Both the position numbers and the translations under genes were made by a program. From Stylophora pistillata (taxonomy: Eukaryota), in NCBI RefSeq assembly GCF_002571385.2, contig NW_019218176.1, positions 1 to 64,000 on the forward strand: a stretch of 64,000 nucleotides of DNA, written 5' to 3'. Numbering within the stretch: position 1 is the first letter of the stretch; each line of letters begins with the position of its first letter. Shown here in pieces: positions 1 to 64,000 of the stretch. The notes beneath the pieces were generated by a model. It worked only from the letters and a program-made list of their open reading frames with translations, did not search any database and was not told where the DNA came from.

Positions 1-590
1 AATTTATCCATTTATGTAATAAAATATTTAACATAAAAAAAAAAAAAAAAAGAGGAATGTTCTGGATGAAAACTCTGTAACAACCAATGAAGAACAATCA
101 TATTTCACGTCCTTTGATAAACTCAATTAACATATGCAAGTGACAAAACACCTTCAAATATAGCCGGAGAAAGCGATATTGCGTAAAAAATGTTGTCGAC
201 TCTTGAAAATATTTGAAATATCCAGTTTGATGCTGGTGTTTGTTTCTCTCTCCAAATTTTATTGTTTCTATTGCTATCACTTCCGAGCGATTAATTGCTC
301 CTAACTTCCGCTTCTTTTTTCTCTTTGTGTCTTTTTTACACAGCTATATTGAAAGTCATAATTAACCATGGTGTAAAGAAAGTTTTTTCCTCTTCATTAT
401 CGGCCTAGGGGAATGACAGTTAGCTGAAGATACTGCTTATTTTATCTCTCAAAAAACTGACAAGAGAGAGTTTCCTCATCATATCTTCAAACAAAAATGT
501 ATCCGGCCGATGTCCTCCTGTTTGCTAAGGGAATGAAATTTTAGTGCTAAGTTAAAGAAACAGCTACAAAGAAAACGAAAATTTAGAATT

Positions 591-1140
591 ATATCGATAC
601 TGAAATCTCCCTAGGGGTAGAACCCAGACCAAAACAATTCTAGAACTGCTATGCTCCCCTCTTTGGGTGCGCTTCAACAACTTGGATCGGCAATTCCTTT
701 CTCAGCGGTCACAAATAAAAGTAATGTATCCACAAGCTGTTCACAGTTTCCTTCGATTTCCCCAATGAGAGATGAACAACAGGCAGGGAAATAGAGAGGT
801 TACCATGTTCACAGTTTTCTTTAAAACTTACGGTCGAAGAGAAGGGTCTCCTCTGTTCACCCTGGTATGAAAAATATTTGAGGTGAAGTTTCCATATTTT
901 GTCCGTGAACTGACTAAATATATCATGTAAATTGAAGAGAGAATTCTGTTAGTTTTATCTGTGAAATTTACACCGTCGATCGCTGTACAGACAAATTGTG
1001 ACTTTAAAGAGGACATATATCATTGTAGCTCTAGTTTCGGTTCGATCCAGTATCGCTGATTTATGCTACAATTTAGTTTACCGTCTAACACTTTGGTGCG
1101 AACATATAGGAATACCATTCTGTCTAGTTATTTCTATCGC
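591..1140 (+). pseudogene. Degenerate rhodopsin-class GPCR pseudogene, paralog of 12104-12800
   Basis: CCCAGACCAAAACAATTCTAGAACTGCTATGCTCCCC matches the N-terminal block (TQTKTLELICSP) of the 4488 and 7709 genes. TACAGACAAATTGTGACTTTAAAGAGGACATAT (YRQIVTLKRTY) lies near 985. There is no ATG or open frame, and TM1-3 are replaced by unrelated sequence. Confidence 0.7.
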
Positions 1141-4100
1141 CTCGTGGTCAAATGTTGTCGACTCGTGAAACTATTCATTATGAAGGGTCGCTTTATATCT
1201 ATACATTTTAAAGTTTGTGTATGCTTAAGTTTCATTCAACTCTTTTGATTCTATCACTTCAGAGCGATTAACTGTTCCGAGCTAAGATTTTTTTTTCCTT
1301 TAACTCGTTTTACAAAGCTTTTTTCGGAATCCAGAGTTTACCGCAATATAGGAATAATTTTTCCATAAATAGCCCATAAATAGCCCAAAAGAGTGGCAGT
1401 ATATCTAATTCTACTGCTTATACTGTCCCTCAAAAACTAACAAAAGAGAGTTTCCTCTTTCGATCGCCAAAGAAAAATATAGCCGATGCCTTTGTATTTG
1501 CCAAGATAATTAACTTTTTAGTGCAAATATGAATACAAATTAAACTAACCGACTGAATAAACAACTGGCTGTGACAAAGATGTTCTTGTTTAGTTATAAA
1601 GTTGAAGTCGCTATACTGACCTATCAAAGAGGATTAGTCGAAGTTTTCTTCAAGAAAACTCATATAAAATGTGATGGTTGTAAATCACCCTTGTACTGTC
1701 AGATGGCTATTGGATATCTTTGCATGTGCGTAACAATAGTGGGTTGAAAATGAAAATGAGTAAAAATGGTAAAAAGTGACATCTAACGAAAAGAAAAGAA
1801 ATATTTTGGCACCGGATGAAACTCTGGTTTCAAAATGAGGTAAGTCCTTGGGCGTAGCCGTTGCAATACAGGATTTCTCACCCTCCTTAATTTCAGTGGC
1901 ACCCTAAAACCGCCTGTTTCCTCCAAAATCCGCCCGTTACGCACTCTTAGTCAATAATTTCTGGATCGCTAACGTTATCGGGCGGCTCAGTACCTTGTAT
2001 AACTATATAGCTGGCAGCGCCCGTGAAGATGAAGCGAATCCTATGTTCTGATTGACCCATCTCGCCCGCTCTGGATTGCCCATTTTGATCCAGCGCAAGA
2101 GACAAAAGTGTGTGAGGCGGACTTACGAAGTTCGTAACTTCTGGACAATATCGGCGACGAAATCACAAAAAGCGGCAGGGGGCAGTCAAAACAAAGAAAA
2201 AATTAAACGAGCCTCTTAGGTACTGAAATTTCACTTTACAAATCGAGATAGAAAACGCTAATTGCGGCCCACACTTGATTGGCTAGTAGTTAAGCTGCAG
2301 TCGCTACTCGGAATAATCAGAGAGAATTTAACAGAAAATCTCCGGAAATAAAAGAACTCCTATAGTAGAATAAAAAAGTTGCTACATCTTTTAAGCAATG
2401 ACATCACTCGTTTCGCCTGCCTTACANNNNNNNNNNNNNTTATTTGCCACCTCCGACAGACTAACTCTTACGTTTTTCCATTTAAGTCGTTTTACAATGC
2501 TTTATTAGAGAGCAAGATTGCCTAGCATAGAGCAAGAATGCAAAAACTTAATTATTTGTCTTAATAACCGACAGGTTTCTTAACGGCGAAACTCAATTTG
2601 TTTCATTAAAAAAATGATTGAAAAGAGTATATTGTCAAATAAGAATATGTTTGCCCTGGTTAATTTTAGCGCTAGTTTGCACTTATCTGGTAACTCTAAC
2701 GTTACTAAGAATAAAAATTTGTGTGTGGCCTATCTATTATTAGATTGAGCAGCAGTCACTCCTCTGAATAACTAGGAATAATTTAACGGGAGATTTCCGG
2801 TGGAGTAATTCCAAGATGAAATATGATATATGTATATATTGTTTGATGCGTTGAAAATGTCATAAAAGAAAAATCCTCTTCTTTGCAGTGTGGCGGTCAT
2901 GATTCTGTGGTCTGAACTCCGGGCACGCTTAACTCATAAGGAGGCTGAGATGACAAAGTTCATAACACTTAGTATCATAGAGTTTTTGTTTTTTTTTTTT
3001 TAATTTCATTTAATTTTATGATCTTTAAACATTTCAAACATTTAGCAAAAGCGAACTTTTTTTCGTGTTTAGATCGCGACTCGTGCGAATTTTTCCCACA
3101 AAGTGCACCGGTTTCAATTGTTCGAAGCCACAACAGATGTCCATAGACGTCACAATCTTTTTATGTGTGTTTTTCAAGGAATAATCTCCTATACTTACAA
3201 ATCACAAGCATTTTATAAATTTTATTGCTTAGATGAAGTAAATTATATTTTTCTTTAAAAAATCTACGGCTTTTACGGCCAAGTTTGTCTTCATGATATT
3301 TACCATTAAACTACATCTTCCCTAATTACGATTGACATACAAACTTTTCGAGTGTTTCCTAACATCTCAGATAGTTATTACTCCGGAAAACTGATTAAAA
3401 GTGCGGTCTATTCTTTTTAAACTATTTTAATTTTCAACGGGTTTATCGATGCAAAAAACGATAAGATTTTAGTGATTAATTCCTGAATTTATCACGGTCA
3501 CCGACTTAAAACCAAACAATTCCTTATGAACAACCAAACACTAGAAGCCAATCAAGATCTGGCATTATCGAAAAGGCAGATAAATGGCTCATCCTAAAGC
3601 CCAAAGCTAATTTTTACATCATCGAGAACAACACTATTTTCATTAATGATGAGCTTAACATGAACCAGTTCTGAGTTATGCCGCATGGGGAAAGTGATAT
3701 TTGAAAAGTTGCTACCAAAAGCGATATTTCGATTTTAGTGACTATTAAAAGCGTTCCGTGGGCTCAAAGTTAAATGACATGGTCTCGTTTTAGACTTAAG
3801 CCATATCTTTCTAGTCTCCCTCGCAGCCGTTGTTTTTGGATGTCACGCAACGCTCCCCCAAAAGAACGGCTGCTGACAACCGAACTACATTCCTTTCTCC
3901 GAATCCGTGGGCCAATCACAGCTCGGGTNNNNNNNNNNNNNNNNNNNNNNNNNNNNNNNNNNNNNNNNNNNNNNNNNNNNNNNNNNNNNNNNNNNNNNNN
4001 NNNNNNNNNNNNNNNNNNNNNNNNNNNNNNNNNNNNNNNNNNNCCAATGATTGACCTCCCCTCCATTAATGAATGATGCAAGGGGATATATCATAGAGCT

Positions 4101-4487
4101 GAAAACCTTTTGTTTATTTTCAACTTCTTAAGGCTGATAATAAATAGTGTCTGAGCTTCAAACAAATGGTATGAACATTTGATTAGCACCCTATCAACTG
4201 AAGTTGATCTTCGAGGTACTTTTTTATCGCACTGAAAAAAAAAGTAGAAAATTTCTTTACATCTACCTCTTATTTCTATTTCATACATTAGGCACCTGAC
4301 AAGCTCACAGATATTAATTTTCTGACGCCCTGCTGAATGAGGAAAAGGTCACTAGGAAGTCTTTTTGTGATAAGTGTTAAGGAAGTCCGGTTTCAGCAAT
4401 CGTGACTGGGTATGTGCCGTTTCGACGAAATATTTCTCGTTGCAATCACAGATCACCTGCAAGTAAAAAGGAGTCCAATACAGAATA

Positions 4488-5186
4488 ATGTCGACCACAA
4501 ATTTCACAAGAGGTGGAACACAGACGAAAACATTGGAACTGATATGCTCCCCTTCGAGCCCTTTGGCGGGCTGGCCTCAGCCAAGAATAGTTTCTTTCGC
4601 AGCAGTTAACAATCTCCTCTCCGTCACAGCGTTTCTTGGAAATTCTGTCCTCCTTGTTGCCCTTCACAAGGAGTCCTCCCTTCATCGACCGTCCAAACTA
4701 TTGTATCGTAGTCTGGCAACAACTGATCTGTTGGTTGGTCTTGTTTGCCAGCCTCTAACTGCTACTTTTTTTATATACTTGGTTCACGAACACTGGGGTC
4801 TTTGTGAATACGCATATACGGCAGTCAACACAACAATCCTAGCATTGTGTTTTGTGTCTTTGCTGACGATGACGGCCATAAGCGTGGATAGACTTCTCGC
4901 CCTGTTGTTGGGGCTGAGATACAGACAAACTGTAACTTTTAAGCGCACATGCATAATTTTGGCTACCTTTTGGGTTTTATCTCTTGTTGCGGCCTCCTTT
5001 TATACCATATTTGATAAAAGCACATTGTATATTGAAATAATCAGGCAGACAATCAGACAAACACTTTGTTGTCCATGGAGTAAGAACATCCTAAAGATAT
5101 ACTTGTGGCGTGATACGCGTGACTATAGTCACGGGATCAGCGAGTCACGTGAACCGTCGTTCCCCGTGGCACGCGAGTCGTCATAA
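4488..5186 (+). pseudogene. Internally deleted GPCR (TM1-TM4 fused to the C-terminal tail); truncated or pseudogenic
   Basis: The ORF has GNS, LATTDLLVG and AISVDRLLA motifs, then jumps near 5030 to IRQTIRQTLCCPWS. TM5-TM7 and NPxxY are absent. The paralogous stop (AGTTAG at 10628-10633) reads AGTAAG here, so the frame runs on. Confidence 0.75.
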
Positions 5187-6777
5187 AAACACAAACCTGA
5201 ACTGGACATTAAAACGTTTTGTTGCAGTTTTAACCAGTGGCCCTGTGATTTTATCGTCATCGCAACTCTACAACACAGGGCTACACGCACAGAATTGAAC
5301 TATAAATAGTTATGAATAAACGAAATTTACAAGTCATGGAAAAATATTATATCAGTAGGTATATATAAAAAATGAAATCCTGAGCAATTTTGATAAAAGA
5401 AAAATGCGTAGAGCAATTAATAATCACAGGAATAGCTAGAAAGAAACTGATTGCTCTGGCCAATCACACTTTACGTAAAAAGTATAAGGGACCCTCCTGT
5501 AAAGCACCGGAAGAATATTTGGATGGACGCACGTGCCATTTCAGTGCACATGGCAGCTTGAGTACGTGAAACAACCAAGCTATTACCTCATCTCAAGAAC
5601 AGTCAAAATAATATTTATATCATTTGCAAGTCATACAAATTGTTCCTTAGATAAATAATGAAGGATGATTTTTTGATAGCTTGAGAGAAGAGTATAACTG
5701 AATTTTTAAGGAAGAAAAAGGTAATTGACCATGAAAGATAACTGAAGAAGACAATGTTAAGGAGAGTAATTCGGTTTGGCAGCATAGTATTTTGTTACTG
5801 TCAATTAATTGTCTCCGTTTCAATTTAAGTGGGATGGGAGGGGCAGGGAGGATTGTCACTTACATGTACGCAGTCTGCGTTCAAATTATTTCCAATTGCA
5901 CGCAGCTGATTAACCGTTTCACCTTAAAATATTCATCTTTCTTATCAACGACAGCTTTCCTTAGTATCGGTGGCTTTTACTTTACATTGTAAAATAATAA
6001 TAGCGGAACTTTTGTTTTGTTTTGTTTTGTTTTTTTTTTTAATGTCTTAGTGCAAATTCGATTTATCTCTGGACTGAACTTAACCAGTTGGATAACATGA
6101 AGCTGTGACAAAGGACAATTTTAGATGATAGACATCCTGCCTAACTAATTATCAAGGAGTAATTTATAGGAAAATTTTTCCTGGGGAAGAAATATACTCA
6201 TCGTTCATGGTGCCTAAATAAAAATCCGGAATCTTTGGAGGGAATCATCAATTTGTCAAAGAATTACCTGTTACAACTAAACTTGTATGTATTCGCATTT
6301 TAAAGGAGTGAACGTTACTGCGGAAGTTTCTCTGTGAATGTTATTAAGAAAGTGAGGCGTACGTGATCGTTGCTTGGCAGGTACAAAGTGACTGTTAGTA
6401 GCGAAACTATGGAGGATATGTGCTAGCATAACATATTTTCTTTTCTCACAAAAAGTGTGATTGTCCTGGTTCAAATTTTATTTGACATCTTCTTGTCAGA
6501 TAACGATAAGTACTATTATACGAAGAAATAAGTTCTTACTAAAACATTTATTGATAAAAACAAGCGATAACAAATGGGAACGACGTTTCGACCACTCAAT
6601 GGTCATTTTCAAGTTAGAGTTCATGAGTAAATTTCTGCATATATGCGATTCAGAAACAATGGAATGAAGGTAAAAGCTAAGTAATTACATATAAACAATA
6701 GAGCTAATAATTAATAACAAAGTGCAAAAATGAAGTGTAAATAAGCGGTGAAAAGGATGAAAACTAATTATATGAAG

Positions 6778-7365
6778 TGTTAAGCAAACGGCTTCGCGCG
6801 AATAGAATCGCTCTGTTAGTTCAGTTTTGGTTTTTAAGTTCCCGAATAAAAAAAGTGACGAGAGTCAAACAGTCGAACTTCTTTGAGCATTTCCTCAGGA
6901 GCCTAAAGTTCTTTGCGATTTCTCATGGTTCCATTCCATGTTCTCTTACATGGTGACTGATTACCGATCGTTTATGTTCCCCCACACGTTGATGTAGGTG
7001 TCGGCTTGTATTTCGTACAATAAAGGGAACTTGAATGAACCTTTTTTTGGTAGCAGAGCAAGCTTTTCATCGCGGATCTTCGAGATAAGTGTTAAATAAA
7101 TGAATGTAAGTAAAGGCGGAAATTTGCATAGAGTTACAGAATATGAGTGAGGATAAGGAACTTATCGAGAGCATAAAGCAGGACGAAGCAAAGACTCAAT
7201 TGGCTTTTACCAGGATAAAGAACAAGCTGCTGCACCTTTTAGACGAGGAAGATTATCCGTGTCGGCGGGAAGTTAAAGAAGTTTGTCAAGAACTTAGTGT
7301 CGCACAGGAACACGCTATGGAGACAATGGAATTGTTTTCGGACAAGTATTTGCGCCTTAAAAAAA
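6778..7365 (+). mobile_element. 5' fragment of an LTR retrotransposon (LTR, tRNA-iMet primer-binding site, gag start)
   Basis: TGT-starting segment with AATAAA near 7019, then TGGTAGCAGAG at 7048-7058, complementary to the 3' end of animal initiator tRNA-Met. A helical gag-like ORF follows at 7143 (AFTRIKNKLL...) and ends at an A-run. Confidence 0.55.
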
Positions 7366-7708
7366 AAAAAAAGACAAACGCATTTAATTATTGGCCCTAA
7401 AAAAACAACATATCGAGATGAAATTGCTTATTTCATTATTATAAAGGAGGGGCAAATAAGTGTTTCCTTATCGTACTGTCAAATAGTGATGTAGCCGATA
7501 CCTTTGTGTTTGCCAACAAAATTAACTTTTAAGACTAATATTTGAACTTAAATTTCACTTTACTAATCGAGATAATATGCTAATTGCGGCCCACATATAA
7601 TTGGCGAGTGGTTAGGCTGCAGTCACTACTCGGAATAATCAACTAGAATTTGATAGGACATCTCCGGAGATAGATAATCTGCAAGAAAAGGGAAACGAAT
7701 ATAGAATA

Positions 7709-8656
7709 ATGTCGACTACACATTTCATAAGAAGTCGATCACATGCGAAAACATTGGAACTGATATGTTCTCCCTCAAGTCCTTTGGTTGGTTGGCCTCA
7801 AACAAATATATTTTCTTTCGTAGCAGTTAACATATTCCTCTCCATCACAGCATTTCTTGGAAATTCTCTCATCCTTGTTGCTCTTTACAAGGAATCTTCC
7901 CTTCATCGACCGTCCAAACTCTTGTATCGTTGTTTGGCTACAACTGATCTCTTGGTTGGTCTTTTTTGCCAGCCCCTCACAGCTACTTATTGGATGTCCG
8001 TAGTTCGCGAACACCGGAGTCTTTGTCTATACTTAGGCTATGCAAACTACATAAGCTATGCACTATGTGGAGTGTCTCTGTTGACGATGACGGCCATAAG
8101 CGTGGACAGACTTCTCGCCTTGTTGTTGGGTCTGAGATACAGACAAATTGTAACTTTGAAGCGCACCTACAGAATTGTAGCTGCCTTTTGGGTTTTTTCT
8201 CTCGTCGGGGCTTTCCTAACTACCATAATTGATCATCGTATAATGTCTTTCTGCGCCTTCCTATTTATACCACTTTGCATGATTATTTCACTGGGCTCAT
8301 ACACAAAGATTTTTTGCACTCTCAGGTATCATCAGACTCAAGTACACGATCATGTTCATCAACAGCCGAGCCAACCAATTGCACTAAACATGGCTCGATA
8401 CAGAAAGGCAGTGAACAGCGCACTGTGGGTGCAGTTAGCATTAATTGTTTGTTATGCACCATTCTTTACGGTGGCAATGGCAATCGCTCATAGTACATCG
8501 TCTTCATCACACTTGGTCGTCATATTGCAAATAACGACTGTATTAGTTTACTTTAACTCGACGTTAAATCCGTTTCTTTACTGCTGGAAGATTAGTGAAG
8601 TAAGACAATCAGTAAAGCAGACAATCAGACAAGCAGTTTGCTTTTCATGGACTTAG
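7709..8656 (+). CDS. Intact single-exon rhodopsin-class (class A) orphan GPCR, 315 aa, adenosine/melanocortin-receptor-like type common in cnidarians
   Basis: ATG-to-TAG ORF with seven hydrophobic segments: GN in TM1, LATTDLLVG in TM2, SVDRL (DRY-like), CYAP in TM6 and NSTLNPFLY (NPxxY) in TM7. Confidence 0.9.
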   Translation: MSTTHFIRSRSHAKTLELICSPSSPLVGWPQTNIFSFVAVNIFLSITAFLGNSLILVALYKESSLHRPSKLLYRCLATTDLLVGLFCQPLTATYWMSVVREHRSLCLYLGYANYISYALCGVSLLTMTAISVDRLLALLLGLRYRQIVTLKRTYRIVAAFWVFSLVGAFLTTIIDHRIMSFCAFLFIPLCMIISLGSYTKIFCTLRYHQTQVHDHVHQQPSQPIALNMARYRKAVNSALWVQLALIVCYAPFFTVAMAIAHSTSSSSHLVVILQITTVLVYFNSTLNPFLYCWKISEVRQSVKQTIRQAVCFSWT

Positions 8657-9199
8657 ATCGCTTCTAGGCTACGCTCGAATGATTATTTTCAAAGCTGAGC
8701 CATACANNNNNNNNNNNNNNNNNNNNNNNNNNNNNNNNNNNNNNNNNNNNNNNNNNNNNNNNNNNNNNNNNNNNNNNNNNNNNNNNNNNNNNNNNNNNNN
8801 NNNNNNNNNNNNNNNNNNNNNNNNNNNNNNNNNNNNNNNNNNNNNNNNNNNNNNNNNNNNNNNNNNNNNNNNNNNNNNNNNNNNNNNNNNNNNNNNNNNN
8901 NNNNNNNNNNNNNNNNNNNNNNNNNNNNNNNNNNNNNNNNNNNNNNNNNNNNNNNNNNNNNNNNNNNNNNNNNNNNNNNNNNNNNNNNNNNNNNNNNNNN
9001 NNNNNNNNNNNNNNNNNNNNNNNNNNNNNNNNNNNNNNNNNNNNNNNNNNNNNNNNNNNNNNNNNNNNNNNNNNNNNNNNNNNNNNNNNNNNNNNNNNNN
9101 NNNNNNNNNNNNNNNNNNNNNNNNNNNNNNNNNNNNNNNNNNNNNNNNNNNNNNNNNNNNNNNNNNNNNNNNNNNNNNNNNNNNNNNNNNNNNNNNNNT

Positions 9200-9375
9200 G
9201 AGTCCCACGATACGCACCTTTACCTGGAGTCGATCAAATCCTTTGGTTTTCTCAAGGCTGGACTATGGGCTTATCTCAAATTCTTTATCGGATAACGTTT
9301 GTAATATTGACATGATTTCAGCATAAAAACTGATCATTCTGCGATAACGATAGAATTTCAAGATGTTGATGACAT
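9200..9375 (+). mobile_element. LINE AP-endonuclease fragment (L1/Tx1-like) next to a gap
   Basis: Translation TFTWSRSNPLVFSRLDYGLISNSL...*KTDHSAITIEF matches the C-terminal APE motifs (FTW, SRLDY, xDH). Confidence 0.65.
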
Positions 9376-9683
9376 CTACTGAAGTGTATCCAGCTAAAGA
9401 GGGATTTTTCGTCACACGGTAAAACTAAATCTCTTCACATTTTCCTTGTATAGCTATTAATTTCCTGAAGCACCAGACCAGTTAAAAAAAAGTGCTTTTT
9501 TGAAACTGCAATTAATATTATGACGCATTCTAAATGAGAAAAAGATGACGACGAAGTCTTTTTATGATTAGTGTCAGCTGAGTGCGGTTTCAGCAATCGT
9601 GGTTGGCTGTGTGCCGTTTAGACGCAATATTTCTAGTTGCAATCACAGATAACCTGCGAGAAAAAGGAAACCAATACAGAATA

Positions 9684-10633
9684 ATGTGGACTACAAATTT
9701 CACAAGAGGTGGAACTGGGACGGAAGTATTTGAACGACTAATATGCTCGTCCTCGAGCTTTTTGGTGAGTGGGTCTCGACCAAAATTGGTTTCTTTCACA
9801 GCAGTTAACATTCTCCTCTCCGTCATAGCGTTTCTTAGAAATTCTCTCATTCTTTTGCCCTTCACAAAGAATCTTCTCTTCATCGACCGTCTAATCTGTT
9901 GTATCTTTGCCTAGCAACAACTGATCTGTTGGTTGGTCTTTTTGCCCAGCCTCTCAATGCTACTTTTGTGATATCCTTGGTTCACGAACACTGGGTTATT
10001 GGTCAATACGCAAATACCGCAGCATACATATCAAGCATACCATTATGTGGGATTTCTTTGCTGACAGTAGCGGTCATTGGCCCGGAAAGACTTCTCACCC
10101 TGTTGGTGGGCTGAGATACAGACAAATTGTAACTTTTAAGTGCACGTTTATAATTGTGGCTACCTTTTGGGTTTTTCCTCTCGTCTCGGCCTGCTTATAC
10201 ACCATATTTGATCACTGCATACTGTATTAGAGCACCGGCATATTAATACCACTTTGCCTCATTATTTCACTGGCCTTATACCCATATATTCTTTGCACTC
10301 TCAGGCATCATCAGATTCAATACACGATCATGTTCAACAACTGCTGAGCCAACCAAGTGCACTGAACATGTCACGATACAGAAAGGCAGTGTACAGTGCA
10401 CTGTGGGCGCAGGTGGCATTTATTGTTTGTTATGCGCCATAGTTCATAGTGGAATCAGTGATCGCCCTTAGTAAAACATGACATCACAATTAATTTTCCT
10501 AAGAAGAGAAACAATCGTCTTAGTTTACCTTAACTCGACGATAAATCCGTTTCTTTACTGCTAGAAGTTTAGTGAAGTGAGACAAGCAGTAAAGCAGACA
10601 CTCAGACAAGCACTTTACTGTCCATGGAGTTAG
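9684..10633 (+). pseudogene. Full-length GPCR pseudogene with several frameshifts and stops
   Basis: Colinear with 7709-8656 from MWTTNFTRGG to CPWS*. Homology is split over ORFs 9582, 9899, 10045 and 10254, with in-frame stops such as TAG at ~10228, ~10440 and ~10562. Confidence 0.85.
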
Positions 10634-12103
10634 ACCCCTCGTGCCTACACTCGAATGAATATTTTTAAAGCTAAGTCATACAGTCACGATTATCACCAGC
10701 CGAAGAGAACGCTTGTCAGATATGTTATTGGATAGGAAGAAATAAGAAACCTAAGTTGGATGTTTGAACATAGTCTATAACACTTATGAATTTTAAAGAT
10801 GTAAAATACTAGTTGTGAACAATGTGTAAATGAGCGTATAGGATAAAATGGGCCATTACGAGCTCTTATCGTCAGTTTTTTTTTTTTTCTGGATCTTTTT
10901 ATTTTCCAAAATTGAAAATAATGACTTATCGTCTTTGCTCAACTATAAATGAGTTTCTATCTGAGAAGAGGAAGTTTCAAATAAGTTGTGAAATAGTTAT
11001 TCTACCGCAGATGTCTATGTGTTTCACTGTTGAGGATAAATTATCAGTCTGGGGTTGCGAGTTAGACAAATTGTAAAATACTGCACATTTTTTTTTCATT
11101 CCAAATTTTAATTCAAAGCCTTTTAAATACTTTTGCATCTGTAACCAAAAAATTACTTTACAATCGTTTAATGCATTTGGAGATGTCTCGTTTCTATTTT
11201 TTTTTTTTTTATTTCTTAAACCAAGCGAAGTCATTTTGAACAACAACAAACATATAAGTCATTTTCTTTAACTTTTTATTTCCGGGAGTTTTTTTTTTTT
11301 TTTAACGGCTGATAGTTAATCAAGTTTGTTACAGATAATATTGATTTAGTACACTGTCAATGAAAATTAATTTTGGTAGAGCGGGGTTATTTTCGCCCTT
11401 TAAAATACAATACAACAGATGTCTCTCTGTTTGCCTCTTATTGCTGTTTCATACATGAAGCACCTGCTAAGTGAGAGAGAAAAATCACTTTTTTGACACA
11501 ACAGACAATTTAGCAGTTTATGTGACATACTATTTAACATAAAATTCCGAAAAAAAGTGGAATGCTCAGAATGAAAACTCTGTAATAATCGTTGAAAATT
11601 AATTATATTTCACTTCACGGGACAAAAAAAAAAACATCTTCAAATATAGATAACCATAATGTCTTAAGGGAAAAACGATAATGGCATGAAGAACATTGTC
11701 GACTCTTGAAAATGTTTAATATATTCAGGTTGACGCTGGTGTTTTTTTAAGTTGTCTAAATTTTTATTGATTCTATGGCTATCACTTTCGAGCGATTAAT
11801 TATTCCCAATTTTTAGCTCCTTTTTTTCTTTCAAGTGTAGTGTTTTACAAAGCATTTTTTAATTTCATAATTAACCACGGTGTAACAAAAGTTTTTCCCT
11901 CTTAATTATCGGCCCAGAGGAATGACAGTTAGTTGGATATACCACTTATTTTGTCTCTCTCAAAAGACTGACAATAGAGAGTTTCCTCGTCATATCGCCA
12001 AGCAAAAATGTAGCCGGCCGATGTCTTCCTGTTTGCTAAGGGAATTAAATTTTAGTGCTAATTTTATTAAACAGCTACAAAGAAAACGGAAAAATATAGA
12101 ATA

Positions 12104-12800
12104 ACATCGACAGCAAACTTCACTACAGGTGGAACACAGACCAAAACAGTTCTAGAGCTGCTATGCCCCCCCTCTTTAGATGGGTTTCAACAACTTGGAT
12201 CGGCAATTCCTTTCTCAGAGGTCAACATTAAAGGTAATGTATCCCCGAGTTGTTCACAGTTTCCTCTGATTTTCCTATTGAGAGATGAACAACAGCCAGG
12301 GGATTAGAGAGGTTACCATGTTCACAGTTTTCTTCAAAACTTTAAAAGGTCGAAGAGAAGGGTCTCCTCTGATCACCCTGGTATGAAGAATATCTTTAGT
12401 GAGATTTCCATATTCTGTTTGTGAAATGAGTAAATACATCTTGAAACTTGAAGCAAGAGAGAATTCCTTGCGCTTTATCTACCATATTTACACCTTTGAT
12501 CGCTATAAAGACAAATTGTGACTTTAAAGAGTACATATGTCATTGTAGCTCTAGTTTGGGTTCAATCTAGTGTCGCTGATTTATGCTACGATTTAGATTA
12601 CCGTGTAACTGTTTGGTGTGTATATATAGGTATACCATTTCCATCGCCTCGAACAGAAATATTTTCCTCGCTCTCAGTCGTCATTAGGCTCAAGTACAAG
12701 ATCATGTTCAGCAACAACCGAGCCAAACAAATAGTCTGAACATGGCGCGATATAGAAAGGTAGTGTACAGTGCCCTGTGGGTGCAGTTAGCATTAGTTTT
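12104..12800 (+). pseudogene. Degenerate GPCR pseudogene
   Basis: The start codon reads ACA. The N-terminal block, TM4 (IVTLKSTYVIVALVWV) and the ICL3/TM6 block (QQQPSQTNSLNMARYRKVVYSALWVQLAL) are recognisable. TM1-3 are replaced by a ~270-bp unrelated segment. Confidence 0.75.
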
Positions 12801-13598
12801 ATGGTGGATATTGTGCTCATCTACGCTAACACATCTTCAGGGTCCTAAATTATTAGCATAGGAACTGCTTCTTTACTTATTACCTGGGCTGCCTGTTGAA
12901 ACGAATAACGAATTTTAATTATTGCCGTACATCTAGAAAAATACATTTTCGGTATGAAATCTTGCACTTAAGACAGACAAGTACTGTACTGACCGAGGGG
13001 AAGTGATTCCGTAAGTTTTGCATTGAAATCAATTGGTTTACGGTCAATTCGCCACCTCAACAAACTTGCCACCACAAAACTCGCCACCACTCGTAGTCAA
13101 ATCGTTACCAGTGGTGATTTGACTCAAACGTTACGTGTAACCTCTCGTGTGAAACTTTCATCAAATAAAAGCTAAGATGTACAAGTACATTGCGGAAAGG
13201 GAAAGGGATTCTGAAGTTAGGTTTAGCGTCTCAATAATGGAACGTCAAACGAAATAAAACATATTGATATCACAAAGATGATGATCAGTTTGCGAACAAC
13301 GACACCAGAGTGTTACTCACCGAGTGATTTTCGCTAAGTGAATTTAAGCCGATATAAATGAAATCGTCTGAAACTTACATCATAAAAATGCTAAAAAGTC
13401 GAATTGACGAATTGACTGGATAGCGTAAAATACTATATGTAAGTTTTTTACTTTTTTACGTTTGAACAATAATGAGAAATACTATGATTTTCTGTAAATA
13501 AAAAAATTGCCTTTTCTTTCATCGCAATCTTTTTTATAACCCACTAGTTTTTATTCTTAGGATTAGGGAATAACTTATTACTCATTGTGGAACAAAAA

Positions 13599-13895
13599 CT
13601 AGCAAAAACTAACGATAAAAACCGACGTTTCGGTGTCATCATGACGCCATTGTCAAGGAGAAATAAAAAATGAAGTTTGTGTCAAGGTGTAACACTAAAT
13701 TAGCATAAATATGTTACGAGTTAATTAAACAAATACTTTTACTTTTAATTAGCTCGTAACATATTTATGCTAATTTAGTGTTACACCTTGCTACAAACTT
13801 CATTTTTTATTTCTCCTTGACAATGGCGTCATGATGACACCGAAACGTCGGTTTTTATCGTTAGTTTTTGCTAGTCTTTGCATTTCTAAATCTTT
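13599..13895. mobile_element. Penelope-like element remnant: inverted pLTR pair (~130-bp arms) with a 15-bp target-site duplication
   Basis: Near-perfect inverted repeat 13598-~13727 / ~13744-13875. Flanking direct repeat ATTGTGGAACAAAAA at 13584-13598 and 13896-13910. Arms contain TTGACAA-stem-GAAACGTCGG, resembling Penelope pLTR hammerhead-like ends. Confidence 0.6.
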
Positions 13896-15119
13896 ATTGT
13901 GGAACAAAAAGACCTTAAAATAAATTAAAGATAATGACTTTCTTCTGTTTATGTGTTTCAAATATAAAAAGGCTGTAGTAAGTCGTGTAAAACGTTCTGG
14001 ATGGTATCTTGTCGCTTTCCGAGAAGATGGCTTCATCGAAGGCCTCATTATATCTACGATGCACATTTACCATGATTGACCGACATAATTGTTCATGTGC
14101 AATTTGAAGTGGAAGAGTGAAAACAATTTGGAGCGAAAAGAATTTGCTTTGACGTCTTCCGGATTGTCACGAGCGTCAAACTCAGCGGAAATTGGAGTTT
14201 CATATACATCAGCAATTTGTTGTTCGTCACAGATTTCGCGAATTTCTATAATTTTCGAGGTACTAGAGGTATGAACGAGCCTTGGCTTCATTTTTCTTTT
14301 TTTCTCTTTGCCACTGTCATAACCGCGAGCTTTCATCTTTCCGTTTAATTGGAAAACAAAACAAATTTTGCAATCCTTTCTTAACAAATGCGAGTTTACA
14401 TTTTCGTAGTTGTAATTTACAGTTTATCAAGGGAAATATCAACAATCTTTCTCACAAGTTAAAGATGAATATTTTATTTTAATTTTACCGTCTGTGGTTG
14501 AACTAGAATCAAAGTCTCATCTACATTTTTACGATCTCTTGTTTACTGAAAATTATCGTTATTTTTATGGCAACATTTACACTTTTCGTTAATAAAACTG
14601 TCAATGTTTACAATACTGGATCCAACAATGATTTCATTTTCCTTTTCATCTTCCAGTGAGTTGTTTAGGAAAGTTTTCGGTCATTTCATTTTATTAGGAA
14701 TCAAATTCAAGGCGAAACAAATCGTAGCGTTCAGAGGTATCCACTGAAATTTTTCGCGGGTCAAAGTAAGATCGACCGAATGCACTCGACGCGACCTTAT
14801 TGATGGGGTTTCGACTTCAACATCCTACTTTCGCTCGTTAAATAAACTTTTTTTGACCCCTTTCGGCAAGAATCCTGCCATCAGAACATTTTCCTACCTG
14901 CTTTCAAGAGGTAAACTTTCCAATTTTTGTTTCTCAAACAACCACTTCCGCTGGAAACAATAGAGGTGCCGGCAATTTTGAAACGTTCATGGCGGCCATG
15001 TTTGTTTACAACTCGCAGATCTGATCGCACGCGCTATCGCTTATTTCTCTCGCGAGTAATTAGCTTGCGTGTATGTTGCAATCCATTCTCCGCGCGGTAA
15101 AAAAAAAAACCCTTTCGAG

Positions 15120-18100
15120 CCTCTTTAAATTCTTTTTCTGTACTCGCAACAAGTGTCTCGAAATTGAAGCTTTTGCCGGGATGTGTTGGCTTTCCATCTG
15201 TAAACACAATCATGACATTCGGTTTGTCTGGTCTGTCTCCCCCTCCCTCGGTAAACAGCTCGTCTAATGCCATTTTTAAAGCCAGATCGGTGCGAGTTTG
15301 AAAATGCAGTTTTACAGGCTCATTGGCTATTCTCTACAAGAGAGCTTCTTTGTCATGGTATTTTGAATTCGCGAAGGAAAACGCCAGGTCCGCATTCTTG
15401 TTAAAAGTAATGAGACCGAAGTGACCTTCTTCCGGTGCCGGGTTAAATCTCCCCATGAGATCACATAAGAAGACGATAACCTTTTCCAAATTAGATTTTC
15501 CGACACTGTTGGATTTGTCGAGTACAATTCCTATGCCAAGTTCAGCTCTGCATAAAGGCCTGTGGAAAAGTAAATTATTGGTGATGATTAAGTTGCAATG
15601 ATTCATTCAACTCTCTATCTATTGTTGAACTATGCTCCATTCACGCACCTTGTCCGAGAAGCTTGGCAAGAGTTATGTTTTTATTTCTAGCTGTACTTCG
15701 TCTTTCAATTTATCATTACCAAATAATCGGTCCAAGGAAACTGATTGCATCGTTGTATGTATTATTTCTTGTGTGGTTTTGCGAACAAAGCCATAAAGTG
15801 GTAAGTTCAGAGCGCGGTAATAAAATAGAGAGAGATGTAAAAGAGATCAAGCAGAGTTTGGTATCTCCCTGATAAACCCTGAAAATAATTGAGTACAAAA
15901 ATAATAATTTTGTCTTCACCGAAACAGCGTCAGCGAGTCTTACTATGATTTAAATACTCACGACATATTCCTTCATCGCAAGGAACTGTTTTTGAGCTGG
16001 TCCCAGCTCACTGCAGTCTTTTCCACCGTGAGATGGCGGAGGATTGGTGCAGGTTCTTGTCAGTATTTTCGTCCCTTCTCCACATGTCACACTGCATTCA
16101 GACTCGGACCCGCACTCAGTGTAACCACCATCAGTTGCTATCACTGTGCTTTCACTGACTCACCGTTACCCATAAAATCTTAAAACCAGCCCTTCATTTC
16201 ACTTGCCTGGCTGGTCCGTTTAAATCATTTGTACTTGAGACATACACAGAGGATACACACAGAAATAAGATCGACACCATTTTCTTTGCACGTCACCATC
16301 AATTCTATTTGTTACTCCCCTTGCCTAGCAGTTTTCTGTTTTTAATGAGCTAACGAACATCTACAGCTTGTAGGCAACAATGTACCAATTCTCTCTGTGG
16401 TGTAATGGTACTTACCAGATTACTTACGTATGTATTTTCAGTGAACGAATAAGCTTTCTCAAATTCAATTATTTCCTTTTGTAAATCATCATCTTCCTCA
16501 TAAATGCAGAGTCACCAGTTTATGTTTTAAAACCCAATGATGTTTCAAGTAATTGTTATTTCCAACATAAATTGAGGAGTTTTTTCTGAGCTCACCACAG
16601 GTAGCTTCTAGAATATCTTCCAAATGTCCAGAGAGGTCGTCAAAATCAGGATACAGAAGCACTTTTCCATTCTTTCCTGTAATCTCTGACATTGTCTTCT
16701 TTACTTTAAAATTTTTTTTCCGACTCCAACGACAATTATGCTCACACCTTTCCTCTGTTTAAAAACAAGAGAATGAAACCTTATCCAGGTCACAAAATGC
16801 AATGCTCTTATATGAGGCTCATGTGCAAGTTGAAATCCTCGGGATAGTTCTTCACATGTTCTAAAGAAAGTTTACTAAGTTCCAAAAATATGTTTTTATG
16901 GCGGCTTTCTTCTTTCACGTCTACCTCTGAATATATAAATATTTCATTGCTGTCTGTGAATTTTGTTTCGCCCCTCATATAAATCACTGTGGTGCTCGGT
17001 TCAAATATAATGTTGATATTTTTACATTTTTATGATTTACTTTTAGTGCTTTCCGAATGGAAACACCAAATACATCCGAAAAATTACAGTTAAATGGAAA
17101 GGACTCAGGTTTGCTAATCCTGTACAAATCTTAGACGAGGGTAGGTTACAGGACCCACGTGCTTTCTATCACTACCTGAATAGGTGGTATATGAAGATGA
17201 AATCTACTTATTTTACCTCCAATACTCGGATGGAATGCCCAAACAGAATGTTAGGTCGTTTATCTCTCTTTGACGTATAAGGTTTCCCATCTGTAAACAT
17301 GATTATGAAGTTCTTAGCCTCTGGCCTGTCTCCTCCTTGTTCGGTAACCAACTTTTTGGCAGCAAGATCCATGGCAAGATCTGTTCGTGTTCCCCAGGCG
17401 TTAGTTCTCACGCGTAATGTCTTCTGAACAAAGCGTTTTAATTTGTCTTCTTCGTGATATGGTTTATCGTGGAAGTTGCTCTGAATAGCGACTTCCTTTG
17501 CAAACGTGATGATGGCAAAATGATTTCCTGAAAGGGAAACACCTTTCTTTTCCACCAGCCACAGGCTTACCATCTTACATATCCGTGGTTTCGGATTTCT
17601 ATGGTAATGGATCCTGTGGCATTTACATGGCCGTTATAAATGTAGTTCAAATATATTGCCTCTAGAATCTTTCGCTATTGGTCAGTCTTAAGAAGAAATC
17701 AGCTCCGAATAAAGCTTAATAGTTCATTACTTGTTTAGAAGTTTTTTTTTTTCTGCCAGAAAGCCTCAAAATCGTTCGTTTGGGGCTTTCAGAGTTCGGC
17801 AGTTACTTCGGCTCGCTCTCCATAGTTTAAAAATGCGAAAAGGCAGGCAGCTTACGCATCCAGATCGCACACCACTTTGTACTCGAGACAAAAATGTTTT
17901 ACCTTCTAGGTCTCATTTTCCCCCCGAAATTCAACAGGCTACTGAAGGATTATTCAGCTGTTACGGTGACTCGGTTTTGAATCATTCCATTCAACGGTTT
18001 ACGAGAAAATGGAACGCAAATTCGTAGATTTGGAACTCTTTTAGGGATCCGGACGTTAGGGGCACTCAAAGGAATTCCAAACATGCGTTTCGATAATTCT

Positions 18101-18730
18101 TCTGTGGCCTGTTGAATTTCGGGGGGAAAATAAGACCTAGAAGGTAAAACATTTTTGTTTCGAGTACGAGGTGGTGTGCGATCTGGATGCCTAAGCTGCC
18201 TGCCTTGTCGCATTTTTAAACTATGGAGAGCGAGCCGAATTAACCGCCGAACTTTGAAAGCCCCAAACGAGCGATTTTGAGGCTTTCTGGTAGAAAAAAA
18301 CACTTTCAAACAAGTAATAGTAATGAACTAGTAAGCTTTATTCGGAGCTGATTTTTTTAAGACTGACTACTAGCGAAAGATTCTAGAGGCAATATATTTG
18401 AACTACATTTATAACGGCCATGTAAATGCCCCAGGACCCATTACCATAGAAACCCGAAAACACAGATATTTAAGATGGTAAGACTGTGCACCAGCTCATC
18501 GATCAGCTTTATCTTTTTACTTCGCTGCCGCTTGCCTGTACTTCTTGAAATGCCTTCCAGTATCGCGATATCCAATTTTTGATCAGGACAGTTACCTAAC
18601 GATAGATAGTATCAGTTTTATCAATGATTTATCTCTGACATGCCGGGTCTAAATGCATACTTACTTCTACAGATAGATTAACTCGTTGTCCAGGATGCTG
18701 TGAGGAACAGGACTAAAGACTTTTGCTGGC
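15120..18730 (-). pseudogene. Coadhesin-like vWA-TSP1-vWA extracellular matrix gene, pseudogenised
   Basis: vWA1 exon is 18595-18489 plus 17559-17217, split by a transposon (LDIAIL...HFAIITFA...TRTDLAM...DRPEAKNFIIMFTDGKP). Exon 16754-16596 (RKGVSIIVVGVG) is frameshifted. TSP1 exon 16137-15962 (CSVTCGEG...[13 protein letters not shown]) is frameshifted. vWA2 exon starts at 15559 (IVLDKSNS) and has an in-frame TAG at 15334-15336. Confidence 0.75.
17560..18488. mobile_element. Non-autonomous foldback DNA transposon with ~390-bp TIRs and a 7-bp TSD (P/Galileo-like signature)
   Basis: Ends CACAGGCTTACCATCTT / AAGATGGTAAGACTGTG. Long inverted arms ~17560-17950 and ~18100-18488. CACCAGC is duplicated at 17553-17559 and 18489-18495. 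Confidence 0.8.
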
Positions 18731-20169
18731 CTTAAGCAAAATACCTGGTATATTGGTTCTATTGGTGTCCTATTTATATCTCTTTATGCATCAGAGATCG
18801 GTAATGTGCCCGATATTCTCTAATGTTGAAGCTAGTTATCTTCATCGCGCGCAGTCAACCTGATAACATTTACAGATAACAATATGTTCATGGAAACCGG
18901 CTGTATCAAAGACTCAGCAAAGCGAATCTTCACAGATGTAACTGTCCTTCAAAATTACAGCATGATGGTCACTGAAGGAAAAAAGTGCACGTTTCTCGTA
19001 GTCTGTTTTCAGCCACTGCATCACGCACAGATTTCCATGATGGGTTCAATATATTGACTTTTGCCTTCATTTCCCTTACTTAATTCAAAAGAGTAAATTT
19101 TCCCCAGGAATTTGAAATACATGTAAACCAACTTTAGTGTTCTCGTTTCAAAGACACCATTATGGCGGATTGTAAACAGCTAATGAGATATTCTTATTTA
19201 CTGCATGGTGCATTGAATTCGATTACCAAGGAAAGCCCCTTTTGCACAAGAATGGTGTCTTCTATACGAAAAAACAACTGGTTCACACTTTTAGCTGTGC
19301 ATATATCAAGGAATGGATGTTAGAGTTGCTGTCAGTTGTTTGTCAGCTATCATGCACATCAACAGCAAAGTCATCCACAACTGAGTTGCACATTTAAATA
19401 TTGTTCATATTACATTGTTCGAATTCGTATCTTGCTTACGTCATATCCCACATGGCACTCGCTGCAGTAATTTAATGTAGGAATTTTTGGGTACTAGGGA
19501 GAGGCCGTTTGGTGATATTACAGATTTCTCGATTTCAAATTTGAAGTTTGGGGTGCAAGTCGTTCATTAGCCAATGGAAGTCGTTTGCCATTTGTTCGTG
19601 AGCTATCTATCTATGTTTTTAAAATCTGCAAAGGGCAATACAACCCATCTCGGCAGATATACCCACCCATCCCATCCCAGGGAAGGACATCCACCACACA
19701 GTAATATCGTGCGTGGGAAATTAACGTCTTCTACCCCTAACCCTGCAGGAGACGTGGCCTACGGTTTATTCGTCCTTATCCGAGAAGACTAGAATATCTA
19801 TCCATTTCTTGATATCATATAACAGGAGGCAGTTAGAGCTGTGTTTTCAATCTGTTCGCGAAAGATATAGCTAAAATGCCAGAGATGTTAGAACCCACCG
19901 AGTAGCCTTCTGCTCAGCAAAATATTTGGTTTACAAAGGTGAGGTACATATTGGAAATATCTTGAACATGATTGTGAAAAGGTCCGTGCCGTATTAGTTG
20001 GAGAGATGTAAAATAGGGTTAGTTCTTGATTCTTTCGACAATGTTATCGATATGGCTCATTGGATGTATATCATTATTAGGATGTTACATCGAAGCCTAA
20101 AGAATACAATACTATCTGTGGGATTTGTATCCAGCTGGTTTGCATTAAACGAGGCTTTACTCGAGGTGT

Positions 20170-21720
20170 GCTGGGACGGTGACAATGATAGCGAAAGTGA
20201 CAGAGACAGGGACAGAGACAGAGACAGAGACAGTTATAGGAAGTGACAGAGACAGTTATAGGAAGTGACAGAGACAGTGACAGTGACAGTGAAAGTGAAA
20301 GAGACGGTAACAATGCCAGAAAACATTACAGTAACAGCCAAAGTATCAGCGAAAAATTTAGGGACAGAGAAGTGACAAAGAAACTATTAGTTACATTGTC
20401 AATAACAGTGACACTGATACTGCCAGTTACAGTGAAAGACAGAGGAAATTATCACAGACATTTTATAAAAGAAAGGGACAGGGAGAATAACAGTAACTTA
20501 CAGTGACTTTGAAAGGGACGGTGACAATTAAGTAAACATCGACAGGGTCAGTTACAATGACAGAAACACTTAAAATGACAGAAAAAGTGACGGTAGGAGG
20601 AAGATTGACAATGACAGCTGCAGAATCAGGTAAAGTAAAATTGAAAATGACAATGAAAGTGACATAAATAGTAACACTGATGAACACAAACAGTGACTGA
20701 GACAGAAACGGTGACAGTGATAAACACAGTCATGATGTAGTGACAGAAACAATGACGGAGACGATGACTAAGAAAGAGTGCCACTGACAGTGACAGAGAC
20801 AATGAAGTCACATTGACACTGACAGTGAAAGACACATAGACAGAGACAGTGACAGAGATGAAGCATTGACACTGACAGTGAAAGACACATAGACAAAGAC
20901 AGTGACAGAGACAATGAAGTCACATTGACACTGATAGTGAAAGACACATAGACAAAGACAGTGACAGAGATGAAGCATTGACACTGACAGTGAAAGACAC
21001 AGACAAAGACAGTGACAGAGACAATGAAGTCACATTGACACTGACAGTGAAAGACACATAGACAAAGACAGTGACAGAGATGAAGCATATGATAATGGGA
21101 GTTAGAGTGACTGACCCTTTTAGAGTGACAGAGAAAAAAAAAAGAGAGTGACGATAAAGTGACGGTCACTCTGAGAGTGACAGCGCAACTTTCAGTGGGA
21201 GAGAGTGAAAAAGAGAGAAATGGTAACAGAGACGGCTAAGGTGACGATGGCAGTGTCAGCAAAAAAGATAGTAAAATAGACAGTGACAGAGAGTGACTGT
21301 AACCCTGACAATAACAGTGACGGAGAGAGAGAGAGAGTAAAGAATAACTTGATCATAATAGTGAGATAGACAGTAACGATAAATACAGTGACAGCTGGTG
21401 ACAAAGGCTGAGACAGCGACACTAGAACGAGAGAGAAAGGGAGAGTGACATTAAAAGAGACGGTGACACTGACAATGGCAGAGACGGTAAGAGTGACAGT
21501 GACCGTGGCACAGACGGTGACAATGAAGTGTCAACTTGAAGTGTGGGACAGACTCAGTGGGAAATAAGAGAGAGAGAGTGAGTGACAGATGCAATGAAAG
21601 AGACAGTGACAGAGACAACGAGGAAGATACTCGAAAGAGAAATCGAATAGGAAAAAGTTAGCCATAGTTGCATGAAGTGATAGTGACTGAGAAAAGGACA
21701 GTAACAGTGACAGTGATAGT
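20170..21720 (+). repeat. GACAGT/GACAGA-rich low-complexity tract with an internal ~110-112-bp minisatellite (20780-21085)
   Basis: Dense GTGACAG/GACAGA motifs; AATGAAGTCACATTGACACTGA recurs at 20801, 20913 and 21023. Confidence 0.85.
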
Positions 21721-21772
21721 TTCTGAGTAAGTAGACAACGAAGCTCATTCAGGTAGTTCGGGTCCTTCTAAT

Positions 21773-22500
21773 ATGTCTAACTCTTTACCAGCTGAAAGTG
21801 GTTTCAAAATGGCCTGTTTGAACATTAGCAGTCTTGTCAAACATGTTGACGAACTTAGAGTCTTTCTTGTCGAGTTTTCATTTGATATTTTGGCAGTTAA
21901 TGAAACCAAACTTGACGAATCCATAAAAAGTGTCGAACTCCATATACCTTGCTATGAATTTATCCGTCGTGACAGAAATAGACATAATGGAGGGGTAAGT
22001 TTTTACTTTAAGTCCTCTAATTCTTATATTGTGCATTCCGAGCAAACGCGATTGGTCTTAAAAATTTAACTATAGAAATTCGTAAACCGAACTCTAAGCC
22101 ATTTCTAGTAGTGACATGGTACAGACCTCCCTGTTCTCCAACCGATTTATTTTGGAGTTATCAGTCATTTATAGGCAATTAGATTCTCTCGACCTAGAGT
22201 ACTATTTGTTAGGTGAATTAAACTGTAATTTGGCTTCTCCTACACCTGATACAAACACTCCTCGTTTACTCGAGATTTCGGATTTATATGGGCTCAAACA
22301 ATCAAAAATGAATCAACTCGTAGTACAGAATCCTCATCTACACTAATTGAATTGACTTACACATCTTATGCAGAGAGGGTAGGCTGTTCCGGTGTATTCC
22401 ATATCAGAGATCATAGCCTTGTTTATGAATATCGGAAAATATTTACCGTCTAATGGACACGTCCATCTCTTACAGAAATTTTCGAAATTTTGATCGTGAA
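21773..22500 (+). mobile_element. CR1/L2-type LINE AP-endonuclease fragment, degenerate
   Basis: LNISSLVKHVDELR...AVNETKLD...RRDRNRHNGGV...WYRPP...LLGELNCN...DHSLVY motifs, with frameshifts. Confidence 0.75.
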
Positions 22501-22569
22501 AACTAATGGTTAGTTCTCAGAAAGGGGACAGCAAGTTTGTTTACCGAGTCCCTCAGAGAATAGTTTGAT

Positions 22570-23700
22570 TCGTTTCGCTTTATAAATTCAGACGTGAGAT
22601 ATTCGGGAACCAGCCCGTTTAAAGACTCAAAGCTTTCTGAATTTGACGTTGAGATTTCAAGTCTTTCCAGATGAGTTTGTGAAACAAGGAATCGACATCT
22701 ACGTCATAGTTTGATGAGGTTATTACTCTTGTAGCATAGTTTTGTAGTTTTTGTAGCTTGTTAGATAATTTTTTGCCACAATTACTCTAGACTAGACTGC
22801 GGTAATCAAAGTGAGATTGAACTAGTGAGTTGTATATGTTGAGTAGGGTGGACTGAGGCACAAATGGCTTAACTCACTTTATGGCTCCAATTTCAGAAGC
22901 GATCTTTTTACGCTGTTTATCAATGTGAAAATGCCACGTTAAATTTTCATCAATATGTATTCCAAGTGATTACACAGAGGAAACTTCTTCACTCGGATGA
23001 TTATCAATGGAGAGTTCGAGCGTATCAGATAGAGTACTTAATCTTTGCCTGGAGACGATCAACATAAATTTAGTTTCTGTAGCATTAACGTTCAAGGCAA
23101 GTCTATTAGACACAAGTAATTTGCTTAACTTTTCAAGGTCGTGAGATGACTAGACTGAATGAGATGCAAATCAGAACCAGCATAAGTAATGGAGGTGTCA
23201 TCAGCATACATTCTAGAAGTGCTGAAAGAAAGACAATCAGCAAATTGTCAATATAATTAGAAATAAAAGAGGGCCAATGACCGTTCCCAGTGGCACACCT
23301 CATTTAAAAGTGTTGAGGTCAGAGAGACAACCATTAACTGCGCATCGTAGTGTGCGATTCGTCAAAAACGATTTGAACGACTTAAACTAATCAAGAGTTT
23401 TACCTTGAATTCCAAAGCGATTCGTTTTAGTAAGTAATATCTCATGATGGACAGTGTCGAATGGCTTTTTAAGTCGAGAAACACTACGGCATTGACGTAG
23501 CCACGATCGGTATTAAACGCCCAACTGTCAGTGGCCTCTAGTAGTGCAGTAACAGTTGAGTGTAGAGACCGGAAACCAGATTGTTTTTTAGGGATAATTT
23601 TTTCACTGTATAAGAATTTGAAGAACTAATCGTACACAATCCTCTCGAACGCTTCGGCGACTACGGAATGACTGAGATAGGTCAGTAGTTGTTTAAATAA
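22570..23700 (-). mobile_element. CR1/L2-type LINE reverse-transcriptase fragment, degenerate
   Basis: Minus strand reads QSGFRSLHSTVTALLEATDSW, then GVPLGTVIGPLLFLI and MYADDT, with stops and frameshifts. Confidence 0.75.
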
Positions 23701-25604
23701 GAAAGGAAGATTCCCAAGCTATGGTAAGAATTACAGTTCCTTCTCTCATACATTCTTAATCATTAATAAAAGTCCAGACTGAGAACCCAATGGGCCACCC
23801 TTGGCAATATTCCATGAAGTCTTTATGTTGAAATTTTCACAACCGGTTCGCTGAGTTCGCGACCCATGGACTGAAGCCTTTTCATCGTGGGTTCTTACTA
23901 TGTCTCAGTCTATTAGTAATCATGTTTTCTGTTATAAAAAAGAAATGTTTTTGGAAGTTCTGGTGTCCTTTGAGAAGTCTTGTCGTATCAGCGTTCGCTT
24001 TAGCTAATGATAACGGGTGCGAATTGATGTGTGGGTCGGGTAAGAACGACACAAACTGGGTACGAATCGTCTGAGTACGAAACGTCCATGGGTATGAAAC
24101 GACTGAATACCCTATTTGCATCACCATCTTTAAGTAAAATTTAGCCCCACAATTAATATTAACAAATCTCCACAGTGGTTAAGGTTTGTTGTCGAAATTT
24201 TATCCCCGCAGTATTTTCGAGTCTTTTCAAGCAAGGAGAGGCAGACGTTGACTAAAACTGAGTTCAATTATTGTTTGTTCCATCACATATATAAATGTGA
24301 GACTAGAAAGAAGTTACTGCCCGGGGCTGTAGAAAGGGGGAAGGGGGTGGGCAAGCACCCGAGGTACACATTTGGAGCTCCCTTTCGCAGGCAAGACTCT
24401 CTCCGGCTGTCGCTCAGCACATTTAAACAAGAAAGTTGGAGTTTCCCAGTCACATAAAAAACTATAAAGAATCACTAGGGGAAAATTAGTCTTGAATTTT
24501 CTTTCCTGAAAGACCAACATTTTCATTGTAATGAAATAAAATTTAAGTTCAAAATGTTCGCTCAACACTTCACCAAAAACAAGCCAGGTGGGGTCATTGT
24601 TTGACCTCGGAATGTCATCTGCGAGGAAAGCCCGGCAAGGATATGTATATTTGGAATGGCTTAATAATAGTAATACAACACTGTGAAAAGTGTCATACGA
24701 TATGCCTCTTTTATTGCAGATATTATATAGAGTGTTTAACATTATTTTAAAAAAAATCTTAGTGTGTTTCCACAATGTACAGGAAAAAACGCTCGTCCTT
24801 GCTCGGACAAAATCTCCATTTTTAAATAGGCGGACCATTTAATCATGACAAAGGTGTTCCTATCAGCTCCAACACTTCTGAATAGCGCTTTTAGTTTCTT
24901 GTACGAGTCGAAAACAAAAGGAAAACGATTAATTTGATTTAAGTAACACTCTATTGAGATGGTTCTCTCCGTTTATGAAAAAGCTTTTTAACAACAGCAA
25001 AACAGTTATGTTAAATACGTCAGTAACAATGTACTTGGTTGTTTTCCGATACCAACGACACAAAATTTAAAGAATTTACGACTCATGCAATATTACATTA
25101 CAAGATATGTCACCCAATAAATGATCTTGTCGATAAATGACACTTAATTGAAAGGTAAATATATTAGTTGTAGTTTATGCTCCATGACTAAATCAATACT
25201 AAACTACTAAATATCTTGATAAGTCTTTATCACCAACAGGGGATACTTCATTAGAATAATTGCTGACAAATCTTTCTATTGTTTCACGTACAACAGGAGT
25301 AAATAGTTTGTCTGATACAGAAATCTACATAAACGAGCTGTTTTCTAATTTATTATTCCTCTCTTTTTTAATCCTAACTTAATCAGCTGAGTCGAAATTG
25401 AGTTGCTTATCAATTGCAACTTAAGAAAAAACTGACATAAACGTTTGCTATTAAGGACACAGCTTTCATTTATTCTAACGCGATGAAACCCTTGAATTAT
25501 CACAGTTATAATCAATACACATTTTCTAGTACTTGATTTACTACAAAGTGTCTGAAATGTACCCTAGCGGCCGGGTTCCTAAGCAGTATTCAAAATGGCA
25601 GCGT

Positions 25605-28600
25605 CTAACGACGGTCGCTGGCCCATTTTCCCAATCGCTTTGCCACTGCGCTCCCTGTAGCTCGTACTGTTGGCTCGGCATCTTCATCTCCGAGATCTTC
25701 AACTTTGGAGTATTTGGTCGTGTCATAAGATCCCATGTCGAGCAGCTGCAGATATGTCTAAAGGGCAAAACAATAAGAGAGGGTCATTTATGAGCGTCAC
25801 AACGTTCTCTAACGTCAAGTCAAGCAGAAAATGAAACTGACTACTTCAAAGTACGTAAAGGATCCTCGATTTAAAGGCACAGAAGTAATGCGCTTTCTTA
25901 CATAGGTTGGTAGGTAGGCTAGATTGAGCAGAGAAGGTAAGTAGAGGGAAGGGCGGGAGGGATGGAGATTGATGGGTTTGTTGGCAAGACACCTCTTAGC
26001 GTGCTTTATGTTTGAGTATTAGTGTTTCAAAACATAAACAATATTGATGGGCTAAGACAAATAGGAAGAAACGTAACTACTGGCAGGAGCCTTCAAAATG
26101 AAAGCTCAAAGCACCAAAATTCCCGCAAGCAGCCCCAAGAGAAGTTAAATAAAACCAATACAATCCCAAATCACTCCAATTAATCTGGTGAAATCAGCTT
26201 TAAGAGAATAATGGTCTAAGAAGGGTTAAATAATCACTGAGCCCTACTTGAAGAACGTGTTCAATTCTCGCTACAAACCTCTTCACGAAGGTAGGTATCC
26301 ATTCTTCTGCGAAGGTTTTCAAAGGGAGGACGGAAGTCGGGGTTAAAATTCCAGCATCTTTTCATTATAGCATAACTGGAATTAAGGAATGAAGGTAAAT
26401 GCTGGACTGTATGTTATGAATCATGTGATAACTTACCACCGAGAAATCTTAAAGAAAGCCCTTGCCAAATAATGGTTAAAATGGTAAGAAATGTCTGGCT
26501 ATAACGACTGTAAAATTGATATTTTCAAAAATTTTTAAAGTGAAAAGAAAACTTTTAACAAAACAAACTGGTGGCCACTGTTAACTTTTTTCATTCAACA
26601 GAGTTCAGTAACGAGAGCAGAAATCAGATTAGACACAAGACAATGTTTTTCTTCGAAAGGGGGAATTTGGGGTTTTGAATGAAGCAAAGCGTTAGACAAC
26701 TTGAAAAGCAAGACTCACAGTTTATCATCAACATGATCGGGCTTTGGAAGTTTGTATCCATGAGTGACCTGTGCAACTACGTTGCCTTCTGACCATCCGT
26801 CATATGGAATTCCTCCTGTAAACGAATAAAAAATGTTTAAAAATATTGAGATTTAAATCAAAGAGAGATCCACTTCCAGTGCTTGATCAGAGCCTTCGAA
26901 AAATGGTGTTTACTAGCCTGATACTTAATGCAATTGATGACCACTTTTCTATGAAGTAATTTGTAAGAAATGAGAGTTCTTTGTCATTTTAAGTCTCACG
27001 CAAAATGCTACTCGTCTTGTGTGATAGTAAGAGCAAGGAAAGTTCCGAGACAACAGAGATTGAAACTTCGACAATCTGAGCATGAGTCATCATTGGAGTA
27101 AATTTTGGCAAGACAAATCTATCTGTTACAGCTCATCAAACTAACGTCGGTCAATAGAGTCTGACAGGCATTGACACTGACTAACGAGTTCCACATACGA
27201 TACTTACAACATTTCCAGACATGGACGGCCCGGATGTATAAATATTTGATATCGAACATAGTTTGACTTACCAAGGGTAACTATCTCATACAGAACGATT
27301 CCGTAAGACCACCTGAAAAATATTTAAAAAAACACTGCCCAGTGAGTGTTGGATATTAGCTTGGAAATATAAAAACCGAAGAGATAAGCTGCTCAGTGCA
27401 ATACTATACACCATACATACACGTCACTCAAGGTGGAAAGTCCAGCAAGATTTCCCAACAAAATCTCAGGTGGAGTCCATTTAATTGGCAAACAGCCCTG
27501 CAACGACGAGTTTGTGTTAAGAATTAGCGCTATGATACCGATTTGCTCCAAAGGTCATGCATACAAACAATTGTAAACACTACGATTTGTTTGGCACTAA
27601 GGTTGGTGGTGCACTCCTTCAGAGACTTTATAGTGTCAAAATTGATCAGTTGTCATAAATTTTGAACAGCAAAGTCAACAAACTCAGTTGTATTCTGTGG
27701 CACAGCAAAACGTGGGACCATCGTGGCAGTTAAGGCGAGGTTTAGAGTAGAGTTAGGGCCAGCCTTAGGAATCTGTTTGCAGGTGGGACAGTAAAAATAA
27801 AAGACAAAGAAGATGTTCTACCTTTTTGGCATTTCCATGACCATACTTGAAGTTTTGATATGCCATGCCAAAGTCGGTCACTTTGCACACATAGTTATTA
27901 TCAAGGAGGACGTTTCGAGCTGCCAGGTCTCGGTGGATTATCTGCCAAAAGACAAAGATCCAAAATGTAAACTGGCTAACAAATGCATGTCTCTTGTGAG
28001 ACTTACCATAACCAGAGGGAAGATCATGTAGATGTTTGCATGGTTTTACGACATAATTTAATTGACAGAAACAAATTACAATCATACAAAATCAACAACT
28101 TTATTACAATATTCGTTCGAGCGACTCCAATGGACCATACAGTAATTATCGTTGATAACTCACTTAAGCCCTCTTCAAACTATATCTTAGCTCACCACTA
28201 TCTCAGTCTCACAGTTTTCCTTAAGTTCCATGATATGGACAGTTTTGTACAGCAGCGCTCTCTTTCTTGGAATAGCGTTCAAACAGTTGGTCCCTCCCGA
28301 CAACAGCAAAAACTCCTACTACACGACTGAGTCCTTCTATGCATTTACAAAGTATTCTAGAAGATTTCAGAAGATTACCATGCACCTATTTTGACAGTAT
28401 TACAACATAACAAAGCCTAACAGAACGTCCTAGAAAGTTCCACAGAAAAATCACGCATGCAAGTCAGCATGAGTAGGAATCGTAAAAATTTCTGGATACT
28501 TATTCATAACAATGGGTTGTAAGAACCATTGTTCCTAAGGGTGTTCAATACAGACCGAGCAAATACCAAAAACACTGACATCAGGTGACCCACTGACAAC

Positions 28601-31600
28601 ACCAAAGAAACCCTTGGTCGAAGAAACATTCGGAATATCAAACCTGCTTCAAAAAAATGTCATACTTACTCCTCTTGATCCAAGGAATACCATACCAGCA
28701 GCAATTTGTTTGGCAAATAGCACAAGGTCATAGTTGTTCAAAGCTTGAGCTCTTCCTTCTCCAAGATAATACCGATCCTTAATTCCCCGGCATTTTCTCA
28801 TGTAGCCAAGCAAGTCACCGCATGGCAAGTATTCCATGATAAGGATTGGATGAACTTAAAATAATCCAAAAAAGGAAGAGATCAATCCAACAAAAGAAAA
28901 AAAAAAAACAGTCAAAGGTAAAAATATACTCAGTCACAATGTAATTACAATTGCCAAGAATAATGCCTTAAAGTGAATTTGTACCTTGTCTAGTGACGCA
29001 GCCAATGAACTTCACTATATTTGGCTGATTGCTTTCACCGAGAATTTTTCCCAACTCGATCTCTCTCATCAAACATTTCCTTCCTTCCTCCCCTGCAGTG
29101 GCTGCAATAAAAACGATATACTCTATAGCCAGGAAAAAAGACTTATTGACGAATTTTTTCGCGGAAAAACTTTGGGTAAGGATTTAGACCTCACATTTTA
29201 GGAGGTCTCTGAAGCTCAGTTTGTGGCGCTCACACCTGCGAAGATGGAACTGGTTAGCGATGGAATCCTTTCTTACAATTGAAGCACATGTTTGCCATCT
29301 TCAGATGTTTTATTTCTACTGAACATTTATTATTGTTTTCATTAAATATGACTTTGCATGAATCTCTCAGAGTGCCTTAGTTGACCCGTGATAAACAACC
29401 ATTGGAAGTGCCAAACAGGCCAGCCTTTGCTGTAAAGTATTTATCTACGTGATTTGAGGAGAGATAGTTGACTGGATCTTACGTGTGAAGCATTTAGCAG
29501 CAACTGTGCGATTTCCAGGCCTCCCATTTGGAGAACTAAGAAGAGCTCTCCACACTGCTCCAAATGACCCACGCCCAATGACCTCTTGAAGCAGAACACG
29601 GTTTACTTCAACCTCCCATTCGTCCACTTCTATATTCGACAGCTCCATCTCAACTGCCTGCCCTTGATTAGGACTAAATACCATGAAAATCAAAATGATA
29701 AATATGGTGCAATAAATATTATAAATCAGAGTATATGTGATCAAGAAAAAAGAAATGAAGGAAAAGGTTTGTTTTTAAACTACTTGACACATTTCTTCAA
29801 ATTATGAAATAAAAATTAATCTCAGGTTTGCAAAACAACCTTTTCTTGTGCAGAAAAACGAAGACTGTAGAACAACTCGTTCATGCAGACAAGTTAATAT
29901 CGAGAATCCGTCGACAGTTGCAAAAGTTCATTATTCATTATATTTTTCCAAACGGAAACTTTTAATGAACCTTTTTTGAAAACTACATGAAAAAGTTCTA
30001 TCGCGCTTTTCTTTATCGATCCCAAAAATCGAAAAGTTCGAAATACGCCTAGATAGAAAATGTAAATTTCTTGTTATGTTGTTACGTTTAAGTCGGAAAA
30101 GTGAGCCGTTGAAATAAAGTACTTCGCGTCTTTTTCGCAGAGGTAATACAACGTTGTTGAGGGCTTAAAATGAATTCAATTAACACCAAACTTCACCCAA
30201 AATAAGAAAAACTACTTCCATCCATTTCTGTTATGTAGTATTTTTCGTTCACATCGATATTGTTATTTTCTAAGTCCTCTAAGCAACACCCTCAAAGAGC
30301 GCATAAAATGAGAGCGAAAATGGGTGAAATTCAACCCGATAAAAGTGTATCTGGTACCTCATATTTTAATTTTTTTACTGCATATTAGTAAAAGTATTGT
30401 TATTATTCATTTCTTGGGTAAAATTTGATGCTCTAAATCGGAACGCTTCCCTTCGAAAATACCATAAATGCTTGTATCGTTGGCAAGCAAAATGATAAAT
30501 ATGGTGCAAACAAACGCCAATCTAATTGACCCTCTTTAATCGAAAAAGTTTGAAAATTAACGTTAATCTTGGACATGTTTGCCTTGTATTCAACTTAACA
30601 TAGATTAACATATTAAATCATACCTTCAGAGTTACGTGAGAGCTGAGAGAAAATTAAATTAGAGCCGAAAATGTACTTCATACGCTCTTAAAATGGAAAA
30701 GTTGTGATAATTTCTTAGTGGGTCTCTCGGATGACTCTTAAACATTTCGAAAGCAAGTTTTTTTAATTTGTCTGTTTGTTTATTTTTTTTTTCATATATA
30801 TCAATAACTCCAGCGAACACAGAGGACGACAGTAATATTACCATTAAAGTGCGCTGTCGCACTCTTTAATGTAGTAATAGGGAAGCGATATGCAGATAAC
30901 ATGCGTTATATTGCGTGACATTGATATTTTCTTACTTTAAAGGCCAAAAGTCGCAACATCTCGCCTTTCGGTGGATTCATCTATATCTACAGAGAGTTAG
31001 TTTGCAAAGCAACAGATGAAAAAAAAAACAAAAACAAAAAAAAACAAAGGATTTAGCATTAAGGAATCAAGAAATAAGTAGCTCACCGAGGTGGAGGTGC
31101 TGCTTTCATAATTGGCTTCTCTTGAATGTAGCCGTTTCATTATATCAACTGTGAAACTGATTGTGCTTTGACAAGTAATACGTAATTCACTTGCGGATTT
31201 TTATCTCGAGATGTTTTGTAAAACCTTTCAAACATCTTACGGAATAGTTTAGTTATCTGTAATTTTCTAAGCTACAAGCTGACCATAACCGCGACTAGAT
31301 TTAATTTTTGAGTTTAAACGTCTTGATATGAATAACTTAACTTGCTGTTTGTCTACACATTTAGCACCATATTTGACACGAACACTTCTGTCATTTTCGA
31401 AGGGAAGCAGTGCGATTCCGAGCAAGATGGCTGGATATTGGCCGAGTTTTTTTTCGCACTTTTATGGCCGAGACGAAGTCGAGGTCCATAAAAATGTGGA
31501 AAAAGACAATATACATTAACAATATACACTGACAGATTGGGTGGCTAATCAGAACACAGGATTCGCTTCATCTTGCCCACGGGCACTGCGAGCGATTCAA

Positions 31601-34600
31601 TAAAGCTTTTCATAGGCCATTGAATTTGACTTGTATTTTACCTCTGCGAAAAAGACGCGAACTATTTTATTTTAACGGGTTACTATTCAGACTTTAACGT
31701 GACAACTTAAAAAGAAATTTAGATTTCAAAAGAGATAAAAGGATCATCTGCTCGCACGCAAAATTTAGAAGTGGGATTGCATCGAGTTGTGGCGTACGAA
31801 GTTGCCGTTTACGGGGGAGGGGGTAGAAACGGCCATCTAGGCGTATTTTGAGCTTTTCGATTTTCGGAGAAAGAAGAGTGCGATAGTACTTTTTGAAAAA
31901 AAAAAGAAAAATTAATTACGAAATTTTGCAACTGTCGGCGGATTCTCAATATTTATGGCCAGTGGCTCTTAACATTTAAAATGGAATGGTTGGCATGACA
32001 TTAAGACCCCATCTTCAATTTTTTTTTTTGTCAAATACATTCCAATTTACAGAGTAAATAAAAAATTAACTTACAGAGGCATAGCAACAGCTGTAGTTTC
32101 AAATGTTAAATAAAGAAAGAGACAAAGAAGGAAAAAATTTTGCTTAACTTTTAACTCAATAAAAATGTTATGCACTTAGGTGGTGAAGAGAGTTTCAACA
32201 AAGTAGTAAAAAAAGGAACATAAAAAGTGTCACAACTAATAACAATGATAATGATGGTTAAAATATTGTTAATAACTAACAATAATTTATTATTAGTGAA
32301 ATCAGTGGTTTACTCAGAACTCTATGTGCCAAGAAGTTCAACGGTGCATGGTAGATGATAAATCAGAAACAGTAAAAACCTGCCAATAGTACCCAAAAGG
32401 TTTTTCTTCTGCAAACCGAGATGATATTAAATCTACCTAATAGCAAAATTGAAGAGAATTGGAATAGGGGTGAAGTAAAAGTAAGCATAAGCTAGTCCAA
32501 TTTTTGCTTCTGACAACTATTTAGTGGAAAAGGTACCTAAGACAAGATATGAAGAATGAGTCTTACCTGTCCTTCGACGTTTCCAAAAATACCAGCATAC
32601 GAGCAAAATAACAATGACAGCAGCCACTGATCCAACAATATAATACCACACCAGGGATGGACTCCTCACCCTCACAGCTATTGGAATACGTTAAACACAT
32701 GACCATTAGCCAGTCGAAGGTAGCACATGTGATCACGATAATGGAAAGGTTTTTACCCAGTATTACCCACCCTTCCATGGATTCTATCTTTTGCTAGAGT
32801 TTCCCTAGCACATTAGAAGTGGCTCCTATTTTATGGCAGAGATTCCCAGAAAGGTTAATCAAAACTACGTTGTAGAAGAAATAACCGAATAACCATAACG
32901 GGAAGTCTGTTTACAAGCAAAGTGGCCCAACAGGCCAGTGCTTAACTCCCGATCAAAAGTATTTCTACTCCCATCTTCTAGTCTATTGCAGGGTTACCCC
33001 CCAAAGTAGTAGAGAAATAACCTGCTAATTGGATGAAGAACAATATCCATTGCCCAATAGGAAACAAATAATCATGATGATATTGGAACGAATTATACCG
33101 GTATCAAAAAGAAGATTCTAGTGCATTTAAAAGGCCAGGGACTCAAATTTTCATGCGAGACACGTACTTACCACAAAAAAACAAAAAAAACAAAAAAAAC
33201 AAAAAAACAACAACAACAACAACAATGAAAACAAAAAAATAAAAATAAAAAGCAGCCAATAGCATGTTTAAAACAATACAAAACTTTCAGGTTACATTTA
33301 AATTGAAATATTAATTGCTGTTAAATAATAGATTGTTTCTAGGACACTACAATAATGCCAGCTTACTTATTGTCACAGTGGAGCGGGCCACATTTCCTAG
33401 TCTGTTACGAGCTTCACAGGAATATACACCACTGTCCTCCTCCACAACCTTTGCAATAACCAGGTAACTTTTTGTCTCATTCAGTCGCGTAAAGATGTCG
33501 GCTCTCTTCTTTATTTGGTCTCCATTTTTTTTCCAAGTGATATTTACTGTTGCTGCGTTGGCAATGCAAGTTAACCTCAGCTCATTACCTGAAGTGAGGG
33601 TTGGATATGGTTTTGGAATCAATTCCGCAGTTGGTTTTTCTGTGTTAAAAGGAGATATTGTATATGTATACGAATCTTGATTTCTTTATGGAAAAAAAGA
33701 ACTTACTCTCAATACCTTAATAAGGCAACTAGTATAAAAACGAAGTGATCCAAAAGCAACCCTCCAAACGGAATTTCCAAGATGCTTCTAAGTAACCCCA
33801 GACCTAGCCCTTTGTTTCTAATAATATTATCATGACATATTGCACCATTCAATATACAAAACGCTGCAGTGATAAAAATCTATCGGATGAAAATGACCAG
33901 AGTGACCATAACCTAATGTCAAATTCATCACATATAAAAAAGTAATCTCAAACAATTGGTTAATGGCGCATGTGCAACATTTATCCTTCCCACAATTCAT
34001 TACAGTATTTTTCCTAGATACATTACACCCAAGTTAGCATTTGAACTTGTTGACTCAAATTTTCTGGGAGAATTTCCAGGGGTATCAAGACTCTATCTCG
34101 ACATAATTATTATAAGAACCAGTCGTGACACACTGTCAGTTATTTTTGGTCAACCTTCAGACTAGCCAACATTAACAACATCAAAGAGGAAAGAATTGTA
34201 TACTATTATTGCTAAAGTGGATCCATCACCATCATTACCCTAATAGCTATTAAGTTACAGTTACTATTGTTACCATTATTACAATCCTCTTCATCACTAT
34301 CACTAGTATCATTATCATCATTATCATTATTATTATTATTGAGCCTACCAAAAACTTGAAGTGTTGCTGAAGAACTTATTGTATTTGCTTTGTTTTCTGC
34401 TGTGCACTCATATGTTCCTGCCATTTCCTTTTTTGTTCGCGGTGTTTCCAGGAATGATTCCACGAATAAGTCCCGCTCAAAATTCTTTTTATTAATACCT
34501 GATTGGAGTTTACCGCCTTTAAACGTCCACGTCACTTTTGGTGTTGGAACACCTGAAGCACGGCAAGTAAAGTTGACAGGGTCTTCATAAGTAACAGACT

Positions 34601-37600
34601 GATTTACTGGAGACAATAAAATCCTAGGAGACACTGAAAATAAAAGAAGACTACAATCTTCAACCAAGGTTCTTAAGAGACAACCAAATAACCACAAGTA
34701 ATTTAGCAGTAATTAGATGCAACAGTAAATTTGGAGCCTCTGCCTACACAAACTTCCTGAAGTAAAAGAATCATTTTCATACATTAGATGGGAGTAGGAC
34801 AGGAGGATATTATATTTCGAACGAGTGAGAGCTTCCCTCAGAAAGATAGTATTAGCATGAAAAGTGTAATCTAATATATTATTTACATAATACTGTAAAT
34901 ATCATGTAGTACCTAGTAGTGACATCATGGCGGCCGGATGCAATCTTACAATGCCTGTCACCACATGCGTGTTTCTATTACTCAAGACTTATGCAGAAGA
35001 CTCAATGACTCTCAAAGAGATTGATAACACTTTCAGGCTCTCCCCAGTAAAGAAGATAATTTCCGCAAGGCGAAATATCAGTCCAAATAACACTTCCAAT
35101 TATTATCGACTGGAATACAATCATCTTCCAGTTTTTTCAAATTACTAACCTGAAATTATCTATTGAGTCACCACGTCACAAGGGATTCATACGTATTATT
35201 AACCCTACAACAATTTCATCATTTAGGTCTAAATTGGAAGATACTGACTGGTCGCCAGTTCATACTGCTATTTCGGTTGATGAGCGTTATGACACATCCT
35301 CAAACCTTCTTACGTCTGCATATCGGAAGTCATTTCCTCTTAAGCCTGCAGGCCCTAAATCCCCACGCCCTTCAAAACCTTGGTTTTCTCGAGGTCTTTT
35401 TGCTTCTTGTAAATGGAAGAATGCTCTTTACAAACAATTTCGGTTAAATCCTACTACACTTAACAAGTTAAGATACAACAAATATCGTAACAAATACAAT
35501 TTTCTCATTACACTTGCTAGGAAAAAATATTTTCATGACAAACTTTTCTCTGTTAGCTCAGACTTGAGGAAGACATGGGCAGTTATTAAACAAGTAATCT
35601 CTAAAAAGAAGCCTGAGCTACATTTTAGTCATATGAAAGACAGCACTGGCACTTACTCAGATCCAACTCAAATAGCTAAACAGTTCAATAATTTTTTTGC
35701 TAATATTGGGCCTTCTCTGGCGAATAAGATATCATTCTCTCAGTCTTCCCACAGAGATTTCATGATTGGCCATTATATAAATTGTTTTTACATTACCCCA
35801 ACTTCTCCGACAGAGGTTGCCAATATAGTTTATTCTTTAAAAAATAGTACATGCAAGGGCTCTGATGGTCTCTGTATCTCCCCTATAAAAGAGACCATTG
35901 ATTTAATAGCTGTGCCTTTGTCTCATATTTGTAATCTGTCATTCTCCCATGGTCTCTTCCCCACACTGCTCAAGACAGCAAAAATACTTCCTATCTTCAA
36001 ATGTGATGACTCCTCTTTGCTTTCTAACTATAGGCCTATTTCCATTCTTCCCTGTCTCTCCAAGGTTTTTGAGAAACTCTTTTACATTAGACTGTTTGGT
36101 TTCCTTGATAAATTTAACATCCTTAACCGCTTTCAATATGGCTTCAGACCTCACTATTCTACTACAATGGCTATTCTTGAATTTGTTAACAATGTTTACG
36201 AAGGCTTTGAAAATAATGAATGCACTGTTGAAGTTTTCTTAGACCTTAAGAAGGCATTTGATGCAGTCAACCATCACATACTTAACGAGAAATTAAACTT
36301 TTATGGTATCCGTGGTACTCCTCTAGCCTGGCTCAATAGTTATTTGACTAAGAGGCAGCAATATGTTATGGTCAATGGCCATGTGTCTTCCAATAAAACA
36401 GTCAAGTGTGGGGTCCCTCAGGGTTCAGTTCTTGGCCCTCTCCTTTTCCTCTTATACATGAATGATATTTTCCACTCCCCTAGTTACCTCTCTTTCATTC
36501 TCTTTGCTGACGATACCAAAATTTTTTTTCGTCATAAAGACTTGGCTACTCTAGAAAACATTGTTAATCAAGAGCTTTCTCATGTCTTCTCCTGGTTTAA
36601 TGTAAACAAGCTTACTATTCACCCTGACAAGTCCAAATGCATTATCTTCCATCCACGGCGTAAAAAGATTGATCTCTCCAAAGTGAACATCTATATAAAT
36701 AACACTCCTGTAACCCGGGTGGAGAAATGTACATTTCTTGGAATTATCATTCATGAAAATCTCTTATGGAAACATCATATTATTACTGACTGTGATAAGG
36801 TCGCTAAGTTTATAGGAATTTTACGTATATCAAGACGATATCTACCCTCGCATACCCTAAAAATTTTATATAATTCTCTTTTCCCACCATACATTAATTA
36901 TTGTAATTTGATTTGGGGGTCTACATTTGCCTCCTACCTCGAACCACTTTATAAACTACAAAAGAAAGCCATTCGTATTATTACGTTTTCTCCTCCACTA
37001 ACACATACTAAACCTCTTTTTTCTAAGCTCAATATATTTTCGCTTCACTTACTCTACAAATGCCATATATCCTGTTTTGTTTTCTCATATTTCAATCGCC
37101 TTGTGCCTGCCACTCTTTCTTCGCTTTTACATTTCAATCGTGAGTTTCATGATTATTCAACTCGCTCTTGTTTTAACTTACACAAAATAATTCTCGCGTA
37201 GGTATCAATTTGCTATTTGTTCCCAAGCCCCAACTATTTGGAATGATATCCCGCTGACTTTCCGTAATAGCCTTACCATTAGTAACTTCAAAAAGAGGCT
37301 TAAATTGTACTTCTTGAACCTGAATTAAATTTTCAGCCATTAAAATTGAATATTATACTGAACCTCTGATATACCTGGACTATTGTTTATTACTTAGATT
37401 AATCTACTGCATTTTGTAAATTTGTGAACATTATACTGAACTTCTAGTATACCTCGATTATTGTTTATTACCTAGATTTGATTAGATTAGATTAGATTAG
37501 AATAACTTAGATCAGTCTACTGTTCTTTGTAAAATTAGTCTTTGTCTCTGACCATAAGCCATTTAAGCCTCTGGCTTTGGCCAATCTTAGGAATTTACTT

Positions 37601-40600
37601 GTATGACACAAACAATAATAAAGAATAAATGAATAAATACAACATGGCTGGCCATACCAAACAAGCAACTTCACGCAGTAGATGCACTGGAACTTACAAC
37701 ATATTCCTTCTCTTCGCTGGCGACACCGAAATCTATAACAACCCACTTGTCACCTGTAATATTCTACTATTGGTAGCAGGCGACATCGAACCTAACCCTG
37801 GTGAGAAATACATATGTTTTTCATGTCAAAGAACCACTGCAGTGACCCACCGCAAAATCTTATGCTCTTCCTGCAATAGCAGATTCCATACTAAATGTGG
37901 TCCATTGAAGAAATATTACAAACACCCCCAAAATGCTGCCGTTCACTGGACATGTAGCTTATGACATCTTAAGGCTTTGCCTTTCTGCTCAACACCAACT
38001 GAGGAGCTTGTTTCGCTGATTTCTAAAGGAGATCTAAATGTCTCATAACCCAACATAGTTGATCAATCTCCTATTGAATGGTTCAAGCCAAATATTATAG
38101 ATTATTATAAATCGAACTTAAAAACTGGTCACCTCAACGTGAACAGTATCTTTGGGAAAGCAGACGAAATTATTGACCAACTAAGAAAATGCAAGAAATG
38201 ATAATAGGTAAATCAAAGTACGATATCATTATGAACTTCTATTTGAAAACAGTGCTATTGAAACCAAAGACCAACTCAAGATCCTGGGAATAAAGTTGAA
38301 TAATAAACTATCTTTCCAGGAACACATAAAGGATATCCTTAAAGTGCTACTGCGACGTAAATTTTTGCATTCTATTTTCTCAATTTTCTGGTGTTAACAT
38401 CACATTTAGACCCAAAACTATAAGAATAAGCGTAAGTTTCTCAAATTTGACCACGTTAATCCTTAAAAACAGCGCCGCGAAGACATTAAAAATTCTTCCG
38501 CCATTGCTCGAATAACACACTGGAGAGCCTGCGAAAATAACTACAGCGGGTTTAGTTGTGACGTCATTGACTCACTTCGACAACGTCGCGAAGGCATGCC
38601 TTTACAAGAAATATGCAAAGAAAGCTGGGGAACAATTCTTTCGATTTTTATTCCTTCTTTCCTACGGAACCAGAAAACAACTCTCCTGGCATACCAAATT
38701 AGCCACGTTTGTTGAGTCGTTGACGTCACTTCCGTTCTCGACCCAGTTTCTTTGTCTTCGCACGGAGTTCTGTAGTTCGAAGAATAGCAGCCGTTTAGAT
38801 TGCGAATCTACAGGGAAAATAATATTACTTCTCGATGGAGTTTTGCCTTAAGATTTGGCAAATTTGTTACTTAGGGTAAGTACTTTCAACCTCCGAGGAG
38901 AAAAGAAAAGGTGCATTTTTGGTCGCAGAAGCACTTTAATAAAGTCTATGCAAAAATTGGGGCACTGAGACGCATAAAAAGCTTAGTACCAAAGAACACC
39001 ATGATAGCTCTGTGCAGAAGCTTTATTCTGCCTCATTTCAAATATTGCAATCCTCTTTTCATTGGTCTTTCAAAAACGTTAAGTAATAAACTAGAAAAGG
39101 CAAACCATTATGGTCTAAGAACAGTTTTAAACTTAAATAACTCAGTGTCCTGTGAATCTGCCCTTTAATCAATTGATATGAGATCATTATCAAATAGCCG
39201 CATAGAACGATCACTTGTCATATTTTTTAAATGTTTCAAGAAAAATGGCCCATATTACAGTAGTAATATTTTAAGCCCCACATTCTAACTTATAATTTAC
39301 GTAACAGAGGCCATAATGTTAAACAGAAATCTTGCAGTACTCAATTCATGCACAACTCCTTTTCACATATTATTTCTCGAATTTGGAATCAGTTACCTTC
39401 GCTGGCAAAGTCTGCTGAAAATGTGTCAATTTTTCGTAGATCAATTAGCAAGCTCGATTTTCCAGGTTGTCAATGTAACAATTGTTTAAATTGATATTTA
39501 TCATTTCCAACAATTATTTGTCACCACTATACAAATTGCATCAACTCATTGCATTATATATTATATTTAGTATCGAACAACTTTTTTTTTGATATTTTAT
39601 ACACATAACGCTTTTTATATTTTCGCTGTCAATCACTTTTGTCATGAGCCTCTGGCTCGGGAGATCTGGGCAACCACTCCCTGTGTAATTGACTTTAAAT
39701 AAATGATTACAGTAACTATTATTATTACTATTACTATGAAGTATGCAAATCAAGTCAAATTTAAAAGCAAATGAATAAACTTGGTTTGTACAAATCCTAT
39801 TTAAATGTCTAGCATAAAAAAAAAGCCTGTTCAAAAAGTTACATGTACTGACTGGCCAGACCACAGCACCGGTAGCTATGTTACCTACTTGTACATGCAC
39901 TCTTTGTGAGAAGTTCCTGAGTTCTTTAACGTCCCCTGTTAACCAGTACAGAGAAGATGAAGGAGACAGGGCATACAGTCTATTGGCCTCATCCGAGAAT
40001 ACTAAAATGTTTAACCATTCACCACCGTCATAGCATATCCAGCACATTCTCTTAGGTTACTTAAAGATCTTCAGTGGTGGTCCGGTCTAAGGTTGAACCT
40101 TCGACCTGACGCATAGTAGTTCAGGGCTCTACAACATGAGCTTATGGAGCATAATTTGTAAATATTAATAATTTTTTTTTCTTATTTACCAGTAGCTGCA
40201 ATCCAGAAGGAGGTGCTAGCTTTTCCAGCCAGATTTTCAGCGGCACATTCATAGAAACCCTCATCATCAAAAGTCACGTACTTAATAATTAACGTGTTGT
40301 TGTTGCCAAGAGCTTCTCCATTCTTGGTCCACTTGATAGATACTGGAGGATCGCCCCTTACAAAACAAGTTGTTGTAAATGTGGAGTTCAATGTAATTGA
40401 ACGATTCTTGAGTCCAGGATTTAAATGTGGTGGTACTAGAAAGCAAAATTTAAAAAAGCGACAATGAGATTATCTTCACAGGTACATTGGTACCTCGATC
40501 TTGGATGTAAACACTTTAAACAAATAACAGGTCAGCAACTTTTAAGAATTTCATTCTGCAGTTGCTATCGACATGTCCGTTACTTAGATGGCTCAAGACT

Positions 40601-43600
40601 AAAAAAACTTTTGCCAAATCCTTGCCATTATTGGATGTGGATTTGGCACTATTTGAGAGGTACATTTTTCTGTGTTAAAAGAGACAACTTATGTTAAGCC
40701 TGAAAAACAAGGTCACTCACAATATCCTAGTAACGCAATTATCATGGACATGAAAGAGTCCAAAAGCACCCCTCTAAACGGAGCTTATAAGTTGGTGGAA
40801 CCTGGTTTCAAAAGAGTATTTGTTTAACGTTTATATGGGCCACCTGATCAAAATGAGAGTGACCAGATAAAAATGTCAGAAAGCAATCAGACGAAGAACG
40901 TCACCCCAAACAATTCGTGAATGGCACATGCGCAAAAGATAATCTTTCCCCGAATCCATAATTGCACAGAATACCTTAAACCTAAACAAGTACCTACTTG
41001 AATTGGCTTTCTTGTCTTAGAAAATTTCCACAAGTATGATTGAGAATCAAATCTAGAGCAGTCATTACAAAAACCAGCCTAACGGGCTCTCAATGTTTTT
41101 TGTTCCACCTTTAGACTGGTCTCAATTTATTAGTAATATTTCATGCATCAGCACCAGAGATAAACTCCAGAGAGGAAGGTATCATCGATTATCATTGTTA
41201 CAGTGGATCTATAACTATTATCATAATAACTGCTTAATTCATGATTATACAGCCATTGTCATTTTTTTTAAAGAACCTACCAAAAACTTCAAGTGTTGCT
41301 GAAGAACTTAATGAATTTGCTTGGTTTTTTGCTGTGCACTTGTATGTTCCTTTCATTTCCTTTGTTGTTCGTGGCATTTCTAGGAATGATTCCACGAATG
41401 AGTCTCTCTCAAAATTGGTTTGATTAATACCAAACGGAAGTTCATTATCATCAAATGTCCAGGTCACTTTTGGCGTTGGAACACCTGAAGCACGGCAAGT
41501 AAAGTTGACAGGGTGTCCATCAATAACAGATTGGTTTACTGGAGACAATAAAATCTGAGGGGACACTGAAAGTAAAAAAAGACCACTTATGATCTTCAAC
41601 CAAGGTTATCAACTGAAGATACAACTAGACAACCACTCCAGGTCATTTTGTGGTGGTTAAATGTGAGAAAAGATTTTAGAATCCACTAACTACATGTATT
41701 TTCTGGGGTAAGAGACATTACCTGCACACGGGATAAAAGATATCACATTTATAACGTGTAAGTTTCCCTAGCTGCCAAAAGATATGATTTACTTAGTTCT
41801 TATTAACCGAGCGGGAGGTCTGTATGGGAGAATCTTGACTGAGGTCGCTAGTACAGAACGGAAAGTGCACTCCAAAATCCGTCAGAAGGAGGTCATCTCG
41901 GGCAGATTTCCGATTACGAAATCAGAGCTCCCTTGATGTTTTCTTCCTGATGAAGGCCCTATTTAGCATTTTAGATCCGCAAAACAGAGTAGAAACGAAC
42001 ACATACTTCGTGTTCGCTCATGAATTCGAATTAGCCCTAAGATATTTGTTTTGTTTTTTTCATTGCTTTCCGTACAGAACAAACGCAGTGAGGTCTGTAC
42101 CAGCGACCAAGGTCAAAATTCTCCCATACAGACCAACCTAGCTCGGTTAATAAGATGTTTATTATATGGCTGTGTCTAGAAAGCAATGCAACATTATGTT
42201 CTTTGTAACTTTTTTTCTAGACCGGTCTAGATGCCAGTCTAGATGGGAAAATCTAGACCACTTTCAATATTGATTTCAGCCAATCAAGTTCGTAAATTTG
42301 GTAGTTCCCAGTCCTCGTGAGACACAGCCATACCATAAATGAGAATATTAATTGTTACCAAGTTGAACATAACAAAGGTGACTTTCCATTTCTTTTCTAG
42401 ATATCAATATTAGTGAGGTATTCAAATCAAAGAGAAGTGAATAAATGAATAAATTGGGCTTGTGGAAATTCTATTTAAATATTCAACATAAAAATAAAGC
42501 AAACAGGTATTTCAGTTTCTCTATGTTCAAAAGTTAGCTAGTTTCTTCCTCTCAAGCTGAATGCAGTTCCAGAAAGGTTGACAAACATTGAAAATACCCA
42601 AGTTAAGTGGAATTCGACTTACCAGTTACATTTATCGAGAAGGAGGTGTAATTGTTTCCAGCCCGATTGTAAGCAGTACATTTATAGATACCTTCATCAT
42701 CAAAAGTTACAGGCTTAATGACTATTTTGTTGTTGTGACCAAGAGCTTTTCCATCCTTGGTCCAATTGACAGATACTGGAGGATCACCCCTTACATAACA
42801 AGTTGCTATAAAAGTGGAGTTCAATGGAACTGCATGATTCTTGAGGTCAGGATTTAAATGTGGTGGAACTACAAAACAGAATTAAAAATAAAAGTTACGA
42901 TGAGATAATCTTCACAGACTTTTTGATTTGGTGATGACCCATTGCTCCAGCCTATGACTACCAAATGGCAGCTGGGTAATATAAATTAGCTAGGAAACTA
43001 CATCTTGGAATCAAAGACCAAACTTCTCGGTTTATTTAATTGGTAGAGAAAATTATTTTTGGAACTAGTAGATATTCCTCACTCATGTATCAAGCTCCTG
43101 AAGTTAACTACTACGTCCTAACAATTTGTCCTCAGAGACATTACACAAATGATTCTGCACAGCTATAACCAGCAGTAAACATTTATTTCCATTTGGAATT
43201 TGAGATTTAAAAGTTTATTTTCATTTTAATTAATAAGATAATCTTCACAGGGAGTTACATTGCAAATATTGTCATGGCAGACTCATGCTTTGGACCTGAG
43301 AATAATGGGAATCCATTAGAGATTCCAAGCTCATGAATCAAGTTTGGCAAGTTAATTAATATCCCTTATCAAATGGTGAAGTTTTCTCAACAGTTCATTA
43401 ACAGTTCTGGATGGAGAGACAGGCACCACGCTTAAGGGAAGACTGTCACCCTCAAGGATATTGTAGAATGATCTTGCACAGTTAACCAGCACTACAAACA
43501 CACTGTGTGTACTATGTAGATTTGGAGTTTGAAATCTAAAAGTTAATGTTGACAAAATGTGGAGATTTTAACTGGATGGAGAGTGGGATGTGTGAGTGTA

Positions 43601-46600
43601 TAGGTACTGTTGCCTCACTCAAGAAGACAACACAATAATACTCACCACCCCTCGAACCCATAAAGTGATGTTAGTCCAGAGTCCATCAGGCTGCAGTCTA
43701 TACAATTGAATGATTGAAATGCAATTTGAAACCGAAAAACTTACCTTTAACTGTAATATTAATATTTCCAGTGGAACTGCCTCCGACATTTTTTGCTTCA
43801 CAGGTGTACAGTCCTGCATCTTCCTTCTTTATATCATTGAAGGAGAGAGACATGGTGTTTCCTTTCAATTCGTTATTCTTAAACCAGGTTATCTGTGGTT
43901 GAGGTTGACCTTGAATGATTTTACAGGTCAAAGTCACATTTTCTCCTTCAATGATGAAATTGCTTGCTCCTGAAACACTAACCTCTGGTCGAACTTTGAA
44001 TATATAAACAAGTAAAAAAGTTAAAACAAAATGGCATGGTCATACACACACTATAAGTCTCCTAGAAGGCAGTTATCTTTTGGGTTACTACCATCAATCT
44101 ACAAAATGGATTTTAACATGACTAATTTGAACATATGAAGTCTTTTTCCTGGCAAAAATTTAAAGACCTTACAAAAAAGAAATGCCAAAAGTTTTTTAAT
44201 CCTCAATAAATTGAATTGAAACCCCTTTTTATCAGCAGCATCCACATGTAGTAACAGTACTGAACTACTTTTAGTTACTAAATTCCTAATTAATTTTAAA
44301 GACAGCTAGAATGATGTGTTGATATAATTAACCAACTAGTTTTAGATTTTACCTATACTTTACTCACCTATAACAGACACAAGTATGTTCTTAGGTGTGC
44401 TTGTGACCCTATTTGGTCCTTTATTCTGTTTCATGGTACAGATGTATGTTCCATTGTCTCCTGGTTGTACAAGACTAATGCGTAGATTGCCACTGGTAAT
44501 TTGAGCAAATCCTCCCCCATTAACCAATAAAATTCTTCCTTGTTTGCTCAAAGTTATCAGTGGAGGTGGTATTCCTTCAGCACTACAGTTTATGATACCA
44601 GATGTGTAAGCAACAAGGCTCTGCTCGTCTTGAGTGTTTTCAGTGAATCTTGCTGTTGGAATAAGCAAATGAAAACTAACCACTTACCATAGCTGCACTG
44701 GACAAATGTCACCTAGTCTGTACTGTGTGTCCATATGCTGAATGCTAGGCACATTTACTGTTAATTTAACATGCTCTTAACTAAGGCAATCAAGGCCTTC
44801 TCAATGTGTTGAAAAGCATTTACTTACCATTAATGTAAACTGTGTAATACTGAACATATTCCAATCTGTAGCATTCATATGTTCCTCCATCAGACAACTG
44901 CACATTTTCTATGACCAGCTCACCATCTTTTTTGGTCTGGACCCTCTCAGAAGGAGAAGTTCTATTTTGCATCTTTTTACCATTAATAATCCACCTTGCA
45001 AAACTGGTTTTGTTAAGTATTGAGCAGTAAAGATTTTCTTTGTTACCAATATCAAAGAAAAGTTTCTCTTTCCCCAATACTTGTTTGTTCTCTGAAAGAA
45101 ATATTTTTCAATAGCACAATAATAAGTTTATCATGTTTCAACTTTTTGGTACTAGCTAGATTGCAAAACTATTAGTATCTTGAGCCTATATGTCGCAAAC
45201 ATTGTAAACATTCAGTACATGTATAACTGGTCATGTGGACTGTTAACCTTCAGGAATTTTCGTCAGGGTATTAGTAATACCTCACTTACTTGGTTGACAC
45301 AATGCTTGAGAACCTTTGCCATCTCCTTGACATTGACTTGGGACATTAAACTTTCCATCAGAGCGAGCACAAGATGCAAGTTCTTCCTCATTTCCAGTGC
45401 AAGAAACATCAAACATTACTGTACTAATGTTCTCATTCTCCACATTTGAGCCAATGAACTCAGCAAGGGCCTCTTGAAAGCCAAGTTGACGACAAATAAC
45501 TTTGACATCATTGAAATCCCAATCACTGGTACATATTTTTCCCCAATTCCCTTTATAAAATACTTCCACTCTTCCACCATACTCTACATTTGCACCATTC
45601 AAGCGAACGGGAACTGATAAGTTCACAAAAGAGTGAGCAATTAGTGAAGATAACATACAGTCAATTATAAAACAATGGAATATTGATAAAAAAGGGATAT
45701 AGCAGGATTATGAAGATATTTAAAAAGTCAAAGTGTTCAAACAGCTTCAGATATCTAATACGATTGTAGGAGTTCTTTGATGGGCAGTTGTCTGGGTATC
45801 ACCTTGAGTCTTTATAATTTGCATCTTCAGTTACAATTTAACCTAATCCTAAAAAACAGCCTAATTTTTAATCTTTGTCAAAAGACTGGTACATCATTAC
45901 TAATCAAAGCAAGAAAGTATGCTTTCGCAAGGTCAACTAACTGAAATAATGATCAAGTCTATGAGGGTATACCAGAATAAAATGTAGAAGACTGAAACAG
46001 ATATGACCACAGAATCCAAATGCATGATTACTACCTTTGCAGAGTTGCAATTCTTTTGAAAAGTGGTCTTCACATTTTCTCAGAATGGTGGTACAATTGT
46101 AGTTTATAGAAGTCTCTGATTCATTGTTTCTGTCTTCATACCATCTACCATAGTCACCGCTGTTAAAGTATCCCATTGCCATGCAAGTCAAGTCTTCTTC
46201 AACTTTATTCCAGTTACTGGTGCAAAGCTTTTGCCAGCTACTATTTCTGTAGATTTCCATTTTACCACGTGATGGCTTCCTCTCCGTTGTAAAACGTAGT
46301 GGAAATACTGATGAAAGAAATAGGACAAAATTGCCTGTCTATTTTAAATTAAGGCCATCTTCACTCTGCATATTTTAATTGTTCAGCTGATCACTCTGCC
46401 AAATAGGTACTGAGTTTCACTAGTTTACCAATTCTAGGTTTAATTTATCAGAAACATAATTGCTAAAGCCCACAGTTAAATGTTTTCTTTTAGGATAAAT
46501 TGAAAAAAAAAACATAATTAATATTGCTTGCATCAGACATCCAATATTTTACTATGAAACTGAATATTTCAATCATAATTGTCAAGCAAATTTAGTGCTA

Positions 46601-48000
46601 AATGTGTATGGATGATAACAATAGTAGGTGATGACACTAAAATAACAAACATTTGCAATAATAATGTATGTAGAGGATTGGATGATAATATAAAATGATA
46701 GAGATCATGATCCTGATGATAATAGTGAGTGTGAAATTGATAATAATAATTATAGTAATGACTATAACTTAAATATTCAAGCATAAATGTAATGTTAATC
46801 CTAATTTTGGAAAAGGTGAATCTGTGAAAAAGTAGATTAAAAGGCAAAGGCTTTTAGTAGAACTAAACCTTTTAAAAAGGGGTTAAAAAAACTATGATTA
46901 TTCTTTGGACCATCCATGATGTCTGTATTTCAATGAATGTAATATGCCATGTGATTCTTATTCACATGCAATGATTTCACCATCTGTCTGTTACCTTCAT
47001 GGCAGCTGGAGATGTTGTTACATTCCCTCACAAGTGCTCTGCTCCCATCACAGTTTTCCCAGCCATATGCTGGTTCTAGATTAGAACATTCTCTGAACCT
47101 TATCTGTATGCCACTGACTGTTTTGGAGCAGACACTCCAAGCACTCCACTCATTCCAGCCACCATGGACTAACAATGTTTTAATAACAAAGAGTTGAGAA
47201 ACAACAACTTCAAACTTTACCTGGAAGAAGTCGATGTGATCACTTTCTTTTCAGAAATGATGTTTTTTCACTTTGCCTGATCATCATTTTCATTCTGATC
47301 GTGAAACACATAAATTACTAGGGAAATATCGAGTACATTACTTCTGCCTGGGTTAATACACTTTCTTAATTGTAACAAGAGTGTTGGTAAATTTCTAGTT
47401 TCTCATTTCCTTATTTTGTAGAGCTTAAAACTTTCCATTCTATGGTTTCTGTGAATGGGAAGTACATAACACTGATTACTGACTCTCCCTTGGACCGGTA
47501 CAGTTATACACTCGTCTTTGTATTCCACCCCACAAGATACATTGTAGCTCTTTTATACTCCCTAGGATGATCATTGTGTTAGACATTAACATGCTGTAGT
47601 ATATACTGCTAATTCATTCAACCTTATTACCATATCAAAAAGAATAAGGTGAGAAAAAGCAACTTTACCAAATCAAAATACCAACATATGGTAAAAACCT
47701 TGACTGTTGCTCATTAATATCTACAGAATAATGTAAATTGGCTAAAAAGGGGATGGAGCACCTGAGCTTGAATGTTAATAATCATAATGATAACAAGAGG
47801 CTGGCATAACAACGATTACTCACTCTTACCTGGACAATGATTTATGTTGCAAGCTTGGTTCATGTGACTAGGTCCTTGGCAATACATTCCAGGCCACACT
47901 CGCGGTGGATTGGTACAGCTGCGATATCGTCTCTGCGATCCACCACCACAAGTTACACTGCACCTCCCCCATGACCCCCATGAGGACCAACCACCATCAA
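25605..48000 (-). CDS. Multi-exon receptor tyrosine kinase: at least 2 TSP1 - 2 SRCR - 8 Ig - TM - FGFR/RET-type kinase; 5' end not located
   Basis: GT-AG exons read by hand. TSP1 48000-47830 and 47168-46995. SRCR 46307-46035 and 45613-45290. Ig 45091-44828, 44652-44368, 43993-43745, 42868-42623, 41565-41281, 40435-40190, 34633-34349, 33639-33367. All ectodomain exons are phase 1-1 with lengths divisible by 3. TM 32677-32567 ([26 protein letters not shown]). Probable juxtamembrane exon 31148-31087. Kinase exons ~29672-29483 (GRGSFG, VAAK), 29101-28985, 28854-28670, 27941-27822 ([11 protein letters not shown]), 27497-27421 (PIKWTPPE), 27312-27272 (WSYG), 26815-26719, 26375-26279. Last exon 25757-25605 ends in TAG. 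No stops found in these exons. Confidence 0.85.
28027..28552 (-). mobile_element. Probable solo LTR in a kinase intron
   Basis: TGTA...TACA ends, with AATAAA near the minus-strand 3' end (~28100). The flanks GATCA / GACCG could be a decayed 5-bp TSD. Confidence 0.45.
34925..37640 (+). mobile_element. 5'-truncated CR1/L2-group LINE with a 655-aa open RT frame (35234-37201), antisense in an RTK intron
   Basis: [41 protein letters not shown] and FLG motifs. APE tail (NHLPVF) upstream. 3' UTR ends in AATAAAGAATAAATGAATAAA. Confidence 0.9.
37640..39710 (+). mobile_element. Internally deleted second LINE (2A-like motif, PHD finger, APE start, RT C-terminus, 3' UTR)
   Basis: [12 protein letters not shown]; CFSC...[12 protein letters not shown]...WTCSL (PHD); [10 protein letters not shown] (APE start); [16 protein letters not shown]...[14 protein letters not shown]...LPHFKYC (RT thumb); tail ending AAATAAATGATT. 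Confidence 0.75.
38343..38935. mobile_element. Kolobok-like MITE (593 bp), TTAA TSD, AG...CT ends
   Basis: TTAA|AGTGCTACTGCGAC ... GTCGCAGAAGCACT|TTAA (13/14 TIR match). Removing it restores the LINE frame KDILNKVYAK. Confidence 0.85.
39850..40143 (-). mobile_element. tRNA-derived SINE, degenerate
   Basis: Minus-strand head AGCTCATGTTGTAGAGC...GGTTCAACC (A/B-box-like). The central block (CATCCGAGAATACTAAAATGTTTAACC on +) is also seen at ~19740-19805. Confidence 0.5.
41799..42154. mobile_element. Palindromic MITE interrupted by a 216-bp insertion (41858-42073)
   Basis: Outer inverted ends CTTATTAACCGAGC / GCTCGGTTAATAAG. Inner element ACGGAAAG...CTTTCCGT is flanked by ACAGA direct repeats (41853-41857, 42074-42078). 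Confidence 0.65.
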
Positions 48001-50030
48001 CTATCATCAAATTAATTAACATGATTAACATTTTAACATGAGTAACTTCCTGTCAATATTGTAAATGGCATGCCTATACTGCTACTAGTCCTTTCAATTT
48101 TGAAACCATTGTGAAAGCCCAGGCACATAACTTGGCTTAAGGGTGCATTGTCTACCAGAACCCCATATTCACAATAATTATGATTCCAGAAAATGTTTTT
48201 GTGGGATATGACACATTTTTGATACCCCAACAGGAGTCAAGCCTGTAGCTATGATACTTAATAGATGCTTCAGCACTGAATCACAATGCAACTAAACACG
48301 TTTATGCAGACTGATCAAGAAAACATTCCTTTTTCTTTGTAACCAGCCAGGAGGAGAAAAAAAGTCCTATTTCCCAAAAATAATATGAGCTTCAGAGTTA
48401 AAGTGTCCCTGTCTGAAAAAGTATTCCAAGAGACAAAACTGGTGGTCAACCGATTTGGCTGAAACTTGGCACAAAAGTTGAGTGTGATATAATATATTTC
48501 AAAAGCCAGTTGGCTCATTTCTCTGACGGTTTGTTCTGGAGTTTCAGGGGGGTCCCATTTGTGGCCTATGGAGCACCAAAAATTCATTCTTCTAGGTGGC
48601 AATTTGAAAGTGCTATAAAACTCCATTGGTAAATTGTGCTGCCAAATGAATTTGACCATGGACACTGCTATAGTGGAGCTTCTAATTCATAAATATAACT
48701 TTGTTCTCAAGCGATTAGACAGAGAGTGGCCTGGGACTAAAGTTAGGTCAAATTTGAGGTCAAAATCACTACCCAAAATTGCCATTTTTCAAAAAAAACA
48801 TAACATTTACCTGCCTTCTTGCCTGACTTTCATACCAAATCCAGTATCCCTTACCGAATGGACAGATATGTAAAGTATCTGCAACTATCTGTCTCATATG
48901 TTACAGTACTGCACAATGTCTGTAATGGTTTTATTCATATTTGCAGAATATCTGCAATTATGTTTGTACATATTTCACAGATATGTAGGGACTTCTTTCA
49001 AATATCTGCAAAGTATCTGAGGGAATTGACATATATTTAACATATATGTAGGTGATCAAACAGAGTAAGTTAGAAATCGAGGACCTAGCCATCTTTTAAA
49101 TTGTCATCATATGCCAGTCATGATATTTGAATTTCCCCTACTAGGAGACTATAATTTATTTGATTAAATGCTGACAAATAATTGAGTGTCCAAACTACCA
49201 AACTTTTAAACAATTAACTGTGCAAAACTACTAAGATCTCTATGGAAAATAGCATATTGAGTGACATGTAATGTGTCCTTCAACAAGAACAAATACTGAT
49301 TAAAACTGTGGGGTCCAGAAAAAATTCACACAACTAATTTTCTATCTGCACATCAACTTACTTGCTTTGCGAATCTAACATGAAAACAGCTCAACCTTTT
49401 AATAAACAAGTGGGTCATTGTTTTCTTCAAAAGTGTTTTGCGTACTTGGATCAGCTGTCCCGCCATTATCGATCGTCAACTGAACCTAAATCTGAAATAA
49501 TTTCATTACTGTTTGGTTCTTCTACGTTTTCATAAACATGTGAAGGAAGTTCTTTATAATTTTGTACTTCGACGCAATCCACAAGTTAGCCTGAATCAAA
49601 AACTGTGTCCTGCAGAGTGAATCCCGACCATCCATTTTCAGCTGTTGAAGAGAATTCGAAACTAGCGATCCATCGATGTGATCTTCAACACAGTGGAGTT
49701 AATAGAGGGGTTGGTCTGAAATTATTACAGCCTGGAGCTTCGATTAAAGCATTCCTCACAAGACAACTCAAGCTTTGGTAGCAAAGGATTTACTACGGAA
49801 CGAAAAGGTGTTGAAATGCTTGCGTTGCTTTAATCAGTCGATTAGGCCGCTGGATGGACGAGGGGTGGAATGGGACCAAAAGTAAAAAACGCGTTTGATT
49901 GGATATGCTGAAATTAGCCATTTTCAAAACGAGCGGCGGTCTGGGTACGATTTGCCACCATAAAGGCTCTTGGGATCGTTTGGAGGGACAGCGTGAAGGT
50001 AAACAAACGCACAGCTGACGTGTGACAAAC

Positions 50031-51539
50031 ATGGCACACTATAACTGCTGTATTCCAGGCTGCACTAATAGTTACAGAAATGCACCTAACCTTCAGTATT
50101 ATAGAATTCCAAAAGACCCTCATATACGTAGAAAGTACGTGGTTCTTATGAGGAACGAGACTCTGAAATTAGATTCTACGAGTACGCGGATTTGCTCAGT
50201 TCATTTCGATGGAGGAGAAAAACTTAGCAGAACGCACTTGCCTTCAATTTTTCCATGGACAAAACCGACAGCTCAACGTAGAGAACGCAAGAGGGCCAGT
50301 TTCGAAGATGTACAGAAAATAGAGCAAACCAAAAAAAGAAAAACAGCACTTGCTCAATTACCACAGGAAGCGAACTTTAAATTTGAAGAACAGACAGAAA
50401 ATATGAATGTTAATGCTGACACCAGTACCAGTGTGGAAATGCAAACGTTACTTACTGGAGACCAACTAAACAGTTTATACAACAGAATGCAAACAAGAGA
50501 ACAAGAAATTGTTAAGCTTAAGGGAGAGATTCAGCAGTTGGAGAAAGAAAACAACAACATAAAAGAGGTGAACAGCAAATTACAAAAGGAAATCGAAAGC
50601 TTGAAGCATGCTTTAGATAACAATAGATTTGACATAAGCAAATTTAAAGATAAAGATGATGATATTGCATTCTACACCGGCTTTCCCGATTACAATGCTT
50701 TTATTCTTTGTTACAAAACTGTAGAACAAGCCTCTAGCAATATTAATTATGGGCACAAAAGGACCACCACGAACGGTAATGTTGGGAGACCCAGAGTACT
50801 TACTAAATTCCAGGAGTTTACCCTTGTTATGCTGCGCTTGAGGCTGGGTTTGTTTGAGAATGATCTTGCTCATCGATTTTTGGTTTCAAGATCAACTGTC
50901 TCTAAGATTGTAAATGCCTGGATTCCATTTTTGAGGAGGGAATTTGAACCTCTTATCATCATCCCCCCAAGAGAAGTACTTCAATGTTATAGGCCTGACA
51001 GTTTTAAGAAACTGTTGCCTAACGTAACAGTCATTGTCGATTGCACGGAATTTGAAATGGAGAGGCCATCTGCTCTTGATTCACAGTCTACCTGTTTTTC
51101 ATCATACAAGTCAAGAACCACCATGAAATCACTGTTGGGCATAACGCCAAGCGGTGTTTTATGTTTTGTGAGTGACTTATTTCCTGGTTCAACCTCAGAT
51201 AAGGAAATAACTGTTCTTAGTGGTTTTCTAGACAGACTAAATCCTGGTGACCAGGTACTGGCTGACAAAGGGTTCAATTGTCAGGATGAATTAGCTTCTG
51301 TTGGTGCAAGCCTTGTTATACCAAAATTTTTAGAACAGAAGATACAGTTTTCCACAAATGAAACAAATCACAACAAGGTGGTTGCTAGCCTAAGAGTTCA
51401 TGTGGAGCGGCTCATGGAACGTATAAAGAACTGGCACATCTTCGACCATAAGATACCAATTACTATTGCACCTATTGCATCAGACATGCTTGTAGTGGTC
51501 TGTGCTTTGTCAAATTTTCAACCCCCTCTTATAAATTAA
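50031..51539 (+). CDS. THAP-domain DDE_Tnp_4 (Harbinger/ISL2EU-type) transposase, intact
   Basis: THAP C2CH (CCIPGC...ICSVHF...PSIF), coiled coil, HTH (LRLRLGLFENDLAHRFLVSRSTVS), catalytic VDCTE, LADKGF and RVHVER motifs; uninterrupted ORF from ATG 50031. Confidence 0.92.
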   Translation: MAHYNCCIPGCTNSYRNAPNLQYYRIPKDPHIRRKYVVLMRNETLKLDSTSTRICSVHFDGGEKLSRTHLPSIFPWTKPTAQRRERKRASFEDVQKIEQTKKRKTALAQLPQEANFKFEEQTENMNVNADTSTSVEMQTLLTGDQLNSLYNRMQTREQEIVKLKGEIQQLEKENNNIKEVNSKLQKEIESLKHALDNNRFDISKFKDKDDDIAFYTGFPDYNAFILCYKTVEQASSNINYGHKRTTTNGNVGRPRVLTKFQEFTLVMLRLRLGLFENDLAHRFLVSRSTVSKIVNAWIPFLRREFEPLIIIPPREVLQCYRPDSFKKLLPNVTVIVDCTEFEMERPSALDSQSTCFSSYKSRTTMKSLLGITPSGVLCFVSDLFPGSTSDKEITVLSGFLDRLNPGDQVLADKGFNCQDELASVGASLVIPKFLEQKIQFSTNETNHNKVVASLRVHVERLMERIKNWHIFDHKIPITIAPIASDMLVVVCALSNFQPPLIN

Positions 51540-51703
51540 AAATTATCATGTAATATTGTTAACTGTCATGACACATGTTGATGATGAAACACGAAAACAT
51601 TCATATTGCAATAACTTTCATTAAATGGTGTAATGAAATAAATTTTGTTTGGACCAAACAATAATATTGGTATTGAAATTGGAGTCAAATGAGTGATTCA
51701 AAT

Positions 51704-53185
51704 TCAGCNCCCCTGCTTTAATAATTTGTAAGCAGCTATGATCCTGTCCTCCATTTCAAGTCCTTCTTGCATGTATTTACTCTGAAATGGTTTTTTGTAA
51801 CCAAGGACATCTTGGATGATTTTTGTTGGTGATGTTGTTTCCCTTTGCACAGCTATTCTGTAACAATTTGTAGCAGTAATCCTGGGCTGCCTGTGATGAT
51901 GCCACAAATTTGAGTTTGACTGCCCTCGTGTTTGCTCTTCTACTTTCTTTATTTTTTCTTCATCAAAATTAATGTTCCTCTTCACTTTCTCAAATCTCAC
52001 TCTTAGTTCATCAGCTGATATTGGATGACATTTGATGGGTGAGATGAGTGGCTCTTCCAGATTATTTACCTTTTGAGGAAGAATATGTGTCCATCCAACA
52101 GCTCTCCCAGATTTCATTTGATATTCTTTTAAAGATTTATGGAAGTTTTGTAATCTTTCACTTGGCCAGACTTTTTTTTCTGATACACAGGTACCATTCT
52201 GTGCTGGACATGAGGCTAGCTTTGGCCTTTTTGCTTTCTTTTCTTTAGCATAATCATGTTTGACAAAGCTCATCTCAGAGATAGGTGTCACTGGACCCTT
52301 GCGTTTCCCTGGCACATTCCATTTACAAGGCTTAGATGTGCAGGACTCAGCTGCATCCGAATTTTTCCTTTTCGTCTCCTTAAAGCTTTGTTCAAGGGCA
52401 AACAATGTAGATGCCACATGGTTACAACGGCCATCAATACCAGCAGGACACTTACAGTGTGCTTTTAACACACAACCTATGGATGACATTAACAGAAAAC
52501 AAGAGTATACTTTATCTTTTTTCATCGATGGCAGAACTTGGCTTTTTACATAATGTTTTCCATTTTGGTGCAGATGTCCAATGTATAAAACATGCCCTGA
52601 CTTGAAGAAGTTAAATCCCTTGACTAGGGGCTTTGCAGTGGAAAGTTGTTTTTTACTTTCAACTCCTTCAATCATAAACTGCCAAACGGTTCCAAAAGCT
52701 ATCTTAGGCAAATCTTTAAAATCAGGTTTGTATCCTTCTTTTGGAAAGAATTGGTTGAGCTGCGGCTCTTCCTCCTCCAGCACTCCAAGTTGAGCCTTCT
52801 TGCGGAGAAGGTGTAGTCCACCGTCTGGATCACGGAGATATTTAACGTCTAGTCCATGCTTAATGTAATCTTGAACTCTGAAAAATATGAACATGATATA
52901 TGACTGGAATGAAACAAAATAAAACGACACAATTTCTCCTTCGATATAATTTAAGCTCATATGTACACCACTAAATGAAAATATACACCTCGAGTGAACC
53001 TACCTTGTTATCAATGCTTTCTTATTTCCCGTAGTCTTTGCTCCCCTGCACAGCAACCACCTTTTCAATTGAACGACGCTACATTGTTCTACAGTTTCGC
53101 GAGGAATTTTTGCACCAGGTATATCTTCTTCTGTCAGAATAACCTTGAGAGCGTCTCGCACGGTTGCATTGCTCTTGTCCACCAT
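51704..53185 (-). CDS. Two-exon SAP-like + SWIM + YqaJ (lambda-exonuclease-like) protein, C-terminally cut at an N
   Basis: Exon 1 53185-53004 (VVQLKRWLLCRGAKTTGNKKALITR, SAP-like), a GT-AG intron in frame, then exon 2 from 52877. SWIM motif CKCPAGIDGRCNHV. YqaJ start TRGQSNSNLWHHHRQPRITAT...GLEME. The sequence breaks at n 51709 before the catalytic D/ExK motifs. Confidence 0.8.
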
Positions 53186-55784
53186 GTTCTTGCTGTCCCT
53201 CCAAACGATCCCAAGAGCCTCTAGGGTGGCAAATCGTACCCAGACCGCCGCTCGTTTTGAAAATGGCTAATTGCACAGCTTTTTCGGTAAACTTTGTTCT
53301 TTGGCGGCACTTTTGTTTTCTTTTCGTGGTGTGATAAATTTCAGTTATTCAAACGCTTACACGTGGCGTCGTTTTAGCGTTTGAATAACTTTGTTCGGCT
53401 TACAAATAAAGATCAGCTCTACAAAATGTCAAAAAGGAATCAACGAATTACCAAAGCATCAACACGTTTTCAAGAGGTTAATGGTGAGTGACACCCATTT
53501 TTTTAGCGGTGAAACTTAAAATTTTTTTTTGTTTATTTCGTTCATAGTTGTGAATAATGACCTTATCGAAACTACGAAATAATTGTTTGTAGCAAGACGT
53601 ACTTCAAACGGATAAGCTTAGTTGCTGATACCTTGTTTCCCTATAGACTTTCACCTTGTGAAATTTACTGAGGATGGAATAAAGTGCTTGTACGGTAGAG
53701 GTAAAGTTGAGATTGCCGGTGATAATGTTGAGGCAGGCTCCTTGTGTGACACGTTCTGGGAGGATGCAAATAGCAAAGGGCTGGTTCCCAGCGATAATTC
53801 TCACTTTTCGTGGTATTTTAACTGAATAACCCCTCATTTTTTCTTTTTTATCTCAACAATTCAATTCCTTAAATGGTCCTTTGCCTCTATTTCATGTTTC
53901 AAAGGAAAAGAGTGTTTGATAAAACTACTATGAATTACTTTCTTCTTTGCCAGTAACTAAGCCATCATGATGATACTTTTTTATGAAGTGATAGTCTTTT
54001 GCAGAATTGATTACTACTTCCCTTGCTAACCAAGCTTACACTGTCACTTTGGACCGTGTCTTTCATCATTTTGATTGACTGATTATAGTTAGGGAAGGGG
54101 TCTATTCTAAGTGGTGATCTCATCAATCTCTGGCAATCTAGGTACAGTGTGCAAGGTCAAACAAACTACTGTACTCTCCTTGGTTGAAATTTTTGTTAGT
54201 ATTTTAGATTATGAAACTCCATGTTACCAACATAATCAACTGTCGCGCTGTTTGTTGGTAATCCACAATTTCAATCATTTAAGAACTTACTTGAACATTT
54301 GTCTTTTCATTGCTTCCTAGGTTTTGTTCTGGATGAGAAAAATTATAGAAAACAGGCTGCCACAGTTGTAAATAAAACCTTGCAAGATAAGTGCTGTGGA
54401 GCTTGTAGAGGAGTTTAAAAGAAAAAAAACCAAAAACAAATTGAAAACCGCTAGAACTTTAGCACAATTTTATGATTATTCCTGTACTTTTAAATTATTT
54501 TTTAGGTTTTATATGTTCTTGTTGATTAGAAGAGAAATAAAAATTGCATACTTACTTAATTTATATCAATAAACTATGTTAAGTAGATAACATTGAAATG
54601 TCTTATTCACTTGTTCTTAATCAATGAACTATATACACTGGTACCCTATGCCACCCCTGATAGTCTCCCCTTATGGCCACAGTAGGGATCCACAGATAGC
54701 TAACATATCTGTAGTAGCAGATATTTCCACAGATATGTAAATACTGTTGGTTTTTCATATCTGTTACGTATCTGTCACAGTTAGAAATTTTGGGCCAAAT
54801 TCCTATATGTTACAGATATGTTACAGATAGGTCATGAAGATATTTCACAGATATGCTGCAGACCTGAAGAACATATTTGTAGCCTCTCTGCCCGTTTGGT
54901 GAGGGATGTACTTTAGTGACCCATTTACCAAAATCAGTCGAGAAAAATTTGGCTTACTAAGCTTTGTTAAGTTTTTGGCACAAACTATGCCCTTCTAAGG
55001 CATAGCAAATTGGGATTTTGAGCACAATCCCTGCTATAAACAGACCAAAGTCTTGACATAACGCCTTTATTTTGTATTTGGTGAGTTAAAATGAAACATT
55101 TAACCCAAATCAATGTCATTATCTAGAAATACCTCGTCTCGTAGCTGATAATTACTCTAAGAAGGCCTCTGCATGATTAGCACTGCAAACACCCAGCGGT
55201 TTAGCGAAATGAAGGTAATTTTTTTCCTATGAAAACCTTGTACTCATCATAGAGCACAAATGATGATGTTCTAACCTAGATAAGGCAATATTTTTTAAAG
55301 ATGATTGAATTTTCTCTGATCTATGTTTGTTAACCATATTTCCATACATAACTAAGCATGCAAAGTGTCTATATTTTGTCAGGCCGCTTTTTAATTTAAA
55401 ATAAACTGACCTTAACCCAGCCTTAACCTTTAAGCTCAGAATAAAACGATCGTCAAAAGATGATCTACGCCTGACCTTTGAATAGACTGAATAGCTCTCG
55501 CAAATAACCATCACTCCCTCAGCATGACTTTAAGCTGACGTGCCGCAGTCACCACCTTCCAGGTGACTTGTGATCCATCAGAGATCTTAGGTATTTGAAA
55601 ACCAAATAAATGGAAGCATCCGACACAGAGGAAACCCACAGTCAGAAGAGCTGGATGACAAAAAATTACTGTTGCTGTTAAAATGAAATATTCCACACGA
55701 GACATGAGATGATGCCAATAGAGCCCGCCATTTTGGACGTGAGAGTATTAGGACCGGACCGAGTTTCCATTCCTCCCTTTATTC

Positions 55785-56660
55785 TATGGGTATCCATCCT
55801 CGCCAAAATTCAAACTTGTTGTTCAAACATTGAATTCGTCACTTCAAACATTGAATTCGTCACTTCAAACATTGAATTCGTTACTTCAAACGATGATTTC
55901 GTCACTTCAAACATTCAATTCGTCACTTCAAACATTCAGTTCGTCACTTCAAACATTCAATTCGTCACTTCAAACATTCAATTCATCACTTCAAACACTC
56001 AATTCGGCAATTCAAACGTCCCATTCGGCGATTCAAAGATTCAATCGTCCTATTCGGCAATTCAAAGATTCGATTTGTCAATCAAACGTTCACTTCGTCA
56101 TTTCAGAAATTCGATTCGTCAATTCCAACATTCATTTCGACAATTCGAGGGTCTTCGTTTTCGTACTGTTGTATCTTAGGAAATTCAAGGACGAAATTAT
56201 AAACAAACCAGCGATGAACATGAACATTTCAAGATCTTTTTATTCCTGTTCTTTTCTGCGCAGGCGCATCAATGTACACGTAACACAGCTATGACGTAAC
56301 TTAATATAATGTAACACAAGTATAACAAAACAAGGTCACGATATAACGGTACCAACCAACTTTAAATGTCGAGAGTGGATGTCGAAAGTGAATGTCGAAA
56401 CTTTGAACATCGAGAGTGAATGTCAAAATTGCCATTTCAACCGGCGAATTGTCCAATTGAATGTTGGAATTGACAAATCGAATGTCTGAAATGACGAAGT
56501 GAATGATAGACTGACAAATTGAATCTCTGAATTGCCGAATAGGATGTTTGAATCTTTGAATTGCCGAATGGGACGTTTGAATTGCCGAATTAAGTGTTTG
56601 AAGTGACGAATTGAATGTTTGAACAACAAGTTTGAATCTTGGCGGGGATGGATACCCATA
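55785..56660. mobile_element. Non-autonomous IS3EU-like element (TATGG...CCATA) with 21-bp internal tandem repeats
   Basis: TIR TATGGGTATCCATCC(T/C)CGCCAA(A/G)ATTCAAACTTGTTGTTCAAACATT. 6-bp flanks TTATTC / TCATTC differ by one base. About 8 copies of TTCAAACATTCAATTCGTCAC at 55822-56000, with inverted copies at the right end. Confidence 0.7.
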
Positions 56661-56835
56661 TCATTCAAATGTAAATGTTCTTGTTCTTATCAGGATGGGC
56701 TCCTGTCCTTATCAAGTATTAAAAGTATAAAAATAAGTTTCAGGATAATTTTACGATGGCACTTGCTTCCTTTAGAGAGGTAAATGATCAGTGCGGTGCC
56801 GCGTCATGGGCTGTGCACGAAACGGCATGTACTAA

Positions 56836-56960
56836 CACCGGAACACCCTGGAACACCAGAACACCGGAACATCCCGAAACCCCGGAACACCCCGGAACAC
56901 CCCGGAACACCCCTGAACACCGGAACACCCCGGAACACCCCGGAACACCAGAACAGGCGA
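56836..56960 (+). repeat. CCGGAACAC(C) short tandem repeat followed by a 15-bp-stem hairpin at 57036-57069
   Basis: Repeated GGAACACC units; ATGTAATTTGTTTAC-CCAC-GTAAACAAATTACAT. Confidence 0.75.
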
Positions 56961-58245
56961 AACATACCTGAACACCGAATTTGACGGTGTTGTTGTTTTT
57001 TTTCCATTACAGATCATGTAAAAAATAAAATGTAAATGTAATTTGTTTACCCACGTAAACAAATTACATCTGTTTACGTGGGTAAAAAATTGCTTTTAAA
57101 TTGCTTTTTTAGTGCCACTCTTGCTAAGAATGGTCCTCTCAACTTCTCGTCGAAAACAAAATTTCCTTAATTTTTTCCCTATGAAAAGGGTTTAGGACAC
57201 ATGTTTCAAAGATAGTTTGAAGGTTTTTCAATTCTCTTTTGAATGAAGATTTCAACTTTCGCGAACTCTCTGCCAAGGAAAGATTAGCCAAGGTGTTGCA
57301 AAAGCAAAAACTCAGTCAACTACAGTCATTGTGCGAGTTTTTTTGACGTTAAAATTATAGTTAGTACTAATCGTAAGGCATCGTATCGTGAACCTCTTCT
57401 ACAGTAAGCAAATTCCTGTGATAGCCGCAAGTGATGGTCCAGAAACCCCCGTCACTCAAAACTCAGTGGATGTTGCGTGACTCCTCGACTTGGTCCAGTC
57501 CTCTCATTTTCACGTCCAATATGGTGGGTCAGTCGATACAATAATAATCACATCTCGAGGTGTTGCATGGCATGTGTCATATGAACTGCAAAACAAAGTA
57601 TTTGTTATCCAGCTCTCCTAACTGTGGATTTCTTATTTACTGCCGGATGATTTGATTTATTCAGCTCTAACGTTCTAGAAAAATCGGATGGATCACAACT
57701 CACCTGGATGCTACTCACTACAAACTGTATGTATCATCCTGCTCTTTCACTGATGCCATCATGCGTATTTAAAAGAGCTAGCAAGGCCATCAAAAGTTTA
57801 ACCATAGATCTTCTGTCAACGGTCGTTTTCGTTGAGCTCACTTCATATTGCATCAAGAAATGGGCCTGACAAAATATAAAGACTTTGTATGCTTGTGAGT
57901 ATAGTATCATGACCTGGAAATATAAATCAGAGGAAATTCAAGCATCTTTTAAAAAATATTGCCATATCTAGGCCAGAACATCATCATTTCTGCTCTATGA
58001 TGGGTACTAGGTTTTCAAAGAAAAAAAGGTACCTTTATTTTGCTAAACTGTTAATAGCAAAACCATAAGACCCCAGCTTGTTCTGTTTTCTTGCCAGATC
58101 TTAAATTTATTAATGTAGTTGTAATTTGTCTAGAATTTTGAATCTCTTGCTCTGTAAATCTATTATTATTTTATAATATACTTATTAAACACTGCCCGCC
58201 TCGAATAGCCTTTGCTAACTACAGGCAGTGCATATTTTTTTGCAG

Positions 58246-58300
<55 letters not shown>

Positions 58301-58317
58301 GTAATGATAATAATAAT

Positions 58318-58985
58318 GAAAACTTTATTTGTGTTTTCAAATATACAATTGTAAATGTCACTACGTATAGGCAATTTACAAATGCTGCTTGAGATTGGCT
58401 TATTCAATACACACACAACTGAAATCAAAATTGCATCAAATCTGGGTTGTCCCAATTCCTATTTCTGTAACAAAAGATGTAACATGTTGCTCTAATTGCT
58501 ATATTTATCATTTTCTTGATTATGTAAAGTTGCTGCTTTTGGGCAATGCCTATGTCATTCATCATGCCTAAGAACGTAGAGCATTTATCTGAGAAAATGC
58601 CAAGGGAGCTCATGTAGAGATTTACAAATTTCACACATCTGAAAGTTCTACTCATTTCGTTAATCAAGTTCTGATATTTTTCTTTTTTACGTACTGCATT
58701 GTTGTACAAGTTAGATTTGAAACCAACCGTTAATTCTAGAACATATAGGCACTTGGACTGGGCTAGGAAAAGAAGATCTGGGTGATAATTTTCACCAGTT
58801 ATTATTGAGGGATTTAGAAAACCAATAACATCTGCATAGATTGAGGAGCTAACATTAATTACAGGTTGAAGGGACTTGGTAATGAAGTTAAGGATTGAGT
58901 CGTGTCTCCAGGTAAAGCGATCAACGCATTGTTGACAACCAGTGACAACATGAAGGAGTGACTCAGGATTGAGGCAAAGGGACAA
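58318..58985 (-). mobile_element. 5'-truncated restriction-like-endonuclease non-LTR retrotransposon (R4/Dong-like) inserted in a (TAA)n microsatellite
   Basis: ORF 58425-58985 has a CCHC knuckle (LCLNPESLLHVVTGC), then RHDSIL, HPDLL, VLELTV and RKKEKY, i.e. RLE motifs. (TAA)n tracts flank both sides (58247-58317, 58985-59048). Confidence 0.75.
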
Positions 58986-58995
58986 TAGTAATAAA

Positions 58996-59049
<54 letters not shown>

Positions 59050-59258
59050 CTTGTAAACTTGTGTTTGTAGTTCTAATCACTGATAGGCCTTCTTAGAGTA
59101 ATTATATGCTATGAGTCGAGGTGTTTCTAGATAAAGACTGCTTTGGCTTTAATGTTTCATTTTAACTCACCAAATACAAAATAAAGGTTTTATGTCAAGA
59201 CTTTGTCAAGACTTTTATATCAAGACTTTGTCAATTTGTTATGCCTTAGAGGGGCATG

Positions 59259-59436
59259 CAATGCTTTCAATAAGACCCGGCACCCGCCGGAGCACCGGCG
59301 GGTATTCTGTTGTGAATCGCCCAGTATATTTCACCGCGCTCAAGTCACAGTCACCACACTAAGTCTCAATCAAGTCTCTTTCCGGCGGGTGTTGTACCGA
59401 GGTAGCCACCTATTTCAAATCTTATTGAAAGCATTG
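59259..59436. mobile_element. 178-bp MITE with perfect 17-bp TIRs (CA...TG)
   Basis: CAATGCTTTCAATAAGA / TCTTATTGAAAGCATTG with GGCATG duplicated on both sides; absent from the left host arm. Confidence 0.8.
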
Positions 59437-59681
59437 GGCATGGAGAGTTTGTGCCAAAAACTTAACAAACCTTAGTAAGCAAAATTTTTCTTGACTGATT
59501 TTGATAAATGGGTCTCTAAAGTACATACTGGATTTGGTATGAAAGTAATGCAAGAAGGCAGGTAAATGTTACGGTTTTTTGAAAAATGACAATTTTGGGT
59601 AGTGATTTTGACCTCAAATTTGACCTAACTTTAGCCCCAGGCCCCTTTCTGTCGAATCACTTGAGAACAAAGTTACATTTA

Positions 59682-62262
59682 TGAATTAAAAGCTCCACTA
59701 TATTAGAGTCTATGGTCAAATTCATTTGGAAGCACAATTTTCCAATGGAGTTTTATAGCACTTTCAAATTGCCACCTTGAAGGATGAAGTTTTGGTGCTC
59801 CATAGGCCACAATTATGGGACTCCCCCTGAAACTCCAGAACAAACAGTCAAAGAAGTGAGCCAAACAGGCTTTTGAAATATCTTATCACACTCAACTTTT
59901 GTGCCAAGTTTCAGCCAAATCGGTTGACCACCACTTTGGGCTCCTGGAACACTTTCTCAGACAGGGACACTTAAGATTTTGGATGTGATGTTCCACCAAT
60001 GAGCTACATCAAAATCAATAGTGAATTCTTGCATACTGCTTTGATGAGTGAAAGTGTCACGTAAGGAAATAGACTAAAGGCAATTTTTTTTTTATCAATA
60101 GCTTGATGTATTGCTATAGCCAGACAAGTTACGTAGCCTTTACCATGAAAGAAAATCATGATAATGATATATGATAATGATAATGAAAAGAAAAAACGGA
60201 AAAGGAAGGTATTTGAGCTGTAAATAATAATGACAGCAACTAATAAATGTAACAATGTCCACATGATTATCTGAGAAGACCTGATCCTACCAAATTCTAT
60301 CCTTAAAGAAGTATTATCAATTATTATAACTACATCCACATGATAAAGAGCTCTTGAACATTTGAAGACACTTACCACCTGTTTTGTGCACAAGCATCCA
60401 AATGAAAAGGAAAAAGATGAAATTAAATTGAAAAAATAATAACTATCATAATGATAAAAACAACCATTTCTTAAGATATTATTACTAGGTATCATATTGA
60501 ATTAAGAGCTCCACTATATTAGAGTCCATGGTCAGATTCATTTGGAAGCACAATTTTCCAATGGAGTTTTATAGCACTTTCAAATTGCCACCTAGAAGGA
60601 TGAAGTTTTGGTGCTCCATAGGCCACAATTATGGGACTCCCCCTGAAACTCCAGAACAAACAGTCAAAGAAGTGAGCCAAACAGGCTTTTGAAATATCTT
60701 ATCACACTCAACTTTTGTGCCAAGTTTCAGCCAAATCGGTTGACCACCACTTTGGGCTCCTGGAACACTTTCTCAGACAGGGACACTTAAGATTTTGGAT
60801 GTGATGTTCCACCAATGAGCTACATCAAAATCAATTGTGAATTCCTGCATACTGCTTTGATGAGTGAAAGTGTCACGTAAGGAAATAGACTAAAGGCAAT
60901 TTTTTTTTTTTATCAATAGGTTGATGTATTGCTATAGCCAGACAAGTTACGTAGCCTTTACCATGAAAGAAAATCATGATAATGATATATGATAATGATA
61001 ATGAAAAGAAAAAACGGAAAAGGAAGGTATTTGAGCTGTAAATAATAATGACAGCAACTAATAAATGTAACAATGTCCACATGATTATATGAGAAGACCT
61101 GATNNNNNNNNNNNNNNNNNNNNNNNNNNNNNNNNNNNNNNNNNNNNNNNNNNNNNNNNNNNNNNNNNNNNNNNNNNNNNNNNNNNNNNNNNNNNNNNNN
61201 NNNNNNNNNNNNNNNNNNNNNNNNNNNNNNNNNNNNNNNNNNNNNNNNNNNNNNNNNNNNNNNNNNNNNNNNNNNNNNNNNNNNNNNNNNNNNNNNNNNN
61301 NNNNNNNNNNNNNNNNNNNNNNNNNNNNNNNNNNNNNNNNNNNNNNNNNNNNNNNNNNNNNNNNNNNNNNNNNNNNNNNNNNNNNNNNNNNNNNNNNNNN
61401 NNNNNNNNNNNNNNNNNNNNNNNNNNNNNNNNNNNNNNNNNNNNNNNNNNNNNNNNNNNNNNNNNNNNNNNNNNNNNNNNNNNNNNNNNNNNNNNNNNNN
61501 NNNNNNNNNNNNNNNNNNNNNNNNNNNNNNNNNNNNNNNNNNNNNNNNNNNNNNNNNNNNNNNNNNNNNNNNNNNNNNNNNNNNNNNNNNNNNNNNNNNN
61601 NNNNNNNNNNNNNNNNNNNNNNNNNNNNNGGCTTTTGAAATATCTTATCACACTCAACTTTTGTGCCAAGTTTCAGCCAAATCGGTTGACCACCACTTTG
61701 GGCTCCTGGAACACTTTCTCAGACAGGGACACTTAAGATTTTGGATGTGATGTTCCACCAATGAGCTACATCAAAATCAATAGTGAATTCTTGCATACTG
61801 CTTTGATGAGTGAAAGTGTCACGTAAGGAAATAGACTAAAGGCAATTTTTTTTTTTTATCAATAGGTTGATGTATTGCTATAGCCAGACAAGTTACGTAG
61901 CCTTTACCATGAAAGAAAATCATGATAATGATATATGATAATGATAATGAAAAGAAAAAACGGAAAAGGAAGGTATTTGAGCTGTAAATAATAATGACAG
62001 CAACTAATAAATGTAACAATGTCCACATGATTATATGAGAAGACCTGATCCTACCAAATTCGATCCTTAAAGAAGTATTATCAATTATTATAACTACATC
62101 CACATGATAAAGAGCTCTTGAACACTTGAAGACACTTACCACCTGTTTTGTGCACAAGCATCCAAATGAAAAAGAAAAAGATGAAATTAAATTGAAAAAA
62201 TAATAAATATCATAATGATAAAAACAACCATTTCTTAAGATATTATTACTGGGTATCATATT
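59682..62262. repeat. Near-identical ~816-bp tandem duplication (at least 3 copies, gap-interrupted) of the foldback right end plus flank
   Basis: GGGACACTTAAGATTTTGG recurs with TTAA at 59971, 60787 and 61733; the junction is at ~60497-60503. Confidence 0.8.
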
Positions 62263-62399
62263 GGGTCAAAATTGGGTCAAGATCAGTATTGTATTGTTAC
62301 ACTCACTTGCTCATCTCGACAACATAATTATCTGGCTTTGCCCTCTATAAGAGGCAGTCACCACAAACATTTACTGACTTGAATACCAGCATTGTTAAA

Positions 62400-63170
62400 A
62401 CCCAGGCACATAACTTGGCTTAAGGGTGTGTTGTCTACCACAACCCCATATTCACAATTATTATGACTACAGAAAATGTTTTTGTGGGATATGACATATT
62501 TGTGACGCCCCAACCTGAGTCAAACTTACAGCTGCGATCTTCAATAGATGCTTTAGCACTGAACCACAATGCAAATAAACACAGTTAAAATGGAGACTGA
62601 TCAAGAAAAATGTTCCTTTTCCTTTGTAACCAGCCAGGAGGAGACAAAAAAGTCTTATTTCCCCAAAATATGAGCTTCAGAGCTTAAGATTTGTTATGTG
62701 ATGTTCTGCCATTGAGCTACATCAAAATCATTGGTGAATTTCTGCACTTTGATGAGTGAAAGCATCACATAAGGAAATAGACTAAAGGTAACTATTTTTT
62801 TTGTCAATAGTTTGATGTATTGCTATAGCCAGAAAAGTTATGTAGGCTTTACCATGAAAAAAAAAATCATAATATATGATAATGATAATGAAAGAGCAAA
62901 AATGGGAAAGGAAGTTGTTTGAGCTGTAAACTAATACTGACAGCACTTAATAATGTCCACATGATTAAGTGAGAAGACCTAATCCTACCAAATTCAATCA
63001 TTAAAGAAGTATTATCAATAACTAGTCATCCACATGATAAAGAGCCCTTGAACATTTGAAGACACTTAACATCTGTTTTGTGAAGTGAAGCATCCAATTG
63101 AAAAGGAAACAGATGAAATTAAATTAAATAAACAATAATTATCATAATGATAAAAAGAATCATTTTTTAA
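62400..63170. repeat. Older diverged paralog of the foldback's flanks, carrying the empty insertion site
   Basis: 62401-62683 aligns with 48118-48397, and 62688-63170 aligns with 59975-60480. The two halves are joined by one TTAA. Confidence 0.85.
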
Positions 63171-64000
63171 TCAATTAGTTCTTATATAAGACATTCTTGA
63201 AGAGTCATAATTATTTGAATGTAATTTACACTATTTTAATAACAGTATTTCTATCTGTATCTCCGCTATCTGTATTGGTTCTCATCAGCGCGATTTATTC
63301 AGGATTAGCTCCTTTTTTGTTCTAAATCGCATCTTTTTCTCAGAGAAAATGAAAGCTTTACTAAAACATATGAAAACCAAATGAATTAAACTTCAGGGGC
63401 TTGTTTAAGGCAACCAATCAAATGGCAGGAAAATAAAAGACAACTTTTGCAACTTTTACTTAAATCAGCTCAGTACTAAACACAAACAATAGTTCTATAG
63501 CCCAAAAGTTCCTTTATTTGAGCAACTGAATTTTGCAAACCCAAAATTAATCGGATATAAAAAGTGGCAACTGTTTCTGTAGTTTTGGTTTGAAATCATA
63601 CTTGAATCTCCCTAAAAGCCATAATTGAAAGTTATAATTATTAATTTGTCAAAGCTCAGATTCCCTAATAAAAGGACTTTCCCACTGAGTTTATTAAAAA
63701 AAAAAATTCAAATAAAATAAGGATCAGAGGCATCATTTGGCCCTTAACTGACATATTTTTGTTTATCCTCTTAAAAAGAAACAGGCCACATTATTATTAA
63801 CAGTTAGGCCAAGTATGAAGATACTCAATCTGATTTGTTCCGCAAAATCCACATGAAAAGTAAAAAAAGTAAAGTTATTTATAGAAGGAGAAATTTGTTT
63901 TAAAGCTAATTTTATTCACTTTCAGATAGAAAAGTTACCAGATTCCCTGACAGAGATCTTCCTAAATGAAAAAAAAAACATTAATATGGCAGAGGAATCA

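Follow-up and report, generated by a model that had tools for sequence, protein, structure and literature searches.

A minus-strand gene of Stylophora pistillata that probably encodes a receptor tyrosine kinase with a TSP1-SRCR-Ig ectodomain, from an expanded coral gene family

Exons for TSP1, SRCR and Ig domains lie on the same strand as exons for a tyrosine kinase on contig NW_019218176.1 of Stylophora pistillata, and it was pertinent to ask whether they form one gene. In the window, the whole 64,000-nucleotide stretch that was analysed, 22 exons were found on the minus strand from 48000 down to a stop codon at 25605-25607 (Table 1), with GT-AG borders throughout and compatible phases. The summed exon length is 4253 nt, which equals 2 bases, 1416 codons and the stop. 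Each of the 13 ectodomain and transmembrane (TM) exons is of phase 1-1 with a length divisible by 3. Splice sites and phases were predicted from sequence alone, ahead of the RNA comparison, and similarity searches were carried out with single exons, one exon per query. The original prediction of an open, phase-consistent exon chain was borne out, and the stop codon falls at the lowest coordinate that it had given for the gene. Assembly by phase-1 exon shuffling, which it had also proposed, is consistent with the uniformly symmetric phase-1 exons. A suspected relic TSP1 exon at 47406-47613 gave no Pfam match and was rejected. We assign a probability of about 0.78 to the reading that a single gene, with at least 22 exons, is expressed from the minus strand of this region, encodes a receptor tyrosine kinase (RTK) with a TSP1-SRCR-Ig ectodomain and belongs to a recently expanded coral family; the protein, a single-pass receptor of at least 1416 residues, is part of this reading as a whole. 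The domain order would be TSP1-TSP1-SRCR(short)-SRCR-Ig x8-TM-tyrosine kinase-tyrosine-rich tail, where continuity from Ig5 to the kinase is probable from phase and collinear exon order.

Table 1. Exons of the predicted receptor gene and an additional open reading frame in the window
Feature	Positions	Strand	Evidence and remarks
TSP1a exon	47830..48000	-	Pfam TSP_1 42.4 bits, match 47998-47831; phase 1-1; internal exon
TSP1b exon, degenerate TSR	46995..47168	-	Pfam TSP_1 26.0 bits, match 47166-46996
SRCRa exon, abbreviated, family-specific	46035..46307	-	Pfam SRCR 28.9 bits, match 46305-46036
SRCRb exon, full six-cysteine SRCR	45290..45613	-	Pfam SRCR 75.7 bits, match 45611-45291
Ig1 exon	44828..45091	-	Pfam Ig_3/I-set
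Ig2 exon	44368..44652	-	Pfam Ig_3 34.4 bits
Ig3 exon	43745..43993	-	Pfam Ig_3 64.4 bits
Ig4 exon	42623..42868	-	Pfam I-set 50.3 bits
Ig5 exon	41281..41565	-	Pfam Ig_3 63.9 bits
Ig6 exon	40190..40435	-	Pfam I-set 49.0 bits; phase 1-1 predicted splice sites
Reverse-transcriptase ORF, retroelement	35234..37201	+	Pfam RVT_1 122.7 bits
Ig7 exon	34349..34633	-	Pfam Ig_3 59.0 bits; predicted splice sites
Ig8 exon, membrane-proximal	33367..33639	-	Pfam Ig_3 51.4 bits
TM exon	32567..32677	-	Translation: 23 residues followed by KRRR
K1	29483..29662	-	Translation: juxtamembrane, GRGSFG loop, VAAK lysine
K2, alpha-C glutamate region	28985..29101	-	Predicted splice sites, translation
K3, hinge	28670..28854	-	Pfam PK_Tyr_Ser-Thr 29.7 bits
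K4	27822..27941	-	Pfam PK_Tyr_Ser-Thr 41.5 bits; 11-letter motif sequence, activation-loop tyrosines
K5, PIKWTPPE	27421..27497	-	Pfam 18.4 bits, below cutoff; splice sites and translation
K6, completes SDVWSYG	27272..27312	-	Splice sites and translation
K7	26719..26815	-	Splice sites and translation
K8, CW..P..RP	26279..26375	-	Pfam 20.9 bits, below cutoff; splice sites
K9, last exon	25605..25757	-	C-terminal tail with tyrosines, stop codon

The predicted domain set of two TSP1, two SRCR and eight Ig domains, a TM segment and a kinase was recovered with Pfam on the minus strand. TSP1a matches the TSP_1 profile and carries the WxxW and CSxTCG signatures (as WSSWGSW and CSVTCG), while the second TSR motif, in TSP1b, is degenerate. 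Both SRCR exons exceed the Pfam SRCR cutoff of 26.1 bits, SRCRa barely so; a profile built from five copies of SRCRa matched solely SRCR structures, e.g. CD163, PIT54, LOXL2 and CD6. The eight Ig/I-set exons scored 27-64 bits, and the amino acid identity is 65% between Ig4 and Ig6 and 76% between Ig5 and Ig7. The TM exon, which sits between the Ig and the kinase exons and is kept in paralogs, codes for a hydrophobic run of 23 residues with KRRR after it and gave a weak match to TM_ErbB1 (17.9 bits, below cutoff). A single TM helix separates ectodomain from kinase, as in RTKs. The reverse-transcriptase ORF is antisense to the gene, lies within the 5.5-kb Ig6-Ig7 intron and is outside the receptor protein.

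Pfam PK_Tyr_Ser-Thr matches were obtained on four kinase exons (K3, K4, K5 and K8). All catalytic motifs were found in the translations (36 motif residues in addition to CW..P..RP), including the core specific to tyrosine kinases, a 17-residue set continuing into x-x-P-E and DVWS[YF]G. By its motifs, the kinase looks catalytically complete, as had been predicted, and it would be active. The identity of K2 among copies is 87-100% in most and 71% in the most distant, and K9 is 70-89% conserved in paralogs.

We compared the predicted junctions between 42600 and 48599 with RNA records comprising runs from four studies, three assembled and one of raw reads (labels include X1, X2, X10 and X22). All seven predicted junctions from TSP1a to Ig4 were matched exactly by spliced RNA records from the four studies. 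TSP1a was joined to TSP1b (47830>47168) in X1, X2 and X10, and SRCRb to Ig1 (45290>45091) in X2, X10 and X22; the TSP1b-SRCRa (46995>46307) and SRCRa-SRCRb (46035>45613) junctions, as well as those on either side of Ig2 and Ig3, were also seen, with 12 raw reads across Ig1-Ig2 and all four runs supporting Ig3-Ig4. The loose RNA end at 42623, the end of Ig4, is identical to the start of the Ig5 exon, from 41565 onward. Single contigs span TSP1a-TSP1b-SRCRa-SRCRb and, in X10, Ig1-Ig4. These records confirmed that the TSP1/SRCR exons are joined to the Ig exons, and the transcripts show exactly two TSP1 exons where at least two had been expected. In the stranded run the RNA came from the minus strand. 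Of the words sampled in 40100-48100, a fraction of 0.25-0.43 occurs in the RNA runs, the exon share of this stretch being 0.31, and the RNA depth over exons is high. X22 has variant letters within TSP1a; some RNA records may derive from sister copies, because paralog kinases are 80-97% identical. A word search with the Ig8 exon returned unspliced single-exon ORFs only, which gave no transcript evidence, and the contigs so retrieved supplied comparative loci.

The gene had been presented as one special gene, and this was not borne out. The K1 exon gave 62 matches in its own genome, where about 20 of its copies are close and 18 are more distant; about 15 copies carry the family's odd SRCR exon (SRCRa). 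The gene belongs to a family whose size is about 15 to 38 genes and whose members vary in their number of Ig domains; about fifteen of the copies are recently duplicated. The number of Ig domains differs between copies, with ongoing tandem duplication. A 309-aa open frame around K1 on another contig (C2030), considered as a retrogene, was rejected as an N run. At eight loci (C392, C423, C739, C1200, C433, C1011, C908 and C1428, the middle parts of C423 and C739 being left out of the reading), a paralogous K1 is preceded, at a distance of 10-20 kb and on the same strand, by TSP1b and/or SRCRa exons. The order Ig6-Ig7-Ig8 is preserved in one paralog (L016) and Ig8-TM-K1 in others (L011, L017, L020, L021, L028-L032). 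A scaffold from the Tara metagenome holds TSP1a-TSP1b-SRCRa-Ig...-TM-K1-K3 within about 14 kb on one strand, with only small prokaryote-style ORF calls between TSP1 and the kinase, and a second metagenome contig reads SRCRa-SRCRb-Ig3-Ig6-Ig5-Ig8-TM-K1-K9. The collinear exon order is thus seen again at eight loci in this genome and, independently, in two coral metagenome contigs. When the SRCRb exon was compared with representatives of the whole library, the best 150 matches were all multi-SRCR proteins, so that orthologues having just one or two SRCR domains were crowded out.

The dN/dS of the kinase was 0.08-0.15 in comparisons with three or more exons and 0.24 in a single two-exon comparison, whereas that of the ectodomain was 0.27-0.76, the majority of comparisons falling at 0.27-0.45. 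Against the closest paralog, the ectodomain reached 0.76 overall and exceeded 1 for single exons; dS to the nearest paralogs was 0.12-0.22. The ectodomains thus change 3-6 times faster than the kinase at amino-acid sites, and the low values for the kinase indicate constrained genes rather than decaying copies.

The acceptor of TSP1a at 48000 (atag|TT) is used and in phase 1, and loose RNA ends at this position show an upstream exon spliced onto TSP1a; the N-terminus and a putative signal peptide would therefore lie farther upstream. Secretion of the ectodomain is predicted. The search for a first exon or one that encodes a signal peptide found neither, and in the Tara homologue no signal-peptide exon was seen in the 2.3 kb that precede TSP1a. 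The 30-base loose end, absent from the window and from the contig, has five near-copies, inside a repeated element of about 1.15 kb with a GT donor; neither the window nor the contig contains a copy of this element, and the near-copies have no family exons nearby. The sole in-frame ATG just upstream, at 48031, opens an 11-residue hydrophobic start that is not conserved in the Tara homologue, and unspliced RNA contigs cover 48001-48474.

Such a 5' end could mean that this copy is damaged, transposons having split off the signal-peptide exon, so that its transcripts begin in transposon-derived sequence and the receptor is not properly secreted, while sister copies remain functional. The multi-copy element with its GT donor, the unspliced contigs and the poorly kept ATG would all fit. 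However, 22 of 22 exons are open, the kinase is strongly constrained relative to the nearest paralogs and exon depth in the RNA runs is high; besides, long first introns are frequent, and the contig has N-run gaps and extends past the window end. We therefore regard damage of this copy as unlikely. Less probable again, and in our judgement very unlikely, is a division of the chain, through two transcription units or a dominant secreted isoform, into a TSP1-SRCR-Ig matrix protein ending in Ig5-Ig6 or in the transposon-bearing intron and a separate downstream Ig-TM-kinase receptor. The retroelement in the Ig6-Ig7 intron would suit such a division, as would the span of the RNA junction comparison, which leaves the steps Ig5>Ig6>Ig7>Ig8>TM>K1 to phase and collinearity. 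But Ig7, Ig8 and TM all start in phase 1 at the acceptor, so that none of them can be a first coding exon, and both the compact Tara homologue and the order and strand shared by the eight loci argue for one gene.

For the single receptor gene, the standard RTK mechanism would apply: the ectodomain would bind an extracellular ligand, the receptors would dimerise, the activation-loop tyrosines (AYQNFKYG) would be trans-phosphorylated and the tail tyrosines would recruit adaptors. As candidate ligand, a glycan, matrix or cell-surface molecule is suggested by the TSR with WxxW and CSVTCG, the SRCR and the Ig domains. A developmental, adhesion or matrix-sensing role for the family, comparable to FGFR/VEGFR-type Ig or UNC5-type Ig+TSR receptors and distinct from immune, symbiont or allorecognition, is a tenable explanation to which we give somewhat less than even odds. 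Matrix and guidance proteins often contain TSR, SRCR and Ig domains, and most ectodomain dN/dS values are below 1, as expected if constraint is relaxed and positive selection absent. However, the family is large and recent, tandem duplication continues to alter its Ig number, and the values against the closest paralog are more typical of recognition families than of core developmental receptors. It is conceivable, although we consider it rather improbable, that in stony corals of this lineage a young, rapidly diversifying germline family (15 or more members), carrying TSR, SRCR and variable Ig domains on a tyrosine kinase, senses algal symbionts, microbes or allogeneic tissue as non-self; if true, cnidarians would have an innate recognition system coupled to a kinase, of a sort that has not been described in them. 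For a role in immunity, symbiosis or allorecognition, indirect support comes from the fast evolution of the ectodomain and the recent growth of the family.

Studies of how cnidarians recognise symbionts and pathogens have centred on SRCR and TSR proteins that are secreted or have short tails, for which, to our knowledge, no signalling route is known. Here these domain types appear to be placed directly on an active-looking kinase, in an expanded family with fast ectodomains. The family members are testable candidates for turning coral cell-surface recognition into a signal, and they are a clear natural case of receptors diversifying via phase-1 exon shuffling and unequal crossing-over.

Among known systems, the Ig-bearing RTKs (FGFR, VEGFR/PDGFR/CSF1R, TIE and the RET group) resemble the coral receptor in being single-pass, with membrane-adjacent Ig repeats and a tyrosine kinase bearing the 11-letter motif sequence and PxxWxxPE. 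In contrast to them, the coral receptor has N-terminal TSP1 and SRCR domains and eight Ig domains, and is devoid of a long kinase insert, EGF, FN3, cadherin and the acid box. The claim that no classical RTK class matches was upheld: in per-exon PDB searches with K1, K3 and K4 no class was consistently best (the best matches of K3 were CSF1R, TIE2, RET and KIT), and EGF, FN3 and kinase-insert features are lacking. FGFRs combine two or three Ig domains and an acid box with an FGFR-orthologous kinase, whereas eight Ig domains with TSP1 and SRCR are present here; native FGFR was absent from the best PDB matches of K1, K3 and K4, a weak test when made per exon. PDGFR/VEGFR receptors are characterised by a long kinase insert beside five or seven Ig domains; such an insert is lacking from the alignment of K3 to CSF1R, the exon chain has no space for one, and the ectodomain composition also differs. 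The Ig, EGF and FN3 combination of TIE is not seen either, with zero EGF/FN3 Pfam matches on any exon.

Lineage-specific RTKs with shuffled ectodomains occur in sponges, choanoflagellates and Hydra, e.g. the Ig-RTK of Geodia. They share with the coral family a conserved tyrosine kinase, lineage-specific ectodomain modules and family expansion; the TSP1+SRCR+Ig combination was not found among them in the papers searched. UNC5 is an Ig+TSR receptor whose tail consists of ZU5/death-domain, whereas the tail of the coral receptor is a kinase. Like CD163, DMBT1, MARCO and SCARA5, the coral receptor has a complete SRCR domain (SRCRb), but those proteins are short-tailed or secreted and signal through partners, while the coral SRCRs would be on a kinase. 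In a cnidarian survey, SRCR was combined with CUB, trypsin, Ig and similar domains, and kinase was not listed (PMC5119243). TSR proteins are implicated in cnidarian symbiont uptake, and their WxxWxxW and CSVTCG motifs, both present in coral TSP1a, are described as glycosaminoglycan- and SRB1/CD36-binding; in the same survey TSR occurs together with astacin, VWA, trypsin, ShK and Ig, and the word 'kinase' is absent from its text (PMC5446238). No description of a kinase with TSP1+SRCR+Ig architecture was found in the papers searched. The predicted protein is of a known kind, a receptor tyrosine kinase, and what appears to be new is the composition of its ectodomain.

The domains of the original prediction, which placed a receptor tyrosine kinase (RTK) with a TSP1-SRCR-Ig ectodomain at 25605-48000, were found in minus-strand stop-to-stop frames from 48052 to 25608, scanned frame by frame against Pfam. 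TSP_1 was matched in two frames (42.4 and 26.0 bits), SRCR in two (75.7 bits, and 28.9 bits, barely over the 26.1-bit cutoff), Ig/I-set in eight exons (27-64 bits) and PK_Tyr_Ser-Thr by four kinase exons, while translation of the transmembrane (TM) exon gave a hydrophobic run of 23 residues followed by KRRR. Splice sites derived from the sequence alone yielded 22 consecutive exons, all bordered by GT-AG (5' to 3': TSP1a, TSP1b, the short family-specific SRCRa, SRCRb, Ig1-Ig8, TM and kinase exons K1-K9). All 13 ectodomain and TM exons were of phase 1-1, with lengths in multiples of three; the kinase introns had mixed yet matching phases, and joining of the exons restored canonical motifs, e.g. 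SD|V|WSYG over K5/K6. The summed exon length of 4253 nt corresponded to 2 leading bases, 1416 codons and a stop (25605-25607). The complete set of kinase motifs ([35 protein letters not shown] and CW..P..RP) was found, and the exon chain held no long kinase insert. The predicted domain set was thus borne out by the Pfam matches and the phase-consistent exon chain.

The alternative that the TSP1 and SRCR exons belong to a separate gene was examined with four RNA runs from four studies, placed on 42600-48599. Sampled words of 40100-48100 were present at 0.25-0.43 in RNA runs, some from libraries labelled 'coral metagenome', the exon share of this stretch being 0.31. All junctions predicted from the sequence within 42600-48599 were recovered as spliced joints, with CT..AC ends equivalent to GT..AG on the minus strand, and the stranded run gave the minus strand as the origin of the RNA. 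One RNA contig carried TSP1a-TSP1b-SRCRa-SRCRb and another Ig1-Ig4, and a loose RNA end at 42623 was identical to the opening bases of the Ig5 exon. For the stretch TSP1a-Ig5, the alternative that the TSP1 and SRCR exons form a gene of their own is rejected.

Spliced joints of the receptor gene and the repeated element matching sequence spliced to its TSP1a exon
Feature	Position	Strand	Evidence
TSP1a>TSP1b joint	47830>47168	-	spliced RNA
TSP1b>SRCRa joint	46995>46307	-	spliced RNA
SRCRa>SRCRb joint	46035>45613	-	spliced RNA
SRCRb>Ig1 joint	45290>45091	-	spliced RNA in runs X2, X10, X22
Ig1>Ig2 joint	44828>44652	-	spliced RNA
Ig2>Ig3 joint	44368>43993	-	spliced RNA
Ig3>Ig4 joint	43745>42868	-	spliced RNA
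~1.15-kb repeated element	L023-L027 (own-genome, G000, contigs C7, C694, C783, C431, C645)		copies 87-92% identical, short terminal matches

The architecture claimed originally stood in large part, from TSP1a to Ig5 by RNA joints, and the predicted continuity from Ig5 to K9 rests on phase and on exon order in this genome and other corals. Ig7, Ig8 and TM were each excluded as a first coding exon by phase. On contigs C392, C423, C739, C1200, C433, C1011, C908 and C1428, a paralogous K1 is preceded on its strand, at a distance of 10-20 kb, by TSP1b and/or SRCRa-type exons, and C1011 holds TSP1a, TSP1b, Ig exons and K1-K9 on one strand within ~21 kb. Tara metagenome data include a scaffold with TSP1a, TSP1b, SRCRa, Ig3, a duplicated Ig block, Ig8, TM and K1-K3 on one strand over ~14 kb, and scaffolds allelic to this homologue extend as far as K9. 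On a 216-kb contig from another sample, SRCRa, SRCRb, Ig3, Ig6, Ig5, Ig8, TM and K1-K9 were found; one intron of this homologue contains an LTR element.

Since TSP1a starts at a used phase-1 acceptor, at least one exon lies farther upstream, where the N-terminus and signal peptide would be encoded. In X10 and X22 transcripts 30 bases were spliced onto TSP1a, which are absent from the window and from the rest of the contig; five near-copies occur elsewhere in the genome inside a repeated element, the matching sequence being followed at once by a GT donor. This element looks like an exonised transposon, and the gene copy studied here may have suffered 5' damage. Unspliced RNA contigs covered 48001-48474 at about 1/4 the depth of the adjoining exon. 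Translation from an in-frame ATG at 48031 would give a hydrophobic start of only 11 residues, and the Tara homologue does not share this ATG. Over 48400-48599, X2 and X10 had high RNA depth, their sequence differing from the window by two substitutions and a one-base insertion. The stranded run placed the RNA here opposite to the gene's strand (first mate on minus, 21.8), and its source is probably a transcribed repeat.

Six raw reads of X22, from 3 start places, joined donor 47830 back to acceptor 48000 ('goes back 171'). These reflect a circular RNA made of this one exon, or else a tandem pair of TSP1a exons in an allele or paralog; a tandem TSP1a pair is not present in this assembly. In the TSP1a-TSP1b intron, two overlapping short frames at 47406-47613 (-) faintly resembled a decayed TSR exon, and were rejected as such a relic, being without a Pfam match and almost without RNA depth (4.75). 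The Ig6-Ig7 intron contains, antisense, an intact-looking reverse-transcriptase ORF of 655 aa (35234-37201, +; RVT_1, 122.7 bits).

When the 397.6-Mb assembly of this stony coral (5513 contigs) was searched for copies, K1 was found ~20 times at 73% identity or above and ~18 times at 53-62%, the short SRCRa exon 15 times and the TSP1b type 14 times. The Ig number varies among the copies. Within this gene Ig4 and Ig6 are 65% identical, and Ig5 and Ig7 76%; therefore, a two-exon unit was duplicated. On the Tara scaffold (L029, 3629-10345) a 3.2-kb block, in the order Ig8-like exon, 47-residue exon resembling part of SRCRb, Ig6-like and Ig5-like, is duplicated in tandem with copies 94-95% identical. 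Unequal crossing-over is changing the Ig number in this RTK family.

Selection was measured as dN/dS by Nei-Gojobori, comparing the gene with paralogs and homologues. Kinase values were 0.08-0.15 in comparisons of at least three exons, with 0.24 for a single comparison of two exons; ectodomain values were 0.27-0.76, the highest against the closest paralog, and single ectodomain exons reached 1.1-1.9, on small counts. As dS to the nearest paralogs was 0.12-0.22, kinase dN/dS low and ectodomain dN/dS higher, the family is young, with constrained kinases and fast-changing ectodomains. The latter change is compatible with diversifying selection, without proving it. Two points go beyond the original prediction: the family is both large and young, and its ectodomains and kinases differ in selection.

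Downstream on the same strand, at 15034-17573 (-), VWA exons (46, 40 and 22 bits) and a TSP_1 exon (~16013-16132) form a separate gene; in the cnidarian TSR literature the VWA+TSR combination is termed TRAP-like. The region 20000-21500 is of low complexity, with very strong GC skew (0.28) and AT skew (0.33) over 20001-22000, and each strand has long open frames of repetitive sequence there (SLSLSL on minus, DRDRDR on plus).

Searches against known systems were done exon by exon, the kinase being compared per exon with solved structures. K3 matched CSF1R, TIE2, RET and KIT, and K4 matched Eph, TIE2, TYK2 and CSF1R; K1 matched no tyrosine kinase among the solved structures. By sequence comparison, the kinase appears to be an orphan near the Ig-RTK group, not demonstrably an FGFR, RET, VEGFR or TIE orthologue. 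A profile built from the SRCRa copies matched SRCR structures exclusively. Surveys of cnidarian SRCR (PMC5119243) and of TSR proteins (PMC5446238) describe many architectures, none of them kinase-bearing. No description of a TSP1-SRCR-Ig-kinase architecture was found in the part of the literature searched. The immune or symbiosis role proposed originally is a candidate function, held here as a hypothesis. In early-branching animals, lineage-specific RTKs with shuffled ectodomains are already a known phenomenon.

What the first reader, a model, noticed from the sequence alone, without database searches (positions are those of the whole stretch)
48398..59974. Nested transposon stack: a ~1.3-kb-armed Kolobok-like foldback holding at least six other elements, with empty sites visible in the window
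Seen: after removing insertions, the host is almost entirely one inverted repeat. The arms still match deep inside (ACGTCCAAAATGGCGGG vs ACGTCCAATATGGTGGG; GATGGATCACAAGTCACCTGG vs GATGGATCACAACTCACCTGG), and identity appears to fall from the termini inward. Insertions: the CCC element containing ISL2EU, an IS3EU-like element, a GGAACACC element, a LINE tail containing the Dong-like element, and a 178-bp MITE. The opposite arm supplies the empty site for each arm insertion, and 62684 supplies the host's. Known: Kolobok has TTAA TSDs and RR...YY ends, usually with short TIRs. Inference: an undescribed long-TIR family acting as an insertion sink, possibly able to move its cargo as an 11.6-kb unit.
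Basis: partly seen in the sequence, partly recalled or inferred. Interest (0 to 1): 0.7.

Follow-up and report, generated by a model that had tools for sequence, protein, structure and literature searches.

The report
Old mirror-armed transposon holding seven passengers
One old copy of a common, gene-less jumping element with two 1.3-kb mirror-image arms contains seven other jumping elements, which likely landed one at a time after it settled and show no sign of having moved as a package, and the family's two arms likely overwrite each other from the tips inward.

Summary
The nest is real. The host (48403-59970, TTAA on both sides) is one copy of a multi-copy, non-coding 3.33-kb family with 1.31-kb arms and a 0.72-kb spacer; cargo-free copies are common. 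Seven inserts were confirmed: CCC/2-bp-TSD element, a very young ISL2EU inside it, IS3EU-like element, truncated Mutator-type fragment, LINE tail, Dong-like fragment, 178-bp MITE. An N hides about 696 bp, so the stack is about 12.3 kb. Ends read TTAA|GTG, not RR, so the Kolobok end rule fails on the TTAA reading. Sola3 (features recalled) fits best; no transposase partner was found. No other copy carries any of this cargo's junctions. The closest sampled host copy is under 90% identical inside, while the ISL2EU is 100% identical to its sisters, so movement as a unit is not supported. A family-wide insertion sink is not shown (19 of 31 two-ended copies have no insert; SINE density inside vs flanks p=0.06-0.78). 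The best new result is the arm gradient. It is a family trait (97-100% to 61-68%), and a copy's two arms share private mutations about nine times more often than arms of different copies, which points to arm-to-arm conversion. Likely a new family of a known kind.

The parts
48398..48401 (.). Left TTAA target-site duplication (followed by an extra A at 48402 that most copies lack)
48403..48847 (+). Host left arm, outer part (consensus 1-444), starts GTGTCCC
   Evidence: 93% to family consensus
48848..54905 (.). CCC...GGG non-autonomous DNA transposon, AT duplication; 2-bp variable TSD in 4 of 4 other copies whose two ends were read; ACAGATAT subterminal repeats; CMC (Chapaev/EnSpm)-like by recalled signature; cargo-free copy 2788 bp
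49915..53269 (.). ISL2EU transposon (TAGCC..GGCTA, AT TSD) nested in the CCC element; 100% identical to a 4051-bp copy elsewhere; the N at 51709 hides about 696 bp
50031..51539 (+). ISL2EU ORF1, 502 aa: THAP + HTH_Tnp_4 + DDE_Tnp_4, open frame
51704..53266 (-). ISL2EU ORF2 (SAP-like first segment, alkaline-exonuclease/YqaJ-type second segment), cut by the assembly gap in this copy
54906..55761 (+). Host left arm, inner part (consensus about 445-1310)
55785..56660 (.). IS3EU-like non-autonomous element, 876 bp, TATGG..CCATA ends, 6-bp TSD TTATTC/TCATTC (5 of 6), 21-bp internal repeats; inserted at the start of the host spacer
56661..56823 (+). Host spacer, left part
56824..57097 (+). Left end of a GGCATG-ended, GGAACACC-repeat element (9-bp TSDs in 6 of 6 two-ended copies found among 7 loci checked, 7-9 of 9 matches; Mutator-like) plus hairpin filler; its right end and about 170 bp of host are lost
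57098..57488 (+). Host spacer, right part
57489..58048 (-). Host right arm, inner part
58051..58246 (+). 3' tail of a multi-copy LINE (CR1/L2-like by recalled motif in the upstream part of other copies); no clean TSD
58320..58986 (-). 5'-truncated non-LTR retrotransposon with a restriction-like endonuclease C-terminus (Dong/R4-like, motif recalled; no Pfam hit) between two (AAT)n tracts (58247-58318, 58984-59049); 7 of 7 other copies inspected also end in (AAT)n
59060..59258 (-). Host right arm, middle part
59259..59436 (.). 178-bp MITE, CAATG..CATTG, 6-bp TSD GGCATG; exact 6-bp TSD in 5 of 7 other copies (1 masked by N, 1 shifted)
59437..59970 (-). Host right arm, outer part, ends GGGACAC
59971..59974 (.). 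Right TTAA target-site duplication
62390..63170 (+). Older paralogue of both flanks, with a single TTAA at 62684-62687: empty site of the host

Best explanation
The stretch is one copy of a multi-copy, non-coding 3.33-kb DNA element with 1.31-kb inverted arms and TTAA at both ends; it was likely moved long ago by another element's transposase (most likely Sola3-type), then likely stayed in place while seven unrelated elements landed in it one by one, and its two arms are likely kept alike by copying from each other from the tips inward. Shown: the family, its ends, the empty paralogous site, the seven inserts with their boundaries, the absence of duplicated cargo junctions among scored hits, the arm-identity gradient and the excess of within-copy shared mutations. 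Inferred: cut-and-paste mobilisation in trans, the Sola3 link (about 50%), the order of arrival (from nesting and best-hit identities), and intra-element gene conversion or hairpin-templated repair as the cause of the gradient. The stack is large because it is the upper tail of ordinary nesting in an old, selectively neutral copy, and each insert enlarges the target.
For: Family: 183 and 208 first-look candidates. 54 exact terminal 15-mers against 0 for the control pattern. Consensus of 3.33 kb from 24 copies with no ORF over 108 aa. 31 of 83 loci hold both ends, 8 of them cargo-free at 3.1-3.4 kb. Ends: T/T/A/A at the four TSD positions in 47/49/51/52 of 57 ends, then GTG in 47/52/52. No cargo copy: in each junction search only the window's own hit spans both sides (40 candidates scored per search). 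Age gap: the window copy is 91.5% identical to the consensus and at most 89.8% to any other sampled copy in the interior. Best hits for the passengers are 89-91% (Mutator-like), 93-95% (LINE tail), 95% (CCC), 96% (Dong-like), 97% (MITE; IS3EU-like over 76 bp) and 100% (ISL2EU, 8 other copies). Arm gradient in the consensus, per 100 columns: 97-100% to 600, 94% at 600-700, 80-87% at 700-900, 61-68% at 900-1310. Within-copy arms are 91.0% identical vs 88.0% between copies (26 copies, Wilcoxon p=1.6e-6). Shared derived sites number 249 vs 62 expected (24 copies). Private shared mutations average 3.4 per copy vs 0.37 in 574 random pairs; 13 of 26 copies have 3 or more vs 0.7% of pairs; none lie at CpG and 45 of 88 are transversions. 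L097 and L172 carry right-arm-type tracts in the left arm up to position 865-869.
Against: Five primary inserts in one copy is rare even for this family (Poisson mean 0.84 per full copy, P(5 or more)=0.0018), so a locus effect or mild enrichment may add to chance. Counting three SINEs at host breakpoints as inside gives 8 vs 11 in flanks, p=0.056. No autonomous partner was found, so the superfamily rests on end sequence and recalled features. 13 of 26 copies show fewer than 3 private shared mutations, so conversion is not universal. Shared mutations could have been inherited from unsampled masters, or partly come from short-read assembly. Each DNA search scored only 40 candidates.
Confidence: 0.8

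Rival explanations
1. The family is an insertion sink: its long inverted arms form cruciforms or breaks, or open chromatin, that attract other elements.
For: The window copy has 5 primary inserts (P=0.0018 under the family mean). Other heavily loaded copies exist: L101 with 4 inserts over 9.4 kb, C185 at 13.2 kb, C36 at 17.7 kb. SINEs are 8 inside vs 11 in flanks if boundary cases count, p=0.056. Nested inserts in Galileo copies are described (PMC2775673, passages).
Against: 19 of 31 two-ended copies have no insert, and 32 inserts over 154.6 kb are spread along the whole element. The strict SINE count is 5 inside vs 14 in flanks, 3.2 vs 2.7 per 100 kb, p=0.78. None of the window's seven passenger families was found in other host copies. 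Flanks include exons, so a neutral element should hold somewhat more inserts anyway. PMC2775673 attributes the pile-ups to low recombination.
Confidence: 0.12
2. The host can or did move the whole 12-kb stack as one unit.
For: Both ends and both TTAA sites are intact.
Against: No second copy of any junction. No shared insert at the same position in copies with different flanks. No sampled host copy is above 96% to the consensus, and the interior pairs at 95% or more mostly share flanks, whereas the last passenger is 100% identical to its sisters. The two extra right ends at 60790 and 61736 share the same flank, so they are tandem or assembly duplicates.
Confidence: 0.03
3. The mobiliser is a Kolobok transposase. 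The true ends are AGTG..CACT (RR..YY) with a TA duplication inside T-TA-A, or this is an atypical Kolobok.
For: The junction TTAAGTG can equally be read T|TA|AGTG. The window and L046 ends carry an extra A, as a variable-length TSD would give. KolobokP TSDs vary (3-4 or 4-5 bp; PMC9587614 passages). The genome has many PF20700 loci (116 matches).
Against: Kolobok is defined by a 4-bp TTAA TSD plus RR..YY, and on that reading the ends are GT..AC. In the 6 of 20 PF20700 loci where TTAA-bounded ends were recovered, they start GG with about 20-bp matches. The only consensus hits were a family copy lying next to one locus (L155) and one 47-bp weak hit. I take PF20700 to mark Kolobok-type transposases from recall.
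Confidence: 0.18
4. The structure is a local inverted duplication, or two independent insertions in opposite orientation.
For: Nothing beyond the low inner-arm identity.
Against: The same arm-spacer-arm layout recurs at many loci with unrelated flanks, and each inner arm type is 89-94% conserved across copies. The empty site has one TTAA.
Confidence: 0.01
5. The arm-sharing signal comes from unsampled subfamilies or from assembly mixing of the arms, not from conversion within resident copies.
For: Two subfamilies with their own arm-wide alleles are visible. The assembly has many gaps, and L035's arms are 98.4% identical.
Against: No other of 115 scored arms shares more than 2 of the window's 8 rare variants. 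The arms still differ by about 5-17% in all copies but L035. Even inherited sharing needs arm-to-arm copying in an ancestor.
Confidence: 0.2

Closest known systems
Sola3 group of the Sola superfamily (Bao et al. 2009; paper not held, features recalled; the group's existence is confirmed in PMC4455052 passages)
   Same: TTAA duplication; arms of several hundred bases to over 1 kb; G-x-G start; reported from cnidarians (all recalled for Sola3)
   Different: Starts GTG, where I recall GAG as typical; no transposase found; arms of 1.31 kb with a diverged inner half
Galileo two-TIR copies of Drosophila (P superfamily; PMC3573991, PMC2775673, passages)
   Same: Non-autonomous copies made almost wholly of long TIRs (to about 1.26 kb); proposed TIR-to-TIR recombination and conversion; nested secondary inserts
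   Different: Galileo has 7-bp TSDs and TIRs 95-100% alike within a copy. Here the TSD is TTAA and the arms show stepwise strata down to about 65%
Kolobok superfamily (PMC9587614, passages)
   Same: TTAA-specific duplication; present in cnidarians
   Different: Ends GT..AC rather than RR..YY on the TTAA reading; Kolobok-type loci here have short GG-starting ends and no arm homology
piggyBac and coral CMITEs (PMC2872659, passages)
   Same: TTAA duplication; found in corals
   Different: No CC[C/T]T terminal motif; 12-19-bp TIRs and about 100-bp MITEs there, against 1.3-kb arms and 3.3 kb here
ISL2EU (PMC4122938, passages) for the insert at 49915-53269
   Same: THAP-DDE transposase plus exonuclease ORF, 2-bp AT TSD
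   Different: Nothing found; an ordinary, very young member

Membership tests
Kolobok (host) | TTAA 4-bp TSD | tested here: met
   the TTAA vs TA-in-TTAA reading cannot be told apart from sequence
Kolobok (host) | 5'-RR..YY-3' termini (PMC9587614) | tested here: not met
   GT..AC after TTAA; met only on the alternative TA-duplication reading
Kolobok (host) | Autonomous relative with a Kolobok DDE transposase sharing the ends | tested here: inconclusive
   none in 20 loci taken from 116 PF20700 matches
piggyBac (host) | CC[C/T]T terminal motif (PMC2872659) | tested here: not met
Sola3 (host) | TTAA TSD (recalled) | tested here: met
   the feature itself is recalled
Sola3 (host) | Long TIRs of several hundred bases or more (recalled) | tested here: met
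Sola3 (host) | 5'-GAG terminus (recalled) | tested here: inconclusive
   GTG, one mismatch; the source paper was not held
Sola3 (host) | Sola3 transposase in an autonomous relative | tested here: inconclusive
   no Pfam model for Sola (PMC5751038); 20 loci from 56 PF25273 matches (used as a Sola marker from recall) show no long TTAA arms or family homology
ISL2EU (insert 49915-53269) | THAP + DDE transposase | tested here: met
ISL2EU (insert 49915-53269) | Second ORF with YqaJ-type exonuclease | tested here: met
   PF01771 E=2.8e-6; complete frame in copy L286
ISL2EU (insert 49915-53269) | 2-bp AT TSD | tested here: met
IS3EU (insert 55785-56660) | TAYGG..CCRTA ends and 6-bp TSD (PMC12730594) | tested here: met
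   TATGG..CCATA; TSD 5 of 6
IS3EU (insert 55785-56660) | IS3EU transposase in a relative | not tested
   non-coding copy; partner not sought
Mutator/MuDR (fragment 56824-57057) | 9-bp TSD (9-12 bp in PMC4122938) | tested here: met
   6 two-ended copies, 7-9 of 9 matches; this copy has lost its right end
CMC/EnSpm-Chapaev (insert 48848-54905) | 2-bp variable TSD, CCC ends, subterminal repeats (CCC signature recalled; 2-5 bp TSD range in PMC12730594) | tested here: inconclusive
   2-bp TSD in 4 of 4 plus the window; no transposase seen in 7 longer copies; the ends are not the usual CA..TG

The most novel reading that the evidence does not exclude
The host belongs to an unclassified lineage of TTAA|GTG long-armed DNA transposons, outside Kolobok, piggyBac and Sola3. 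Its arms are rewritten from the tips by ongoing arm-to-arm conversion, which leaves datable strata like those of palindromic chromosomes, and those arms also raise the rate at which other elements land in it.
Probability: 0.1. Interest if true: 0.6.

Novelty: new member of a known kind. Interest (0 to 1): 0.3.

Why it matters
As a nest it is ordinary, but fully resolved. It gives empty sites and a relative order for eight element families and flags an ISL2EU family that is probably active now (8 other identical copies). The more useful point is the family. Its arms show a stepwise gradient and copy-private shared mutations, so it is a natural, countable test bed for conversion between long terminal inverted repeats, a process proposed for Galileo. 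It also means that dating such elements by arm divergence underestimates their age. It does not show a new cargo-carrying vehicle.

Tried and rejected
Search for an autonomous partner, all negative: ORF scans of the family loci; 20 PF20700 loci; 20 PF25273 loci; the loose pattern TTAAGWGTCCC, which was no better than its control (296 vs 325). The 10-kb insert in the C185 copy has its own short TIRs and a TTAC duplication, so it is a passenger. The 1.9-kb insert in L111 is a separate TTAA element. A shared insert in several copies proved to be an abundant tRNA-derived SINE at different positions. Three metagenome contigs continue past consensus 1636 with another interior that has no convincing ORF and has no match in the own genome; the atlas look-up of its longest frame gave no answer. 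Presence/absence: an assembled piece of run X14 spans the left junction with no differences (48012-48469), but it may be the source individual. Four raw-read runs (X19-X22) have essentially no depth at 48042-48377 at 90% likeness, so this flank haplotype seems absent or diverged there, but no clean empty allele was seen and nothing is concluded about polymorphism of the stack. I could not decide TTAA vs TA duplication: no pair of ends with complementary changes was seen by eye. The Sola paper, Yuan and Wessler 2011, Kojima's review and Caceres 2001 were not held. No supplements were read; Repbase-type sequence lists in supplements could hold this family.
Full report
Setting. The window is G000:C392:1-64000 of a 398-Mb, 5513-contig animal assembly. 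It is probably a coral, going by run labels and earlier AI notes; this was not tested further. The stack lies just upstream, on the minus strand, of TSP1-type exons at 46981-47175 and 47846-47941. Whether it sits in an intron was not established.

1. Observation. Self-BLAST and alignment show the two arms from 48401/59972 inward, at 91% in the outer 450 bp and 71% in the innermost block, broken by inserts. A paralogue of both flanks at 62390-63170 joins them across a single TTAA at 62684. The five hits of a search with that paralogue all lie in this window. The quoted deep motifs are present.

2. The host is a family. The outer arm gave 183 candidates, 40 scored. The interior gave 208, 40 scored. 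The exact terminal 15-mer occurs 54 times against 0 for its reversed control. I fetched 97 family stretches and built a 3.33-kb consensus from 24 copies. It has 1.31-kb arms, a 0.72-kb spacer and no ORF over 108 aa. Fourteen stretches were dropped before counting, as duplicates, halves of split loci or empty (L057, L062, L063, L067, L092, L095, L105, L115, L116, L119, L168, L183, L184, L185). Of the 83 left, 31 hold both ends, with spans of 0.48-9.4 kb, and 8 are cargo-free at 3.1-3.4 kb. Of 19 metagenome contigs with the terminal 18-mer, 16 match the family at 81-95%, from two data sets, and 3 are chance hits. Three of them carry a different interior after consensus 1636 that the own genome lacks, as separate deletion derivatives of a longer ancestor would.

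3. Ends. Read from outside, 57 ends give T, T, A, A in 47, 49, 51 and 52 cases, then G, T, G in 47, 52 and 52; several misses are truncated or misaligned ends. Position -4 is C in 26. Further ends read the same way. So the element is TTAA|GTGTCCC...GGGACAC|TTAA. The extra A at 48402 is not the family norm. Kolobok needs RR..YY and piggyBac needs CC[C/T]T (PMC9587614 and PMC2872659, passages); neither is met on this reading. The equivalent reading, TA duplicated inside T-TA-A with AG ends, cannot be excluded. Kolobok-type loci in this genome start GG with short repeats and share nothing with the arms. TTAA plus very long arms plus a G-x-G start is what I recall for Sola3; the paper was not held, and no partner transposase was found. 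I put Sola3 at about 50%, Kolobok at about 18% and another or unknown group at the rest.

4. Passengers (boundaries). (i) CCC..GGG element 48848-54905, AT duplicated; 2-bp variable TSD in 4 of 4 other copies read. (ii) ISL2EU 49915-53269 inside it: THAP-DDE ORF and exonuclease ORF. Eight other copies are 100% identical over 500-650 bp, and a full copy of 4051 bp shows that the N at 51709 stands for about 696 bp more. Run X14 also shows an unknown stretch there. (iii) IS3EU-like 55785-56660, with TATGG..CCATA ends and a 6-bp TSD as in PMC12730594 (passages). (iv) Left end of a GGCATG-ended, 9-bp-TSD element at 56824-57057 plus hairpin filler, with about 170 bp of host lost. (v) LINE tail 58051-58246. 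(vi) Dong-like fragment 58320-58986 between (AAT)n tracts (the label rests on recalled motifs, and Pfam gave no hit). (vii) 178-bp MITE 59259-59436 with a 6-bp TSD. Five inserts are primary and two are nested in other passengers.

5. Did the cargo move? Every junction search returned only the window as spanning host and passenger (ISL2EU-CCC; 40 candidates scored in each, and a true duplicate would rank at the top). The window copy is 91.5% to the consensus and at most 89.8% to any other copy over the interior. No sampled copy exceeds 96% to the consensus. The passengers' best hits run from 89-91% to 100%. The stack was therefore finished long after the family's last visible activity (inferred). 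The two further right ends at 60487-61103 and 61630-62263 carry the same flank at about 99% and are tandem or assembly duplicates.

6. Is it a sink? There are 32 inserts in 154.6 kb of host, spread along the element. The 31 two-ended copies hold 0 (19 copies), 1 (7), 2 (4) or 4 (1) inserts. The mean is 0.84 per full length, and P(5 or more) is 0.0018. The sample favours insert-poor copies, and two copies longer than 10 kb (C185, C36) were split and not counted whole. With 100-200 copies, 0.2-0.4 such stacks are expected, and the window was picked for being one. A SINE used as a yardstick occurs 5 times inside vs 14 in 521.5 kb of flank (p=0.78), or 8 vs 11 if three breakpoint cases count as inside (p=0.056). 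A mild excess is possible; targeting is not shown. Pile-ups in Galileo copies were explained by low recombination (PMC2775673, passages).

7. The gradient. In the consensus the arms are 97-100% alike to 600, 94% to 700, 80-87% to 900 and 61-68% to 1310, while each inner arm type is 89-94% conserved among copies. The gradient is therefore older than this insertion. Within a copy the outer 600 bp of the arms are 91.0% alike vs 88.0% between copies (26 of 28 copies measurable; p=1.6e-6). In the tree the two arms of one copy are sisters in 10 cases, support 0.89-0.997. Shared derived sites number 249 vs 62 expected. Private shared mutations average 3.4 vs 0.37 in control pairs, none at CpG. The window's 8 rare shared variants lie on both sides of the CCC and MITE sites, and no other of 115 arms has more than 2 of them. 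L097 and L172 have right-type tracts reaching 865-869 in the left arm. Against: half of the copies show little sharing, and inheritance from unsampled masters or assembly mixing is not excluded. The likely mechanism (inferred) is repair of one arm off the other, starting near the ends and reaching inward less often, so the inner halves drift apart. Marzo et al. propose such TIR-to-TIR repair for Galileo (PMC3573991, passages).

8. Novelty. Ten full-text searches listed no description of this family, but they were by keyword, and Repbase and Dfam could not be queried, so 'undescribed' is unproven. Papers were seen as passages only: PMC9587614, PMC5199201, PMC5751038, PMC8634313, PMC4455052, PMC3573991, PMC4122938, PMC12730594, PMC2872659, PMC2775673; no supplements. 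Verdict: a real, well-resolved nest in an old copy of a long-TIR non-autonomous family. It is probably not Kolobok, has not been shown to be a sink and has not carried its cargo. Interest 0.3, mostly for the arm-conversion record and the young ISL2EU.

Noticed in passing
window 49915-53269; G000 C157, C1812, C1411, C1068, C847, C58, C45, C297: ISL2EU family with at least 8 other copies 100% identical over 500-650 bp and AAT before the left end in 5 of 5 inspected; probably active now
   Followed up: partly
window 60487-61103 and 61630-62263: Two extra copies of the host's right end plus flank, about 99% identical, either side of a 526-N gap: tandem duplication or assembly redundancy
   Followed up: partly
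window 48042-48377: Essentially no read depth at 90% likeness in four runs labelled as the same species, while 47850-48041 is covered by several diverged variants: the flank may be a variable tandem unit
   Followed up: partly
L192:2890-3420, L201:3830-4100, L203:480-1000: Metagenome relatives of the host share a different interior after consensus 1636, with CCAAT-like motifs, absent from G000; a lead towards the autonomous ancestor
   Followed up: partly
G000:C185:488735-498772 (L105, L049): 10-kb element with about 55-bp TIRs (AACAC), TTAC duplication and PF25273 exons (Sola-like, recalled) inside another host copy
   Followed up: partly
G000:C36:1144400-1162270 (L168, L169): 17.7-kb host copy holding LTR-retrotransposon and LINE sequence
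   Followed up: no
window 17560-18488: 929-bp element with 400-bp arms, CACAG..CTGTG ends and an apparent CACCAGC duplication, just above a VWA-like exon (17211-17633, minus strand)
   Followed up: no
window 13593-13880; 29896-31953: A 288-bp near-perfect palindrome, and a 2-kb element with interrupted inverted arms
   Followed up: no
window 1-12800: Tandem array of GPCR-like single-exon genes (for example 4467-5183 and 7616-8653), 77-81% alike
   Followed up: no
window 17211-47941, minus strand: VWA-, Ig-, SRCR- and TSP1-like exons, possibly one or more multidomain extracellular genes (only TSP1 checked against Pfam)
   Followed up: partly
L087:1636-3810, L099:3120-3508, L113:2623-2983: tRNA-derived SINE of about 250 bp in tandem and fold-back arrays inside several host copies
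   Followed up: partly
window 59205-59230 and 56661-56703: Short local duplications with small replacements inside the host, like templated end-joining scars
   Followed up: no
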